A stretch of 64,000 bases of DNA from positions 32,001 through 96,000 of IMG/VR virus record IMGVR_UViG_3300008108_000039. One strand, written 5' to 3'. Positions 1-64,000 of the stretch are shown one piece after another. The notes under the pieces are model-generated. The model worked only from the letters and a program-made list of their open reading frames with translations, was not told where the DNA came from and made no database searches. Each line of letters starts with the position of its first letter. The stretch's first letter is position 1. The DNA is from a virus. The translations under genes were made by a program, and so were the position numbers.

Positions 1-95
1 ACTTCAGGATAAATTGCTCTAGTTGTTTGATAAAAATGTTTGTTGTAGTCTAAATTATTTTTTAAAGCTACTAATAATGATATTTTATTTTCCAT
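1..95 (-). CDS. 5' end of a probable GT2 glycosyltransferase (runs off window)
   Basis: Read manually: ATG at 95, MENKISLLVALKNNLDYNKHFYQTTRAIYPE, resembling a GT-A N-terminal strand/helix; overlaps the upstream gene's stop. Confidence 0.5.
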   Translation of the reverse strand, partial: MENKISLLVALKNNLDYNKHFYQTTRAIYPE

Positions 96-1005
96 GTTGT
101 AATTTTTTTATTTGATCTTGAATAAATCCAAGAACACCAGTATTAAAATTTTCTCGTTGTTCAGATACATCTCTTTTAACTAATAAATTTTTATAGTAAT
201 TAGAAAAACCATTTACAGTATCGGTTCTTAAAGGACCAATACCATATTCAAATACTATTTGTCCATCTAAACGATATTGGGAAAAATCATATCCTAATTT
301 AGTAGCATTAGATGCAACTATCATACTATACCAATCATAAGCACCATATCCTTTCCATTCATCTGGTATTTGACATAATTCTTCATAAAAAGCTTTATTA
401 TATACATCAAACCATCCTGCCCACTTTATTTGGTCAAGTTCTGTTAAACCAACTGTATCAGAAAAAGTATGTAGATAATGATCAACATCAAATATATCTG
501 TTGTTTTTTCCCATCCATAATGAGGACCAACAGCAAATTTAGGATGTGTTAATACTTCCCAAGTATTGTCCCACATTCTACAAATTTGAGGTGTTAATAC
601 AAAGTATTTATTTTTAATTTCTCTAACAGCCAAAGTTAAATAATTTAATAAATACTCACTAAAGTACATATCAGGACAAATACTAATATAATATTCTGTT
701 TCAGGTTCTATAGCATCACGTTGTAAATCTAAATGCCCCCATAATTCATCACCTTCATATATAAACATATCATGCTGATAATCTTTTAATAATATAGATA
801 TTGTTTTATATTTCTCAATAAAATATTCTTTAGGTAGTTTACTTGCTTCCCAGTTAATTAAATGACTAGATAAATTTAAAGCTGATTTAATTTTTATATT
901 AACATCAGGTTGTAAAAAATACTTTGATTTTTTTAGTTGGGTAAATGTTAATAAAGCGTAATCAATTTCCCAAGGCATTATATGATATGTAACTGTTATA
1001 TTCAT
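85..1005 (-). CDS. Putative glycosyltransferase (GT-A-like)
   Basis: 306 aa; CPD in DxD-like position and late GYGAYD motif; inside glycan locus. Confidence 0.5.
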   Translation of the reverse strand: MNITVTYHIMPWEIDYALLTFTQLKKSKYFLQPDVNIKIKSALNLSSHLINWEASKLPKEYFIEKYKTISILLKDYQHDMFIYEGDELWGHLDLQRDAIEPETEYYISICPDMYFSEYLLNYLTLAVREIKNKYFVLTPQICRMWDNTWEVLTHPKFAVGPHYGWEKTTDIFDVDHYLHTFSDTVGLTELDQIKWAGWFDVYNKAFYEELCQIPDEWKGYGAYDWYSMIVASNATKLGYDFSQYRLDGQIVFEYGIGPLRTDTVNGFSNYYKNLLVKRDVSEQRENFNTGVLGFIQDQIKKLQHGK

Positions 1006-1799
1006 TTTAATTTATTATATATTTCTTTGATACCTTGTTCTAATCCAATATAAGATAATGAGTATTTAGAAACATATTCACTCTTATAATCATTACCATT
1101 GTTTCCTAATATAATATCAACTTTATAGTCATCTAATTCATTTATTATATTAGCTATTTCTAATAAAGTATAATTTTTATCATATGAACAATAATCTTCT
1201 ATATGTAATTGATATTTGTTTGTTGTTATATAATGTTTTATTAATGTAATAAAATCCTTCATATAAAAAAAAGTCATTGCTTTATTTTCATAAACCTGTA
1301 AAGATTCTTTATTAATATATCTTTTAATATTAGACTTAATAAATCTAGTATCTAATTCATTCTCATCAAATAACCCAAATATTATTATATTAAAAAAATT
1401 AGGTGTTGATATTACTGAGGTTCTAATTATTGATTTACTAAGGCTATATGGAGTAGAAATAAAGGTAGATGGGGTGTAAGTAAAATGATTAAGTTCAACT
1501 CCTGAACCAAAATTTATAAATTTATCATAATTAGTATGTCTAAATTTATATAAATTAAAGTATATTTTTGTATTAATATCTTTTACTTCCTCACTATCCT
1601 CTTTTAATCGATGACCTCCTACAATGGCACAATGTAATACAACGTCAAAATATTTATTTTTAAAAAATTCTTCCATAGCATTAACATCAATCAAATCAAA
1701 ATCAGCTCTTGTAAGTGCTATTACTTCGTATTTATCTTTTAAAGCATTATACAATGATTTACCTATATAACCATTAGCTCCTGTAATTAATATTTTCAT
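1002..1799 (-). CDS. NAD-dependent epimerase/reductase (extended SDR); candidate YerF-like side-chain ketoreductase
   Basis: TGANGYIG Rossmann motif, YSLSK catalytic YxxxK; directly downstream of ThDP/DmpF/DmpG genes. Confidence 0.85.
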   Translation of the reverse strand: MKILITGANGYIGKSLYNALKDKYEVIALTRADFDLIDVNAMEEFFKNKYFDVVLHCAIVGGHRLKEDSEEVKDINTKIYFNLYKFRHTNYDKFINFGSGVELNHFTYTPSTFISTPYSLSKSIIRTSVISTPNFFNIIIFGLFDENELDTRFIKSNIKRYINKESLQVYENKAMTFFYMKDFITLIKHYITTNKYQLHIEDYCSYDKNYTLLEIANIINELDDYKVDIILGNNGNDYKSEYVSKYSLSYIGLEQGIKEIYNKLK

Positions 1800-2794
1800 T
1801 TTTTAAGTTTTTGAGCTACTTCTAAAATTAAATCTTCTTGACCAGCAACTAATTTTCTATTACCTAATTCAAATATTAGTGATGAATATTCAATACCATA
1901 TAATTTAGACGCTTTAATAATTGGTTTTTCAAAACCCGAAAATAAGCGATTTAAACCAGTTAAAACGTTTACAGGTGTAGATACCGGAGCTTGTGGTACC
2001 AAATATTCCATCACTTTATCCGCTTCTATAATAACTTTTTTGAAATCAATATTAATATCAAAATCCGATTTTTCTAATACTGGAATGAGCATTTCTAAGT
2101 GTGCATTACCAGCTCCGGCTCCAAAACCCCTAATACAAGCATCAATATATTTAGCACCACATTGAGCCGCTATTAATGAATTTGCTGTAGCTAAACCTAA
2201 GTTATCGTGAGCATGAAACCCAAAATCAATATCCAGGATATAACTTAACTCATCCATTCTTTCCTTAACATTAGATGGTAAATAAGTTCCTGTTGAATCC
2301 ATTATAATAACAGCATCAGCACCATATTCCTCCATTGTTTTGGCATTTCTAATTAATGTATCAATATCAGCTAAGGCACTCATCATTAATACACCAAATA
2401 CTTCTTTATCTTTATTTTTTAAATATTCAATGTGAGATTTAGATAAAGTAGCTTCCGTACAATGAGTAGCTACTCTAAATACATCTACTCCAATATTAAT
2501 TGCTTTTTCAATATCTTTCTTTACTGTAGCAATTCCTGGAATGATATGAACTCCTAATTTAGATGTTGTAAGATTTTCTCTAGCAGTCGTTAACATTTCT
2601 TCATCAGTAAGAGGTGATTGTCCTATCAATAATGATGAAGCTCCTAAACCGTTACCATGACCAACTTCAACAATAGGAATACCAGCACTATTAGCAAATT
2701 GACAATATCTCTTAATACTATCTAAAGTAATAGTATGTTTTACAGCATGGTTACCATCTCTTAAAGATGAATCTGTTATTATAATTTCATTCAT
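1796..2794 (-). CDS. dmpG: 4-hydroxy-2-oxovalerate aldolase
   Basis: DSSLRDGNH, EVGHGNGLGASS, ATHCTEA, HAHDNLG, GAGAGN, C-terminal VAGQEDLI communication domain. Confidence 0.93.
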   Translation of the reverse strand: MNEIIITDSSLRDGNHAVKHTITLDSIKRYCQFANSAGIPIVEVGHGNGLGASSLLIGQSPLTDEEMLTTARENLTTSKLGVHIIPGIATVKKDIEKAINIGVDVFRVATHCTEATLSKSHIEYLKNKDKEVFGVLMMSALADIDTLIRNAKTMEEYGADAVIIMDSTGTYLPSNVKERMDELSYILDIDFGFHAHDNLGLATANSLIAAQCGAKYIDACIRGFGAGAGNAHLEMLIPVLEKSDFDINIDFKKVIIEADKVMEYLVPQAPVSTPVNVLTGLNRLFSGFEKPIIKASKLYGIEYSSLIFELGNRKLVAGQEDLILEVAQKLKK

Positions 2795-3642
2795 TATATT
2801 AATTTTTTAGTCACTTCAATAGCAGCACAATTAATAATATCTAAATTACCTGCATATTCAGGTAAATAATCACCTGATCCTTTTACTTTAATACTAAGTA
2901 CTAATATATCATCATTTAATGTTGGTGGCATTACTAATTCATAGTAAGGAATATATGTTTGTAATTCTTTTATTTTATCGTATATTTTAGGAACTAAATT
3001 AGTAAAATCAACATCTTTAACCTTTAAGAACATTGTTGTTTGCATATCAACACAAGGTTCAGCTGGGTTAAGGTTTAAGATTACTTTGCAATTAGGACAT
3101 TTTGTAAATTGATGAATAGCTCTCTCAGTAGTATGAATATAATTATCAATATTAATTCTAGTAGCCATACCTGCACTTTTAGATGCTATTTGAGATACTA
3201 CTTCAATATACTCTAATCCCTCACAATATTGAGATATTAAATTAAGCATAGGCATTGATGCTTGACCACCACAAGTAATCATATTTACATTTCCTTCATT
3301 TTTAGCTATATCAGCATTAATACTAGGAACACATAAAGGACCTATTTTAGCTGGTGTTAAATCTATTACTATTATTCCTTGTTCTTTAAAAATAACAGCA
3401 TGCTGTTTAGCATCAGCAGCACTTGTGCAATCATAAACTACATCACAACATTTAGGATTATCAATAAAATATTTGATACCCTTATCAGTAACAGGTATTC
3501 CTTTATCTTTAGCAATTCTAATTCCATCAGAATCCATTCTGCGTCCTGCAAATATAACAGGAGTAATAAAGTCTGTCTTTAATATTTTAAGTAATAAATC
3601 AGTTCCTATATTACCAGTACCTATAATTCCTGCTTTAATCAT
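2794..3642 (-). CDS. dmpF: Acetaldehyde dehydrogenase (acylating)
   Basis: GTGNIGTDL, DLTPA, NVNMITCGGQA, SAGxATRxNID, GDYLPEYAGNLDI. Confidence 0.93.
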   Translation of the reverse strand: MIKAGIIGTGNIGTDLLLKILKTDFITPVIFAGRRMDSDGIRIAKDKGIPVTDKGIKYFIDNPKCCDVVYDCTSAADAKQHAVIFKEQGIIVIDLTPAKIGPLCVPSINADIAKNEGNVNMITCGGQASMPMLNLISQYCEGLEYIEVVSQIASKSAGMATRINIDNYIHTTERAIHQFTKCPNCKVILNLNPAEPCVDMQTTMFLKVKDVDFTNLVPKIYDKIKELQTYIPYYELVMPPTLNDDILVLSIKVKGSGDYLPEYAGNLDIINCAAIEVTKKLI

Positions 3643-5432
3643 CTTTTTATTTGTTTAGATTTTTCACTAACTCCAATAATCATTTCTTTTTTTACTATTT
3701 CAAATGGAAGTAATGGAGACATTTCTTCAATAGGAGGAGCAAATATACTACCATCTTCTTTAAGAACTCCTTTTACTTTAGGAATAAAATCCTGTTCTGG
3801 ATCCATAAACACTTCTAATACTGTAGCTTTATTATTATTTATGAATGCATTTACTACAGTATCAAAATCGTCCCATTTCTTTAATCCATAGTAATTATAT
3901 CCAAAGGCAGGCATTAATTTGCTAAAATCAGGTAACCCTACACCTGTTTTTTTATCTACATTTACATAATTTCCTTTAAATAGCATCTTTTGAGTATGCT
4001 TAATCATTAAGTATCCATCATTATTGAATATTACTATTTTTACAGGTAAATTATTCTCTACAATAGTATGTGCTTCTTGTAAATTCATCATCATCCCACC
4101 ATCACAATTTAAACATAGTACAGGTCTATCAGGACATGCTAATGCTGCTCCTAAAGCTCCAGGTAGGCCATATCCCATTTCTCCCAAACCTAATGATGTA
4201 AACATTGTTTGATTAGGTTTTAACTTAATTGCTTGATGGCCACTTAATAAAGCAGTACCCATATCAGTTACTATGATATGGTTGTCTTTTAAATGATCAG
4301 ATAATCTATCTATAAATTTATATGAATTAAGATAACCATTATCATTATGAATATTTTCATCTACCCAAGGATATTTTTGTTTTATTTCGTTACAATAGTT
4401 AACCCATTCTTCTTTGTAGCCCCAAATTCTGTAAGAATTATCTATAAGCTTATTTATAACGTATTTACAATCAGTTTGTATATAATTTACATTATATTTA
4501 TTTCCTTCATTTTTATCAATATCAATAACTATAATCTTAGCGTTTCTAGCAAATTGACTAAAGTCATATCCTACCTGAGGTAAAGCTAATCTACTACCTA
4601 ACACAATTATTAAATCAGCATTTTGTACTATAAAATTAGCTGCTCGTTGTCCATATAATCCAAAACGACCAAAAAAATTAGGATTATCATTATCTAATAA
4701 ATCAATACCTGACCAGGTTAATAGTGTGGGTATTCTTAATATTGAATTAAGTTGTTTAAATTTATCTTTTGCTCCAGATAATTTAACACCGTGCCCTCCA
4801 ATTACAACAGGACGTTTAGAAAAATTAATAGATTCAATAATTTCATCAACACTAAGTTGACTACCCGAAACATTTAAAAAAAGCGGATAATCAGGCCATA
4901 CTTTCTCTTCAACCATTTTAGCTTGTAAATTCATTGGTACATCTAACCAACAAGGACCTGGTCTTCCCATAGTTGAAGAGTCATATAATATTTCTAAAAT
5001 TGCTTGAATATCATATTCATCATTAAAAGCTATAGCACATTTAGTAACATCTTCTACCATTTTAGTTATGTTTAGACCCTGTGTGCCATACATTCTAAGA
5101 TGTTCTTGAGTACTTACATAATTATAATTTTCTTGTCCTGAAATAATTAACCCAGGAATTGAATCAGCCCAATTACTAACAACACCAGTCACAGCATTGG
5201 TTGCTCCTCCTCCTGCTGTTACTAATGCTACAGATAATTTACCTGATGCTCTGTAATAAGCTCCCATTGCTAATACAGCAGCCTGTTCATTATGAACATT
5301 AATAATTTTAGTATAACCTAATTTATTAATTGAATCAAATATATGTGAGTTAGCAGATCCTATAATACCAAATGCAGTATTAATTTCTTTTCTTTTTAAA
5401 AACTCTGCTATTACATCACTTACTTTTACCAT
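3639..5432 (-). CDS. ThDP-dependent carboligase (acetolactate synthase/YerE-like)
   Basis: HNEQAA catalytic Glu, GRPGPCWLDVP, GEMGYGLPGALGA, ThDP motif CDGG...NNDGY. Confidence 0.9.
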   Translation of the reverse strand: MVKVSDVIAEFLKRKEINTAFGIIGSANSHIFDSINKLGYTKIINVHNEQAAVLAMGAYYRASGKLSVALVTAGGGATNAVTGVVSNWADSIPGLIISGQENYNYVSTQEHLRMYGTQGLNITKMVEDVTKCAIAFNDEYDIQAILEILYDSSTMGRPGPCWLDVPMNLQAKMVEEKVWPDYPLFLNVSGSQLSVDEIIESINFSKRPVVIGGHGVKLSGAKDKFKQLNSILRIPTLLTWSGIDLLDNDNPNFFGRFGLYGQRAANFIVQNADLIIVLGSRLALPQVGYDFSQFARNAKIIVIDIDKNEGNKYNVNYIQTDCKYVINKLIDNSYRIWGYKEEWVNYCNEIKQKYPWVDENIHNDNGYLNSYKFIDRLSDHLKDNHIIVTDMGTALLSGHQAIKLKPNQTMFTSLGLGEMGYGLPGALGAALACPDRPVLCLNCDGGMMMNLQEAHTIVENNLPVKIVIFNNDGYLMIKHTQKMLFKGNYVNVDKKTGVGLPDFSKLMPAFGYNYYGLKKWDDFDTVVNAFINNNKATVLEVFMDPEQDFIPKVKGVLKEDGSIFAPPIEEMSPLLPFEIVKKEMIIGVSEKSKQIKR

Positions 5433-6409
5433 ATAAAGTTTTTCTTATAATATTCTACTATTTTAGGGAGTTCTTCATTAAATATTCTTTTAGGTTTCCA
5501 ACCAAACGCTCTTAATTTAGAATCATCTAAAGAATATCTAACATCTTGTCCTGCTCTAGAATAAGTTAAATCTAAATACGAGTTAAACATTGGTAATTTA
5601 GGTTTACCTCCTTCATATTCAAAAATTACTTTCGCTACCGTATCATAGTTTGATTGTTCAAACCCACCAGCTATATTAAATATTTCATTTGATAATCCAA
5701 ATTCAATAATAGTAGTTATAGCATCTGCTGTATCAGCAGCGTGTAACCAATTACGAACTGGGGTTCCATTATTATGTAAAGGTATTTTTCTTCCTAATTT
5801 TAAATGCTGTACTGCTTTAGGGATTAGTTTTTCAACATATTGACCTATACCATAATTGTTAGTTGGTCTAACTATAATATAAGGTATATCATATGTTCTA
5901 GCCCACGATAATATTAATAAATCAGCTGCAGCTTTAGTTGCTGCATATGGATTTGATGGTTTTAAAATATCTTTTTCTGTATGTGAACCTTCACTTATAT
6001 CACCATATACTTCATCAGTACTAAATTGAATTAATGTTGGTGTTCTAGAACTTTCTTGTCTATAATTTCTAATTAATTCAAGTAAGTGATGTACTCCATC
6101 TATATTTGAATGAATAAAAGTTTCGCTATTAGTTATTGAATTTCCAACATGAGTTTCAGCTGCCGTATTAATGATGTAATCACAATCATGTAAAAATTCT
6201 ATATCATTAATATCTTTTTGTTCAAATCTAAAATTTGAATGTCTACTAAATTCATTTAGTAAAGAAGGAAATACAGCGTTATAATCCATAGAAGCGTATG
6301 TTATTTTATCTATTCCTCTAACATACCATCCTTTTTTAAGACAAGCTCTGGTAACATAAGAACCTATAAATCCTAAACATCCAGTTACGTATACTACTTT
6401 TGTACTCAT
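5426..6409 (-). CDS. rfbB: NDP(dTDP)-glucose 4,6-dehydratase
   Basis: GCLGFIG, DKITYA, AAETHV, STDEVYG, PSNPYAATKA, EKLIP, RNWLH, RAGQDVRY. Confidence 0.88.
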   Translation of the reverse strand: MSTKVVYVTGCLGFIGSYVTRACLKKGWYVRGIDKITYASMDYNAVFPSLLNEFSRHSNFRFEQKDINDIEFLHDCDYIINTAAETHVGNSITNSETFIHSNIDGVHHLLELIRNYRQESSRTPTLIQFSTDEVYGDISEGSHTEKDILKPSNPYAATKAAADLLILSWARTYDIPYIIVRPTNNYGIGQYVEKLIPKAVQHLKLGRKIPLHNNGTPVRNWLHAADTADAITTIIEFGLSNEIFNIAGGFEQSNYDTVAKVIFEYEGGKPKLPMFNSYLDLTYSRAGQDVRYSLDDSKLRAFGWKPKRIFNEELPKIVEYYKKNFIW

Positions 6410-7239
6410 TTAAAATAATTTTGACAGTGTTTTATAAATTTAAAAACATTTTTGTGCATCTCCAACTTTATTTTTTCAATTTCATCAAACATCATAGGTA
6501 AAGTTTCTAACGCTCTAGGAATATCTTCTTCACCATACGCAATACCATATTTATATAATTGTGAACCATTTAGCCATTCGTCTTTTGTTTTATTTCCATC
6601 TGGTATTACTATGCTAATACAACCGCACATAGCCGCTTGAGTAAATATAAATGTATAATTGTCATAGCAATAAAATCTTTCAGTTCTATTAAATAAATTA
6701 GCTAATCCTGTTAAATCTCCTGCTGCTTCAAATGGAATAAAAAATGAATCTGTTGGATGAATTAATGTTGTTGGTTTAGCTTTTCGGATTGTGTAACAAC
6801 TACCTTTACGTTCATAATTCATATTTGTAAATATATCACTATGAAATTCTAAAATAAATAGTTGGTTATCTTTTTGTCCTAAATAATCATTATAATAATA
6901 ATCCATATACCAATACACTAAATCTGACTTAGAATAGGTTTCAGCTGCTTGTTGATCAAACGGACCTAATATCCATCTAACCACATTTTTAGCATTTAAA
7001 GGATTACCTTGTATTCCTTCAGGATATATTACTACAGTATTATCTAAATCATTAAGTATCTCCTGAGTAATTAAGGGTGTGTTATAATCAGAGCAAGTAT
7101 AAAAATCATCTTTAATATGAATAGGCATTAAATAAGCCTCAGAACCATTAGAATTAAGCATATCACATAACTTATGCATTACTTTAATCCCACCTACCCC
7201 AGGACTATAATCATATGTGTATATAACAAATTTTTTCAT
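6406..7239 (-). CDS. WavQ-like glycan biosynthesis protein / putative glycosyltransferase
   Basis: GGIKVMHKLC, IYPE..GNPLNAKNVVRWIL, YCYD...AAMCGC resemble the WavQ-type family; glycan context. Confidence 0.55.
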   Translation of the reverse strand: MKKFVIYTYDYSPGVGGIKVMHKLCDMLNSNGSEAYLMPIHIKDDFYTCSDYNTPLITQEILNDLDNTVVIYPEGIQGNPLNAKNVVRWILGPFDQQAAETYSKSDLVYWYMDYYYNDYLGQKDNQLFILEFHSDIFTNMNYERKGSCYTIRKAKPTTLIHPTDSFFIPFEAAGDLTGLANLFNRTERFYCYDNYTFIFTQAAMCGCISIVIPDGNKTKDEWLNGSQLYKYGIAYGEEDIPRALETLPMMFDEIEKIKLEMHKNVFKFIKHCQNYFK

Positions 7240-7973
7240 TGCGGGTAGGATAAATTTTCATTTTGAAACCAATATACGTTTTTAGAATACTGTTCTTCTC
7301 CCATACAATGGTTAGCATCAGGAGTGTAAGGTAATTCTATTATTCTTGGTTTATCCATAGCATGAGCTATCACTGCTGGAGCTGATAAATTAGCTATCAC
7401 TAAACTTGCTGAATTGATAGCTGTAAACCATTCATCCAATGTTATTACTTTATAAAATTTAATTCTATTGTTATAAGGAAATTCATTATAATCATTTATA
7501 TTAGATGATATAAATAATATATTTTCATCTCCATATTCATCTAAAACACGATCATAAGGAAATGAAGGATTTCTCATTACATTTGCTTTGCGTTGGATTA
7601 ATACTTTTCCTTCTAAATCCGGATTTATTTTACCCCAATTAATCCATTTATATTCTTCATTGATAGGAAAATCAAAAGTTTTACTATATAATTCAGACCA
7701 ACAAGTTTTATATAACCAAGGTGAATTAATATATTGACCTAAATCAATACTTCCTTCTTTTGGACCATCTGATATTAACAATTCATTAATATAACTTTGC
7801 TGCTCTAATATAGGTTTTAATTCAGCATGAGTATTTTGAATACCAAATTCCCAACCAATATCATACATATAAACATTGGCTTTAGTTCCATTATGTTGAC
7901 ATATATGTTTTACAGCAAATAAAGAATGAAGAAAATCTCCTAATCTCCCTCCCATTGAAAAACTACTTACCAT
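7236..7973 (-). CDS. GT-B (GT9-like) glycosyltransferase
   Basis: N-terminal GRLGD; C-terminal IANLSAP..IAHAMDKP heptosyltransferase-like motif. Confidence 0.55.
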   Translation of the reverse strand: MVSSFSMGGRLGDFLHSLFAVKHICQHNGTKANVYMYDIGWEFGIQNTHAELKPILEQQSYINELLISDGPKEGSIDLGQYINSPWLYKTCWSELYSKTFDFPINEEYKWINWGKINPDLEGKVLIQRKANVMRNPSFPYDRVLDEYGDENILFISSNINDYNEFPYNNRIKFYKVITLDEWFTAINSASLVIANLSAPAVIAHAMDKPRIIELPYTPDANHCMGEEQYSKNVYWFQNENLSYPQ

Positions 7974-8214
7974 ACATTTTGGTTGAACCCTGTTTATATA
8001 ATTTTTGTAATTTACCTGTTTCTATCATTTCGTTTAATTTCTCATCTATTTCCTGAATTAAATCAGTGCGATAAGAATTAGCTACATTAGTAATACGTGT
8101 TGCATTTGCAATTTGTGTGTCTGTAGCATCTTTATTTCTTTTAATATCCTCAGCCATCCAAATGCGAATGTTAGTAATGGTGAGTTTATCAATCAAATTT
8201 CCAATTGTATCCAT
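7963..8214 (-). CDS. Small helical protein (DUF4254-like), glycan-locus associated
   Basis: TIGNLIDKLTITNIRIW..ED..R...N..R..LIQEID. Confidence 0.55.
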   Translation of the reverse strand: MDTIGNLIDKLTITNIRIWMAEDIKRNKDATDTQIANATRITNVANSYRTDLIQEIDEKLNEMIETGKLQKLYKQGSTKMYGK

Positions 8215-8215
8215 A

Positions 8216-9427
8216 TTAACCTATTATTTCAAATTTAGGACAAGGTACTATAAATTTACCTCCCCCATTTAAATATTTTTTTTCTCTTTGAACAAATTCA
8301 TTTATAAAATGCCAAGGTAATACCAACATGTAATCTGGTTTCATTTCTCTAACTGCTTCTTCTGATAATATTGGAATATTAGTTCCAATTGTTTTTAACC
8401 CATATTTGTAAGGAGAACGTTCTGCAATAGCATCAATTAAAGTGTGATCTAAACCAAACCATTGTAATAATGTATTTCCCTTAGTTGAAGCTCCATAACC
8501 ACAAATCTTTTTACCTTTTGCTTTTTCTTCTTTAATAAAATTTACAGTTTGTTCTTTTAACGCTTCAATATTCTTCATAAATTGTTCCCATACCTCAGGA
8601 TTACTAATGTTATAATGAGAATTTTCATATTCAAGTAATGATTGTATTCTAAAATTACAAACATCCCTCAAAGGACCTGTACCAAATGAATTTATATTAG
8701 CTTTATTTTTTTGAACATATACTCTAAAACTACCCCCATTAACATCATTTAAGCTACAATCTACAATTTTTAAATCATGTTTAGCAAATAGTTTTTTAAG
8801 TGAATTTAATGAATAATAATAAGCATGTTCATGACAAATATTATCAAATGCTAACTGTTGCAACATTAATGGGGTATAAGATAATTGTAATACCCAAACA
8901 CCATTATCATCTAATACCTTATTAATATCTTCAACAAATGAGTGGGGATTTATCAAATCGTAAAACATAGCAATTGTAGTAATTACTTTTGCTTTTTTAG
9001 TAGATGCAAAAAGATATGCTCTATGACTAAAATAATCTTGAACAATCATATTAGCCACCTTAGATGATTCAGCTACAAAAGTATCATCAGCTGGGTCTAT
9101 TCCTATTTTATAATATGTATTAGGTACTTGTTTAAGTAAAGTACCATCATTACAAGCAATATCTAACCAAATATCTCCTGTTTGATGTTTTACTCTTGAT
9201 ATAATTTCCCCAACAACATTACTTAATTCTCTAATCATAGTAGTATTAATACCACTTCTATACCAATACTTTCCCCACATAGTATTAGATGGAGCTACTT
9301 CAATTAAACGAGCAGCACCTATACTTTCATCTATTTCTAGATCTAGTCTATATTTTTCTTTACCAATATAATCTTTATCTGATTTTATAAAGTCAGATAC
9401 ATAATGTTTACCTAAGTTTACTATCAT
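8216..9427 (-). CDS. NDP-hexose C-methyltransferase (SAM-dependent)
   Basis: LDIACNDGTLL, FDNICHEH, NGGSFR, GYGASTKGNTLL, PDYMLVLPWHF. Confidence 0.88.
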   Translation of the reverse strand: MIVNLGKHYVSDFIKSDKDYIGKEKYRLDLEIDESIGAARLIEVAPSNTMWGKYWYRSGINTTMIRELSNVVGEIISRVKHQTGDIWLDIACNDGTLLKQVPNTYYKIGIDPADDTFVAESSKVANMIVQDYFSHRAYLFASTKKAKVITTIAMFYDLINPHSFVEDINKVLDDNGVWVLQLSYTPLMLQQLAFDNICHEHAYYYSLNSLKKLFAKHDLKIVDCSLNDVNGGSFRVYVQKNKANINSFGTGPLRDVCNFRIQSLLEYENSHYNISNPEVWEQFMKNIEALKEQTVNFIKEEKAKGKKICGYGASTKGNTLLQWFGLDHTLIDAIAERSPYKYGLKTIGTNIPILSEEAVREMKPDYMLVLPWHFINEFVQREKKYLNGGGKFIVPCPKFEIIG

Positions 9428-10395
9428 TGTTGTAATAATTTTATATCGTTTTTAACCATTTTTGAAATCATTTCACTAAATGATGTTTTAGGTTCCCATC
9501 CTAATTTTTGTTTTGCTTTAGAAGCATCTCCTTTTAAAACATCTACTTCTGCAGGTCTAAAAAATTTTTCATCTTTAATTACATACTTAGACCAATCATC
9601 AATTCCTATAGTTTTAAATGATTCATTTAATAAATCTCTAATACTATGAGTTACACCTGTCGCTAAAACATAATCATCAGGTTCATCTTGTTGTAACATT
9701 AGCCACATTCCTTCTACATAATCAGGAGCATATCCCCAATCTCTAATAGCTTCTAAATTACCTAATGCTAGGTTTTCAGACATACCTAAATAAATTTTAG
9801 CTACACCGTAAGTTACTTTTCTTGTAACAAATTGCTTACCACGTCTTTCAGATTCATGATTAAATAAAATACCACTACAGTTATACATTCCGTAAGACTC
9901 TCTATAATTTTTACAAATCCAATGACCATATAATTTAGCTACACCATATGGAGAACGAGGATAAAATGGAGTAGTTTCTTTAGCTGGATTTTCAACCATT
10001 TTTCCAAACATTTCAGATGATGATGCTTGATAAAATCTAATGTTTGATTTTTTATATTCTCGAATAGCTTCAAGCATCCTTAAAACACCTACACCAGTTG
10101 TATTAGCTATTACTTCAGGAGTACCCCAACTATCTTCCACAAGTGATTGTGAAGCTAAATTATATATTTCGTCAGGATCTGATTCTTTAATACATCTAAC
10201 TAATGAATTTTGATCAGCTAAATCCCCCTTAAGAATATTTACTTTACCTATTAAATGAGCAGTATTCGTTCTATCTTCATTTGCTTTACGTCTTTCCATT
10301 CCAAATACTTCATACCCTTTAGATAACAAAAAATCACATAGATGACTACCATCCATCCCATTGAAACCAGTTACTAATGCCCTTTTTTTACTCAT
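9424..10395 (-). CDS. gmd: GDP-mannose 4,6-dehydratase
   Basis: GMDGSHL, YQASSSEMFG, PFYPRSPYGVAKLY, LFNHESERRG..FVTRK, RDWGYAPDY, FRPAEVD. Confidence 0.95.
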   Translation of the reverse strand: MSKKRALVTGFNGMDGSHLCDFLLSKGYEVFGMERRKANEDRTNTAHLIGKVNILKGDLADQNSLVRCIKESDPDEIYNLASQSLVEDSWGTPEVIANTTGVGVLRMLEAIREYKKSNIRFYQASSSEMFGKMVENPAKETTPFYPRSPYGVAKLYGHWICKNYRESYGMYNCSGILFNHESERRGKQFVTRKVTYGVAKIYLGMSENLALGNLEAIRDWGYAPDYVEGMWLMLQQDEPDDYVLATGVTHSIRDLLNESFKTIGIDDWSKYVIKDEKFFRPAEVDVLKGDASKAKQKLGWEPKTSFSEMISKMVKNDIKLLQQ

Positions 10396-11704
10396 ATTGT
10401 TTTATAAATTTATCTAAAATGGTTTCTATATAATCTGTTTTTTCCTTATTAATTACAGGTGATGTTCCTAAAAAGAATGTATCTGTAGTTACTTTCCTAG
10501 CTACAGGATATAATTCAATTATATCTTTAGGGTTAGCTAAATGTGTATAAGCAGGTTGTAACATAATATTACCTGCAAAATAAGGTCGTGTTTGTATTTT
10601 ATTTGCTTCAAAAAACTTACAAATATCAGAACGTTTAAATGGAGCATCATCTTTAACAGTTACTGGGAACGCAAACCAATCAACATCTGCTCCAGGTTGT
10701 GCTTTATGTAAATGAAAATATTGTTCATATCTGCTAAAAGCTGTAAATAAGTTTTTATAATTTTCTCTACGCTTAATACCTATTTCTTCTAATTTTCCCA
10801 TTTGAACTAAGCCAATAGATGCTTGTAATTCAATTGGTTTTAGATTATACCCTATTTCTTCATAAACGTATTTGTGATCAAATATATCATTGGGTAATGC
10901 GGGAAGCCAATTATTAAAGCGACAATCACAAGTTCCATTTTCAAGTAAATTTTGTTTACCTACACAATAACATCCTCTACCCCATTCTCTAAAACTACGA
11001 ACAATACGTTCTGTTTCTATATCATTCATAGCTACAAATCCACCTTCACCCATTGTGATATGATGAGCTGGATAAAATGAACAACTAGCCATTTTACCAA
11101 ATGATCCTAGTGGTTTACTATCAAATGTAGTTCCTAGAGCATCACAACAATCTTCTAATAGAATTAAATTATATTTTTTAATTATTCCCATTAAACGATG
11201 CATATTAGGTGGATTTCCTAATACATGAGCAAAAGTAATAATTTTTGCATCTGGGTTGTTACGGCATGCTTGTTCTACTTGGTCTAAATCTAAATTTAAT
11301 GTTTCTAATTCAATATCAACAAATATAGGAGTAAATCCTACTTGTAATATAGGATTAATTGTAGTTGGAAAACCAGCTATGGGAGTAATTACTTTAGTAC
11401 CTTTAGGTAAATTTAAACCACGTTTAGAAGTTAAAGCTAACATCATTAATAAATTAGCACTTGAACCACTATTTGTTAATATACCATATTCTTTACCAAA
11501 CAATTTAGGAAATTTACGTTCAAATTTAATTGCTTCTGCTCCTAATACTAACCATTCACCTAACAATGTTTTAACAGCTGCTACGTATTCAGCTGAAGAA
11601 AAATAAGGTCCAGCATATTGAACCCAATCCTTACCAGCTTCCCATGTTTTATCAGCATGTTTTTTGCTAATATATTCTTCTACCAATTTTAGAATATCTT
11701 GCAT
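10388..11704 (-). CDS. rfbH: NDP-4-keto-6-deoxyhexose 3-dehydrase (E1, RfbH/DdhC)
   Basis: NSGSSANL, EDCCDALG, SFYPAHHITMGEGG (His in place of the aminotransferase Lys), Fe-S Cys cluster GRGCYC...CDC, DHKYVY, RPYFAGN. Confidence 0.92.
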   Translation of the reverse strand: MQDILKLVEEYISKKHADKTWEAGKDWVQYAGPYFSSAEYVAAVKTLLGEWLVLGAEAIKFERKFPKLFGKEYGILTNSGSSANLLMMLALTSKRGLNLPKGTKVITPIAGFPTTINPILQVGFTPIFVDIELETLNLDLDQVEQACRNNPDAKIITFAHVLGNPPNMHRLMGIIKKYNLILLEDCCDALGTTFDSKPLGSFGKMASCSFYPAHHITMGEGGFVAMNDIETERIVRSFREWGRGCYCVGKQNLLENGTCDCRFNNWLPALPNDIFDHKYVYEEIGYNLKPIELQASIGLVQMGKLEEIGIKRRENYKNLFTAFSRYEQYFHLHKAQPGADVDWFAFPVTVKDDAPFKRSDICKFFEANKIQTRPYFAGNIMLQPAYTHLANPKDIIELYPVARKVTTDTFFLGTSPVINKEKTDYIETILDKFIKQYE

Positions 11705-12516
11705 TAGATTATTTCATTTAATTTAAATATTTCTGTAATGCTATCAATTATATTTTGTTCGTAATCAACATAATTAAGAGCTAATTTATAATTATCATTA
11801 ATAATATCTAAACGTTCATTGTAATAATTTTCATCTAGTTGATTTACTTTAACTATCAATTCATCAATATTATTAAATATAATAATTCCTTCTGGCCTAA
11901 AAAAATTAGATATTGATGTACATCCCCAATATACCGGAATGGTTTTTAATAAAAAACAGTCTAATATTTTTTCTGTAAAGTATCCATTATGTGAAGTATT
12001 TTCTATAGCTACTCCAAACATTGAATTACCAAATACTTCTTCTTTACCTATTCTAGCTTTTTCAATATTGTGTCTATCTCCATATGTAGCATAAAAATTA
12101 GTAGGTATTTTTATTTCATTTTTTCTATCTAATAATTCGTGTCTTAATGATTGACCGTGTGTTTTCAATAAAGTGCCTCTTAAATGAGATAACTCAAAAC
12201 GTTTTTCATGTGGTTGTTCATATTGAAAAGGTTTAAACCAAGTATGTCCAAAAGGTAAAAACACAGCATTTTCACAATTGTTTATTACCTTATCATCCCA
12301 TGTTAATATACATGAAAATAAATGTTTATTGGTAATAGCCCAATCATGTAATCCAAAATATTCATTTGGTTCCTGAAGTACTAATACATTAATATCAGAT
12401 AATTCTTCTGATTTTTCAGGTATAGCATCTACAAATAAAGAAAAATCTATATGTTCAAGATGTGATAATTTTTTTCTGAATATTTCTATATCGAAGTAAT
12501 TAACTTTTAATTTCAT
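11704..12516 (-). CDS. GT10-like (alpha-1,3-fucosyltransferase family) glycosyltransferase
   Basis: FGVAIENT..GYFTEKILDCF...TIPVYWG GT10 motif. Confidence 0.8.
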   Translation of the reverse strand: MKLKVNYFDIEIFRKKLSHLEHIDFSLFVDAIPEKSEELSDINVLVLQEPNEYFGLHDWAITNKHLFSCILTWDDKVINNCENAVFLPFGHTWFKPFQYEQPHEKRFELSHLRGTLLKTHGQSLRHELLDRKNEIKIPTNFYATYGDRHNIEKARIGKEEVFGNSMFGVAIENTSHNGYFTEKILDCFLLKTIPVYWGCTSISNFFRPEGIIIFNNIDELIVKVNQLDENYYNERLDIINDNYKLALNYVDYEQNIIDSITEIFKLNEII

Positions 12517-13139
12517 AATGTGCTATAATAATTGTTTTGTTTTTCTTGTCTTTCTATTGTTTTAGGATGGATTAAACATAATTCATCAAGTGGGGGAAAA
12601 CTAGTTAGTAAATTATATCCTTGCAACACTTCATGTACTTTATTTTTCCAAGTTATATTTCCATTATTTTTCCAAATGCGCCACTGAAAGTCAGGAAAGT
12701 TTACTCTATTATTTTCTACTATCCATCCCCATTTTTGGATATGTTCTTTAGTTAAACCTTCTACTGTATTAATTCTAGGGACTAAAAAAACATCTGTATC
12801 AGAATTATGTTCTAATATAATAGGTAAATTTACTATTAAATCAACATGAGGATATTCATCTGCATCAATTTGGAATATATAATCTCTAGTACAATGTTTA
12901 CTTAAATTGTTTTTAAATAAAGCAAAATCATTATTTAATGGATACCATATTCTATGATATTCATAAGATGTATTAACATTATATTTTTCTGCTACTAGTT
13001 TTACTTCTGATGTAGCTGTAGTATCTAATTGGACTACAATTTCATCTTCAGGACGAATATATTTGTTTAATAAATCTAATAAACGTTCTAATTCAACATG
13101 TTCATTACATGCTGTAATCGCATAACTAATTGAAGGCAT
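12513..13139 (-). CDS. GT2 glycosyltransferase
   Basis: ISYAITACNE, FQIDADE, PDFQWRI, VHE. Confidence 0.85.
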   Translation of the reverse strand: MPSISYAITACNEHVELERLLDLLNKYIRPEDEIVVQLDTTATSEVKLVAEKYNVNTSYEYHRIWYPLNNDFALFKNNLSKHCTRDYIFQIDADEYPHVDLIVNLPIILEHNSDTDVFLVPRINTVEGLTKEHIQKWGWIVENNRVNFPDFQWRIWKNNGNITWKNKVHEVLQGYNLLTSFPPLDELCLIHPKTIERQEKQNNYYSTL

Positions 13140-13143
13140 AACA

Positions 13144-13536
13144 TTATATTTGATTGAAATATCCTATATATTCAAGAGCATCCATAAATTCATTTTGCTC
13201 ATATTCTTTTTTAGTTGTCATATCTGCTTTTCCATCTCGGGCTTGTACAGCAGACCATTTCCAATCATCTACTGATGTTCCCTCAGCAAATACCATTGAT
13301 TTATCTTCTAACATTACACTATTGGGATACCAATATTTACCCTCTCCATCTTTATACCTTAAAGCTATATATAATTCAGGTAGAGCAAATTCCATTTCTT
13401 CAACATTTTTATCTGTAATGGTATTATTGGAAGTAAATCCACATCCCATACAAATCCAAATAATTACTCTACCATCTGTTATTTCGCTACAGGCGTTTCC
13501 ACCACATTTAGCACATGTTATAAGTGATTCTTTCAT
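13144..13536 (-). CDS. Hypothetical Zn-ribbon protein
   Basis: CAKCGGNAC and CMGCG pairs. Confidence 0.6.
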   Translation of the reverse strand: MKESLITCAKCGGNACSEITDGRVIIWICMGCGFTSNNTITDKNVEEMEFALPELYIALRYKDGEGKYWYPNSVMLEDKSMVFAEGTSVDDWKWSAVQARDGKADMTTKKEYEQNEFMDALEYIGYFNQI

Positions 13537-13592
13537 AATTTAATGTGTTATTTTGAAAAATATATATTACTCCACCTGTATTATTTGTCATT

Positions 13593-13907
13593 CTAGTATA
13601 TTTGTTTTTCTAAATCATCATTTTCTACGGAATATTGTTTTTTTAAATCTTCTACTATTATTTTATCAATTTTTTCTATAGCTTCTTTTGATAAATTCTT
13701 TCTAGCTATAATATCAAAAGGATTATTTTCAAATTGTAATGACTTAGCAAAGTCATAAGGATCAGTAGGATTTAATATTAAAGCTCTAATAACAGGATTA
13801 CAACTTACTTTATTCTGTACAGCTTCTTCTACTAATTTTTTAAATCTTTTGTTTTGTTGTTTATATTGTTGTCTTTTTTCAATCCAACTTTTAATAAATT
13901 TAAACAT
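13593..13907 (-). CDS. Hypothetical protein
   Basis: 104 aa ORF tightly packed on the coding strand. Confidence 0.55.
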   Translation of the reverse strand: MFKFIKSWIEKRQQYKQQNKRFKKLVEEAVQNKVSCNPVIRALILNPTDPYDFAKSLQFENNPFDIIARKNLSKEAIEKIDKIIVEDLKKQYSVENDDLEKQIY

Positions 13908-13909
13908 TG

Positions 13910-15205
13910 TTATTCAGTTTTTAATTTAGGTAATTCTATTTTCTTTAATTGAGGTAATTTAAATTGAGTTTGTTTTGGGACTTTAGCATCTAAAATAGCA
14001 TCTAATTTTTCAGCCATTTTATCTAAACTAAATTCAGTACGTGAACGATAAGCTTGTCTTTTAGCTCCTTCATTATATTTTTTATAATTTTTATAAATTT
14101 CTTCTAAAGCATCAGATCCTTCTTTTTCACCTACTGTAAACCACTGTGATTCAGATAAAATCATATTTTGTACTACAGCAGAAGGGTGAACTTGAGTTAA
14201 TGCACCTCCTACTAATGGAGTAAAATCAGGATCTAAGAAATCTAAATGAGCACTCCAAGCTGAGGCCAGTACTGGTTTTTGAGATAATGTAGCTTCAAGT
14301 AATGGCCTACCATAACCTTCACCTTTAGTAAATGACACGTGTGTCTTAATTTTAGGATGATTGTACAGTTCATTTATTTCTTCATCACTAAATTCTCCAT
14401 GAAGTAAATAAATTGATGGTAGTTTTCCTTTTACTGAGTTTTGAATAGCTCTAATTTTATCTAACATTTCTTCTCTATCCATAACACATGGAGTTGCAGA
14501 TTGTGTTTTTAAAATTAAAGCAGGTTGTTTAGGTTTATTTTTAAATGTTTCAAGAAATATTCTTACTAATCCAGATACATTTTTTCTATCTTCATTCATT
14601 TCACCTTGCAACCAATGTCCTACAAATAAGAAAGCATATTCTTCAGGAATTTCATCTATAAATTCAAATAATTCTTTATTTTTGAATTCTTCAATTTTTT
14701 TATAAATGTTTGTATTAACACCTTCAAATAATACTTCTACTGGTGCTTTTAATTCTATAAGTGATTCTACTTGTCCTGTTTGTTGATTACGTTTTTCAAA
14801 TTTAGAGTTTTGGAATACTTTTTTAGCATGCTCCGATGATACTAAGGTTAAATTCATTCTATTTACTCCTTCAATCCAACTAGGATCACATAAGGTAGTT
14901 TCAATACCTGCTGTCATACCTATATTAAACTTACCTACCTGTTGAAATTCATTAGGTACTGTTATTTGCATCCAAATATCAGGTTGTTTTGGTAGTTGAT
15001 TATTTACCATAATACATGATGCTATTTTTTCATGATCTGGATTTCCTGGTTTTAAAAAACCAAATGGTGTGTTTCCCCATCTTTGAGGTAATACTTTTAC
15101 ATCATATTTGTTTGTATTAATGATAGATAATACTACATCTCTTGAGCGTGCGCCATATCCACTGAATGTATCAATAGGGCAACTTATAACGAATAATGGT
15201 TTCAT
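13910..15205 (-). CDS. GT4-like glycosyltransferase
   Basis: SGYGARSRD, DRKNV, TKGEGYGRPLLEA (EX7E). Confidence 0.85.
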   Translation of the reverse strand: MKPLFVISCPIDTFSGYGARSRDVVLSIINTNKYDVKVLPQRWGNTPFGFLKPGNPDHEKIASCIMVNNQLPKQPDIWMQITVPNEFQQVGKFNIGMTAGIETTLCDPSWIEGVNRMNLTLVSSEHAKKVFQNSKFEKRNQQTGQVESLIELKAPVEVLFEGVNTNIYKKIEEFKNKELFEFIDEIPEEYAFLFVGHWLQGEMNEDRKNVSGLVRIFLETFKNKPKQPALILKTQSATPCVMDREEMLDKIRAIQNSVKGKLPSIYLLHGEFSDEEINELYNHPKIKTHVSFTKGEGYGRPLLEATLSQKPVLASAWSAHLDFLDPDFTPLVGGALTQVHPSAVVQNMILSESQWFTVGEKEGSDALEEIYKNYKKYNEGAKRQAYRSRTEFSLDKMAEKLDAILDAKVPKQTQFKLPQLKKIELPKLKTE

Positions 15206-15206
15206 A

Positions 15207-16667
15207 TTATTTTGCGATAACGTGTTTTACAAAATGTTTTGGTTGTTTAAGTGATTCAACAGGAATAAATTCAAATTGGTATCTTGGTGTCCATTTTTCA
15301 AAAGTTTCATCAATAGCACTAATTACATTTTTAGACATCCATCTAGCTGATTCCATTGATTCATCTGATGTAACCCATTCACGAGCAGCTTTACATTGTT
15401 CCTCATATACTTCAGGAGTTTCTATTTTAGTTTTATATAAAGCCATTATTTGATCAGCTATATCAAATGGTTCAGCTCTATCATCGAATATATAAGGTGT
15501 AGGAGGAGAACCAACTAAAGATAAATTAGATGGAAATACGGGATAAGCCCATTTACCATGTTTTTTATATTTGCCTCTATGATTTGAACCAAATTCTTCT
15601 GTAAATTGAATCCATTTACCATTTTCATCTTCAAAACGCATTTGATCTTGCATACCACCTGTTACAGTAGCAATAATTGGTTTTCCACACATCATTGCTT
15701 CAGTTAATGATAATCCCCAACCTTCATTAGATGAAACTAAGGCACAACCATCAGTAGCATTATAAAGTAAATTCATAATATTAGCTGGATATCTTCCTTG
15801 GTCAAATATAATTTGAGCTCGTTCATCATATCCAAATAGATTATCTTTTACGGCTTGTAAATCAGTTCCATTATCATCTACTACTTGGGTATGGAGTACT
15901 AAAGCACATTTTTTAGCTTGTTCATCTGTTAATTTGTCAATGAATATCTTCCAAGCTAATACTAGATCAGGTACAGATTTACGGCGGATGTTACGCGCAT
16001 TATATAGTAGAGTAAAATCATACTTTTTTTCTCCATACAATTGCTTTTTAAATTCTTCCAAAGTTAAATACTCAGTTTTATCTTTAGTAATAGGAAAAAA
16101 TATTTCTTCATTAATTCCGTGAGGAACATATTTAATTACTTTTTCAGCTGATAATTCAACTCCTAATACCGATCTATTTATGTTTTCTGTTTGTTTACTA
16201 ATTGCAAGTAAGGCATCACATGATTCATAAAATGATTTATTATACATTGGGTAAGGTAAATCATCCCAAATATTTAAATAAATAATAGGTATTTGTTTTC
16301 TAATCTCATACTCCATTTGAAATAACCAAATCCAATATCTAGGATCAGTAAACATCATAATAGCATCGGGACGTTCCATTTGTATTAGTTGTCTAACAAT
16401 TTCTGGGCTGCCATAACCATCTGTAGGATATAAAAATACACTAGCATCTTCAATACTAGCTATTTTATTGGTGTCTGCGTTTAGATCAAATTTTTGACCT
16501 TTATCAGGGTGAGTAATAGCACCTCCTAAATTTACCCAATTATAGTGATGTGCTGTACCTAAAACGATTTCTCTAGCCATAGTGGAAACACCACTTGTCA
16601 TTCGGATATCGTCACATAGTAATAGGATTTTTTTGCGTTGAGCTTGTGGAATATAACCTTCTTTCAT
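15207..16667 (-). CDS. GT4 glycosyltransferase
   Basis: VPHGI, RNIRRK, SSNEGWGLSLTEAMMCGKP (EX7E), TGGMQDQ. Confidence 0.88.
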   Translation of the reverse strand: MKEGYIPQAQRKKILLLCDDIRMTSGVSTMAREIVLGTAHHYNWVNLGGAITHPDKGQKFDLNADTNKIASIEDASVFLYPTDGYGSPEIVRQLIQMERPDAIMMFTDPRYWIWLFQMEYEIRKQIPIIYLNIWDDLPYPMYNKSFYESCDALLAISKQTENINRSVLGVELSAEKVIKYVPHGINEEIFFPITKDKTEYLTLEEFKKQLYGEKKYDFTLLYNARNIRRKSVPDLVLAWKIFIDKLTDEQAKKCALVLHTQVVDDNGTDLQAVKDNLFGYDERAQIIFDQGRYPANIMNLLYNATDGCALVSSNEGWGLSLTEAMMCGKPIIATVTGGMQDQMRFEDENGKWIQFTEEFGSNHRGKYKKHGKWAYPVFPSNLSLVGSPPTPYIFDDRAEPFDIADQIMALYKTKIETPEVYEEQCKAAREWVTSDESMESARWMSKNVISAIDETFEKWTPRYQFEFIPVESLKQPKHFVKHVIAK

Positions 16668-16674
16668 AACGTTA

Positions 16675-16875
16675 TTATTCTGTTTCTTTTTTTAATGTTG
16701 TGTCTAATTGATTATGGATTTGTTTTCTAAATTCATCATTTGTTAGGTATAAGAACATAGCACGTTCTGTTAATTTTTGAACGCTAAATTTGTACTTAAC
16801 ACAGGCAATTTTGAATTGTTCAAACAAATCCTCAGGGATTTTTACACTTGTAAGTTGCATGTTTGATTTTGCCAT
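16675..16875 (-). CDS. Ribbon-helix-helix-like DNA-binding protein
   Basis: LTSVKIPEDLFEQFK beta-alpha-alpha pattern; promoter motif upstream; first gene of the glycan operon. Confidence 0.6.
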   Translation of the reverse strand: MAKSNMQLTSVKIPEDLFEQFKIACVKYKFSVQKLTERAMFLYLTNDEFRKQIHNQLDTTLKKETE

Positions 16876-16904
16876 AATATATTATTTGATATAAATATAT
16901 ACAA

Positions 16905-17849
16905 CTATACTAAAACTGCAACTTTATCACAAAGATCTGGCTTGTCTCTGTAGGGACACCATTTGCAACTACTTTCACCTACATTTTTAAGATACGACTT
17001 TATTTGAGGTTTACCAACTTCATTAAAACAATCTTTAATAAAAGATTGGAAATTATCTATTGTTTGTTTACGTTTATTTTTTCCACTTGCTGGTTTGAAA
17101 GATTGTACTCTTGGAATAGCATATTCGGATTGCTCCCAGATTTTTCGTTTAACAATAAAGAATTCAACTTCAATTTTTTCCACATCAACATTAAATTGTT
17201 GCGCAAAAAACTGCTTGTATAACAATACTTGAGCGATTTTAGAATTATCTCTTTTGTCATTATCTGACCATCCTCTGGTAGATGTTTTGATGTCATATAT
17301 ATAAATTTTATCTAATTCTTCATCATATAATACAAAATCAATAAATCCTTTTAAATAAATATTATTACCCACATTTACTAATAAAGGCATTTCTATACCT
17401 AGTAATTTTACTTTACGTATAGTAAATAATTTATTTCTGTTTTTCTTAATCCAATCTAATATAGCAACAGCATCTTCAAAAAATTCTCCCATTTGAACAG
17501 GATCACTAAAATGAGTACCTACTGCTTTATATTCTTTAGAATAAATTGTTGAAAATTTTTCCTTAAACAGTTTAATTAGATCCATTCTATCAGCAGCTGC
17601 TCCACTCTCATTGTACATTATTGTAATGTAGTCTTGTAATGTTTCATGAAATGCTGTACCAAATACAGTATGTATACTTGCTTGATATGGTTGTTTATTT
17701 TCTACATAGGTAAGATACCATTGATGTGGACATTTATTCCATATTGAATATTGAGAATAAGAAACACTACGTTGATATTCATAGTTTATTTCTGATGGTT
17801 TATAATTCTTAATTTTAACTTCAACCTCAGATAATTTTTTCTTAGCCAT
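16905..17849 (-). CDS. Cas4/AddB-like PD-(D/E)XK exonuclease
   Basis: SYSQ...CP, FGTAFHE, GFID...DIKT, QVLLY, C-terminal CKWCPY...C (Fe-S staple). Confidence 0.85.
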   Translation of the reverse strand: MAKKKLSEVEVKIKNYKPSEINYEYQRSVSYSQYSIWNKCPHQWYLTYVENKQPYQASIHTVFGTAFHETLQDYITIMYNESGAAADRMDLIKLFKEKFSTIYSKEYKAVGTHFSDPVQMGEFFEDAVAILDWIKKNRNKLFTIRKVKLLGIEMPLLVNVGNNIYLKGFIDFVLYDEELDKIYIYDIKTSTRGWSDNDKRDNSKIAQVLLYKQFFAQQFNVDVEKIEVEFFIVKRKIWEQSEYAIPRVQSFKPASGKNKRKQTIDNFQSFIKDCFNEVGKPQIKSYLKNVGESSCKWCPYRDKPDLCDKVAVLV

Positions 17850-18129
17850 ATATTTTCCTAATTGCTTTACCTAATTCTTGATCATTAGGATATTGTTTAA
17901 CTAAATCTTGAACAGTGTTAAGAGTAGTAATTTCTTTTTTTAAATATTGAGCTAAGTCAAGTGCTTCTTCATAAGCATGTTGAAGCATATTTTGATGATT
18001 ATTTTGTTCTAATGTAGTATTATACTTTTTTAACCCACGATCTGCTCTTAAAGCAAGATCTTTCATTACTGAAGTTGTAATCTTATCATCCGGGGTACAT
18101 ATAAGATTAAGTGATGTTATTGTATTCAT
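17842..18129 (-). CDS. Hypothetical phage protein (helical nucleotide pyrophosphatase-like)
   Basis: RADRGLKKYNTTL...LQHAYEEALDLAQYL, EExxD motif. Confidence 0.55.
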   Translation of the reverse strand: MNTITSLNLICTPDDKITTSVMKDLALRADRGLKKYNTTLEQNNHQNMLQHAYEEALDLAQYLKKEITTLNTVQDLVKQYPNDQELGKAIRKIYG

Positions 18130-18689
18130 AATAAATTAAATTTTAATATTTCTTTGATTGCTTGTTTTCCATCTTCATTTATTTGTCTAGTACCTACACC
18201 TGCAAAATTCTTTGGCAATGAAGGGATAATGTATATTGGGAGGAATTTTTTTACAAGATATGAATACACATACCATTGTTTAAAATTTTGTTCATATAAA
18301 TAAACTGATTTATTGTTGTTTATAGCCATTTGAACTGCCCATCCAGTTCCACCATCTACTAATTTATCTGATCCTATAACTAAACGTCCAACAGCATATA
18401 TTGCTTCTGCATTTTTTACTTGAAACCAATTTCTACACAATAAATTTCTAACGTAAGGGTTATATTTAATTTTATATAACGGACGTTTAATTGGTTTTTC
18501 ACATAATAATACTTGTTGCCATCCTTCTTCTAATTGTTCAGATGTTAATACTACTGGATTTTCTCCATATTGGGTATGGCCTTGAAAAGAATATGCTATG
18601 GTTTTTACTTTATATTCTTTTAATTGATTTTCCCATTCCATATCAGAACCGGGGCATCCTCCACTATGACAAATATAAGTTTTATCCAT
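18126..18689 (-). CDS. SLOG-superfamily-like protein
   Basis: HSGGCPGSD, RNWFQV, GGTGWAV, FAGVGTR. Confidence 0.55.
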   Translation of the reverse strand: MDKTYICHSGGCPGSDMEWENQLKEYKVKTIAYSFQGHTQYGENPVVLTSEQLEEGWQQVLLCEKPIKRPLYKIKYNPYVRNLLCRNWFQVKNAEAIYAVGRLVIGSDKLVDGGTGWAVQMAINNNKSVYLYEQNFKQWYVYSYLVKKFLPIYIIPSLPKNFAGVGTRQINEDGKQAIKEILKFNLL

Positions 18690-19071
18690 TAATTTGAGAT
18701 GTTATATTTTCAACTTCATTTTTAGAAAGCATTCTGATGTATTCTTTAGCTTCTTTTTTAGATACTTCAAAATAAGTAGCTACTGCTTTTACTTCATCAA
18801 CATCATAATCTTCTTTTTTAGAGGCTTTAATATACTTTAAATATTTGTATTGTTTAGGAATAAGATCTTTATATAGATTATAAAGATACTCTCCTTTCAT
18901 TTGCCAAGTATTCTTTTGTACTATATTAACTACCTCACAGTAATCAGGGTCCATACTAAGTATTCTATTACACATCCAGTTATTGAAACTATTTTTTTCT
19001 TCTTCAGGAATATATTTCCACTCTTCTTTAGTTAATGTTATTCTTTTTATAGTATCAAAAATATTAGCCAT
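18682..19071 (-). CDS. Clamp loader small subunit (T4 gp62-like)
   Basis: FNNWMCNRILSM...YLKYIK...YFEVSKKEAKEY; adjacent to clamp-loader ATPase. Confidence 0.7.
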   Translation of the reverse strand: MANIFDTIKRITLTKEEWKYIPEEEKNSFNNWMCNRILSMDPDYCEVVNIVQKNTWQMKGEYLYNLYKDLIPKQYKYLKYIKASKKEDYDVDEVKAVATYFEVSKKEAKEYIRMLSKNEVENITSQING

Positions 19072-19326
19072 TTAGTAAAATTTCGTTGTTCCACTATCTT
19101 TAGCTACTTTAAGTTGCATTTTAAGATAATTTACTTCATTTTTTAAATTATAAACATCAATTTGACTTGCTCTTAATTCTTTTTCTATTTCTAATTGATG
19201 AGATTTAATATCAAGAAATACAGTTTCACTTAGATTTCTTTCAATTATTAACTTTTGAATAACACTGTTTAAACGTTCTATCTCACGTTTACGTTTATTA
19301 AATAGATTTGTTAGCATTCTTACCAT
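19072..19326 (-). CDS. Hypothetical coiled-coil protein
   Basis: Heptad-rich 84 aa ORF. Confidence 0.5.
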   Translation of the reverse strand: MVRMLTNLFNKRKREIERLNSVIQKLIIERNLSETVFLDIKSHQLEIEKELRASQIDVYNLKNEVNYLKMQLKVAKDSGTTKFY

Positions 19327-19540
19327 AGAATTGTTTTAAAGGTGCTTGAATAAATTCTTCAAGTAATACTCCACATTTGTCACAAGCGATTAATTGAATA
19401 GGAACTATTCTATCTTCAGGTAAACCTGATATTAATCTAGATTCTTTACGAATATACATTACATCTTTAAATGTAGGATTACCGCACTCGCATATTAAGG
19501 GAGTTGTAGCTGTTATATTAAGCTGTTGTGGTTGATTCAT
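19298..19540 (-). CDS. Zn-ribbon hypothetical protein
   Basis: CECG...CDKCG. Confidence 0.65.
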   Translation of the reverse strand: MNQPQQLNITATTPLICECGNPTFKDVMYIRKESRLISGLPEDRIVPIQLIACDKCGVLLEEFIQAPLKQFYGKNANKSI

Positions 19541-20461
19541 TATAATATTTGTTTTTTAGTTGTTTCTAATATTTTAGCTATACAAGCAGCAAAGTTTATT
19601 TCTTTATCTGGCACTACACCTGCTCGCCAAATAAAATCATCTAATATAACTGATAGTTGGGCATCATTTCCATAACTAAATTCAGATAAATTATCAAACA
19701 TATAGCGATAAGCTGTTTGAAAGTCGTCAACTTGCGCGTCAGCTACAAGTTGGCGGATTTGGTACCAAGCATTTTTCTCGCGTTGTTTTAGTATTTGAAC
19801 TAATGGTTTACACCAATTATCATCTAATTTATCAACTACTAATATAGTTTCTCCTGATAATGGATCAAGTATAGAGTTTTGTTGTAATATTTTAATAATT
19901 GATCTTACATCAGGATAAAATGTATTTACTACCTGAGCAATATCTTCCATCTTATACATTATTTTTTCAACATCTAAAATGTTGGTGCAAATATGTTTTG
20001 CAACAGCACCTTTAGATGGTGGTTTTAATATATGAATCTCACAACGTGATTGAAGTGGTTCAATCAATCGTTCAATATAATTACACGTTAATATAAAACG
20101 AGTATATGCTGAGTATTCTTCAATTAGATTACGTAATGCTGCTTGAGCGGGTTGTGTTAAAAAATCAGCTTCATCTAATATAACAACTTTAAGTGGTTGA
20201 AATGATGACTTTATCCCTAATAACATCAATCCCATTTTCATCACTAGCGTTAAGATAGAGATAATCACATTTGATATTTTTAACAATTAATTTAGCTAAT
20301 GTTGTTTTACCTGTTCCTGCTGTGCCACTAAATATAAAATGGGGTATATCATTAGTAGCAATACAAGCAGCAATACGAGCTTTAATATCATCGTTACCTA
20401 TATATTGTTCTAATGTTTGGCTACGAAACTTTTCAATCCACAGTGTATGTTCTCTTTTCAT
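19540..20461 (-). pseudogene. Clamp loader AAA+ ATPase (gp44/RFC small subunit-like), split by an apparent ~20 nt deletion/frameshift near 20208
   Basis: 5' ORF (20189-20461): WIEKFR, GTAGTGKTT, NASDENGIDVIRDKV. The +1 frame continues SSFQPLKVVILDEAD...LQSRC. Identity is secure; whether the disruption is real is not. Confidence 0.75.
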
Positions 20462-20493
20462 AACTTAAATATATAATTTTTATTTTGACAATT

Positions 20494-21057
20494 CTAATAC
20501 TTAGATGACTTTTCTAAATTATCCTTCCACCATAGTGGTTGAAGATTAGTATAATGAAAGCATTGTTTTTGTTGCTCATAATCAGATAAATCAAATGATA
20601 CACATGGTCTAATATGATCTATATGCCATCCCTTTCTACCATAATTTTCCCAATTCATACCTTCAGTAAATTTGGAAGCAATATGTTGTTTAAATTTTTC
20701 CATACTACATCCCAACATATCCATTGTTTTAGCACCTTTAGAATTAGTATGAAGAGCAGCTCTTAAACGTTCTCTTAGGTTATGTGCTATCCTATATTCT
20801 ATATTAGTAGATAATTTTTCTTTAAACCACTCATTCATATACCCCGGACGATCTCTTAACCATTGTTTAACTTGATCGTTTTGTTTTTGTTTAAATTCAG
20901 GATTTTGTTCTTTATATTCTTTAAAATATCTTAATCGTTTTTCTTTATGTTTATGATATGATTTATTATCCATTTTGCTTTTACAAGTAGTACAATAATT
21001 ACTTGTTCTACCTACAGGCAATTCAATTTTACATTTAAAACATTTTTTAACTTCCAT
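20494..21057 (-). mobile_element. Free-standing HNH homing endonuclease
   Basis: N-terminal CxxC..CxxC; WHIDHIRP...CFHYTNLQPLW..DNLEK. Confidence 0.85.
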
Positions 21058-21088
21058 ATTATTATCGTTTCCAATAAATATATGAAAG
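21051..21088 (-). promoter_or_regulatory. Start-codon-sequestering hairpin containing the promoter motif (HNH gene)
   Basis: CUUUCAUAU..UUAUUG-GAAA-CGAUAA..AUAUGGAAG. Confidence 0.7.
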
Positions 21089-21129
21089 CTAGAAAAATAT
21101 CGAATTATATTAAAAGTTGTTTCATAAAA

Positions 21130-21690
21130 TTATACTACTGTATATTTTGTTTTATTAATACTAATTTCAGATATAGTGTTGTATTTTACGCGACGGATAG
21201 CCTCATATGATTGTCCTTTTTTAGCTTCAACCATATCTTTTACCATTAAATAATCTAATTTTGTATCATTTAAATCTTTTAAATAACGACAAACCATTTT
21301 TCTATTATCTTTATTTAATTTCGTAAATGTAATACTAAAGATTTTGCCTCTACTATTTTCAATTAATTGTTTAGTTGTATTAACATCAATTACACCTCCA
21401 TTAGTAATTTGTACTTTAGTTTTAGTAGATTTTTTAAATGGGGTTGGATTAATAGGATTTTTAGGATCATAATATATTCTATATGAACCATTATCTTCAT
21501 AATTAAATATACCTTGATCAGCAAAAAACGCCATAGTTGTTGAGACTTGTTCTTGAAACCAAGAATAATGAGGATATTTTTTACGAAGTTCCTGTTTAAT
21601 TTCAAGAGTAGTAATAGTGTTATTAGCATGAAGAAGTTCCTTAGCTACTGTTTCAATTAAATCAATTTGATAAGATGTTAAAGTGTTCAT
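21130..21690 (-). CDS. Winged-helix-like N-terminus plus WYL/SH3-like C-terminal protein
   Basis: TTLEIKQELR...QEQVS helix pattern; C-terminal GKIFSITFTK...RKMVC...IRRVKYNTI. Confidence 0.5.
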   Translation of the reverse strand: MNTLTSYQIDLIETVAKELLHANNTITTLEIKQELRKKYPHYSWFQEQVSTTMAFFADQGIFNYEDNGSYRIYYDPKNPINPTPFKKSTKTKVQITNGGVIDVNTTKQLIENSRGKIFSITFTKLNKDNRKMVCRYLKDLNDTKLDYLMVKDMVEAKKGQSYEAIRRVKYNTISEISINKTKYTVV

Positions 21691-21695
21691 ATTGT

Positions 21696-22907
21696 TTATT
21701 TTAAATGTATAATATATTTGATTCTATTTTGATGTTCATGATAAGCAATAATCTCAGAATTGAGTAATCCATTTCCTGCATTCACATGAGTACTGTCAAA
21801 ACCTCTTTCACTTAAATTTTTATAATTTAAAGTAAATGAATTACCTCTATACCAACCATTATAGATATAAGGGTTACCTGTGTGGACTTCATATATTAAA
21901 AGTATAGTATCTTTATCATAACCTGTATAGTTAAGTGATTTATCTGTTACTTCTGAAAAGTAGTTACCTTCACCATATGCTTTTCCACTAAATTGAAAAT
22001 TTCCTGCAGGGCGAATTTTAAGACCTTCTCTTAAGATAGGAATAACTGATGTACAGCGAGTACCATGAATGAGATATCGTGTTTGTTTATTGTTTTGCTT
22101 ATCAATCCAGTTTGTAAAACGATTATCTTCCCAAGCTTTTTCAACAGCATAAACACTTTCAATACGTTTTCTACGACTTGTATTTAATTGGTTAATTATG
22201 TATTGAATTTCTTTTTCTTTAGTATGGTCACATTTTTTTAATTTAATACCTAAAGCTTCAAGAAATGTTTGTTGTTCTTTATTTTCCTTTTTGTCTTCAT
22301 CTTTCTTAGTATCTTGAAACATAGATACTTGAGAAGATATAGCGTCAATATTATCTTGTTCTTGTACTAATGTTTTATCTAAATTAATATTAGGAAGAAT
22401 ATTATGTCTAACATTAGACATATAACGAGGAATAATAGTATAAAGTTCAATTAATTTATCATTAATTGCTTTTTCATTTTTTCTATCTATTTTAGATAAA
22501 TCATCAAGAATTTTTTGTGCTTCATCAATTTGTTTTTGACTAACTTTATCACATTTTACTGAATATGTTTTTTTAACTAGATCATTAGTGTAATTCCTCA
22601 TTAATGTGATAAAGTTATCAATTTGATTATCTTCAATACGTAAATAAGAATCAGTACTTTTATCTGTTTTTTCTTCAACTTTAACTGATACTAAAGCTGT
22701 AACGTCTGTATATCCTTTATCTATTTTTTCATTATATATATTTTTCCATTTTGAAATAGGTTTATGAAGAGTAGTTTTAGTGGAATCAATTCTACCATAG
22801 TTAATAGTAAAAGTAGGGCCACCTTCATAAATCATTTCATAATACTTGTTGTTATTAGCCCCAGTTACCATAATTAACTTGGCATATTTTTTATCAACTG
22901 AATTCAT
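21696..22907 (-). CDS. PARP-like ADP-ribosyltransferase (WGR + regulatory + catalytic domains)
   Basis: NNNKYY..YGRI (WGR-like), ELYTIIP (regulatory helix, cf. PARP1 FYTLIP), HGT, GKAYGEGNYF, KSLNY, NSEIIAY (H-Y-E triad). Confidence 0.85.
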   Translation of the reverse strand: MNSVDKKYAKLIMVTGANNNKYYEMIYEGGPTFTINYGRIDSTKTTLHKPISKWKNIYNEKIDKGYTDVTALVSVKVEEKTDKSTDSYLRIEDNQIDNFITLMRNYTNDLVKKTYSVKCDKVSQKQIDEAQKILDDLSKIDRKNEKAINDKLIELYTIIPRYMSNVRHNILPNINLDKTLVQEQDNIDAISSQVSMFQDTKKDEDKKENKEQQTFLEALGIKLKKCDHTKEKEIQYIINQLNTSRRKRIESVYAVEKAWEDNRFTNWIDKQNNKQTRYLIHGTRCTSVIPILREGLKIRPAGNFQFSGKAYGEGNYFSEVTDKSLNYTGYDKDTILLIYEVHTGNPYIYNGWYRGNSFTLNYKNLSERGFDSTHVNAGNGLLNSEIIAYHEHQNRIKYIIHLK

Positions 22908-22930
22908 AACAAATTATTTATAAAACAAAA

Positions 22931-24553
22931 TTACATTCCAAATTCTGCCATTCCACCTAAATCATCTTTTTTCTTATCTTCAGGTTTTTCATGAATTACA
23001 GCTTCAGTCATTAGTAATGTAACAGCAGCGTGAGCAGCATTTTCAAGAGCACAACGTACTACTTTAGTAGGATCCATAATACCTGATTTGAAAGCATCAA
23101 CTGTTGTATTATTTGCAATGTCAGGAACAACTGATTTATCTGTTTTAGAATTTAATTTATCCCACCATTCTTGAGGATCTTCTCCTGCATTTTTAAGGAT
23201 TTGTTTAAATGGTTTAGCACAAGCTTGGAATATAATTGATACACCTTTACTTTTATCATCCTTACCCATCACATCAAGTACTCTTCTAGCATGTAATAAA
23301 GCGATACCTGCACCTGGTAATATACCTTCATCAAGAGCTGCTTTGGTAGCTTGTAAAGCATCATCTAAGCGGTCTTTCTTTTCTTTCATTTCAATTTCAG
23401 TACCACCACCTACATTAATAATAGCTACTCCACCAACCATTTTACCTAAACGCTCTTGCAATTTTTCAACGTTGTATGGTGTAGTTTCTTTTTCTAATTG
23501 ATTTTTTAAAGATAAAATACGTTCTTCAATTTTCTTAGGATCTCCTTTACCATCTACAATTGTAGTAGCTTCTTTACCTACAGTAACAATTCTAGCTTGA
23601 CCTAACCAATCTGTATTAAATTTGGATAATGACATACCTCTTTCTGGGGAAACAACAGTAGCACCAGTTAATATAGCTATATCTTCTAACATTTGATTTC
23701 TTAAATCACCAAAGCCAGGTGCCTTTACAGCAGCTACTTTCAACGCTCCTCTACCTTTATTCATTACAAGAGTTGCTAATGCTTCACCCTCAATGTCTTC
23801 AGCAATAATAAGTAAAGCTTTTTGTTCAGCTGATACTCTTTCTAATAGATGCAATAAATCTTTAATTACTGTTATCTTTTTATCATAAATTAAAATAAAA
23901 GGATCATTTAAAACAGCAGTCATTGAATTATTGTCTGTAATAAAATAGTGTGATTTATATCCTCTATCGAATTGTAATCCTTCTACCACTTCAAGTGATG
24001 TTTCACCAGTACGTGATTCTTCTACTGTTACTACTCCATCTCTACCTACTTTATCTAAGGCAGTAGCTACTAATTCTCCAATTTCAGTATCACCATTTGC
24101 AGATAATGTTGCAATTTGTTTAATTTGTTCTTCGCTAGTAATGTCTACAGACATTTCTTTCAATTCATTAACTACAGCTTTAACTGCTTCTTCAATACCT
24201 CTTTTTATTTGAGTAGCATTAGTTGAAGCATATGTTGTTGCTTCTAATGCGTGAGATGCTATTGAATGTGCTAACACAGTTGAAGTAGTTGTACCATCAC
24301 CAGCTTGATCAACTGTTTTTTGTGCTGCTTGTTTAATAACAGTAGCAGCCATATTTTCAATTGGATCTTCTAAAACAATTGTTTTAGCAACAGTGACACC
24401 ATCTTTGGTTGATGATACTTCATTGTGTTCTTTTTCAATTAATACATTACGTCCAAAAGGACCCATAGTAATAGAAACAGCTTTGTTAACTTTATCAATA
24501 CCTTTTTGTAGTTTTTCTTTCGCCTCGCGGTCGAAACTAATTATTTTACTCAT
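22931..24553 (-). CDS. groEL: Chaperonin GroEL
   Basis: [35 protein letters not shown]-terminal GGM-like tail. Confidence 0.97.
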
Positions 24554-24737
24554 ATTTTGTTTCCTTTATTTTATATTTGTTTTTATTTAAATCCAGTTGT
24601 ATATATTCATCACATTTCCAACAATTCGATTTAGGCATATTGTCAAAATTTCCTCCAATTCCATCATGTTGCCCATAATGTATTTCATTTATAATTCCAC
24701 ATTTAGGGCATTCTATATCTATGTCGTAGGAGGTCAT
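24546..24737 (-). CDS. Zn-ribbon hypothetical protein
   Basis: CPKC...CWKC. Confidence 0.55.
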   Translation of the reverse strand: MTSYDIDIECPKCGIINEIHYGQHDGIGGNFDNMPKSNCWKCDEYIQLDLNKNKYKIKETKYE

Positions 24738-25015
24738 ATTTTATTATAAATTTTATATCCTGCAAACCAATATCCTACTGGTTTAGCATAAACAAATTGT
24801 TTTTTAAATATTTCCCATTTACGGTTTGAAGAATTTTTAGTTGGCACCTCAGCAGAAGTTGGTATGTCGTAAGATTCAGGTTTATTACACTCTGGATAAT
24901 GTTTATTTATTCCATGGCAATTAATGCAAAATTTATTTGAGTGCATATATTGCCCTCCTCCTTGAGGTACATTTACAACATCACTTACTTCTGTATTTCT
25001 AAACTTACGTGCCAT
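24734..25015 (-). CDS. Hypothetical protein
   Basis: 93 aa, CxxC...H..C; coupled overlaps with neighbours. Confidence 0.55.
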   Translation of the reverse strand: MARKFRNTEVSDVVNVPQGGGQYMHSNKFCINCHGINKHYPECNKPESYDIPTSAEVPTKNSSNRKWEIFKKQFVYAKPVGYWFAGYKIYNKI

Positions 25016-25308
25016 TATTTTTCTAAAATTACTAACAAATCAGATTCTTTCATTACAACATATTCTTCACCTTCAATGGTCATTTTAGTTCCACCAAAAG
25101 CAGGAAATACTACTGTTTGACCAACTTTAATTTTTGTTTCAATAAATGCTTCTCCAGTAACAGAAAAAATACCAGGTCCTACTGCTACCACTTCACCCAT
25201 AAGTGGTTTTTCCTTACCCATATCAGGTATTAAAATGTTACCATACATTTCTTCTGAGTTGTCATTTTGTTTAATTACAATGTGATTGTGTAATGGTACT
25301 ATTTTCAT
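25015..25308 (-). CDS. groES: Co-chaperonin GroES
   Basis: PLHNHIV, GNILIPD..KEKP..GEVVAVGPG, GEEYVVMKESDLL. Confidence 0.95.
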   Translation of the reverse strand: MKIVPLHNHIVIKQNDNSEEMYGNILIPDMGKEKPLMGEVVAVGPGIFSVTGEAFIETKIKVGQTVVFPAFGGTKMTIEGEEYVVMKESDLLVILEK

Positions 25309-25325
25309 AATAAAAATTTATTTAA

Positions 25326-25356
25326 TAAATATACAATAATTTTATATAGTTTCCAA
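25326..25356 (-). promoter_or_regulatory. Promoter TTG-N20-TATATTTA upstream of groES
   Basis: Same 20-nt spacing counted at 45412, 47548 and 61552. Confidence 0.65.
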
Positions 25357-25358
25357 GT

Positions 25359-26087
25359 TTAGTTAGCTAGATTTGCTAATACTATATAAGAGGATTTATG
25401 TCCTTCTTTATTTTCAAAATCTAATTTTATGGCTCCCTGATCAGAAATAAAAGCTTTTCCTGTTGAATCTGAGTTAGCGTCAAATATAGATTTAATATAA
25501 TCAGCATTAAATTTTAATATATTTGATGGTATTGTTAAATTTGGTATAGGTATTTCAAATTGTATTTTATTTGAATGACCTTCTGGTTCTCCTAAAGTAA
25601 ATTTAACTTTATGTTCACTATCTTTATTTGTATATGCTTGAATAAGAGTTGTATCAGAATTTAATGCTTTTTTAGCTTTAACCCAGTTACTAACTAATTC
25701 AGGTGTAATGTCAAATTCATAATCACTTTCAAATTCATTTATTGAAAAACTAGCATTTGGAGCTAACATTAAATTAGCTAATGCATATTCTAAATTATAT
25801 TCATTATCTGCTATCAATAATCTAGTAGCAATATCATTATGAGATTGTAGGTCTATAGTGATAAATTGGTTACAAATATTAATTAACTTTAAAAATTTAG
25901 ATGTATCAAATATTAAAAATTCACTATCAGTAAATTCGAAAGGAGCAGTAATTATACCTACCATATCTTTAGTAGGTGAAAATGTTTTGATAGTAACTAC
26001 ATTATCTTTTACTGTCCATCTTACTTTCTCACCAATTCCATCTAAATAGTATTTATAAACTATTGATAATAACGATTGTTTTTCCAT
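25359..26087 (-). CDS. Sliding clamp (gp45/PCNA-like)
   Basis: 242 aa two-domain alpha/beta pattern (FLIFDTSKFLKLI; FNADYIKSIF); next to PolB, clamp loader nearby. Confidence 0.65.
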   Translation of the reverse strand: MEKQSLLSIVYKYYLDGIGEKVRWTVKDNVVTIKTFSPTKDMVGIITAPFEFTDSEFLIFDTSKFLKLINICNQFITIDLQSHNDIATRLLIADNEYNLEYALANLMLAPNASFSINEFESDYEFDITPELVSNWVKAKKALNSDTTLIQAYTNKDSEHKVKFTLGEPEGHSNKIQFEIPIPNLTIPSNILKFNADYIKSIFDANSDSTGKAFISDQGAIKLDFENKEGHKSSYIVLANLAN

Positions 26088-26088
26088 A

Positions 26089-26427
26089 TTATTTCCAAAG
26101 TATTTGAATTAAAATTATTGCAATTCCTAGGCCTAAACAAATGAGTGTTTTAAGTGTTAATGGTTCTTTAAACATATAATGAGACATAATAGAAAATACT
26201 ATTACCCCAATACCAAATCCAATTAATCTACTAGGCCATATTTGGCCATCATAAGCTAATACAAAATTACGTACCGAATACATAAATAGCAGTGAAATAG
26301 GTATTCCCATACATGCTACTAAAAAAGTATTATTTTTAAACCACTCATATTTAATTTGTCCTTGTAACTGGAAAAATGTAAGTATTTGGGCTAGTAAACC
26401 GAATAATATTCCTTTTATTAAATTCAT
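26089..26427 (-). CDS. Small 4-TM membrane protein (DMT/SMR-like)
   Basis: Four hydrophobic segments; start moved to MNLIKG (26427) to remove overlap with polB. Confidence 0.65.
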   Translation of the reverse strand: MNLIKGILFGLLAQILTFFQLQGQIKYEWFKNNTFLVACMGIPISLLFMYSVRNFVLAYDGQIWPSRLIGFGIGVIVFSIMSHYMFKEPLTLKTLICLGLGIAIILIQILWK

Positions 26428-26455
26428 ATTACTCAATATACGACTATTATTTTGA

Positions 26456-29182
26456 CTAGACAAATTTAAAAAATTTAGAAGCATTCTCATGCATTGATGG
26501 AAAATCCCATTTTAAATCTTCATAAATGCCTACTAATTTATTCATTAATGTTGTTTCAAATCCTTCATCTCTATCAGCATATTGCTCAATAAATTGAGTA
26601 ATAAATTCGGGATCATTACCTGTAAATCCTATAACATCTATCCTATATGGGTTATTTTTTAATTGAATATATTTCATTTTATCTCCTTCAGTAAAACATG
26701 AATATTGTTTATCTAATTTTTTAAATCGTAATAAATCATTGTACCAAATAGCAGCTTTAGTATTAATAGGAGCTTTTAATTTTAATGTGCTAAATATTTC
26801 ACCTACTCCAGGTTTACGCTCAATATAATTAGATATTTGTTTTACTCCGGTTGGTTTAGCAATTTCAGCTATAGGAAGATTTTTAACATATTTTTTAAAA
26901 TCAGTAATTTTTTTATCTATATCTTTTTTAGGATACCCTTGTAATATTGATTCAATTATTTGAGACCCAAATTTTTTATATAATGGAGTCATATTAGATT
27001 TCATAAGATCAAGACCCATCATTACTAGTTCTTCCGTAGGTACTCCTTCTTTATTTACAATAAGCATTGCATATCGACGTTTACCCGCAAAATACCCTCT
27101 CTCAATTACAACTTCTTGCTTTAATTCAAAATAATGTTTTTTATCTATATTAAATAAAGGTTTAACTAGTTTATTTAAATTATCGTTTGCTGCTTTTTGA
27201 ATCTCATTTGCAATTTCTAATACAGCTTTAACGTATTCATCTTTAGTTTTAAGATCAGGATAACGTTGTAATACTAAATCTTTAACTTGTATAAATAACG
27301 AATCTGTATCTGATGTTACAACATAATCTTTATCTTTAGTATTTAATTGTTCATTCATCCATTTATTAACAAATCTAATTGATTCTTGAGTTACACGTTG
27401 TCCTGTTAATGTAATAGCTTTAGATATCATTTTATGACCATCAGTATAACGCCATCCATTAATAGCATAACATCCATAAACGTCATTTAATTTAATTTTA
27501 TAGGCGTGTTGACGACGATTATAAAATTCTCCTTTAATTACATCACCAGCTTTATATGCTTTTTTCATTAAATTTTTATACTCAACACGTTTATCAAACC
27601 AATCAGATAATACTTCACATACTACTGATGAACGATCTGTTCTAAACATAGCACCAGATGCTGCTATATTAATATTATTTTCCTCTATAAATTTTATAAT
27701 TTGCTTTACAGATACTTGTTGTTGATTTACAGTTCTATTTTCATTTAATCTTTCAATAGTAATTAATTGTTCAGGATCCATTTGTTTTAGATCAATTAAT
27801 GTCCAATTATTATCATATTTGTCTTTATTTACTATTCGCCCAATAAAAGTTTCAATACCTATATTCAAAGAACGAATAATAGAAGGATATAGTGAAGTAA
27901 AATCTAAATCAATAACCCATTCATATAATCCTGGTACTGGATCTTTAAGATATCCACCAGCATATTCCTCATTTTTAATTATGTTAGCTGTATGAAATTG
28001 ATTTATTTGTTTTGTTTCATGAACAAATACATTTACTAATCCATTTCCTACAATACTTACAATATATCCAGTCCACTTTCTACCTGTACCTGGTTTACTT
28101 TTTACTTCATCCTCTATTTCAAATACATTTGATTTCAATGATGGGTTAGTAGTTGTTGGTTTATTTGGTGAAATTATACCTTGACGTTTTAGGTATGTTA
28201 ATATTGCTCCATCATTTAATGCTGTTGATAAGTAAATATTATCATAAGGTACATGACATAGATGACAAATAGCAATTGTTAATTCTATAAATTTAAATTT
28301 ACTTTCTAATTTAATTAATATTTCAACATCACGAAGATTATATTCTATAAATTGATTAATATCTTCTCTAAATAATCTATCAAGACTACCTTCATATGGT
28401 ATTTTACCTAAATTAACATATTTAGTTCCTATATCTCCTAATTTATATGATTCTTCTTGTTTAGCATTATATTTTTTAAACAATAACATGTAATCTAAAT
28501 GGTTAATACCTCCTATTTCAACTGGAGCTTCCATAATGGGATTACCACCTATTTTTATTTTACCAATAGGGGATAACCTTGTTGCTTCAATAGTACCTAA
28601 TTGATTTTCTATTCTACAATACAGATATGGAATATCAAAATATTCACTATTCCATCCGGAAATTACAGTTGGGTCTAATTGTTCCCATAGATTTAAAAAT
28701 GATGATAATAATTCTTTTTCATTATTAAATGGAATAATAGCTCTATTATCTTCATTTATTGTTTGTAATTGTTTTTTTTCATCTAAAATTAAACAGTAAT
28801 ATTTTTGAGTGGTATTATCATAAACAGATATAGCAGTAATTTTAGTAGGAGCATTTCTTATTAGTTCTGGTGTTAATGCTCCTGCAATTTCACACTCAAT
28901 ATCTAAGTAAATAATATTTTGCCACTCAGCAGTATCATCACTATCTTTGTACTTATCAATTAATACTGAAGTACAAGCATCTAGATCTGATTCATATAGT
29001 GATTTATCTTTCCAATCATATTTACTTAATGCCGTAGCCCGTTTACCATCTAATGTATGGTATTGACCTTCAGGATCTATTTTATATCGTGGGCGAATAT
29101 ATTTAAATTCACTCCAACCAGTCTTATCATCGCGTAAATGAAATGTGTAAGTCGTCCTATCGTAGAAAATTGATTGATACAT
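26456..29182 (-). CDS. polB: Family B DNA polymerase with 3'-5' exonuclease
   Basis: DIECE, WNSEYFDIPY, YNLRD, DFTSLYPSII, KIKLNDVYG, SDTDS, KRRYA; start moved to MYQSIF (29182), downstream of the 29200 hairpin. Confidence 0.95.
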   Translation of the reverse strand: MYQSIFYDRTTYTFHLRDDKTGWSEFKYIRPRYKIDPEGQYHTLDGKRATALSKYDWKDKSLYESDLDACTSVLIDKYKDSDDTAEWQNIIYLDIECEIAGALTPELIRNAPTKITAISVYDNTTQKYYCLILDEKKQLQTINEDNRAIIPFNNEKELLSSFLNLWEQLDPTVISGWNSEYFDIPYLYCRIENQLGTIEATRLSPIGKIKIGGNPIMEAPVEIGGINHLDYMLLFKKYNAKQEESYKLGDIGTKYVNLGKIPYEGSLDRLFREDINQFIEYNLRDVEILIKLESKFKFIELTIAICHLCHVPYDNIYLSTALNDGAILTYLKRQGIISPNKPTTTNPSLKSNVFEIEDEVKSKPGTGRKWTGYIVSIVGNGLVNVFVHETKQINQFHTANIIKNEEYAGGYLKDPVPGLYEWVIDLDFTSLYPSIIRSLNIGIETFIGRIVNKDKYDNNWTLIDLKQMDPEQLITIERLNENRTVNQQQVSVKQIIKFIEENNINIAASGAMFRTDRSSVVCEVLSDWFDKRVEYKNLMKKAYKAGDVIKGEFYNRRQHAYKIKLNDVYGCYAINGWRYTDGHKMISKAITLTGQRVTQESIRFVNKWMNEQLNTKDKDYVVTSDTDSLFIQVKDLVLQRYPDLKTKDEYVKAVLEIANEIQKAANDNLNKLVKPLFNIDKKHYFELKQEVVIERGYFAGKRRYAMLIVNKEGVPTEELVMMGLDLMKSNMTPLYKKFGSQIIESILQGYPKKDIDKKITDFKKYVKNLPIAEIAKPTGVKQISNYIERKPGVGEIFSTLKLKAPINTKAAIWYNDLLRFKKLDKQYSCFTEGDKMKYIQLKNNPYRIDVIGFTGNDPEFITQFIEQYADRDEGFETTLMNKLVGIYEDLKWDFPSMHENASKFFKFV

Positions 29183-29199
29183 AACCTTAAATTTAAAAT

Positions 29200-29216
29200 G
29201 GGGCTTTTGCAGCCCC
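29200..29216 (-). terminator. Intrinsic terminator-like hairpin
   Basis: GGGGCT-GCAAA-AGCCCC followed by ATTTTAAATTT on the minus strand, just after the 29222 stop. Confidence 0.65.
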
Positions 29217-29221
29217 AAATT

Positions 29222-29971
29222 TTATACTAATCTTATCAAAATAAAGCTTCCGCTTCGATATAATCCACCTCTTGGAACTCCACCAGCGGCTGCTGCAGCA
29301 TCATTAGCAAAGTTTAAACTAGATGATACTTGAGGCATTACTATTACTTGGCTACCAGAAATAGACATTGCATAGTTAGTAGCAGAATTATAAAAAAATG
29401 TAATACTAGATGAATCAAAACGAGCTAAATCTCGTCTATTTGATACACTACCATTACCTATTACAAATAAAGATGAAGTGTTATCTAATATATTATATTG
29501 TCCTACTACTGTTTGACCTAATCCTTGAGCTACTGTGTATATACCTTCTGCGTGTGAATATGATCCAGAAGCTATAGTGCCAAGTCCTTCAGCATGAGAC
29601 GCAATACCTATTGCTTGTGTTTGGTTACCTTCTGCGTGTGATGATAAACCAGAAGCTACTGTACTTTGTCCCTCAGCATGGGCATTAAAATTATTAGCTA
29701 ATGTACTAATACCCTCAGCATGTGAATAAGCAAAAGCTGCTACTGTATTAAATCCTTCAGCATGAGCAAAGGTAGATGCTGATACATTATTTCCTTGAGC
29801 AAGTGAACCAGTAATTACTTGGTTACCACTAAATCTATTACTTCCTGTAGTTGCAAAATATGAACTGGATACTCCTAAACCTTCTAAATAGATGAAATTT
29901 CCATCCATTTCTTGATAGGTTAATTCTGATCCTTTAGGATTATTTCCTATTATACGAGTAATTAAAGGCAT
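29222..29971 (-). CDS. Virion fibre/adhesin-like protein with YadA-head-like SHAEG repeats
   Basis: Six 14-aa repeats (S/A)HAEGxxTxA; N-terminal KGSELTYQEMDGNF; C-terminal GGVPRGGLY. Confidence 0.7.
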   Translation of the reverse strand: MPLITRIIGNNPKGSELTYQEMDGNFIYLEGLGVSSSYFATTGSNRFSGNQVITGSLAQGNNVSASTFAHAEGFNTVAAFAYSHAEGISTLANNFNAHAEGQSTVASGLSSHAEGNQTQAIGIASHAEGLGTIASGSYSHAEGIYTVAQGLGQTVVGQYNILDNTSSLFVIGNGSVSNRRDLARFDSSSITFFYNSATNYAMSISGSQVIVMPQVSSSLNFANDAAAAAGGVPRGGLYRSGSFILIRLV

Positions 29972-30006
29972 TATTGTAAATTATTTACGTATAAATATAC
30001 GAATAT

Positions 30007-30528
30007 TTACAATCTTTGCTTATCTCCTTGCCATTGCCCATTATATTTTTCAGTAGATTCACATTCGTGAAAATAGATTTGAGCAACTCTTGCATCTTTT
30101 TCAATAAAAATTGGTTCAGTTACCATCATTATTGTACCCATATTATCAGTTTCAAATCCAGGATCAAATACAGGACTATTAATCAAAGCCCCATTTCTCC
30201 ATAATGATGATCGTTGTTTAATAAAGGCTACACGGTTATCAGGAATTTTGCATCCTTCCCAAAATGTAATATCATATGTATAAGGATGCAATAACCATCC
30301 ATCTACTCCATCTAAGTTAATTATTTCTACTGGTGTATAAGTAGTTAATTGGGTTTTATTTTTTAATACTTTACCAATTGGACCTTGGGCATAAGCACTA
30401 CCTCCAATTTTATTACCTACTTTATTTACAGCTTTTAGTGATAAGTCATAACCAACTTGTGCTGGTTTTCCTTTAGTATGTTCTAATTTAAGTAAACCTT
30501 CGTCTATAATCTGAGATGAATTAAGCAT
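30007..30528 (-). CDS. dcd: dCTP deaminase/dUTPase family protein
   Basis: QVGYDL, RSSLWR, VFDPGF, ARVAQI, YNGQWQG. Confidence 0.8.
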   Translation of the reverse strand: MLNSSQIIDEGLLKLEHTKGKPAQVGYDLSLKAVNKVGNKIGGSAYAQGPIGKVLKNKTQLTTYTPVEIINLDGVDGWLLHPYTYDITFWEGCKIPDNRVAFIKQRSSLWRNGALINSPVFDPGFETDNMGTIMMVTEPIFIEKDARVAQIYFHECESTEKYNGQWQGDKQRL

Positions 30529-30553
30529 AACTTTATTTTATTTTTAAATTTAA

Positions 30554-31342
30554 TTATTTTTCTTTATATTTCCAAATAAAACCACCTGCACTTTTTTGTT
30601 TACCTCTACAACAAGCATATATACCGGTACTGTCTATATTATAAAATCTTCCTGCTTCAGACTGAGATGTCCATTCTTTAATAAAATTACCTTGTAAATC
30701 ATATTGACCAACACATTTATTCCATCTACTATTTTTTCTCATTTTTTCAATAGTGGTGGTAGATTTAGATTTTTTATTTAGTTCTATTCCTGCTTTTATT
30801 TTATCTTTCACCCACTGAGGTCTTGTTTTGTTAGATAAATAATGATTTGGATCTTTATTTTTTTCTGTTTTTTCTAAATTAGGTCTATTGATCATTTCTG
30901 ATAATTTATCTCCAAAATTTATTGGTTTGGATTTGTTAGATAATGCTTTTGAAACTAATAATCTACTTTCCATTGATCTAATTTTGCCTGTTGTCTTTAA
31001 AGAATGATCAATTTTCATTTGTTCAGTTCTTACAACACCATTTCCTCCTTCTCCTCCTTTAGTTAAATTTAATCCAAATGTATTATTGTTATAATGATAA
31101 GAATTATAATGATTTATCCAATATATTTCACGATCATTTAATTGGTCTTCGTTACATTCTTCTATTATTTCAAATATATGCTTATCCCAACCATATTTTT
31201 GAAGCGAATTATATATTTTAGTTTGTTTATTATTTTCCTTTAAATGTTTATAGTTTTTAAATCTACTAATAATATTTTTACTTTTACCTATATAAATTGC
31301 TCCTAAAGGATTGGTAATTTTATATATTCCACATTTTATCAT
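30554..31342 (-). mobile_element. GIY-YIG homing endonuclease with NUMOD3/NUMOD1-like tail
   Basis: GIYKITN...YIGKS..R; E..WI; LNLTKGGEG; QYDLQG..IKEW.S..EA...GGFIWKY. Confidence 0.9.
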
Positions 31343-31366
31343 AATATATTGTTTGCAATAAATATG
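31340..31366 (-). promoter_or_regulatory. Start-codon-sequestering hairpin containing the promoter motif (GIY-YIG gene)
   Basis: CAUA.UUAUUG-CAAA-CAAUA..UAUG (weak, AU-rich). Confidence 0.5.
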
Positions 31367-31387
31367 TGGTGCTTGTAGAGAACAACA

Positions 31388-32023
31388 TTATTTCATGGGT
31401 GTTCCATTCATGTGGATAGCTGACATTAATTCTTCTCTAACAAGATTATCTTTTTCAAGAAAGACACCGCTGAATTTATTTGTGGTCATTGTAGAACCAT
31501 GCTTTATTCCCCTTGAACTACAGCATGTATGTTTACAAGCAATACTTACTGCTACTGATGGACAATCCATTTTAGTAGCTAAATAATCATGAATTTGTTG
31601 TGTTAATGATTCTTGCATTTGTGGTCTACGAGAAAACCATTCAACAATACGATTTAATTTACTTAAACCTATTACTTGTGCACCTGGTACATAGGCTAAT
31701 GTAGCATAACCTGTAAATGCAAGATTATGGTGTGCACACATACTAACAATAGGAATACCTGATTGAATTACTAATCCATTATATCCATCATCATTAGGGA
31801 ATACTGTAATATTTGGTTCGTCAGTAATACTACCTACAATTAAATCTTTAAGCCATGCTTTAGCTACACGACGAGGAGTATCTACTGTTTGTCTATCAGC
31901 TTCATAATCAAAACCAACGGCATTTAGGAATTGTCCATATGCTTCGGCAGCTTTATCAATCATTTGCTCAATTTGTTCTGGTGTACGAGCTAAATTACCA
32001 TTTGATTTTTTTAATAATTCCAT
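31388..32023 (-). CDS. folE: GTP cyclohydrolase I
   Basis: DTPRRVAK, SMCAHH, GLSKLNR, RRPQMQE, HTCCSSRG. Confidence 0.95.
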   Translation of the reverse strand: MELLKKSNGNLARTPEQIEQMIDKAAEAYGQFLNAVGFDYEADRQTVDTPRRVAKAWLKDLIVGSITDEPNITVFPNDDGYNGLVIQSGIPIVSMCAHHNLAFTGYATLAYVPGAQVIGLSKLNRIVEWFSRRPQMQESLTQQIHDYLATKMDCPSVAVSIACKHTCCSSRGIKHGSTMTTNKFSGVFLEKDNLVREELMSAIHMNGTPMK

Positions 32024-32039
32024 ATTATATTTTTAATGT

Positions 32040-32249
32040 TTATAATTCTTCCTCTGTCAACTCTATTAAATTCTCAGTATGTAATATAGCAGGTATTCCT
32101 GTTTCTATATTTTGACAATAAGAATGACCATCCATACCTTCTACCTCTCCAAAACAGGCAAATACAGCTCCTTCGAATGGATTTGGATTATTCTTTTTCC
32201 AATTATCGTCGAAAGAATCATAATCGTATTTAACAAGTTTTATTTTCAT
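32040..32249 (-). CDS. Hypothetical protein
   Basis: 69 aa ORF in operon. Confidence 0.55.
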   Translation of the reverse strand: MKIKLVKYDYDSFDDNWKKNNPNPFEGAVFACFGEVEGMDGHSYCQNIETGIPAILHTENLIELTEEEL

Positions 32250-32388
32250 ATTTATTCATTTGATTTACAACATCTTTAATACTCTTCACCCAAGCACCTA
32301 TAATATCTCTTCTCCAGTTCCAAATTGAGTTATGCGCATCCCAAATTTCTTTTGGTACTTCTACATATATGATTCTTTCCTTTTTCAT
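32230..32388 (-). CDS. Small hypothetical protein (52 aa, not in ORF track)
   Basis: Read manually: MKKERIIYVEVPKEIWDAHNSIWNWRRDIIGAWVK...; fills the gap between neighbours. Confidence 0.5.
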   Translation of the reverse strand: MKKERIIYVEVPKEIWDAHNSIWNWRRDIIGAWVKSIKDVVNQMNKYENKTC

Positions 32389-32389
32389 A

Positions 32390-32695
32390 TTAATTGTTTA
32401 ATGTTTTCTCAAATAATACTTTCAATTTATCTTTAAAGATTGTCATCACTATATCTTCAGCTATGAGGTACCCGTATGGACTAAGCATATCTTCACAAAG
32501 TTGATATCCTAAGAAATAGTTTTCTTCGATGCCTAACAAAGCCATTTTAGTTAAAACTCCTAGTTGGCCAATTGGATAGTGTTCTGATGGTTCTGTTCTA
32601 GTCATTTCACCTATAATCTCAACTTCTAAATCTTTATTGACATGTTTCAATAGATTAATGGCGGCTATAATAACAGGACTGATTTCGTTATTCAT
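32390..32695 (-). CDS. Hypothetical protein
   Basis: 101 aa ORF in operon. Confidence 0.5.
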   Translation of the reverse strand: MNNEISPVIIAAINLLKHVNKDLEVEIIGEMTRTEPSEHYPIGQLGVLTKMALLGIEENYFLGYQLCEDMLSPYGYLIAEDIVMTIFKDKLKVLFEKTLNN

Positions 32696-32696
32696 A

Positions 32697-33587
32697 CTAT
32701 ACGTTTAATGTTTTATTCCAAGCCGCAATATGCAAACGAGTTAAACCACGGAATCTATATTTCTTTGCCATTTCAAGACAGAATTGAGTACGCTCTTCAA
32801 AATCTTTAACATCGTCTAAACCAGGCATACAAACTACATTTTTAAGTGGGATATTGAATGGTTCTACAAAATCACGGAATAGTTCCTTAACATCATCTTC
32901 TGTACTAATAACAAATTTGAATTGGTAATTTTTATGTTCCATAATACGCTTAATAGCGGCAGGTACAATACGTTGTTTTTCAGTCATACCTGAGTTTGAT
33001 AACTTAGGTGAGCAGTTGATTTGATCTAATATGTCAAATAGAGGTTGATCGATATAAACTGTACCATTTGTTTCTATTTCATTATATTGGCTGTTTCCAT
33101 TTCTTTTTCTATATTTAATACTCTCTCCATTATATAATGGAACTTGTACATGGTTAGCAAAATCAACCATTGCCCAATATTTAAAGAAATTAACAATAGC
33201 TTCTTGATGACCTTTAATTGTAGGTTCACCACCAGTCCAAATAATGTGAATTAAACCACTCTTGATATCATCATATATACCCTGTTCCTTCCATCTGTCA
33301 ATTAGATATTGAAACTCTTTATCTTCACCTCTCCAAGCCCATTGTGAGAGAGAATCACACGTCCATGTTGCTTTACCTTCAGCATGAAGATCACCAACAA
33401 TTATCTCTCCATCTTCTAATAATTTATCTTTAACTATTTGATTCATATGTTTTTTGGATAGTCCGCAGCTAAGATTGCATATTCCTAGTCTTACAAAATA
33501 TGAAGGTACTCCTGTGCTTATTCCTTCTCCTTGAACGCTATAAAAGTCGCTACTAATTAATAATTTATTTGGGTCTATCTTACTCAT
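32697..33587 (-). CDS. queE: 7-carboxy-7-deazaguanine synthase (radical SAM)
   Basis: FYSVQGEG, FVRLGICNLSC...CDS with long insert, TGGEP, EIETNGT, SPKL, RLH. Confidence 0.92.
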   Translation of the reverse strand: MSKIDPNKLLISSDFYSVQGEGISTGVPSYFVRLGICNLSCGLSKKHMNQIVKDKLLEDGEIIVGDLHAEGKATWTCDSLSQWAWRGEDKEFQYLIDRWKEQGIYDDIKSGLIHIIWTGGEPTIKGHQEAIVNFFKYWAMVDFANHVQVPLYNGESIKYRKRNGNSQYNEIETNGTVYIDQPLFDILDQINCSPKLSNSGMTEKQRIVPAAIKRIMEHKNYQFKFVISTEDDVKELFRDFVEPFNIPLKNVVCMPGLDDVKDFEERTQFCLEMAKKYRFRGLTRLHIAAWNKTLNV

Positions 33588-33590
33588 TTT

Positions 33591-33962
33591 CTACAATTTA
33601 ATTTCATTTCTAATTTGTTCTAGGGCAGAGCTGGGCATATGTCTTACGCAGTAGTCCACAATATGCTTCAATTCATGTGGTTGTATAATCATAAATTCTA
33701 GGGAGTATTCTACATTTTCACCTAATTCAACTTCCCTTATCTGTGGTGCTACCTTAGGGTTCAATTCCACTGCTATTTTTTGAATCATGGCATCCTGAAC
33801 TACATTTAATCCATAATGCATTTTAAGTTCTGATACAAGCTCTTTAGGATACTGTACTTTAACAGTGTAGAAGTTATTTTCTAGTACCTTACCCTGTTTA
33901 TAATCGGTTAGAGCTTTAAGCAAGTCTCTATGTAGTTCTATACCTTCTAGATTTACACTCAT
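33591..33962 (-). CDS. Hypothetical protein
   Basis: 123 aa ORF in operon. Confidence 0.55.
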   Translation of the reverse strand: MSVNLEGIELHRDLLKALTDYKQGKVLENNFYTVKVQYPKELVSELKMHYGLNVVQDAMIQKIAVELNPKVAPQIREVELGENVEYSLEFMIIQPHELKHIVDYCVRHMPSSALEQIRNEIKL

Positions 33963-34159
33963 TTTCTACGATTTGATTTTTTAGCAGGAGCTTTTTCTTC
34001 AGCTTGTACTTCAGGTTTTGGTTCCGGTTCGGGAGTACGATTAGATGACTTCCACTCTGATTTTGAAACATACTGCCAGGTACGGCCTACCATTTGATAG
34101 GCCTGTCTATCATCTACTCTAACGATGTTACCTGTTTTTGAATTTTTGATACACTTCAT
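33959..34159 (-). CDS. Small hypothetical protein
   Basis: MKCIKNSKTGNIVRV..W.YVSKSEWK; start at 34159 inferred from ATGA coupling with the upstream micro-ORF. Confidence 0.6.
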   Translation of the reverse strand: MKCIKNSKTGNIVRVDDRQAYQMVGRTWQYVSKSEWKSSNRTPEPEPKPEVQAEEKAPAKKSNRRK

Positions 34160-34281
34160 AGTTTCCTCCATGTTTTTAGATAATTAAATATACAAAATAA
34201 ATTTGGCCATTCAGTAATTGCTATAAGACTAAAATGTTTTTCACCACATAATCCTAATATATGTTCTATAATATGTATCAT
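34156..34281 (-). CDS. Small hypothetical protein (41 aa, not in ORF track)
   Basis: MIHIIEHILGLCGEKHFSL...; ATGA overlaps at both ends. Confidence 0.55.
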   Translation of the reverse strand: MIHIIEHILGLCGEKHFSLIAITEWPNLFCIFNYLKTWRKL

Positions 34282-34526
34282 TTTTTCTTTTTAAAATATA
34301 CAGTACCTGCAGTACCGATAAACGCACCTAATACAGCTGCTATAATTAATGATTTATCTTCAACATAACTAGTAGTAATAAAAGAACTTGCTACAATAAT
34401 AAGAGAGGACCAAATACCAGCAGCTATTGCTTTACGTTCTTCTACTTTAATAAAATAATAAGTCCAACAAACATCAGCTATAATCATAGCTACCATAACA
34501 CCTATAAAACTTAATATATAACTCAT
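34278..34526 (-). CDS. Small 3-TM membrane protein
   Basis: Three hydrophobic helices, basic C-terminus. Confidence 0.65.
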   Translation of the reverse strand: MSYILSFIGVMVAMIIADVCWTYYFIKVEERKAIAAGIWSSLIIVASSFITTSYVEDKSLIIAAVLGAFIGTAGTVYFKKKK

Positions 34527-34541
34527 AATTTTAAAATTAAA

Positions 34542-34567
34542 AATATCCCCTTAATACAGGGGATATT
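34542..34567 (-). terminator. Intrinsic terminator
   Basis: 10-bp stem AATATCCCCT/AGGGGATATT, 6-nt loop, T-tract follows on the minus strand. Confidence 0.8.
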
Positions 34568-34583
34568 ACTTGAAATTAGTGAA

Positions 34584-34793
34584 TTAAGCTAATTCACTGT
34601 TTTTGATTCTACGACGAGACATGTTATACATCGCACTTGCAAGATCACCGTTTACTCCACGTTCACCACGTAACACGTAGTTTACATAACGAGAAGTAAG
34701 ACCAGTTGTTTCTGCAAGACGTGTAGTGTCTCCTTGGCGTTTGCGTGCTGTAAAAAAAGCAAGCTTAGCTGTTTTGTTTAGTCTTCTTGACAT
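34584..34793 (-). CDS. Small basic HTH DNA-binding protein
   Basis: GDTTRLAETTGLTSRYVNYVLRG helix-turn-helix; Arg/Lys rich. Confidence 0.7.
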   Translation of the reverse strand: MSRRLNKTAKLAFFTARKRQGDTTRLAETTGLTSRYVNYVLRGERGVNGDLASAMYNMSRRRIKNSELA

Positions 34794-34795
34794 AA

Positions 34796-35107
34796 CTATA
34801 TTTGGTTTTGATTTAAATATTCTTCTATCTTTATTCCTTTTTCTTTCTCTTGATGATGGAAATCTCTATGACAATTGGAACAAAGAATAACACATTTATC
34901 TATTTCTTGTTTTATTCGTTTCCAACTATATCTAAAACCTTGGCTTATTTTAAAATTTTTTTCTTTAGGATCAATATGGTGAAAATCAAGTAAATGATTT
35001 TTATCTTCTCCACATTTTAAACACGACAATGAATTTTTAAAATCATTTATTTTTTCACGTTGTTGTTTTACATATGTCCTTCTATAGTTTTTTTTAACTT
35101 CTAACAT
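34796..35107 (-). mobile_element. Small HNH endonuclease
   Basis: CLKCG...LDFHH.DP..K...EIDKCVILCSNCHR..H. Confidence 0.85.
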
Positions 35108-35978
35108 TGTTTAGTTTACTATGTTCAACTAAAACTTTTAAAACATGATCACGAGCCGTTTCCCAACTTACAGGTCCGTTTTCTAGATCTGCATATGCTA
35201 CAGGATCAGGACGTCCTAGTTTAATAAATGCTTCTATACGTTCTACAGATGCTGCTGATTTATAATCGGAATACCATGTACCTGATGTTACTATGTCTGC
35301 CCAAGCATGTTTAATGAAAATTGGTTTATAAGACGTATTGGTACGGCTATATACTTCATCAAAGTTTAAACCTAATTTTTCACAACATTTCAAACCATCT
35401 TCCAATATTTCAAATTTACTTCCTTCAAGATATGGAGTATAGAAACTAACTAATTCTGAATCCCAATTTCCGATTTTAAATGCTTCAAAATCAGCATCTC
35501 TAAATTCCTGTCTACAATCAGGGTATATGGCATGGTCACCAGCGTGAATACCTAATGCAATTTCTACTGGTTGTTTTTCACCTTTAGTTGCTAATGACAA
35601 TGCTACTGCTTGAATAATTGAACTAAATATCTTATTACGATTAGGAACAACAGTTTCTTTCATATTGTCCTGTTCGTAATGTCCTTCAGGAACATCTTGT
35701 CCACCTGTTACTAAAGCTGAATTTAGTAATTGCTGTAAACCATCTAGTTTGATAATCTGATGCTTAATTGGAGTAGTCCATTTATCTGAATGTTTAGCAA
35801 ATTCAGTTTGAATGTACTTAACTAATTCAGTAGCACGCTCTAATTCTACTTTATGTTTTTGTCCATAATCAAATGATAGAGCTGTTACTTCATAACCGTT
35901 TGCAAGTAGGTGTAATAATAATGAACTGCTATCCATACCACCTGATAGTGATAATACTGCTTTTTTATTTTGTGACAT
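35094..35978 (-). CDS. queC: 7-cyano-7-deazaguanine synthase
   Basis: SLSGGMDS, FDYGQKH, VVPNRN, YPDCR, ERIEAF; C-terminal Zn Cys residues replaced (TNTSY, YKSAAS). Confidence 0.93.
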   Translation of the reverse strand: MSQNKKAVLSLSGGMDSSSLLLHLLANGYEVTALSFDYGQKHKVELERATELVKYIQTEFAKHSDKWTTPIKHQIIKLDGLQQLLNSALVTGGQDVPEGHYEQDNMKETVVPNRNKIFSSIIQAVALSLATKGEKQPVEIALGIHAGDHAIYPDCRQEFRDADFEAFKIGNWDSELVSFYTPYLEGSKFEILEDGLKCCEKLGLNFDEVYSRTNTSYKPIFIKHAWADIVTSGTWYSDYKSAASVERIEAFIKLGRPDPVAYADLENGPVSWETARDHVLKVLVEHSKLNNVRS

Positions 35979-35987
35979 ATGAATTAT

Positions 35988-36194
35988 TTATTGATTTAAA
36001 TTACCTGCAGCCTTAAAATATAATTCTAAAAATGTTTTTGGATATAAACAAACTTCTCCTGAATAAGATGGGTTTGAAATTGTTCTTGTTTTAATTTTAA
36101 TACCAATTGATGTAGCTACTTCTGCTACTTGTTTTCCTAAATTTTTACCTGCGGCTTTACCTAAGAAATCATAAAGTGATACAAAATTTTCCAT
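35988..36194 (-). CDS. Hypothetical protein
   Basis: SLYDFLGKAAG..LGKQV...YSGEVCLYP..FL; between the dpdA-like gene and queC. Confidence 0.6.
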   Translation of the reverse strand: MENFVSLYDFLGKAAGKNLGKQVAEVATSIGIKIKTRTISNPSYSGEVCLYPKTFLELYFKAAGNLNQ

Positions 36195-36209
36195 AACTTA
36201 ATTTGTTTT

Positions 36210-37001
36210 TTATTTAATAAATGATTTAAACCTTTGTACATTAAAGATAATATCTTCTATTTTGTCTTCCAAATTTTTCTCAAAATAATATTCTAATTTA
36301 TGTTCCGGTTTGAAATTAATTCCACTATCATGATAACGAACACCTTCAGCTCCAACTAAAATAGGATTAGACGTATCTACTGATTTAATAAATGGCCAAT
36401 CTTTATAAGACATGAATTCTTGAGGTAATGAACATCCTAATAAATGATGATATATGTCTTTTCTTATAGTATTTTTTTCAACTAAGCGTCTAATAAGTTC
36501 CATTCTACCATACATTTGCTTTTTTAATTTAGGCATACTACTTTCATATTCTTTCTCATATGCTATACTAGAATGGTTAAAAGCAATATGAGTATATCCT
36601 AAGTCAACCAATGTTTGATAAGTTGTAATTAATTCTCCCATAGTTTTACCCTGGCATACAGCCATTAGATTTGTTTCTTTAGGTAAATATTGTTTGTAAT
36701 TAATTATCCAACTTTTAGCATTAACTAAAGTAGTAGTAGCATCATTCCAGGCATCAGGTACAATGAATATATTTGGTTTAATTAAATTAATTTTTTCTAA
36801 TAAATCTTCTATTGTGTGAGTTACTCCCTCAAATAGACCATTATCACAGATTATAAATGAACCTGGTTTTTCTCTATATTCTAACATATGAGTTTTATAT
36901 TGAGGGTATTGGTCTGTTAAATGAGGTAAAACATATTGATAATCATTCCATTCTAAACTTTCCTTTAAAAAACATAAAGATACTTCATGACTAACCTTCA
37001 T
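36210..37001 (-). CDS. TGT-fold deazaguanine transglycosylase-like protein (DpdA-like)
   Basis: CDNGLFE (cf. TGT DSG), VPD, AVCQG, HHLLG, SVDTS; flanked by queD and queC. Confidence 0.75.
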   Translation of the reverse strand: MKVSHEVSLCFLKESLEWNDYQYVLPHLTDQYPQYKTHMLEYREKPGSFIICDNGLFEGVTHTIEDLLEKINLIKPNIFIVPDAWNDATTTLVNAKSWIINYKQYLPKETNLMAVCQGKTMGELITTYQTLVDLGYTHIAFNHSSIAYEKEYESSMPKLKKQMYGRMELIRRLVEKNTIRKDIYHHLLGCSLPQEFMSYKDWPFIKSVDTSNPILVGAEGVRYHDSGINFKPEHKLEYYFEKNLEDKIEDIIFNVQRFKSFIK

Positions 37002-37455
37002 ATATAGCTGTATTTTTACTATGTTCCATAAATTCTACTCTTACAACTTTAACTCTACCACTAGTTTCTTCTTGAATAAATGTATTTAATTTATCATAAA
37101 TAAATTTAGCAAATTGTTCTGCTCCTACAGCTGGTATTATTCTTAATTGTATTATGCCTAGTTGATCCATTGTTTTAAATCCACCTAATCCTGGGTCATC
37201 TTCTGCTACAATTGTAGTATGATCAAACATATAATCCATCCATGCTTTAGGATTTTTACCATCAATAGTACCTTTAGCTCTTTTCATCCCTCCAAAATCC
37301 CAAACCCAGTTTCTTTCATCTAAATCACCTTCAAACCACACTCTAAATGATACTCCATATCCGTGGAGAAATTTACAATGAGTTCCTTCTGCTTTCCATT
37401 GGCGAAATACAGTACTATATCCATCAAACAATTTTGTTGATTGAAATTTTGGCAT
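36991..37455 (-). CDS. queD: 6-carboxytetrahydropterin synthase
   Basis: HCKFLHGY, WVWDFGG, FDHT, GAEQFA, EHSKN.A.Y. Confidence 0.9.
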   Translation of the reverse strand: MPKFQSTKLFDGYSTVFRQWKAEGTHCKFLHGYGVSFRVWFEGDLDERNWVWDFGGMKRAKGTIDGKNPKAWMDYMFDHTTIVAEDDPGLGGFKTMDQLGIIQLRIIPAVGAEQFAKFIYDKLNTFIQEETSGRVKVVRVEFMEHSKNTAIYEG

Positions 37456-37458
37456 AAT

Positions 37459-37662
37459 TTAATTTTTATAAGTAACGCTTGGTCTAAACAATATAGTGGC
37501 TAATAAATTTAGTCCTACTGCTTGCCAGAATGAAATAGAAGGCAAACTAAATAAACTAGGCATTAACCAATTCCACAATAGTTGTAATGGTAATCCTAAT
37601 AATAAAACTACTATTAAAACTAAAAATACAACGTACAAAACAGTGTTAAAATTATTCTTCAT
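37459..37662 (-). CDS. Small membrane protein
   Basis: LLWNWLMP.LF.LP.ISFWQA.GL. Confidence 0.65.
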   Translation of the reverse strand: MKNNFNTVLYVVFLVLIVVLLLGLPLQLLWNWLMPSLFSLPSISFWQAVGLNLLATILFRPSVTYKN

Positions 37663-37822
37663 TTTCTATATTATTTATTATTCCATTTAATGATTGTTCA
37701 ATTTTAGAAACAATTGCTAATAATTCATTTAGCATATCCATTTGTTCTTCAGGAGTTGATACACTTATATTTTTTTGTATTTCAAGTACTCTTTCGTGTA
37801 CTGTTTTATCTATTTCTTCCAT
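37652..37822 (-). CDS. Small acidic helical protein (56 aa, not in ORF track)
   Basis: Read manually: MEEIDKTVHERVLEIQ...IENEE; fills the gap. Confidence 0.55.
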   Translation of the reverse strand: MEEIDKTVHERVLEIQKNISVSTPEEQMDMLNELLAIVSKIEQSLNGIINNIENEE

Positions 37823-37823
37823 C

Positions 37824-38089
<266 letters not shown>

Positions 38090-38099
38090 AGTTATATAT

Positions 38100-38291
38100 T
38101 TAATCATCTGATTCAACTACATGATTCATCACAGTAACACTATTAATATTACCAAGTGGAGGTGGAGTTCCTGTAGTAATAGTTGCGTGAGTCTGTTGAG
38201 GACAAGCAACACACATAATTGTAGTGGGAGAATACACTCTTTTACATTTAGGACATTCCCAACCTTGTTGTATAAAATTTGTTTGAAACAT
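38100..38291 (-). CDS. Zn-ribbon hypothetical protein
   Basis: QQGWECPKCKRVYSP...CVAC. Confidence 0.65.
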   Translation of the reverse strand: MFQTNFIQQGWECPKCKRVYSPTTIMCVACPQQTHATITTGTPPPLGNINSVTVMNHVVESDD

Positions 38292-38317
38292 ATATTAATT
38301 TTTAAATATTAATTTCA

Positions 38318-38905
38318 TCATTTATAATCCCATTTATAATTTTTATATTGTTCTCTTCTACCTTTACAGCATTGAATAATATATATTTCACTTAATTTTA
38401 AAGAACTAGATGCTTCTTTTATTGTGTTCCACTCTTTAATAACGTTTCCCTCTAAATCTTTTTGATATACTTGTTTATTATTTTTTCTATTCTGGTATGA
38501 TGGGTGGTTTTGTTTAGCTAATGATATTTTAAGATTATGTTCTGGTGTAAATTTTCTACCTTTTAACTTTTTATTTCTGTTTTTAATAGATTGTTCAGAC
38601 CATTTTATTCCTTTTGATCCACTTTCACCACCTTCACTTTTATTAACTAATATACCATTTTCTTCATATCCTACTCTACCATATAATTTAATATAGTATT
38701 GTTCTTTATTAGCAGCTTGTTCTAATGTTAGATCATTATGAACTAATTCAACAATAGGATTACCATGTTTTTTAACATAATTTATCCAATGTTTATTTCG
38801 TCCTCTGCCTTTATCCCATGCTCTTCTATCTAATCCTAATCCAACATAGAATATTTCTTTTGTTATTGGATTACGATGGAAGTAAATATAATATGTATTT
38901 ATCAT
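38318..38905 (-). mobile_element. GIY-YIG-like homing endonuclease with NUMOD3/NUMOD1-like tail
   Basis: YIYFH...FYVGLG..R, E...I..YGR, LVNKSEGGE, KGRKFTPEH..KIS, QKDLEG.VIKEW. Confidence 0.8.
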
Positions 38906-38936
38906 CGATATTTGTTGTTTTAGTCGATAATAAATA
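38896..38936 (-). promoter_or_regulatory. Start-codon-sequestering hairpin containing the promoter motif (GIY-YIG-like gene)
   Basis: 13-bp stem UAUUUAUUAUCGA / UCGAUGAUAAAUA with one G-U pair. Confidence 0.7.
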
Positions 38937-38939
38937 TTA

Positions 38940-38958
38940 GGGCCCTCAATGAGGGCCC
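38940..38958. terminator. GC-rich hairpin after the RNR gene
   Basis: GGGCCCTC-AAT-GAGGGCCC perfect 8-bp stem, AT tracts on both sides. Confidence 0.65.
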
Positions 38959-38965
38959 ATTTTAT

Positions 38966-40816
38966 TTATATTTCACAGTTATTCCCAGCGCAGGCGAGAT
39001 TTTCCCCTAACACTGTATTGTCGTCAAATTCTACCACCTTACTTAAATCTACAGAATGAAGATGATTTACCATTTTGTTAAATTGTTCTTCAGTGATTGT
39101 TTCAAAAGGTGCTTGAGTATAAGTGTGATCTGAGAAAGGCAAAACTGATAGACCATTAAATGTGTCCTTATATTTCCACATCCATTCTCCTACTTCTTTC
39201 CATTCTTCATTTCTAACAGATATAGTTGCAGATACATTATTTGTATTAGCTCCCTTACGATGGCCTTTTCTTACCCACTCCATATTAAACTTTCTAACAC
39301 GTTCTAATAACATCAATGCTGATTCTTCACTGCGTATAATAGCACCTTCTGGTGCTTTTTGTGGAATAGATATTACAGCTTGGATAGTAGGTTTAAAGAA
39401 ATCGTCTTCTAATAGTTCTGGGTGGTGAATTGCTAGATGAGTATAGATTGCTTCGTTTTTGCCTACTCTAATACGTCTGATATAATGTTTATCATGCCAG
39501 CTATGAATACCACTGCTACTTCCTAATACTAATGATGAAGTACCTGATGGTTTAACTGTAGTTACACGAGCTGCTTTATTTACACCAATAAGTTCAGCAA
39601 CACGAGCATTTTCTTCTTTAGCTAAATCAGCTGCTTTCTTTAAATCATATTTTAGTACAGCTCCTGATCCAATACCTGTCATACCAACACCTAATAAAGC
39701 ATCTTTTTCAGTTGTTTTTTGCCATATATCTCTTAAGTAATGGAAATTAGTATAGGCGGCTTGTAATGTACCAATAAAGGCACCTACACGTACTCTTTCA
39801 TTTAAATCTTCTTGTGATTCAACATTTGAAACATTTATTTCACATAAATTACAAAATTGGAAAGGACGTAAAGCAATTTCACAACATGGATTTGTTCCCC
39901 AATCTTTATCATTGCTAAAGTAAATACCCGGTTCACCAGATCCACTTAATTCAATTTTCTTCCATAATTTATAAAATTCTTCTTCATCAATTTTATGACG
40001 TAATACTACTGCTGAGTTGTTGGCACGGCCACGTTGAGGGTTTTCTTCCCACCAGTTACCAAATTTACAAGTCAACATTTCTTCATCATCCAAATCAAAT
40101 AATGCAATAAGAGCAGCACGACGAATACCTCCACTTAATACAGCATCAGCAATATGACAAGCCATATCATGAACTTCTACTGATGATAATTTTTCACCAT
40201 TTTTCTTGCGCTCAAATATTTTTTGTAAATTAAATAAACATTCTTTTAATGGCTCAGGACCAGGTGCTTTACCACCTACAGTAATTAATTGAGCACCTTT
40301 AGGACGAATATCTCTAAAGTCAAATAGTGGAAGTGGAGCTCCCTGAAAATATGCTTTGCAAAGCATTCTAACAGCATCTGCCCATCCTTCAATACTATCT
40401 CCTACTAAATATCTTTTATGTTTAGTTGGAATTTTAATTTCAGGTAGTTTTTCAATATGATGTGTTTGAACTGAGTATCCTACTCCACATCCTGAAAGTA
40501 ATAAAAACATTATTTCACTAAATGCTCTCCAATCATCAATAGGAAGAAAAGAACAATTAAATATACGAGCATTATTAAGTTCAATGGGCTTACCAGCGAA
40601 TTGCAAACTGCGCATTGAAGGCAAGACTTTTTTAGCATAAACCAATTTATAGGCTTCTTCGATTTCATCTTTTAATTGAGGGAATTTATTTTGATGCATT
40701 TCTTTATTTCTCGTAACCAATTCTTCCCAAGTTTCTCTTCTATTTACTTCAGGTCTGAATTTTGCATACTTCATATAAGTGGTAATATCACTTAATATAT
40801 TTTGTGTTACATCCAT
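38966..40816 (-). CDS. nrdJ: Class II (B12-dependent) ribonucleotide reductase
   Basis: LPSMR, FNCS, GCGVG, GGIRRAALI, ANNS, GEPG, TNPCCEI, VKPSGT, QAPFE, C-terminal CAGNNC; no nrdB nearby. Confidence 0.9.
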   Translation of the reverse strand: MDVTQNILSDITTYMKYAKFRPEVNRRETWEELVTRNKEMHQNKFPQLKDEIEEAYKLVYAKKVLPSMRSLQFAGKPIELNNARIFNCSFLPIDDWRAFSEIMFLLLSGCGVGYSVQTHHIEKLPEIKIPTKHKRYLVGDSIEGWADAVRMLCKAYFQGAPLPLFDFRDIRPKGAQLITVGGKAPGPEPLKECLFNLQKIFERKKNGEKLSSVEVHDMACHIADAVLSGGIRRAALIALFDLDDEEMLTCKFGNWWEENPQRGRANNSAVVLRHKIDEEEFYKLWKKIELSGSGEPGIYFSNDKDWGTNPCCEIALRPFQFCNLCEINVSNVESQEDLNERVRVGAFIGTLQAAYTNFHYLRDIWQKTTEKDALLGVGMTGIGSGAVLKYDLKKAADLAKEENARVAELIGVNKAARVTTVKPSGTSSLVLGSSSGIHSWHDKHYIRRIRVGKNEAIYTHLAIHHPELLEDDFFKPTIQAVISIPQKAPEGAIIRSEESALMLLERVRKFNMEWVRKGHRKGANTNNVSATISVRNEEWKEVGEWMWKYKDTFNGLSVLPFSDHTYTQAPFETITEEQFNKMVNHLHSVDLSKVVEFDDNTVLGENLACAGNNCEI

Positions 40817-40835
40817 TTTTTTATTGTTTTTGTTA

Positions 40836-41096
40836 TTAAATAAGTGAATTAATAGTATCTACATATATAGATTTTGATTGTATCCCAGAAAAACGTTGTT
40901 TAGCAACTCCATCTTTGAAAAATATAACTGTTGGTACACTAGTTATCATATTATTTGATACTTCATTAGGAGATGCATCTACATCTATTGTTTCAAATTG
41001 TACATTTGGAAATAATCCTTCTAATTGTTCAAAAAGAGGAGCAAGCTGTTTGCATGGAGAGCACCAGCTCGCCGTAAATCTTTTAACCTTTATCAT
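40836..41096 (-). CDS. Thioredoxin
   Basis: WCSPC, SVPT; start moved to MIKVKR, downstream of the promoter motif at 41117. Confidence 0.92.
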   Translation of the reverse strand: MIKVKRFTASWCSPCKQLAPLFEQLEGLFPNVQFETIDVDASPNEVSNNMITSVPTVIFFKDGVAKQRFSGIQSKSIYVDTINSLI

Positions 41097-41134
41097 AATT
41101 TTATTTTGTGTAGTTATAAATATAGCACATATCA

Positions 41135-42442
41135 CTAATCCTTACTAAGTTCAAAAAACTTTTGTTGAAGATAATCTCTATCATCTGTTGTTACATTACT
41201 AAAACTATTAATAGGTTTAGAATCATCTTCATCATCGTCATCTAATGGATTTTCATTTATTTCTATCTTTCCAGTTGAAGTATCTATTCTAGATCCAAAT
41301 GTTAATCCATCGGGACCATATCTATTTCCCATAATATGCCAATTGCCAGTTCCATTAATTCTATCTTTTCTTCCTCTAGCTAGAGATATAAGTATATCTG
41401 CTATCATAATTTTATCATAGGAACCAGCAGCGTGTTTACCTTCTAAAATAGCTTCACCAGCACCAGTTCTATTTGCTTGTGATGGAGATACAAGCGGCAC
41501 ACCTTTTTCTGCTGCTAATGCTTTAGCTTGAATGTAAACATCATCAATTTCATCTTTGGTCCCTTTTTTACTTTTAGATCGAACATAATCTAAATAATCA
41601 ATAATAATTAGATCAGGTTTAAAATCATGTTGAGTTTCTAATTGTTGAATATGAGCTTCTATTGTATCAAATGATGCTCTTTTAGGTGGATAAGCTTTAA
41701 TAATAACTTTACCTTTTACTTTAGTAACAATTTCTGATACTTTATCTCTATGTTTTTCTAATTGATCAACAGGTATCCCAGTAAATATAGCATCGTATCC
41801 AGCAAAAGCTCCCATTGCAGCTACGGCCCATGATTTACCACCTTTAGGATTACCAAATATTAATACTAAATCACCTTTACCGTATCCACCTTGTGTTAAA
41901 TTATTAAATGTTTTCCAAGGAAATGGTATTGGGTTTCTATCATCTTCTCTATAGCGTGATTCTATATCTTTATCATATTCGTGACCTATATTCTTATCTT
42001 CACCTGCTTTAAGTGCATTATTAATTAATGTTCTAATACTATCATAATCTCCCATATTAAGCAAATCGACTGATGTCATAATTGCTTTTTTCATTTGTTG
42101 ATTTTTACAGAAATTAGTAAATTCTGCTTCTACCCATTCTAGATCTTTTGATTGGGATTCTTTATATGCTTCTCTTAATCCTTCAGTAATAGCTATTTTT
42201 AATACTTCATTATCCATTTTTTTAACTTCTGTAGCTAATACTTCTATGGTAGGTACAGTATGATATTTTTGAAAATATTCTTGTATTTTACCTATAATCC
42301 ATTGATTCGATTGATTTTCAAAATATTCTTTTTCTAATGAATCTGATACATTTATTAAGAAATTCTTTTGTGTTAATAATGCACCAATAACTTTAATTTG
42401 AAATTGAGGTCCGTATTGTACTAATTTTGCTAGGGTTGTCAT
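41135..42442 (-). CDS. Replicative DnaB/gp41-like helicase (apparent in-frame internal deletion)
   Basis: Walker A GNPKGGKS, Walker B IIIDYLD, SQANR, NRYGPDG; the expected H1a strand/Glu after Walker A is absent. Confidence 0.88.
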   Translation of the reverse strand: MTTLAKLVQYGPQFQIKVIGALLTQKNFLINVSDSLEKEYFENQSNQWIIGKIQEYFQKYHTVPTIEVLATEVKKMDNEVLKIAITEGLREAYKESQSKDLEWVEAEFTNFCKNQQMKKAIMTSVDLLNMGDYDSIRTLINNALKAGEDKNIGHEYDKDIESRYREDDRNPIPFPWKTFNNLTQGGYGKGDLVLIFGNPKGGKSWAVAAMGAFAGYDAIFTGIPVDQLEKHRDKVSEIVTKVKGKVIIKAYPPKRASFDTIEAHIQQLETQHDFKPDLIIIDYLDYVRSKSKKGTKDEIDDVYIQAKALAAEKGVPLVSPSQANRTGAGEAILEGKHAAGSYDKIMIADILISLARGRKDRINGTGNWHIMGNRYGPDGLTFGSRIDTSTGKIEINENPLDDDDEDDSKPINSFSNVTTDDRDYLQQKFFELSKD

Positions 42443-42456
42443 AACTTTTTTTAAAT

Positions 42457-43482
42457 TTACTTAAAAGAATTGAGATATCCAAAAACTTCATTTAACCATG
42501 ACTCTACATTAGATATTGATTCTCCTAATTTATCATTAACATATAACTGATGAAATAAGTATTTATTTAATTCATATGAATTAGTGAATAATTCTTTTAC
42601 TAGTTGTTTATTTTCAGGTGAAATAAAATCACCTTTTAACGACATTAGTTGTTTATTAATTTCTAATTGATGTCTTCGTTCTACAACTGATAAAAATAAT
42701 TTATTATCATTAATTCGTTCTGAAGATTTTTCTATGATACTTTCTAAAGGAACATAATAATTACCTGTTAATTCTGGGAATAGTTTTATTAATTTTTTAG
42801 GACCTAAACCAGTAATACCAGGTACATTATCAGATACATCACCTAATAATATTTTATAATTAATATAGTTGGAACTACTAACCCCATGTTCAGTTAATAC
42901 ATCTTTTGGTTTGTATATTTTCTTTTTAGTAGGAGAATATACTACTGTTTTGTCTGATACTAATTGTAAAAAATCCTGATCAGCAGACATTATAGTTATA
43001 TTTTTAGTATTACTATGTTTTTCAAAAAGTAATGCTAAATACCCTATAATATCATCTGCTTCTAATCCATCAACACTGATAATACTTACTGGAAGACATT
43101 TTAGGTACAAAATCAAACGTTCCATTTGATTATTTATACTTTCAGCTTCTTCATCTTTAGATTGAAACATAGTCTTGTTAACAACACGACTAGTGCTGCG
43201 ATTTGCTTTATATTCAGGATATAAATTTCTCCTTGCATTCGAACCTCCTATTCCATCAAATACAATAATTACTTTAGTTGGATTAGTCATCTTGATAGCA
43301 TAACCTATTGATTTTAAAAAACCAGTTAAACCCCCGATGTGAGCACCATCGGGGTTAACATGGTTTATCATAGTGAAATTTCTTAAGAATGCATTTAATC
43401 CATCTATTATTAATATTGATTCTAATTGAGAACGAGTATCAGGTTGAATACTTGAAATTAATTCAAAGTATTTATTCTTCAT
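42457..43482 (-). CDS. 5'-3' exonuclease (RNase H/FEN-like)
   Basis: IIDGLN, VFDG, YPEYKANR, EADDII, SADQDFLQL, GDVSDNVPGI.GLG.K. Confidence 0.92.
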   Translation of the reverse strand: MKNKYFELISSIQPDTRSQLESILIIDGLNAFLRNFTMINHVNPDGAHIGGLTGFLKSIGYAIKMTNPTKVIIVFDGIGGSNARRNLYPEYKANRSTSRVVNKTMFQSKDEEAESINNQMERLILYLKCLPVSIISVDGLEADDIIGYLALLFEKHSNTKNITIMSADQDFLQLVSDKTVVYSPTKKKIYKPKDVLTEHGVSSSNYINYKILLGDVSDNVPGITGLGPKKLIKLFPELTGNYYVPLESIIEKSSERINDNKLFLSVVERRHQLEINKQLMSLKGDFISPENKQLVKELFTNSYELNKYLFHQLYVNDKLGESISNVESWLNEVFGYLNSFK

Positions 43483-44569
43483 TGTCTACATCTATTATAG
43501 GAGATATTTTACTGCTTTCCTCCCATTCACTATTATCTTCTATTTGTATTAAATCAGCAACATCTACTTGTTCACTAAACCACTCATGAGCATATTGTTT
43601 TTTATACTCTTTAATAGCTTCAGGAGTGTCAGGCATGAAGCCATGAGGTGTTACAATTACTGTTGATGTAGTTGCTATACCATAATCAGCATGAATTTTA
43701 TCAATAGCAATTTTAGTACGTTTAGCAAATTCTACTTTCTTACCTTTATGTTGTACACTAATTTTGGAAGTACCGCTATTAGTTATATTACCAAATGTAG
43801 CAACAATTGTAGCATCCCAATACATTGCATTACCACCTTTATTTGTCATTTTAGGTTGAGACATAGGTGTTAAAGCTGGTTGTACACCTGTTTTATTAAT
43901 TACAAACAATGTATTAGTGTAAGGGTATTTTTCTTTACGTGATAATGGAAACTGTTGATTGATAAAATTACCAAACTGAGTAGCCATTGCTCCGGCATTC
44001 CACATTGGATTATTACTACCCTGTTTAACACTCATTTCACAAGGAATAGAACCAACTGAATCCCATAAAAATAATAAATCAAATGGAAGTTTTCCTTGAG
44101 CTTGTTCATTTAATATATCAGCAATAAATGCTGCTACATCTTCAATTGTATTTAATGAACCTCTATCAGTATATAAGAAAAATCCTTTATAATCTACTAC
44201 TTCTCCAGTAGCAGTATCGGGTATTGCTTCACATTGAAATCCCATTTTTTGAGCATGTGAAAAATCCCATTTCATCTCTGTAATAATAAAAACAGGTAAT
44301 ATTCCCATTTTTTGGGCTGTAGTAGCCGCTTCGATTAATAGAGTAGTTTTACCTGTATCTGAACCTCCTCTAGCAACAAATACATGTCCCATAGGAACAC
44401 CAGGAACAGAAAGAGCTTCTTTTAATGCATCCGAAAATGGTATCCATCGTTGCTTTTTAAACTTAGATGATTCTCCTAAAAATTTTGATTTTTTAAATTT
44501 ATCAATATCAAAGGATTGTTTTAGCGACTCAGATAATACCTGAGTTAAACTGTCTTTACTTTTAGCCAT
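43472..44569 (-). CDS. RecA/UvsX-like recombinase
   Basis: GGSDTGKT, ITE, FLWDSVG, KGGNA. Confidence 0.85.
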   Translation of the reverse strand: MAKSKDSLTQVLSESLKQSFDIDKFKKSKFLGESSKFKKQRWIPFSDALKEALSVPGVPMGHVFVARGGSDTGKTTLLIEAATTAQKMGILPVFIITEMKWDFSHAQKMGFQCEAIPDTATGEVVDYKGFFLYTDRGSLNTIEDVAAFIADILNEQAQGKLPFDLLFLWDSVGSIPCEMSVKQGSNNPMWNAGAMATQFGNFINQQFPLSRKEKYPYTNTLFVINKTGVQPALTPMSQPKMTNKGGNAMYWDATIVATFGNITNSGTSKISVQHKGKKVEFAKRTKIAIDKIHADYGIATTSTVIVTPHGFMPDTPEAIKEYKKQYAHEWFSEQVDVADLIQIEDNSEWEESSKISPIIDVDNEE

Positions 44570-44571
44570 TA

Positions 44572-45387
44572 TTATTCGTTAAATAGTGAGTCAAATTTAT
44601 CTGCAGCGTTTTCTTTAGGTTTGATATCTAAAGAATATGATTGAACAGGTGCATTTATTTCTTTAATAAAATCATCCTCTTCATCTTCATCTTTAGATAC
44701 AATAGGTGCTTCAGTTTCTTCCTCAGGATTTAACCATTTTTGTAATACATCTTTAAGCTGATCGTAAGAATATTTACGATTAATCGCTAAAATATCTGTT
44801 TGTTCTTCTAATGCTTTAGTAACAAAAGCAGCATCTTCAGAAATAGGAGTTGATTTTACTTTAGGACGTAAAGTACATTTAACACCTTTTCTTCCTGCTA
44901 TTACATCATCAATAGCTTCAACTGTAAAGTCTCTACCATCAGTAATGTTTGTAAAATCACCATAATCTTCATCAGCAGCAATACCCATTAACTGGTCATT
45001 TACCAATTTACCTACTTCCCACAAACGAACACCTTGTGATTCTTCTCCACGTACAACTACAGGAATAAAATAACGAACTTTAGGAGAAATTTTGTTTGCT
45101 AATGTCCAATCATCTTTATCAGAAGATTTACGTAATTTTTGGGTAAAATCAACAATTGGATCAGCTTCACCCCAATTAGTAAGAGCTAAAATAGGGCCTT
45201 TAGAAAAACCATAGTGCATTTGAACTTCACGCAATGGCCATTCTTTTCTGAATTTGTTAGGTACAATACGAATTTGGTATTTACCTGCTTTTGGTTTCCA
45301 GAAAATTTTTGAATAATCGATTTTTTCGCGCTTAGCGCCTTTGTTGGCATTGTCTGCCAGTTTTTGTTTGACAAATGATAAATCCAT
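44572..45387 (-). CDS. Single-stranded DNA-binding protein (gp32-like)
   Basis: FWKPK.G...IRIVP, DPI, GVRLW, DFT..TDGRD, acidic C-terminus ending FDSLFNE. Confidence 0.85.
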   Translation of the reverse strand: MDLSFVKQKLADNANKGAKREKIDYSKIFWKPKAGKYQIRIVPNKFRKEWPLREVQMHYGFSKGPILALTNWGEADPIVDFTQKLRKSSDKDDWTLANKISPKVRYFIPVVVRGEESQGVRLWEVGKLVNDQLMGIAADEDYGDFTNITDGRDFTVEAIDDVIAGRKGVKCTLRPKVKSTPISEDAAFVTKALEEQTDILAINRKYSYDQLKDVLQKWLNPEEETEAPIVSKDEDEEDDFIKEINAPVQSYSLDIKPKENAADKFDSLFNE

Positions 45388-45411
45388 AACTTTTGTTTTT
45401 ATGTTTAAAAT

Positions 45412-45442
45412 TAAATATACGATCTTTAAGATGAATAACCAA
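45412..45442 (-). promoter_or_regulatory. Promoter TTG-N20-TATATTTA upstream of SSB
   Basis: TTG gttattcatcttaaagatcg TATATTTA. Confidence 0.65.
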
Positions 45443-45448
45443 AAATTC

Positions 45449-45790
45449 TTAAGAAATTACTAAACTGTAATCTCCTGCTCCTTTTAAACGATATGTTGTA
45501 CCAGTAACTGCTGCTGCTGGCGTAAAAGTAAAAGATGATATACCTGGAGGAACAACTACTCCGGCTACGTAAGCATCTCTAACTAGTCCCATAGAGGCCG
45601 ATACGTCATATGTTCCTAAAAAATTAGGAGGTGTAATTCCTGTATAGTATAAATTATTAGGACCTGGTATTGTTTCCATTACAAAAAATGATGATCCACT
45701 AAGATTATTAAATTGAAATAATTTCAACCCAGATAGATCTTCACCTATTGTTCCATTTTCACGAAGCTGATTAGCAGTATAACTTGCCAT
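45449..45790 (-). CDS. Hypothetical beta-rich, virion-like protein
   Basis: 113 aa G/S/T-rich. Confidence 0.55.
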   Translation of the reverse strand: MASYTANQLRENGTIGEDLSGLKLFQFNNLSGSSFFVMETIPGPNNLYYTGITPPNFLGTYDVSASMGLVRDAYVAGVVVPPGISSFTFTPAAAVTGTTYRLKGAGDYSLVIS

Positions 45791-46209
45791 TATTTAGATA
45801 AATCTATAATTTTATGAATAGATGTGTCTAGTTTTCTTAGATTAGGACCATCAGTTAATAATATACAATTTTTATATTGATTCCAATCAACTATAAAATT
45901 TTTGTCTAATATACCTTCATTTAATGATTTAATAAGTGTATTTAATGCATTAATTGTATATAAGGTATTTGTTTCTTTTTTACGATGTAATAAAATGGTA
46001 TTAGCCATAGGAATTTCATTAGAATTTCCTGTGTCTATATTATAAGTACACATTAATTCATCGCTTTGTTGTGATTCTAAAATAAATATTTTATTAAATA
46101 GAATTGTATAGCGACGATTAATGGTATTTACTGTTTCTTCCAAATCCAATGGAGTTGTGAATGTACAGAATAATTTGTTCAAATCTAGTTCAATTAATTG
46201 TTCAGTCAT
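45790..46209 (-). CDS. Hypothetical protein
   Basis: NKLFCTF...TILLHRKKETNTLYTINALN. Confidence 0.7.
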   Translation of the reverse strand: MTEQLIELDLNKLFCTFTTPLDLEETVNTINRRYTILFNKIFILESQQSDELMCTYNIDTGNSNEIPMANTILLHRKKETNTLYTINALNTLIKSLNEGILDKNFIVDWNQYKNCILLTDGPNLRKLDTSIHKIIDLSK

Positions 46210-46215
46210 AAATAT

Positions 46216-47526
46216 TTATATTTCTTTTAAACCATGATATGATTTACCACATTTTACAGTTACTGGGTATTTTATTATATTTATAAGTTCTTGTATTATA
46301 TATTTTTCAGTATTGTCCAAATCAAATAAAAAGGCATCATAAGTATATAATACTAATTTAGTTTTTTTATATTTTAAATAATCTAATATTGTTGTAAGTA
46401 TTTGAACATTAGTAGATGTTTCATAACTTTGAACAACATAATTCAATAATTTAGCTTGTGTCATACCTTCTAATTCACTACGTCTAAATGTTCTATTAAC
46501 ACAATTAATCATACCACTATGCTGATAGTCGTCCCATAACGAATCAGTATAACTTACTATATCTTTAAAAAACGGTTTATATTGATACTCTTTCCATACT
46601 CCTCCATATAACTGTTTAAATGTTAATTCTTTTGCTTCTTGTTGTGATACACCTAATATTTCACCTAAATAATCATATGTGTTTCTATCTTTAGGAAAAT
46701 AAAAATCAATCAATTCACCAATTAATCGTGGATGATAACCTTGAATGTCTATCTCTACAAAAGAATCGTATTCTGGTTTATAACACATTCTTTCACCATT
46801 TTCCTTATTTAATGCTGCATAGTTAGTACTATTAAATGTGTTAGATGGGCGAGAGGTTGTAGTATATAAATTATATTGAGTGTATATTTTACTGCGAAAT
46901 AAATTAAATTCAGGATATTGCAACTTATCCCGATAAAAATCAATAAAGCAGTTTTTATCAACCTTTATGCCGTTTTTTTCGATTTGATAGAATACGTTTG
47001 TAGCAATAAAATTTTGAAATTGAAATTGTGTATTATTTGGAGTATACTTTTGAACAATAGGTAGAATAACATTAAATATTGCTTCACTCTCTTCATAATG
47101 TTTGCTAATAGGAATTAGACAATTAACATTAGGTAAATTAGTATGTTTATTATAATAATAATTAATACATTTATTATCTAAAGCATCTGTTAAATCAGCA
47201 AATTCTAATAAATGAACATCATACAATTTATCTGCTAATGAATATACCCAATGTAATGCTTCTTTTTTATCTATTACCCACAAATTATCTGTACTATTTG
47301 ACAACCAATTAGTTAATGTTGTTTTATCAATACCAAATGATTCATTATGATCAACACAAAGTATATATCCTTTTTTTGATTTTTGTGGGTTTAAAGGACG
47401 GATGTAAATTAAGCTTAAATCAGTAAGAGCAGGGTGAAAATTATCATTTTTTGGAATGAATCTAATAAAACAATCTTTAAAATGTAATTGTGATAGTTGA
47501 TCAAATTTTTCGATAATATAAAACAT
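46216..47526 (-). CDS. Compact, divergent family A DNA polymerase-like protein
   Basis: TTTSRPS (cf. TGRLS), motif A D.QGYHPR, motif B AKELTFKQLYG, NYVVQ, motif C YTYDAF. Confidence 0.8.
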   Translation of the reverse strand: MFYIIEKFDQLSQLHFKDCFIRFIPKNDNFHPALTDLSLIYIRPLNPQKSKKGYILCVDHNESFGIDKTTLTNWLSNSTDNLWVIDKKEALHWVYSLADKLYDVHLLEFADLTDALDNKCINYYYNKHTNLPNVNCLIPISKHYEESEAIFNVILPIVQKYTPNNTQFQFQNFIATNVFYQIEKNGIKVDKNCFIDFYRDKLQYPEFNLFRSKIYTQYNLYTTTSRPSNTFNSTNYAALNKENGERMCYKPEYDSFVEIDIQGYHPRLIGELIDFYFPKDRNTYDYLGEILGVSQQEAKELTFKQLYGGVWKEYQYKPFFKDIVSYTDSLWDDYQHSGMINCVNRTFRRSELEGMTQAKLLNYVVQSYETSTNVQILTTILDYLKYKKTKLVLYTYDAFLFDLDNTEKYIIQELINIIKYPVTVKCGKSYHGLKEI

Positions 47527-47547
47527 ATAGCATAACCTTTAATAATC

Positions 47548-47578
47548 TAAATATAAAAAAGATTTTTTAGCCAAACAA
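47548..47578 (-). promoter_or_regulatory. Promoter TTG-N20-TATATTTA upstream of the PolA-like gene
   Basis: TTG tttggctaaaaaatcttttt TATATTTA. Confidence 0.6.
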
Positions 47579-48034
47579 CCAAGCTTTTAATCCTGGTAGT
47601 TGTGTGTTAGCTTGGTCTATAGTTTGATCATTTCCTATATATGTAGTTTGATAAAGAGGATTTGTTTTAACATTATCATATGTTTCTTTATCTATTTCTT
47701 TTATCAGAATAGGTTGGACTGTAATTTGTCTACAAAAATATCTTATAGCCGAATCAGCTATAAATTGTTTAGATCTAATTAAAGGTAATTGCAAATTTTG
47801 AGATGATATTCCTGATATGGCGGAATAAGTTGCCGTTGAAGATACATTAAGCAATTTATTTGTTTTATTTTCAGGAATAAGTTCAGGAGCATTTTTATTA
47901 TATTTTTTTCCAGCATAGAAAGAACCATTTAATTCATAATAATATCCTTGATAAGGAGTATTTGTAGAAGCTACTCTATACTCTCCACCTTGAGTATACT
48001 TACCTGTTTGTATTATGTTATTTGGTATTACCAT
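47567..48034 (-). CDS. Hypothetical (tail/baseplate region) protein
   Basis: YTQGGEY...PYQGYY; RYF..IKEI; end of structural operon. Confidence 0.6.
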   Translation of the reverse strand: MVIPNNIIQTGKYTQGGEYRVASTNTPYQGYYYELNGSFYAGKKYNKNAPELIPENKTNKLLNVSSTATYSAISGISSQNLQLPLIRSKQFIADSAIRYFCRQITVQPILIKEIDKETYDNVKTNPLYQTTYIGNDQTIDQANTQLPGLKAWLFG

Positions 48035-48036
48035 TA

Positions 48037-51000
48037 TTAAGCTCCTTTAGTTGTTACATCAAATGATATATGAAAATGTTTACCTGTTGCATGTTTTGTA
48101 GGAGTATCATATTCATTTAAATATCTAAATTTGGGCTGCATTTTATTAAATTCTTCTAACACACTAACTACTTTTTTAATATTATCGTTTGTTGCAGGAC
48201 TTATTGTAAAATCAATTGCTTTACCTACTTGGTGATTACTAAACTGTTGTAAATTTTGATGAAATACATCATTACCTCCTGTTATTTCTAATTTAATATC
48301 AGGATATCTTTGTTTAATAGTTTCTAATACAGATCCTGCTATTGCTGCAATTCCTTGTTCTATTTCTCCCCCACTATTTAATTGATTTTTTTTAACAGTA
48401 GCAATATTTCTTTCAGTTACATATTTTTCTAAATTACTAGCATTTGGATTATTAAATCCAGGAGAAAGTGTTTCTGTTGCTGGGTTTAAAGCTGCTGAAA
48501 GTATTGTGTTTAAATTTAAGTCTTCAAATTTAATAGCATTATTATCATTTTGTAATACTATATTTAGCGAATCTATTTTTGTAACCCAATCCCCACCAGA
48601 TATAGTGTGGCTAATAGAAGTAATAGCATTACCTAATTGAACACCAACTTTTTCTCCTCTATATCCTTTGGGTAATACATTTTTAGGTAACCTAAACATA
48701 TGACCTATTACTAAACCTCCAATACCATCCATATCAATAGATAATTTAGTTGGTATCAAATTTCTATTACTACCTGGAGATTGTGTAATTGATTGGAAAT
48801 AAGCTATAACATCTCTTAAACTGTTTTTAGCATTTGAAAATAAAGATGAAAAATTGGGTGTATTTTCTTTATTATTAACTGGTGTGTTATAATTAAGGGA
48901 TTCAAATGCTTTTATTATGTTAGCTAAAGAATTTATTGAAGTATTGTTATTATTAACACTAATATTATCATTAATTAATTTTTCTGGTATTATTCTATCC
49001 GTTATATTTTTATTAAAATCAATCATAGTATTAGTTTGCATACCTAATTGACCTCCTTTTACTTGAGCTCCTATTGCAATTATTGAACTTTGTTCAGGAA
49101 ATATTTGTGATTGTAAACTATAAGATCTTACTACTGATTGTAAGTTGTGTACTTGTAATTCAAATAATTTATTATAAATTGCTTTTTCAGGTTCAGTGTA
49201 ATTAATGTCTATTACCCTTGCTATCTTGTTATCAACAGGATCAACATGAATTTCAAAATTATTAATATTACCTATAGATGCTTGTATATCTCTAATTATG
49301 GTTTTAATATAGTTATATAAATTAATTTCATTTTTTTCTTTTTTGTCTTGAGCTTCAAGATTAATATCTATTGCTTTTTGATAAAGATAATCAACATTAA
49401 CATAAATATTTTTTATAATTCCTATTTCACTATACTTATTATTATAAAAATAATCTTGCTGCAGGTTTTTTAAAAATTGTAAATTAGATATCGCTTTTTC
49501 AGCTCCCTGGATAATAACTGTTTGAGATTCATTATTAATTTCAATTGCTGGTTCCAATTCAAATTTTTCGATTTTATTAGGATCTCTTTGTGGGAAAATT
49601 TTTGCATTTATTGAAACTTTATTTAATTCTTCTACTAGTTTATTACCAAGATTAATATCAGCATTTTTTAATTTTTCATTAAGAACTTCTTGTAAATTTT
49701 CATATTCATTTTCTGTTTTAATTAAACCATTAATGAAATTGTATATATTTCTATTTTTTATTTGAGAAAAACCTCTTATAAGAGAAACTCTATCATAGGA
49801 AGCTCCAAAAAATCCACTTTCACCTTTATATCCTTTTTTAATATCATCAAATGCTTTTTTTGCTGCTTCATAATCAGGATTTCCTTCAGTTACTTTTTTT
49901 ACATCAGTAACTATATTTTGTGCTTTATCATACCATAATGGACTTTTAATTAAACATACTCTAGGGTCTACAGATACTTGTAATGGATGGGCAATGCAAT
50001 ATAAATCTTTTTTACCATCACTGTCATATTCAGTTGAATATGCTGACAGCTCTAATAGTGTTTCTCCATTTGGTGAGAAAGCTATAATATATTTATTAAG
50101 TACATCAAACATACATTCTAATGTAATATAAACTTGATCATTACTATTATATGATAAGTTAGTATCCGCATTAGTACCTTTGGCATATGGTAAATAAAGT
50201 GATACTGCTTTATCTTTAAATATAGAATTATTTGTATATGATAAATTACCAGTTTGTTTAGCTTCTCTTATTTTAAAATAAGCTTCAGCCCATATACCTG
50301 CTATTGTATTATATTTTCCATATTTTTCTAACCAGTAAGATGACTGACTTCCAAATCCAGTAAATTCATTATTTAATTTACCATCTTTTGGCTCCTGAAT
50401 AGCAGTTGCTGGTGTGTAATTTATTTTAAGAGATTCAATTAATTCTCCTGTAGATATAATAGTTGTTGTACAATCATATCCTCCATCTGGTCTAGCTGAC
50501 CATTGGTAGTTTTTAATATAACCAAACATTGCATCATAATTACCAGAATAATCTATTGATTTTTTATATAATTCTTGAAATAATATTGTTCTGCTAGTTG
50601 GAGTTTTATTAATAATATCATAATAATCAATAAAATTAGATTGATAATTACCTTTATTATCTATATAAGGTACCCATCCCCATTCTACTAATACTGTATA
50701 ACCAGGGCGCATATATAATACTTCTAAATCTTCTAGTTGTTGAATATCCCAGCATTGAAAATTTACTGTTATTTCTCTTAATGAACCATAAGCTGATTTA
50801 GATTTAATTTCAGCCGACGTTATTCCAGGCATTGGGCGAATACCTCTTTGATATGGGTTATTAGGAGTATTTCCTATATTACTGTAAGCGCTAGTTTGAA
50901 AATCACCTAATCCTGATTTTAATTTTGCATTTTTTAAATTTGTACTTTGAGAATCTACATTTAAAGTACCTCCTTGCAAAACATATTTTTTAGCTAAATC

Positions 51001-51159
51001 ATTTGAATTATTTACATTAACACTAGAAGACATTCTAATCCAAGCGTTGCGTGAATTAATATATTGTAAAGCTTGAGGAGTTCTACCATATATAGCATCT
51101 TGACGACGCTTTAATTGTTCTTTTACGTGTTCAGCAAATGTACTTTTGAATATTGACAT
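48037..51159 (-). CDS. Baseplate hub/spike protein with C-terminal M15-like metallopeptidase
   Basis: RPMPGI, YMRPGYTVLVEWGW, DGGYDC, MDGIGG..IG..F, SISHTI; C-terminal H..G.AIDF...H.TGKHFH; start moved to MSIFK. Confidence 0.75.
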   Translation of the reverse strand: MSIFKSTFAEHVKEQLKRRQDAIYGRTPQALQYINSRNAWIRMSSSVNVNNSNDLAKKYVLQGGTLNVDSQSTNLKNAKLKSGLGDFQTSAYSNIGNTPNNPYQRGIRPMPGITSAEIKSKSAYGSLREITVNFQCWDIQQLEDLEVLYMRPGYTVLVEWGWVPYIDNKGNYQSNFIDYYDIINKTPTSRTILFQELYKKSIDYSGNYDAMFGYIKNYQWSARPDGGYDCTTTIISTGELIESLKINYTPATAIQEPKDGKLNNEFTGFGSQSSYWLEKYGKYNTIAGIWAEAYFKIREAKQTGNLSYTNNSIFKDKAVSLYLPYAKGTNADTNLSYNSNDQVYITLECMFDVLNKYIIAFSPNGETLLELSAYSTEYDSDGKKDLYCIAHPLQVSVDPRVCLIKSPLWYDKAQNIVTDVKKVTEGNPDYEAAKKAFDDIKKGYKGESGFFGASYDRVSLIRGFSQIKNRNIYNFINGLIKTENEYENLQEVLNEKLKNADINLGNKLVEELNKVSINAKIFPQRDPNKIEKFELEPAIEINNESQTVIIQGAEKAISNLQFLKNLQQDYFYNNKYSEIGIIKNIYVNVDYLYQKAIDINLEAQDKKEKNEINLYNYIKTIIRDIQASIGNINNFEIHVDPVDNKIARVIDINYTEPEKAIYNKLFELQVHNLQSVVRSYSLQSQIFPEQSSIIAIGAQVKGGQLGMQTNTMIDFNKNITDRIIPEKLINDNISVNNNNTSINSLANIIKAFESLNYNTPVNNKENTPNFSSLFSNAKNSLRDVIAYFQSITQSPGSNRNLIPTKLSIDMDGIGGLVIGHMFRLPKNVLPKGYRGEKVGVQLGNAITSISHTISGGDWVTKIDSLNIVLQNDNNAIKFEDLNLNTILSAALNPATETLSPGFNNPNASNLEKYVTERNIATVKKNQLNSGGEIEQGIAAIAGSVLETIKQRYPDIKLEITGGNDVFHQNLQQFSNHQVGKAIDFTISPATNDNIKKVVSVLEEFNKMQPKFRYLNEYDTPTKHATGKHFHISFDVTTKGA

Positions 51160-51166
51160 ATAACAT

Positions 51167-51469
51167 TTATCTAGCTTTATTAAATTCTTCAAATAAATTT
51201 AAAACAAAATTTAAATCCGTTGGTATTCTTAATTGAGTACCAGGTAATGGGATTAAACCATTTGTAGCATTATTATTTGCCACAGATATTATCCACCATA
51301 ATTTAGGGTCATTATAATAAGAATTTGCTAAAGTATCAAATCTATCTCCTACAGTTGTAATAACATACACATCACTTTCCGATAGTGGTATATTAGGATA
51401 ATACTTTTGTTTATAGTAAGGTTTACCCTGATTTGTTTGTAATGTATTTGGGTTATTATAACGTTCCAT
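51167..51469 (-). CDS. LysM-containing baseplate protein
   Basis: GDRFDTLANSYYNDPKLWWIISVAN...GTQLRIP. Confidence 0.85.
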   Translation of the reverse strand: MERYNNPNTLQTNQGKPYYKQKYYPNIPLSESDVYVITTVGDRFDTLANSYYNDPKLWWIISVANNNATNGLIPLPGTQLRIPTDLNFVLNLFEEFNKAR

Positions 51470-53553
51470 TATTTAATGAATTGATAATCATTTATATTTT
51501 GAGCAATATGAGATATTTTTTCTGATTTAGAAGATATTAAATTAACACCTTTAGTTTGTGAACCAATAGGGGTAAATGTCATATTTACTTCTACTATATG
51601 AGGTAAAATTAATTCTTTAGTTCCATTAGGTAATGGTTCATTTATTGCTATTTCCCAAGGTGAATCTTGAGGTATATTATACGACAAACTATTTAAAATT
51701 CCTAATTGCCCATCAATCCAGTTACCAACAGTCATTCTTACTAATGAACCTCTCATTAATATTCCATTTTCTCCACCATAATCTGGCATTAAATTACCCA
51801 TTAAATAATTTAATTTTTGATACATTGGTTCCATTTCATCCGCTGATAAAGCCGCTGCTTTAAAACTAATTTGAATTTTACGACCAAAACCATTATATAT
51901 ATAAAAATCTTCACCTCGTCCTATATACTTAACTGAGTTCCAGGTAGCATCTACGCTATCTGATAATTGTGTTAAATATGCTCTAAATACCATCCATTGA
52001 GCTCCATTAGGATTATCTGTATTTAACGATTGAATTCTAAATTTAACTAGATCATTAATATTTATATCTTTTCCATTTATATTTATTACATCAATGCTAG
52101 TACCAGCTTTAGCTGAAAATATAGGTGTCAGATTTATTAAATCTTTTCTCCCACTACCAACTCTTGTTTCACGATTTTTCAATGACCATGAACCATTAAC
52201 AGTAACTACTTCTCCATATCCATTTTTATAAACTATATTTGAATTAGTAGTATTATATGAATTTAAAGAACTAGAAATTTGATATCCTTCAGTACCTGAT
52301 GTTTTAGTAAATATATTATAATTGTTTATTTGTGTGTTTATTTTTTCACGTAATTTTTGATATGTTACTATTTCACCTTGATCTATTTGAGAAGGTATTA
52401 CTGTTGGATTTCTTAAATCAATATTATTTATTATTGAATTTGCGGTTTCAGCAAAAGTAGAACTAGTTGAAGATAAATATTGATTAGATACTCCTAAAGC
52501 TTTTGCATAATTAATTGATACTACAGGTTTAAAGAAATTTTTAGCATATATCTCTGGTGTTTGATCAACTTGAGAAGGTATATTTGTTGGAGTATTATCA
52601 TTAATATTATTATCAATTATTTTTTTATCATTAATAGGAGTTCTAAGAAATAAACTACCTAAAACAGTTCCTATTCTAGATATAGTGTTAGATTTAAGTT
52701 CAAAATTAGAACCTTTTGCAATATATCTATTTGATACTCCTAAACTACCAGCATAGTTTATTTTTCCTCTTTCTTCTTGAATAGGTAATTTATTAGGCCA
52801 GTTTACATCACCAGTAAAATCATAACGCTTAATAAGCGTATTTCCTATACCATATACTGAACCTGGTCCTCCTATATATCGGTCTATAATTAATTCTTGA
52901 GGATTTCGAGTTGGGATTCTAAATGGAAATCCAAGCAATGCAATAGCATTATTTAAAAAACCAACTAATCTTCTTGCTTTAGATGGTGGACGTTCATTTC
53001 CTATTAGTTTACTTTTTAATCCAACTAATCTATTATTTTTACTGTTTTGATTATTTGCTTGAGCTACAGCTAAATACTTAGTGCTATCATCTTGAATAGG
53101 TAATAAACCATGTCTATCAAAATGTTGTCCTAAAGCAGTAACAGGAACTTGTGCTAATGTATTTACACCTAAATTATAAATGCGAGTAGGTTGTAATAAA
53201 CCATTTGTTAAGGGACCTATATCACCTGTTAATAAAGTGCTTATAAAACCATTACCACCTTTTTTAGTTTCTAATCGAGGATTAGTTAACTGCATTCCCA
53301 CTTGTCTAGCTATAAACAATGGGCCTTTAGGTGCATCTTTAAAAAATTTAGAAATGCGTATTTTATCTGTTTTAGAAGCTTCTAAAGCTCCTTTAAATCC
53401 ACCTCTAACAAAAGTATCATCAAAAGGTACAGTAGCATTTGTTGTTGTAGGTATATCTTTTTGAATATAGGGTTGTCCACTAGACCCACCACCAGGTCTG
53501 TCACCACCATATTTAAGTGATTTAAGATTTGTTTTAAGGTCAAGTAATGGCAT
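51469..53553 (-). CDS. Baseplate/tube-initiator-like protein
   Basis: C-terminal FRAYL..SD...W....YIGRGE..Y.Y....R.I, YQKLNYL, TVGNW, PWEI, LPH. Confidence 0.7.
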   Translation of the reverse strand: MPLLDLKTNLKSLKYGGDRPGGGSSGQPYIQKDIPTTTNATVPFDDTFVRGGFKGALEASKTDKIRISKFFKDAPKGPLFIARQVGMQLTNPRLETKKGGNGFISTLLTGDIGPLTNGLLQPTRIYNLGVNTLAQVPVTALGQHFDRHGLLPIQDDSTKYLAVAQANNQNSKNNRLVGLKSKLIGNERPPSKARRLVGFLNNAIALLGFPFRIPTRNPQELIIDRYIGGPGSVYGIGNTLIKRYDFTGDVNWPNKLPIQEERGKINYAGSLGVSNRYIAKGSNFELKSNTISRIGTVLGSLFLRTPINDKKIIDNNINDNTPTNIPSQVDQTPEIYAKNFFKPVVSINYAKALGVSNQYLSSTSSTFAETANSIINNIDLRNPTVIPSQIDQGEIVTYQKLREKINTQINNYNIFTKTSGTEGYQISSSLNSYNTTNSNIVYKNGYGEVVTVNGSWSLKNRETRVGSGRKDLINLTPIFSAKAGTSIDVININGKDININDLVKFRIQSLNTDNPNGAQWMVFRAYLTQLSDSVDATWNSVKYIGRGEDFYIYNGFGRKIQISFKAAALSADEMEPMYQKLNYLMGNLMPDYGGENGILMRGSLVRMTVGNWIDGQLGILNSLSYNIPQDSPWEIAINEPLPNGTKELILPHIVEVNMTFTPIGSQTKGVNLISSKSEKISHIAQNINDYQFIK

Positions 53554-53558
53554 GGTGC

Positions 53559-53798
53559 TTACTTACCATATTTTTTATTAGGTCCGTATTTATCTTTGCT
53601 ATCGTTAATATCTAAACGTGACGGAGTAGGTTTAGTATCTTCACCACTAATTTTTCTCCATTTAATTTTAGGAGTACCTGTTGTAGAGTATGTAAGATGC
53701 AGTGAATCCGGTGGAACAGGATCAACACCAAATCGTGCTGGTTTTTCACCTTTTAAACCTAAAAGACTAGATTTTATTTTACTTAATAATTGAGACAT
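53559..53798 (-). CDS. Hypothetical virion protein
   Basis: 79 aa; SLH..YS..G.P...PSRLD; promoter motif upstream. Confidence 0.55.
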   Translation of the reverse strand: MSQLLSKIKSSLLGLKGEKPARFGVDPVPPDSLHLTYSTTGTPKIKWRKISGEDTKPTPSRLDINDSKDKYGPNKKYGK

Positions 53799-53830
53799 AG
53801 TATTAATATTTTGGTATAAATATTTGAGTA

Positions 53831-55918
53831 TTAGGCTAGTTTGTATGAATTTTGCACTAATGTTGATCCTACCTTATTGCTATCCATTTTAATGGATGTA
53901 TCTTTATTATATAGTCTATCTACGGATGCTTTAACTTCTTTTATAGCATTTATCATTGGTGTTAAATCTGTTCCTAACATTCCTGCAGCTCTTGGGGAAC
54001 TTAATGGAATAATAGCTTCAGGACCGGCTTCACCAATAGTAGCATTATTTATTTCACTTGTAACAATACCACCTGATGCAAATTCTTTTTGTTTTTTATT
54101 ACCCATCAGCGTTTCTACACCTAATATAATACCACCTAATGCAGCTAAACTTAATAAACCTTTAATTGGGTTCATAAAAGTCATAATTCCAATAACTGTA
54201 AATAATATTCCTTTTAATATTGATCCAAAAGTATTTGCTGGGCCTAATATTCCGTTAATAGCATCACCTATTAATCTAAATGGAGCCCCAATTAATGTTA
54301 CAACTTGTAAAGCATCTGATAGTAAACTTAGCATTAACCCTAACGGACCTGCTACTAAGTTACCTAATAAATCTTTTAATTTATCTACGGCATTATTAAA
54401 TTTTTCTTGAGATGTTAATTGCTCCATTCTTTGAAGTGCTTCTTTACCACCAAGTGCTAATATTTCCTCTCTTGACTTATTTAAATATTGTTGTTTAAAT
54501 AATTGATCTGATAAAGCATCAGCTGATAATCCTAAAGCTTCAGCTAATGATTTTTGAGCAATAACATTCATTTCAGAGAATGTATTAAAATCAACTGCTT
54601 GTGCTGATAATTCTTCGGCAACTGCTTTTTGATCACCCATTAAAGCAGCCATTCTTGCTCTTTCTAAATTTATTTGTTTACCTGTAATTAATTCTGCTTT
54701 AAGTTCATTCTCAATTGATGATTCAAAATTAAGTAATGATTCAGCTTGAGATTTTGTTTGTTCAAGAGTAGTACCTAGAGCCTGTGTTTTAGCTATTGCT
54801 TCAGCTATAGCAGCAGGATTAGCTTTAAAATTTGCTAATAATTGTCCTGATACTTTACCTGTTTGTTCTAATATTTTTCTATTATCTAAACGTAGTTTAG
54901 TTTCTTGTTTTACTTTTTCAATAGCACCAACAGTATTAATTGTAATTTGTCTTGCATTTTTACCTGTTGCTAAAGTAATTTTAGATAAACCAATAGCTGC
55001 TTCTTCACTAATTTTAACTTTTTGAGTTAAATTAATAAATTCCTGATTAATACCTTGAGAAAGTATTCTTGTAACCCCTAAAGCATCACTTAATTTAGAT
55101 TGAGCTTCTAAAAGTTTAGTTGTTGAAATAGCAGTGTCATTTATAGCTCTACTTTGTTCAACAAATTGTTCTCTTATTAAAAATGCTTCACCTCTAGTTA
55201 TTACTAATGATCTATTAAGGGCAATAATTTGCTTTTCAGCCTCTACCATTTTAGATACTATAAAAGCTAAAATAGTAAGAGGATCTACTAGTCCTTTTAC
55301 TAAACTTTTTCCTAATGAATTTAATCCGGCTTTTAAAGTTGTAAATCTATTTGCTCCTTGTTTAGCAGCTGCTTCTTGAATATTTTCTAAAACTTTTTCA
55401 CTGTCTATTAATCCTCCTAATATAGGTATTTTATTTAGACCTTTTACTATACTGCCTAAATTACCCATTGCTTTTTTTATTTCTTCAGCTTTTTTTCTTT
55501 GCTCTTCTAATTTATTTAATCCTTCATCTATTTCTGCATTTAGATTATTTTGTAATTTTTCCTTTTCACCTAAAGTTATTAATTCATTTTGTAAAGCATT
55601 TTGTAAATCAATTTGTATTAATTTTTGTTTATTTTTTAAATTTTCTATTTGTTTATTAATATCTTTAGAAGTAAGTTGACCTTTATTTAATTTATTTTGA
55701 TTTTCCAAAATTTGTCCACTACTTTTTCCTAAGTTGTTTATAGATGATGTTAAATCAAATTTTATTTTTTTAGTTAATTGTTTAGTAGTAGCATCAGCAT
55801 CTATTAAATTCCTATTTAAATTAGCTCTAAGATTAGCTCCTAAACTATCAAAAGCATCTTTTAATGCTGCTACTGATTCTTGTGTTTCTTGTAATATTTC
55901 TTCTGGTGTTTTAGCCAT
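53831..55918 (-). CDS. Tail tape measure protein
   Basis: Helical, Ala/Leu/Gln-rich with hydrophobic stretch; C-terminal ASGGIV...IGEAGPEAIIPL; follows the chaperone pair. Confidence 0.85.
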   Translation of the reverse strand: MAKTPEEILQETQESVAALKDAFDSLGANLRANLNRNLIDADATTKQLTKKIKFDLTSSINNLGKSSGQILENQNKLNKGQLTSKDINKQIENLKNKQKLIQIDLQNALQNELITLGEKEKLQNNLNAEIDEGLNKLEEQRKKAEEIKKAMGNLGSIVKGLNKIPILGGLIDSEKVLENIQEAAAKQGANRFTTLKAGLNSLGKSLVKGLVDPLTILAFIVSKMVEAEKQIIALNRSLVITRGEAFLIREQFVEQSRAINDTAISTTKLLEAQSKLSDALGVTRILSQGINQEFINLTQKVKISEEAAIGLSKITLATGKNARQITINTVGAIEKVKQETKLRLDNRKILEQTGKVSGQLLANFKANPAAIAEAIAKTQALGTTLEQTKSQAESLLNFESSIENELKAELITGKQINLERARMAALMGDQKAVAEELSAQAVDFNTFSEMNVIAQKSLAEALGLSADALSDQLFKQQYLNKSREEILALGGKEALQRMEQLTSQEKFNNAVDKLKDLLGNLVAGPLGLMLSLLSDALQVVTLIGAPFRLIGDAINGILGPANTFGSILKGILFTVIGIMTFMNPIKGLLSLAALGGIILGVETLMGNKKQKEFASGGIVTSEINNATIGEAGPEAIIPLSSPRAAGMLGTDLTPMINAIKEVKASVDRLYNKDTSIKMDSNKVGSTLVQNSYKLA

Positions 55919-55959
55919 AATATATTATTGTTGTTCCGTATAAATATTAAAAGAAACGC

Positions 55960-56250
55960 CTACTTTCGTGGCGCTTTTGTTGTATATGTTGGTTGTTTTG
56001 GGTTAATAGCAGGACCTTTAGCATTAGTTTGACCTTTATTTTTCAACATATTTTGTTGTTTTTCGGTTTCTTCCTTTTGTTTTTCATAATACTCACGTAT
56101 TGTTTCAAAAGTAAAACGACGCAACCATATAGGCATATTGTAAACCGTTGCCCAATCATAACCGCCTTGACCATGAAAAACTATTTCATGGATTGTTTTA
56201 AATAATGCTAATCTATACTCCCGAGTCAGGCCAAAAAAAGTTAAGTCCAA
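55960..56250 (-). CDS. Tail assembly chaperone, frameshift (GT-like) part
   Basis: Only a weak TTG start; overlaps the upstream gene across a T7 run; YNMPIWLRRF motif. Confidence 0.7.
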   Translation of the reverse strand: MDLTFFGLTREYRLALFKTIHEIVFHGQGGYDWATVYNMPIWLRRFTFETIREYYEKQKEETEKQQNMLKNKGQTNAKGPAINPKQPTYTTKAPRK

Positions 56251-56953
56251 TATTAAATTCTACGCCCTCCCCAACGTAGTCTGGATCACTAGGAGTAAAT
56301 TTCATTTCTATATCAGGCGATACTTCTGAATAATATTGACGAAGAGCTCTTGCGTCGGGTGCTAATAAAGCTGTGTCTACAAACTCACGAACTGATTTAG
56401 CTTCGCGGTTACCATTAATAGAGGTAATAATATATTTTAAACGAGTTGTAACTTCAGTTGTGGCGTTTGGATTTACTTTTTTTAATCCTTTAATTTCGGC
56501 TTCGATTTTTTGTTCATCACCGTGTGTTAGCAGTTTAAAAGTAACTACATTTCCTGTTTTAGGTAAAGTAAAAGTAAATTCATTACCATTTTTATACAAG
56601 GATTCGTTAAGTTCTTTTTCTTTTAGTTGTGATAAATCAATGGTTTCTTGTTTACCACTATATTCAATAACATAATCTTTACCATAACCTAAAACGCGTG
56701 CTGCAATTAAAATTGCATTTTTATCACCAACTAATAATTCATTATAATCAATTGATGTTACAATCATTGATTGTAGTAATTTATCAATTACTGTTCCGTT
56801 TTTAATATAATTGACATTAGTAAGAATATCTTCTTCCTTAGCTGTCATATATTTTAATTCTACTTCACCTTTAGAAAGTGGTGATTCTTTTGGGTACAAT
56901 AAACCTTTTGAAGGTAATGTAACTGTTTCGGTTGGAATTTTAAATTCAGACAT
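56213..56953 (-). CDS. Tail/baseplate assembly chaperone (T4 gp26-like)
   Basis: LPSKG..Y, MTAKEEDIL, GDKNAILIAAR..GYG, FKLLT..DE, FFWP. Confidence 0.8.
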   Translation of the reverse strand: MSEFKIPTETVTLPSKGLLYPKESPLSKGEVELKYMTAKEEDILTNVNYIKNGTVIDKLLQSMIVTSIDYNELLVGDKNAILIAARVLGYGKDYVIEYSGKQETIDLSQLKEKELNESLYKNGNEFTFTLPKTGNVVTFKLLTHGDEQKIEAEIKGLKKVNPNATTEVTTRLKYIITSINGNREAKSVREFVDTALLAPDARALRQYYSEVSPDIEMKFTPSDPDYVGEGVEFNIGLNFFWPDSGV

Positions 56954-56991
56954 ATAACATTTTAATTTGTGTATATAAATATATGCAAAAA

Positions 56992-57747
56992 CTATTTTTT
57001 AACCAAATCTAATAATATTTGCTTAACATATTTAATATTATTATTAATATCATCTTCCCAAAAACGTAGCAATGTATAGCCATTATCTAATGCCCATTGT
57101 GATTTAATAGAGTCTTTAATTAAATTACGTTTTTGTGTTTCATATTTAGGAATATTATGTTTACTATTCGGGTTACAATGCCAAAAATCACCATCTACCT
57201 CAATAATAATATTATGTTTTGGTAAATAAAAATCATAAAATGCTTTAATATCTTTAGCGTAAAAGAATTGCTGATATTCTATATCTAATAAATCTAATAT
57301 ATTAGCAAATGTTTTTTCTAATTTAGATGTGTGATTATGATCAGTTATAAGTACACGTTGAATTGCTGTTTCGCTCATTTTATCTTTAGTAGCCTGGCTG
57401 TGTACTCTACCAACTCCAAATCCATCAGCTTTGGGACGAGATATACCTTTACCACCTTTACTAATTTTTTGTTTGATCTCTTCAGATCGATTCTGTGATA
57501 CTTTGTCTAATATGTGATTATATTCACCTGAAGCGAACTTGGCTTTACGGGTACTTATAATAGCATTTACACGTTTTTCAGATTTGGGGTCACCAAAGTG
57601 ACCAGCTACACGGGATTGATGTCCACTTATCCATTTACAATAATCTTTTAATTTTGCTTCATAACGTGTTTGTTGACCACACCCACATTGGCATGTTGGG
57701 TGGATACCATTGTATTTGTCTTGTATTATTTTATCCTTTTTAAGCAT
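56992..57747 (-). mobile_element. Vsr/DUF559-like (PD-(D/E)XK) homing endonuclease with NUMOD3-like motifs
   Basis: CQCGCG, HSQATKDKMS, SKLE, YDFY, IEVDGDFWH, D..K, GYTLLRFWE. Confidence 0.8.
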
Positions 57748-57752
57748 AAAGA

Positions 57753-57788
57753 AACCCTCTTGTATACTGATAAATATACGAGAGGGTT
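57753..57788 (-). promoter_or_regulatory. Hairpin (terminator/RBS-occluding) containing the promoter motif (Vsr-like endonuclease gene)
   Basis: AACCCUCU-C-GUAUA-loop-UAUAC-A-AGAGGGUU then UCUUU AUG. Confidence 0.7.
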
Positions 57789-57836
57789 AAAAAATATGCT
57801 TTGGACGATATTGTTTTTAATTGAGTATAAAGCGCA

Positions 57837-58322
57837 TCAAAAATTTAATACACAATAATCCATAGCGATTGTTACTGATAAATTAATTGCGGCATCACTT
57901 GCCCAATCATAATCACCAAAAGTAGCTGTTTTTACATAAGCTCCTTTAACAATCCACTCACCTACTACATCACCTACAGGACCTAAAATATCTAATGTTA
58001 AATCTTTTTTATAAAAATCAGAATAACCATCACGACCTGTTATTGATTCGTGTGCTAAACGAGCCCACTCCATTACAGCTTGAGCTCCAGATGGAGTTAC
58101 AGGATCATATAATTCTAAAGTCATATCATTCCATCTTACTTTACCTTTTACTTTACGGTAAACATTGATGTGGTCTAAAATAATTTCACCAGCTTCAAAT
58201 CCAGGAGCAGATGCTTTTTTAATCAAATATGCAGGAATACCATCTACATACATGATAAAGCGGTTTTGAACTTTTGGTTCAAAAGCGGTAAACATTATTT
58301 CATTTGCGTCTAATACAGGCAT
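57837..58322 (-). CDS. Tail tube protein (gp19-like)
   Basis: FEPKVQNRF, KGKVRW, LYDP, EWARL, YKKD, EW.VKGA. Confidence 0.9.
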   Translation of the reverse strand: MPVLDANEIMFTAFEPKVQNRFIMYVDGIPAYLIKKASAPGFEAGEIILDHINVYRKVKGKVRWNDMTLELYDPVTPSGAQAVMEWARLAHESITGRDGYSDFYKKDLTLDILGPVGDVVGEWIVKGAYVKTATFGDYDWASDAAINLSVTIAMDYCVLNF

Positions 58323-58371
58323 TTTATTTTATTTTTTATTGCTATCAATAAATATTAGCAACTACACCCCC

Positions 58372-60132
58372 TTATGCAGGGAATGTAGCGCCAGTTGGTT
58401 GAATATTAAAGTTTAATATAATGAATTCAGCAGTCTTAGTTGGTTGAATATAAATCTGACCTACTAACTGATTTCTATCAATTACATCAGGAGTGTTATT
58501 CGTATCGTCCATTATTACTCTATATGCAAATAAACCTTGACGTTGAGCTACTGATTCTAAATATGGATTAACTTGTGCTAAGAATCTATTACGTGTAACA
58601 TTTGTATTTTGTTCAAATACTAAGTTACGAGATACTTGACCAATAAATCCTTTTAAGGCAATTAACAAACGACGAACATTTACACGATCTAAAGCTGTTG
58701 CTCTACGTTGTAATGTTTTTTGTCCATATACTACTACTCCTTCACTTGGGAATGTAGCTAATGGGTTAACGTTTGCATTGTATAATACATCACGATCAGC
58801 TTGAGATAATCTTCTTTCAGCTCTTAATACATTTGGTACACCACCACGATTAATACCGGCAGGTGCAAACCAAGGTTGAGCTACTTGATCATTAAATGCT
58901 AACACACCACCCATTACTGTTGATGGAGGACACCATACTGCCTTACCTAAATTAGAACTAAATAATTGAACCCAAGGCCAATAAGTTCCAGCATAATTAC
59001 TAGATTGACCAGCTGCAGATGTTGCAGCACCAATTACTGTGCTACCGTATCCTTTAGTATCAATAATAGCAAAAGCATCACCTCTACTTTCTACAGTTGA
59101 AATCATAGTTGAAGCCGCTGCATTATCTAAGGTAACACCAGGAGCTAATAATACGTTAAATGAATATTCATCACTATTTAATAATAAATTAAAGGCATTT
59201 TGATAATCAGTAGCTGAAAATCCTTGTATATTTGTTGCTGAAATGTTTTCATTCATTAATTGAACTGCATTTGTAGCCGCAACACCACCTGTAAAAGCTC
59301 CACCAATTGAACCACTACCTAAAGCAGGTAAACCACCAGCATATGTAGTACCAGTTCCGTTAGGGATAACAGAACCAGATTTATAAAATCCGTTATTATC
59401 TAAAGAATCTACTTGAGGGTTTACTACTGATCTAACACGAACATATTGAGAAGCGTTAGCATATGAACCTGTAAGTTCCACAAAAGGAAGACCAGTAGTT
59501 GAATCTACTCTATATACAGGTTTAATATCACCAATTACACGAGAAATAAAATTAGGTAAATTTGGATCTAATGATAAATTAGGCCAAGTTTCTAAATAAT
59601 TAGATTGAGCCGTATTGTCGTTACCAGCACGGATAGCTAAAGTAAATGTACCACTACCTGTGTTAACTTGTGTTACTTCCCAACGCACATTAAGTGTACT
59701 ACCACTTACTAAAGCACCAGCAACTATAGAGCCACTATTGTTCATTACATCACCCCAAGCAAGGGTTTCAAGAACAAATGAAGCTTCATTTGCTACTGCA
59801 GGTCCAGAAGCTGTAACTGAAGCTGAAGCATATACAGATACATTTGCACTACCACTAATAACACGAGTTACTAATAATGTTTGACCACCGTTACTAAAAA
59901 ATTCACGAGCAGCTTGTGAAGTTAGATATTCATAGTAATAACTAGCACTTCTAAAGGTTTCACCAAATTGAGCTGCATATTCAGAGTATGAAGTTATAAC
60001 AGTAGGTACTAATGGTTGACCTTTTACTGTAGGACCAACTAATGCAGTTGCAGTACCTTGTATACCTCTTTGTACTAAAGAAGCATCACTTTCATTCTGA
60101 AAAACGCCGGGACTTATAATTTTTTCTGACAT
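58372..60132 (-). CDS. Tail sheath protein (gp18-like)
   Basis: SPGV...E.D, GP..KG, YWPW, PWFAPAG..RG, VNPL, GQKTL, RVNVRRL, PTKTAEFI. Confidence 0.95.
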   Translation of the reverse strand: MSEKIISPGVFQNESDASLVQRGIQGTATALVGPTVKGQPLVPTVITSYSEYAAQFGETFRSASYYYEYLTSQAAREFFSNGGQTLLVTRVISGSANVSVYASASVTASGPAVANEASFVLETLAWGDVMNNSGSIVAGALVSGSTLNVRWEVTQVNTGSGTFTLAIRAGNDNTAQSNYLETWPNLSLDPNLPNFISRVIGDIKPVYRVDSTTGLPFVELTGSYANASQYVRVRSVVNPQVDSLDNNGFYKSGSVIPNGTGTTYAGGLPALGSGSIGGAFTGGVAATNAVQLMNENISATNIQGFSATDYQNAFNLLLNSDEYSFNVLLAPGVTLDNAAASTMISTVESRGDAFAIIDTKGYGSTVIGAATSAAGQSSNYAGTYWPWVQLFSSNLGKAVWCPPSTVMGGVLAFNDQVAQPWFAPAGINRGGVPNVLRAERRLSQADRDVLYNANVNPLATFPSEGVVVYGQKTLQRRATALDRVNVRRLLIALKGFIGQVSRNLVFEQNTNVTRNRFLAQVNPYLESVAQRQGLFAYRVIMDDTNNTPDVIDRNQLVGQIYIQPTKTAEFIILNFNIQPTGATFPA

Positions 60133-60206
60133 TTTATATTATTATTTTTGGAATTTATTAGGATTAACCTAACAATAAATATCCAAAAACCGTAATAAAA
60201 TGCAGA

Positions 60207-60476
60207 TTATTGTTGAATAGGTGTAATTTCCCCTGTTTCGGAATTAATATCACCAGCTCCGTATTTTTCTTCGAGTGTTTTAATTAATTCTAATTCTTGT
60301 TTGCTGATTGTTGTGATATCAGATATTAAACCTTTTTTTTCTTCTTGAAGTTTTTCAATTTGTTGTTGAAATGCAATAATTTGCGTTTCAGCTACACCAA
60401 TTTCAAATACGGTTTGATTATATCTTGATTGTAAATCTTTAATAGATTGTAATTCTTCTGTTGTTAATGTTTTCAT
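60207..60476 (-). CDS. Coiled-coil hypothetical protein
   Basis: Heptads ending LEEKYG.G.I..ETGEI. Confidence 0.65.
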   Translation of the reverse strand: MKTLTTEELQSIKDLQSRYNQTVFEIGVAETQIIAFQQQIEKLQEEKKGLISDITTISKQELELIKTLEEKYGAGDINSETGEITPIQQ

Positions 60477-60483
60477 ATACTTT

Positions 60484-60732
60484 TTATTTTGTCCAAAACT
60501 TTTTAGGGCATGCTTCAGGACCCGGTAATGGTGAAAATACTTTTTTATCTAAGGGGCATCCACATTCTCCACAAATATGAATATTTAAAGCTTTAATGTA
60601 CTTTTTATAAGAACAAGTATCACAAATATTAGCTCTATGTCTAGCTATTTCTTCATCTTCAGAAGATGGATTAGCTGCAGTTACCCATGATTGAAATATT
60701 TCACTAATTTTGTTCATCTTCGGTAACCAATT
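60484..60732 (-). CDS. Cys-rich small protein (start uncertain)
   Basis: R..ICDTC...CGECGCPL..K...ACP..FW; true start probably at MNKISE near 60717. Confidence 0.55.
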   Translation of the reverse strand, partial: NWLPKMNKISEIFQSWVTAANPSSEDEEIARHRANICDTCSYKKYIKALNIHICGECGCPLDKKVFSPLPGPEACPKKFWTK

Positions 60733-61159
60733 TAAAAAATACTGGGTAGTTATTGTCTGATTTAAGATCTTCAAACGAGCTAAGAGGAAATGGTTTATAT
60801 TCTAATTCCTTTTCTTCATTTAATAACATCTTAAATTCATTTTGAAATTCCATAAATTTTGGATTTACAGTATTTTCAGTTTGTTCATCACCTTCTGTAA
60901 GGTAAAGTGATATACTATATCCTCCGCTTTCATTAACTTCACCGTATTTTTTAATCAATTCATCTTTCAAAGATTCAATAGCTTGTTTTTCAACAGTTAT
61001 TTTTTTAGCTAATTCTGTTAGCCAATATTTAGTTGTAAGTTTTAAATTTTCACTTAACAAACCAGTACTTAGCTGTTCACCTGTTGATTGATTCACAACA
61101 CCGTTTAACTCCGAATCTAATTGATAAAATTCGAGTAACTTTAAACTAATTGTAGCCAT
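60704..61159 (-). CDS. Hypothetical protein
   Basis: TKYWL..L...ELIKKYG...NPKF.EF..E. Confidence 0.65.
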   Translation of the reverse strand: MATISLKLLEFYQLDSELNGVVNQSTGEQLSTGLLSENLKLTTKYWLTELAKKITVEKQAIESLKDELIKKYGEVNESGGYSISLYLTEGDEQTENTVNPKFMEFQNEFKMLLNEEKELEYKPFPLSSFEDLKSDNNYPVFFKLVTEDEQN

Positions 61160-61162
61160 TAA

Positions 61163-61525
61163 TTATTTTGATTTTTTGGTAGGTTTTTTAGTAGTAGCTT
61201 TTTTAGTAGCAGTTTTTTTAACTTTTCTTACTACTTCGTTTGCTTCGGTAACAGCAGATGCTACTGTTTCAGAAGATGTACCTAAAGGAGCACCAAAATA
61301 TTCTACAACCTTTTTATTTTGTACTTCAGAATCAGGAGCATTATAAATACCTACAGGAGCTCCAAAATGTTCTACAACATTTTTTGAATTTTCAGAAGAT
61401 TTTACAGGATTTTCTACAACCACTTCAAATGTGCTGTTAGAGGTTTTTACTTTTTTCGATACAAGTTGTTTTACAACTAAGAAAAATACTGCAGCTGCAG
61501 CTAAAAAGAGAATGAATGTTAGCAT
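61163..61525 (-). CDS. Membrane-anchored protein with internal repeat and Lys-rich tail
   Basis: N-terminal TM; VVEHFGAP/VVEYFGAP repeat; KKTATKKATTKKPTKK. Confidence 0.65.
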   Translation of the reverse strand: MLTFILFLAAAAVFFLVVKQLVSKKVKTSNSTFEVVVENPVKSSENSKNVVEHFGAPVGIYNAPDSEVQNKKVVEYFGAPLGTSSETVASAVTEANEVVRKVKKTATKKATTKKPTKKSK

Positions 61526-61551
61526 AAATTTTATTTTTTATTTATTTGATA

Positions 61552-61582
61552 TAAATATATACAAAAGATGGGAGACAACCAA
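61552..61582 (-). promoter_or_regulatory. Promoter TTG-N20-TATATTTA upstream of the 61163-61525 ORF
   Basis: TTG gttgtctcccatcttttgta TATATTTA. Confidence 0.6.
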
Positions 61583-61586
61583 ATTT

Positions 61587-61748
61587 TTATTTATTTTTTA
61601 AGATAAATAAAGATTCCTCTGTTTCTTGTATACTACTTTCTAGTTTAATTATTGATTCTAAATCTCCATTACTTAATGCTAGATTTTTCAAATTATATAA
61701 ATTAGCAAGTTTATTCTCTAATATTTTAATTATTTCATCTATTTTCAC
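61587..61748 (-). CDS. Small helical protein (53 aa, GTG start, not in ORF track)
   Basis: MKIDEIIKILENKLANLYNLKNLALSNGDLESIIKLESSIQETEESLFILKNK. Confidence 0.5.
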   Translation of the reverse strand: MKIDEIIKILENKLANLYNLKNLALSNGDLESIIKLESSIQETEESLFILKNK

Positions 61749-61767
61749 CTAAATAAAATTTTAACTA

Positions 61768-64000
61768 TTAATAATATAGCATTGATCTCATAACCTCAAC
61801 AGATGTGTGTTTTATAATCCATAGATATTTTAACCCATCAGGTGTAGTAAATACTTCCATTCTATTACCAATAATAGCAGCTCCCGGGTTTCCAAAAGGT
61901 GCAAATCCTGCACCATGTACTTGATTAGTAGTAACATCTAAATAATAAAATCTCATAGTAGCATCTTTTGTAAAGTAAATTCTATCACCACCATCATAAG
62001 CATACATTGTACCTGTTGTTAAAGTTTCTGGTTGTGGGCTTGTTGCTAACACTTCTACTTTATCTGTTGGAATATCAATGTAATCAAAGTTATTAACTGC
62101 ACCACCTCTTGCTATATAAATTCTTCTTCCACGTAAATTAGGATCTGAATTACCTTGTACCCATTGAGCTTCAATTCCTGTACTTCTAATAGGTTGTTGT
62201 AATATGGCATATGATGAACTTACAAGACCAGGTGCAGTACCAAGTGCAGCAAATGTAAGAGTGTTGTTTGTATTACTAGCTATAGTAGATTCTTGTCCTT
62301 GACCAGTACCAGTTAATATTTTTATTCTTCGACCTGCAAAAAAGTTAGTTAACCAACCAGAAGAACTTATTTGTCCAAGAGCAGCACTTTGAGAATAGTT
62401 AACAAGATATGTTCCTATACTACTACTTTGGAAAGTATTTGGTCCAAAAGCAGTAATAAATGTACCTGGTGCTACAAAACTTCCTGTTATTACTGAGCCT
62501 ATTCCTAAACCTCCTGTAACAAAAGAGTTTAATGTAACTGTTAATACGTTTCCTGCTATTGAACCAGAACCAAGAAAGCTAGTGTTTATGTCTTGTAAAG
62601 TAGTTGTTGATGGAGCACTACCAGTGGCAAAACCAGTATACATAGATCCTATCATTTCAGGTCTTGTTATGATATATCTTGAAACTCCATTAATAGGAGC
62701 AGTATTTGCTACTGTAGCAAATGTTAATGTAGTAGCAGTATTTGATAATATTCTTAGGTTTTGACCTGATACTAAACCAGAAGCAGCAGTCATTGTAGAT
62801 GTTACCATATGTACAACATAGTTAGCCCATTGATTTACTCTCCAGTTTTTAGTTGTATCAGATAATTGTGTTTGACTTTGTAAACCAGTTAAAGTAGTTG
62901 ACGCTGGAGTTCCAGGCATTGTATAGGTAAAGGTTAAAGGGGTAGGTACTGATACAATAGTAAATGTACCATTAAAGTTAGCATCAGTAGCACCTCTTAC
63001 TGTTACTGTTTGGCCTGCTCTATAACTATGAGTAACGGCCATAGTAACAGTAGCTGTTGTAGTTACGTTAGCAAGTGAAGCAATCGCTTGAGGTCTATTA
63101 GAACCAAGTTGAACAGAACCACTGCATGCTAAACCACCATCTTCGTCTCTACCAAAAGTCATTAAATCATCAGATATATTTAATATATGGGCAGTAGCAT
63201 TATTTCCTAAGAAAAGATAATTTTTATCTGTATCAGCAGTTATAGTATAAACAGATGTATTATCTAAAGCTACAGAAGATGAACCATATAACGTTAAAGA
63301 ACTAGAGTTATTTGATAAAATAGGAGCATATAAACCCGTTCCACTACCACTAGTAATACGTACAGCATAATTTTTCCATCTATTTACAGACCAGTTTTTA
63401 GTAGAATCTACTAATAACCCAAAAGATCCAGATGTTGCTCTACCAGCATCAAATCCATCTATGAAATATTGTGAACCAGAATTAGGTGCTACAGACATTG
63501 TTTCATAAGTTAATGTAGTAGCAGTATTTGATAATATTCTAGCTTGTTGACCTTCTCCTTGTCCGCTCCATATTCTTACATAATAACTTCCACTAATACT
63601 ACTACTAGCCCATTGATTTGTAAGCCATGCTTTTGAGGTATCTGTTAAGCTAGATGTAGTACCAGTTATAGTTGCTACACCTCTTTCCCATATTGTAGCT
63701 TGATCTCCTGTTCTTTCAATAGTGGCATCAGTACCAACAGACGCTATATTATTAGTTACTGCTGATCTAACATACCATGTATCTGTAATTATATCATATT
63801 GTTGTAATGTATAGAATGGAGTAGCAGCAGCAGATGATGCTAAAAGTATAGCTCCTCCTTCTACTTTATAACGAGATGAAGAATCAGGTATAATAGACCA
63901 AGGATTATCAAGAGTAGCAATAGAAGCTTCTATATTCACTACGGTTTGGGAACCAGCTGCAGAAGCAATAGCAGGAGAAAATACAGCAGGGTTTGCAAAA
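61768..64000 (-). CDS. Large repeat-containing virion/tail-fibre-like protein (5' end beyond window)
   Basis: Frame open to the window edge; about four repeats of W..N.W....V.I.SG.G.GQ...I.SN....LT; T/S/G-rich; C-terminal propeller-like segment. Confidence 0.75.
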   Translation of the reverse strand, partial: FANPAVFSPAIASAAGSQTVVNIEASIATLDNPWSIIPDSSSRYKVEGGAILLASSAAATPFYTLQQYDIITDTWYVRSAVTNNIASVGTDATIERTGDQATIWERGVATITGTTSSLTDTSKAWLTNQWASSSISGSYYVRIWSGQGEGQQARILSNTATTLTYETMSVAPNSGSQYFIDGFDAGRATSGSFGLLVDSTKNWSVNRWKNYAVRITSGSGTGLYAPILSNNSSSLTLYGSSSVALDNTSVYTITADTDKNYLFLGNNATAHILNISDDLMTFGRDEDGGLACSGSVQLGSNRPQAIASLANVTTTATVTMAVTHSYRAGQTVTVRGATDANFNGTFTIVSVPTPLTFTYTMPGTPASTTLTGLQSQTQLSDTTKNWRVNQWANYVVHMVTSTMTAASGLVSGQNLRILSNTATTLTFATVANTAPINGVSRYIITRPEMIGSMYTGFATGSAPSTTTLQDINTSFLGSGSIAGNVLTVTLNSFVTGGLGIGSVITGSFVAPGTFITAFGPNTFQSSSIGTYLVNYSQSAALGQISSSGWLTNFFAGRRIKILTGTGQGQESTIASNTNNTLTFAALGTAPGLVSSSYAILQQPIRSTGIEAQWVQGNSDPNLRGRRIYIARGGAVNNFDYIDIPTDKVEVLATSPQPETLTTGTMYAYDGGDRIYFTKDATMRFYYLDVTTNQVHGAGFAPFGNPGAAIIGNRMEVFTTPDGLKYLWIIKHTSVEVMRSMLYY

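Follow-up and report, generated by a model that had tools for sequence, protein, structure and literature searches.

A freshwater phage gene cassette with the likely makings of an erwiniose-type branched deoxysugar pathway

Known routes to acyl-branched deoxysugars

The closest described system is the erwiniose cluster of Pectobacterium atrosepticum SCRI1043, which encodes the ThDP carboligase ErwE, the reductase ErwF, the acetaldehyde dehydrogenase ErwJ, and the pyruvate aldolase ErwI (Steitz 2022, PMC9306805). In Pectobacterium, a DmpFG-type pair runs backwards to form 4-hydroxy-2-oxopentanoate, the donor for the ThDP enzyme. ErwE uses (R)-4-hydroxy-2-oxopentanoate and does not accept pyruvate, and tests ruled out that an aldolase acts once the branch is in place (PMC9306805). 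As this mechanism was already published in 2022, it is not a new inference here. What would be new is an erwiniose-type pathway in a virus, its wide occurrence among related phages, and the distinct enzyme variants it comprises.

YerE and YerF of Yersinia pseudotuberculosis (yersiniose A) act similarly: an NDP-4-keto-3,6-dideoxyhexose, formed with the help of E1, is branched at C4 by the ThDP-dependent enzyme and then reduced by an SDR. However, the donor of YerE is pyruvate, its branch has two carbons (C2), and no DmpFG pair accompanies it. Another relative, JanthE of Janthinobacterium sp. HH01 (PDB 8rph, 8rpi, and 8rpj), is known by structure and in vitro donors, whereas the phage ThDP enzyme described below is clearly embedded among sugar genes and DmpFG.

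A coupled run of sugar genes in a myovirus

The DNA analysed (the window) comprises 64,000 nucleotides of IMG/VR record IMGVR_UViG_3300008108_000039. The source record is a 167-kb myovirus (CheckV 99%), a large freshwater phage, and contains an 18-kb island of sugar genes that encloses the putative erwiniose-type cassette. From the E1 gene to the SDR gene (1002–11704, minus strand), the genes form a translationally coupled run with overlapping stops and starts. The features are as follows, in window coordinates.

11704–16667, minus: upstream island part, with GT10-like and GT2 genes, two small unknowns, and two GT1/GT4 glycosyltransferases (Pfam, PHROG)
10388–11704, minus: E1/RfbH-type PMP- and [2Fe-2S]-dependent NDP-4-keto-6-deoxyhexose 3-dehydrase (NCBIfam RfbH, PDB 3bcx)
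9424–10395, minus: GDP-mannose 4,6-dehydratase-like SDR, Gmd (PF16363, 421 bits; TIGR01472, 414.5 against a cut-off of 415)
8216–9427, minus: NDP-hexose C-methyltransferase, TylC3-like (PF08484, 1e-45; PF13489)
7963–8214, minus: small DUF4254 protein (PF14063, 3e-8)
7236–7973, minus: compact GT-B glycosyltransferase by predicted fold, GT9/heptosyltransferase-like, no Pfam match (AF2 and Foldseek)
6406–7239, minus: compact GT-B glycosyltransferase by predicted fold, GT4-like, no Pfam match (AF2 and Foldseek; Atlas lead concurs)
5426–6409, minus: dTDP-glucose-type NDP-hexose 4,6-dehydratase, RmlB-like, first gene of the five-gene core (TIGR01181, PDB matches)
3639–5432, minus: JanthE-type (YerE-like) ThDP carboligase, proposed C4-branching enzyme (three TPP domains; PDB 8rph)
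2794–3642, minus: acylating acetaldehyde dehydrogenase, DmpF/BphJ/ErwJ type (TIGR03215, 317.7 against 282; PDB 7z3s, 1e-69)
1796–2794, minus: class II pyruvate aldolase, DmpG/BphI/ErwI type, of a non-catabolic His83/Phe285 subfamily (TIGR03217, 319.7 against 286)
1002–1799, minus: extended SDR with an RmlD/Fcl-like N-terminus, proposed side-chain ketoreductase in the ErwF/YerF role (PF01370, 1e-16)
85–1005, minus: conserved 306-aa protein, 3' of the SDR, at the same position in 7 related loci

Every gene named in a first-pass annotation of this DNA was recovered on the minus strand, in the overlapping arrangement described above. That annotation had, however, passed over the C-methyltransferase, the DUF4254 protein, and the two GT-B ORFs, and had reported a single 4,6-dehydratase where two occur. 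The AF2 model of the 7236–7973 product (pLDDT 88, pTM 0.88) matched WaaC, WaaF, and TibC in Foldseek (E 4e-6, TMq 0.55–0.63), and that of the 6406–7239 product (pLDDT 86, pTM 0.80) matched GT4 enzymes (E 3e-6, TMq 0.5–0.6). The 306-aa protein had no Pfam, NCBIfam, or PHROG match, and no transmembrane segment was found in any island protein.

The five-gene core, consisting of the RmlB-like, ThDP, DmpF, DmpG, and SDR genes, was syntenic in nearly all of 39 IMG/VR viral contigs. Next to the ThDP gene, the RmlB-like gene was constant, holding this position in 36 viral loci; in 35, DmpG was directly followed by the SDR gene. The closest bacterial relative, locus L043 of a Flavobacteriaceae MAG, is a polysaccharide locus that encodes, in this order, an NTP-transferase, a dehydratase, E1, the ThDP enzyme, DmpF, and DmpG, without this SDR.

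Genes for a nucleotidyltransferase and an E3 reductase (PF00483, PF00175, and PF00111), already noted as missing from the window, were absent from the whole 167-kb record. Therefore, the host must supply both functions.

Enzymes of the cassette

JanthE was by far the best solved match of the ThDP enzyme (PDB 8rph, residues 2–595, 3.7e-173, 580 bits). The two share a CDG, not GDG, ThDP-binding motif (CLNCDGGMMM at residue 443 of the phage protein), which was found in all 120 of the 120 close homologues. PDB 5ahk, which we take to be the YerE homologue PpYerE, matched no better than AHAS (243 versus 236 bits). An assignment as AHAS was rejected, as the protein fell below the cut-off of every AHAS NCBIfam equivalog model (TIGR00118, 332.5 against 538; others far below) and is far closer to JanthE, a YerE-like carboligase, as first proposed. 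JanthE takes 4-hydroxy-2-oxovalerate in vitro, and also pyruvate and other donors, so homology does not fix the donor of the phage enzyme.

The DmpF and DmpG genes (1796–3642) overlap the ThDP gene. DmpF has a predicted catalytic Cys124 in ITCGGQA, and DmpG retains the catalytic residues R12, D13, H16, H194, and H196. Both proteins resemble the DmpFG, BphIJ, and XylQK enzymes of aromatic meta-cleavage in fold, metal ligands, catalytic Arg/His/Cys, and communication domain. However, the phage pair differs from the catabolic enzymes in its separate clade, its neighbours, and its proposed reversed reaction direction, as well as at two aldolase positions. Reference DmpG L88 is replaced by His83 and Y291 by Phe285, corresponding to Leu87 and Tyr290 of BphI. 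His83 and Phe285 occurred in all 14 phage and all three MAG sequences, whereas Leu and Tyr occupy these sites in pWW0 XylK, Polaromonas BphI, the Rhodococcus and Thermus enzymes, and four Flavobacteriaceae enzymes. In BphI, Leu87 and Tyr290 enforce 4S specificity, and the engineered L87N/Y290F variant is inverted to 4R. Because His83 and Phe285 replace this pair, the product of phage DmpG is, judging from sequence, probably the 4R enantiomer.

The SDR belongs with the extended, nucleotide-sugar SDRs and carries TGANGYIG (GxxGxxG) and YSLSK (YxxxK) motifs.

The E1 gene product exceeded the NCBIfam RfbH cut-off (451.5 bits against 423) and matched E1 itself (PDB 3bcx) at 6e-100. His214, within YPAHHITMGEGG, stands at the position of reference E1 His220 and replaces the PLP lysine, and Cys 186/187, 245, 247, and 259/261 match the Fe-S ligand pattern, in agreement with the His-for-Lys exchange and Fe-S cysteines originally reported. 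The cysteine spacing is C-x-C-x11-C, compared with C-x-C-x7-C in reference E1, making the spacer 4 residues longer.

The RmlB-like protein scored 279.5 bits against TIGR01181, under the cut-off of 365; its top PDB matches were all dTDP-glucose 4,6-dehydratases, and it has YAATK at 155. The Gmd-like gene adjoins the E1 gene and occurs together with the C-methyltransferase gene in loci L004–L006, L016–L018, and L037 also. These two genes probably provide a second branched-sugar route. Because the dehydratase next to E1 is Gmd-type, either that enzyme or the RmlB-like one may feed E1.

Proposed pathway and alternatives

On balance, we favour reading the cassette as the viral counterpart of the erwiniose-type route to acyl-branched deoxysugars. 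The data bear directly on what the genes are, on their active-site residues, phylogeny, and synteny, and on their viral setting; we infer the chemistry of each step, which nucleotide carries the sugar, and what is glycosylated. DmpF would convert acetyl-CoA to acetaldehyde, and its partner aldolase DmpG would join this with pyruvate to give 4-hydroxy-2-oxopentanoate, probably 4R. The RmlB-type dehydratase would start from an NDP-glucose provided by the host, most likely dTDP- or UDP-glucose, and form a 4-keto-6-deoxy sugar; E1, drawing electrons from a host reductase, would remove the 3-OH of this sugar. The JanthE-type ThDP enzyme would then decarboxylate the keto acid and place a 3-hydroxybutyryl unit on C4, and the SDR would reduce the side-chain ketone to yield an NDP-3,6-dideoxy-4-C-(1,3-dihydroxybutyl)hexose. 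Gmd and the C-methyltransferase would make a second sugar, with a C-methyl branch, and the soluble glycosyltransferases of the island may transfer both sugars to a target.

Compared by enzyme type, the phage and Erw loci hold the same four side by side with 4-keto-deoxyhexose genes, the phage SDR being a putative counterpart of ErwF. They would also have in common the logic of acetyl-CoA to acetaldehyde, addition of pyruvate to give 4-hydroxy-2-oxopentanoate, ThDP-dependent transfer to C4, and reduction. The phage locus differs in its viral carrier, in a dTDP-glucose-type rather than CDP-glucose-type entry dehydratase, in lacking the nucleotidyltransferase and E3, and in gene order (ThDP-DmpF-DmpG-SDR versus E-F-J-I). 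Gene content, order, and conservation fit the published erwiniose logic and support the first-pass annotation, which had read DmpFG as biosynthetic and the product as erwiniose-like.

For some of these phages, or for all, the acceptor may be a 6-deoxy rather than a 3,6-dideoxy sugar, because E1 is coupled to Gmd here and the related records G306 and G307, which lack a close E1, hold only a 36–38% identical, 383-aa homologue. The corresponding alternative keeps the same cassette and is rather unlikely. In it, the ThDP enzyme would branch the RmlB product directly (NDP-4-keto-6-deoxyglucose, 3-OH kept) to give the 6-deoxy analogue, and E1 would pair with Gmd on GDP-4-keto-6-deoxymannose in a colitose-like 3,6-dideoxy route, possibly with C-methylation. 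Consistent with this, the E1, Gmd, and C-methyltransferase genes form one uninterrupted, coupled block here and in L004, L016–L018, and L037, and it is always the RmlB-like gene, not E1, that neighbours the ThDP gene in the phages. In loci without Gmd, however, E1 immediately precedes the RmlB-like gene (L012, L025, and L032) or is found elsewhere in the locus. The records G304, G305, and G308 have E1 at another place, 10–13 kb upstream of DmpG. Moreover, E1 directly precedes the ThDP gene in bacterial L043, and the phage E1 protein is RfbH/E1-type with Fe-S cysteines, not ColD-type (338 versus 173 bits).

A yersiniose-type pathway appears improbable; in it, the ThDP enzyme would add an acetyl (C2) branch from pyruvate, and DmpFG would have another role, for example to supply or remove acetaldehyde or to extend the branch later. 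The use of pyruvate by YerE, and of pyruvate as well as longer donors by JanthE, the closest solved relative, is in line with it. However, about 36 independent viral loci keep DmpF and DmpG in place between the ThDP and SDR genes, and the exchange to His/Phe is in keeping with an aldolase dedicated to a synthetic product. The results for ErwE, which has the same gene arrangement, also argue against both a pyruvate donor and a later aldolase step (PMC9306805).

It is very unlikely that the ThDP enzyme, DmpFG, and SDR make a non-sugar small molecule, such as an acyloin or diol, next to sugar genes by chance. Non-catabolic DmpFG relatives do occur in non-sugar clusters of Phaeobacter (with ATP-grasp and aminotransferase genes) and Streptomyces (with KASIII/ACP), and Paraburkholderia has a DmpF-DmpG-SDR-CMD-ThDP set without sugar genes, so such a module need not act on sugar. 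Nevertheless, the Paraburkholderia ThDP enzyme is just 24% identical to that of the phage, the phage core always begins with a sugar 4,6-dehydratase and sits among glycosyltransferase genes, and the type of the SDR points to a nucleotide sugar.

Finally, the reading of DmpFG as a catabolic AMG pair, serving acetaldehyde handling or the last part of aromatic meta-cleavage, or of the locus as host contamination or an assembly chimera, is largely refuted and retains hardly any probability. The scores of both proteins do exceed the NCBIfam equivalog cut-offs of the catabolic enzymes, and K01666 is named in one virome paper among viral AMGs of amino-acid metabolism. However, the island has no hydratase, hydrolase, or dioxygenase genes, which pWW0 has, and phage DmpG falls in a non-catabolic clade split at 100/100 from pWW0 XylK, Polaromonas BphI, and other catabolic enzymes, with different stereo-determining residues. 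The absence of meta-cleavage genes held as initially described. The separation from catabolic enzymes, with the nearest bacterial relative in a polysaccharide locus, also favours the first-pass reading.

The viral origin assumed for the locus was likewise borne out. The island has the GC content and strand of the rest of the phage, whose tail sheath, DNA polymerase, RNR, DnaB, and GroEL genes all lie on the same strand, and its flanking phage genes recur beside it in 9–15 other contigs. The island was assembled independently in several studies, with one contig spanning its boundary, and near-identical DNA was recovered in several independent freshwater studies. Contigs from RNA libraries, for which contaminating DNA is a possible source, were 100% identical to the DmpG, ThDP, RmlB-like, Gmd, E1, and glycosyltransferase genes.

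Gene content of the glycosylation island

The window covers positions 32001-96000 of a source record of 167,479 bp (99% complete by CheckV). This record carries a glycosylation island of ~18 kb at record positions 30938-48667; its neighbours are small phage ORFs with a ClpP-like gene on one side, and a clamp-loader gene with a PD-(D/E)XK nuclease on the other. Nearly every gene of the window is encoded on the minus strand. The GC content stays between 25% and 35% across it, with no compositional break at the region of interest. Phage genes within the same window include those for tail sheath, family-B DNA polymerase, ribonucleotide reductase (RNR), DnaB-like helicase and GroEL; judged by its tail sheath, the phage has its nearest cultured relative in Flavobacterium phage vB_FspM_immuto (49% identity). 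Elsewhere on the record (4171-5274, beyond the window), the match of a ~379-aa thymidylate synthase to its family model is broken into two or three pieces, suggesting a large insertion.

Genes of the island in order of transcription (window coordinates)
Upstream part, before E1: two GT1/GT4 glycosyltransferases, two small ORFs, a GT2 glycosyltransferase and a GT10-like protein
10388-11704, minus: E1/RfbH; above the NCBIfam equivalog cut-off; match to Yersinia E1 (3bcx) at 6e-100
9424-10395, minus: GDP-mannose 4,6-dehydratase-like protein (Gmd); TIGR01472 score 414.5 against a cut-off of 415
8216-9427, minus: TylC3-type sugar C-methyltransferase (PF08484)
Between the C-methyltransferase and the next two ORFs: DUF4254 protein
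7236-7973 and 6406-7239, minus: two ORFs of GT-B glycosyltransferase fold (AlphaFold models, pLDDT 86-88)
5426-6409, minus: dTDP-glucose-type (RmlB-like) 4,6-dehydratase
3639-5432, minus: ThDP enzyme
2794-3642, minus: DmpF; above equivalog cut-off
1796-2794, minus: DmpG; above equivalog cut-off
1002-1799, minus: extended SDR
85-1005, minus: 306-aa protein, no family match
Just outside the window, beyond the 306-aa protein: additional GT2

The first-pass annotation had described a coupled run of sugar genes here, and this description holds: the named genes were found, and nearly all island gene junctions overlap by 1-11 nt. It had placed one 4,6-dehydratase in the run, but two exist, and the neighbour of E1 is of the Gmd type. 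The C-methyltransferase, the DUF4254 protein and two more glycosyltransferases were missing from its list. In E1/RfbH, His214 occupies the site of the aminotransferase PLP lysine, and cysteines align with the [2Fe-2S] ligands of E1, with a spacer four residues longer.

The ORFs at 85-1005, 6406-7239 and 7236-7973 had no matches in Pfam, NCBIfam or PHROGs. By structure matching of the AlphaFold models, one of the latter two is GT4-like and the other GT9/heptosyltransferase-like (TibC-like); at 245-277 aa both are unusually small for GT-B enzymes, and their families are virus-dominated. Within the glycosyltransferase block, a 130-aa ORF (13144-13536) gave weak zinc-ribbon matches (E 0.01-0.02) and is kept in three related viral loci (L013, L014 and L021). 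At window position 1460, a freshwater assembly (run X5) has a natural variant of the gene for the SDR (the putative side-chain reductase), with an in-frame deletion of 21 nt.

Distribution of the cassette among viruses

An aldolase scan of IMG/VR yielded 39 viral loci at 64-89% identity, and the order and spacing of the RmlB-like, ThDP, DmpF, DmpG and SDR genes were identical in nearly all of them. Small phage ORFs flanking the island in this genome also adjoin the cassette in 9-15 of the 39 contigs, and RNR or clamp-loader genes lie near it on other viral contigs. A 183-kb record, 100% complete, carries both the cassette and a tail sheath 52% identical to the present one. In metagenomes, over 120 cluster representatives share at least 72% identity with the ThDP protein, and contigs of 130-180 kb carry some of them.

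Near-identical DNA (at least 28% of sampled words) was detected in runs of nine studies from 2018-2025, mostly freshwater or lake metagenomes, in addition to the study from which this record may stem; the evidence excludes uncovered RNA bins and the runs that shared few words (X16-X20). Independent contigs cover the cassette, including one of 4.2 kb that spans SDR to ThDP. Contigs from a metatranscriptome library, which may hold DNA carry-over, were 100% identical to the DmpG, ThDP, RmlB-like, Gmd, E1 and glycosyltransferase genes, and one crosses the island boundary. Conserved synteny, shared flanking phage ORFs, independent assemblies and this boundary-crossing contig indicate that the cassette is widespread and is not a chimera with a host contig.

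Among GenBank phages (INPHARED), no close homologue of the ThDP enzyme or DmpG was found; matches at 34% identity or below came from host-contaminated records. PHROGs held no counterpart of the aldolase, and among 301 sampled Flavobacteriaceae genomes no close DmpG was detected beyond the metagenome-assembled genome (MAG) already known.

The proposed branch-building enzymes

The catalytic residues of DmpG (Arg17, Asp18, His21, His200 and His202) are retained in the phage aldolase as Arg12, Asp13, His16, His194 and His196. Two other positions differ: DmpG Leu88 (BphI Leu87) is replaced by His83, and DmpG Tyr291 (BphI Tyr290) by Phe285. Every sequence examined, 14 from phages and 3 from MAGs, shows both replacements. 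In BphI, Leu87 and Tyr290 flank substrate C4; Y290F abolished stereocontrol, and L87N/Y290F converted the 4S-specific enzyme into a 4R-specific one (PMC3962088). Leu and Tyr were kept in all catabolic enzymes compared, namely XylK of pWW0, which resides in its meta-cleavage operon, Polaromonas BphI, the Rhodococcus and Thermus enzymes and four Flavobacteriaceae DmpFG pairs.

A maximum-likelihood tree separated these catabolic enzymes from a second clade with 100/100 support. This clade contains the phage enzymes and plasmid-borne homologues (44-50% identity) from Phaeobacter, Paraburkholderia, Streptomyces and Rhizobium. By sequence, the phage DmpG is an aldolase of non-catabolic type. The tree is the phylogenetic check named in the first-pass annotation, and its outcome favours the reading given there. 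Among the four plasmid homologues, His occupies the first stereo position in three and Phe the second in three; the second is Cys in Phaeobacter, and the Streptomyces homologue has Phe at both. A naturally 4R product is probable for biosynthetic aldolases of the His/Phe type, and the natural pair at the BphI stereocontrol positions offers a testable marker for such enzymes.

Gene context was non-catabolic for the Phaeobacter, Paraburkholderia and Streptomyces homologues; the Rhizobium record carries no annotation. In Phaeobacter piscinae pP36_c (L056), the DmpFG pair lies near two ATP-grasp genes, an aminotransferase and an MFS transporter. Paraburkholderia phenoliruptrix pSYMBR3459 (L057) has a DmpF-DmpG-SDR-CMD-ThDP cluster, and the Streptomyces plasmid (L066) a DmpFG pair with KASIII-ACP-MaoC-GNAT. 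Because these His/Phe(Cys)-type pairs occupy non-catabolic, non-sugar clusters, they suggest a broader biosynthetic DmpFG subfamily supplying 4-hydroxy-2-oxo acids as building blocks.

The best solved match of the ThDP enzyme was JanthE of Janthinobacterium sp. HH01 (8rph; 3.7e-173, 580 bits), followed at a distance by 5ahk (243 bits), taken here as PpYerE, a homologue of YerE, and by AHAS I of E. coli (236 bits). JanthE is defined by an unusual ThDP-binding motif, CDG, which the phage enzyme and all 120 close homologues also have. JanthE is a YerE-like, ketone-accepting carboligase that takes 4-hydroxy-2-oxovalerate among its donors, and the gene context in the phage points to a candidate donor that this class of enzymes may use physiologically. 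Among more distant ThDP representatives (33-39% identity), P0146, P0155, P0159, P0233, P0234 and P0255 have an extra N-terminal domain of ~250 aa; P0148, P0221 and P0222 have a C-terminal extension. These extended forms are possible fusions with partner enzymes.

In the proposed mechanism, DmpF and DmpG would supply a 4-hydroxy-2-oxo acid, and the JanthE-type carboligase would transfer the branch to an NDP-4-keto sugar. In Pectobacterium atrosepticum, erwE (ThDP), erwF (reductase), erwJ (acetaldehyde dehydrogenase) and erwI (a pyruvate aldolase related to BphI) cluster with genes for CDP-4-keto-3,6-dideoxyglucose, and ErwE uses (R)-4-hydroxy-2-oxopentanoate as donor and rejects pyruvate (Steitz et al. 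2022, PMC9306805). The erwiniose route proposed there is exactly the one that the first-pass annotation had inferred; its interpretation is supported in silico. As the mechanism was already published, the phage cassette is best read as a viral version of a known pathway rather than a new type of system. Four features set it apart from the published description of the Pectobacterium system: it is carried by a phage, its entry dehydratase is of dTDP type, its carboligase is of JanthE type, and it would rely on the host both to activate the sugar and to reduce E1. Our literature search found no paper reporting such a pathway in a phage. What is added here is the breadth among freshwater phages, the natural His/Phe pair in the aldolase and a physiological context for JanthE-type enzymes.

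Probable acceptor sugar and possible glycosylation target

The nearest bacterial cassette (L043, 7376-13921) lies on an 86-kb contig of a Flavobacteriaceae MAG (JAQWSK010000013.1) and encodes proteins 60-71% identical to those of the phage. Its order of NTP-transferase, CDP-glucose-dehydratase-like SDR, E1, ThDP, DmpF and DmpG is the canonical 3,6-dideoxy logic, and the polysaccharide locus also has UDP-glucose dehydrogenase, an ABC transporter, GT2, GNAT and aminotransferases. The position of E1 varies among phages: it is directly upstream of the RmlB-like gene in three related loci (L012, L025 and L032) and 10-13 kb upstream of DmpG on three records (G304, G305 and G308), and on G306 and G307 the sole E1 homologue is 36-38% identical. 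The E1 gene of this window forms a coupled run with those for Gmd and the C-methyltransferase. On these grounds a 3,6-dideoxy acceptor is the most likely, with a 6-deoxy acceptor as a serious rival. The L043 DmpG nests within the phage clade, which indicates gene exchange between phages and Bacteroidota in one direction or the other. After DmpG, where phages have the SDR, L043 has the GNAT and aminotransferases, and it may represent an amino-branched variant of the sugar.

Gmd and the TylC3-type methyltransferase always co-occur in related phage loci. Together (8216-10395) they look like a second branched-sugar route, which would lead from GDP-mannose to a 3-C-methyl-6-deoxyhexose; no dedicated 4-reductase was identified for it. 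The whole record contained neither a nucleotidyltransferase (PF00483) nor an E3-like domain (PF00175, PF00111), and the host must supply the E1 electrons and the starting NDP-hexoses. SpnQ, an E1 homologue, runs on general cellular reductases.

The island encodes seven or eight glycosyltransferases, all soluble, and no transmembrane segment was found in any island protein. The soluble enzymes, and the absence from the island of a flippase, a polymerase and an initiating phosphoglycosyltransferase, speak against a self-contained pathway to O-antigen or capsule. The set is compatible with transfer of sugars to something soluble (virion proteins, for instance) and equally with the feeding of host machinery. 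There is no hint of DNA glycosylation through hydroxymethyl-pyrimidines, as the ThyA family is represented by one gene, for an ordinary thymidylate synthase (TIGR03284, 300.7 versus 108), and no hydroxymethylase is indicated.

We tentatively propose, as a possible reading that we hold with some doubt, that a widespread freshwater myovirus clade, whose hosts are probably Bacteroidota, produces an erwiniose-type C10 branched sugar by itself, as well as a C-methyl sugar. These would be built from host acetyl-CoA, pyruvate and NDP-hexoses via a naturally 4R-selective DmpG and a JanthE-type carboligase, and the seven or eight soluble phage glycosyltransferases would transfer the branched sugar to a non-lipid target such as virion proteins. 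If so, the virus would wear a virus-specific and chemically unusual glycan coat, and it would become clear what the JanthE family does physiologically. A rare bacterial O-antigen chemistry, that of C4 acyl-branched higher-carbon sugars, would also reach viruses, and phages could hold complete branch-building modules, not merely common deoxysugar genes.

Automated annotation will label the core genes as 4-hydroxy-2-oxovalerate aldolase, acetaldehyde dehydrogenase and acetolactate synthase, and in viromes they may be tallied as aromatic-degradation or amino-acid AMGs. The first-pass annotation had raised this risk of mis-annotation, and one virome paper that lists K01666 as an amino-acid AMG illustrates it.
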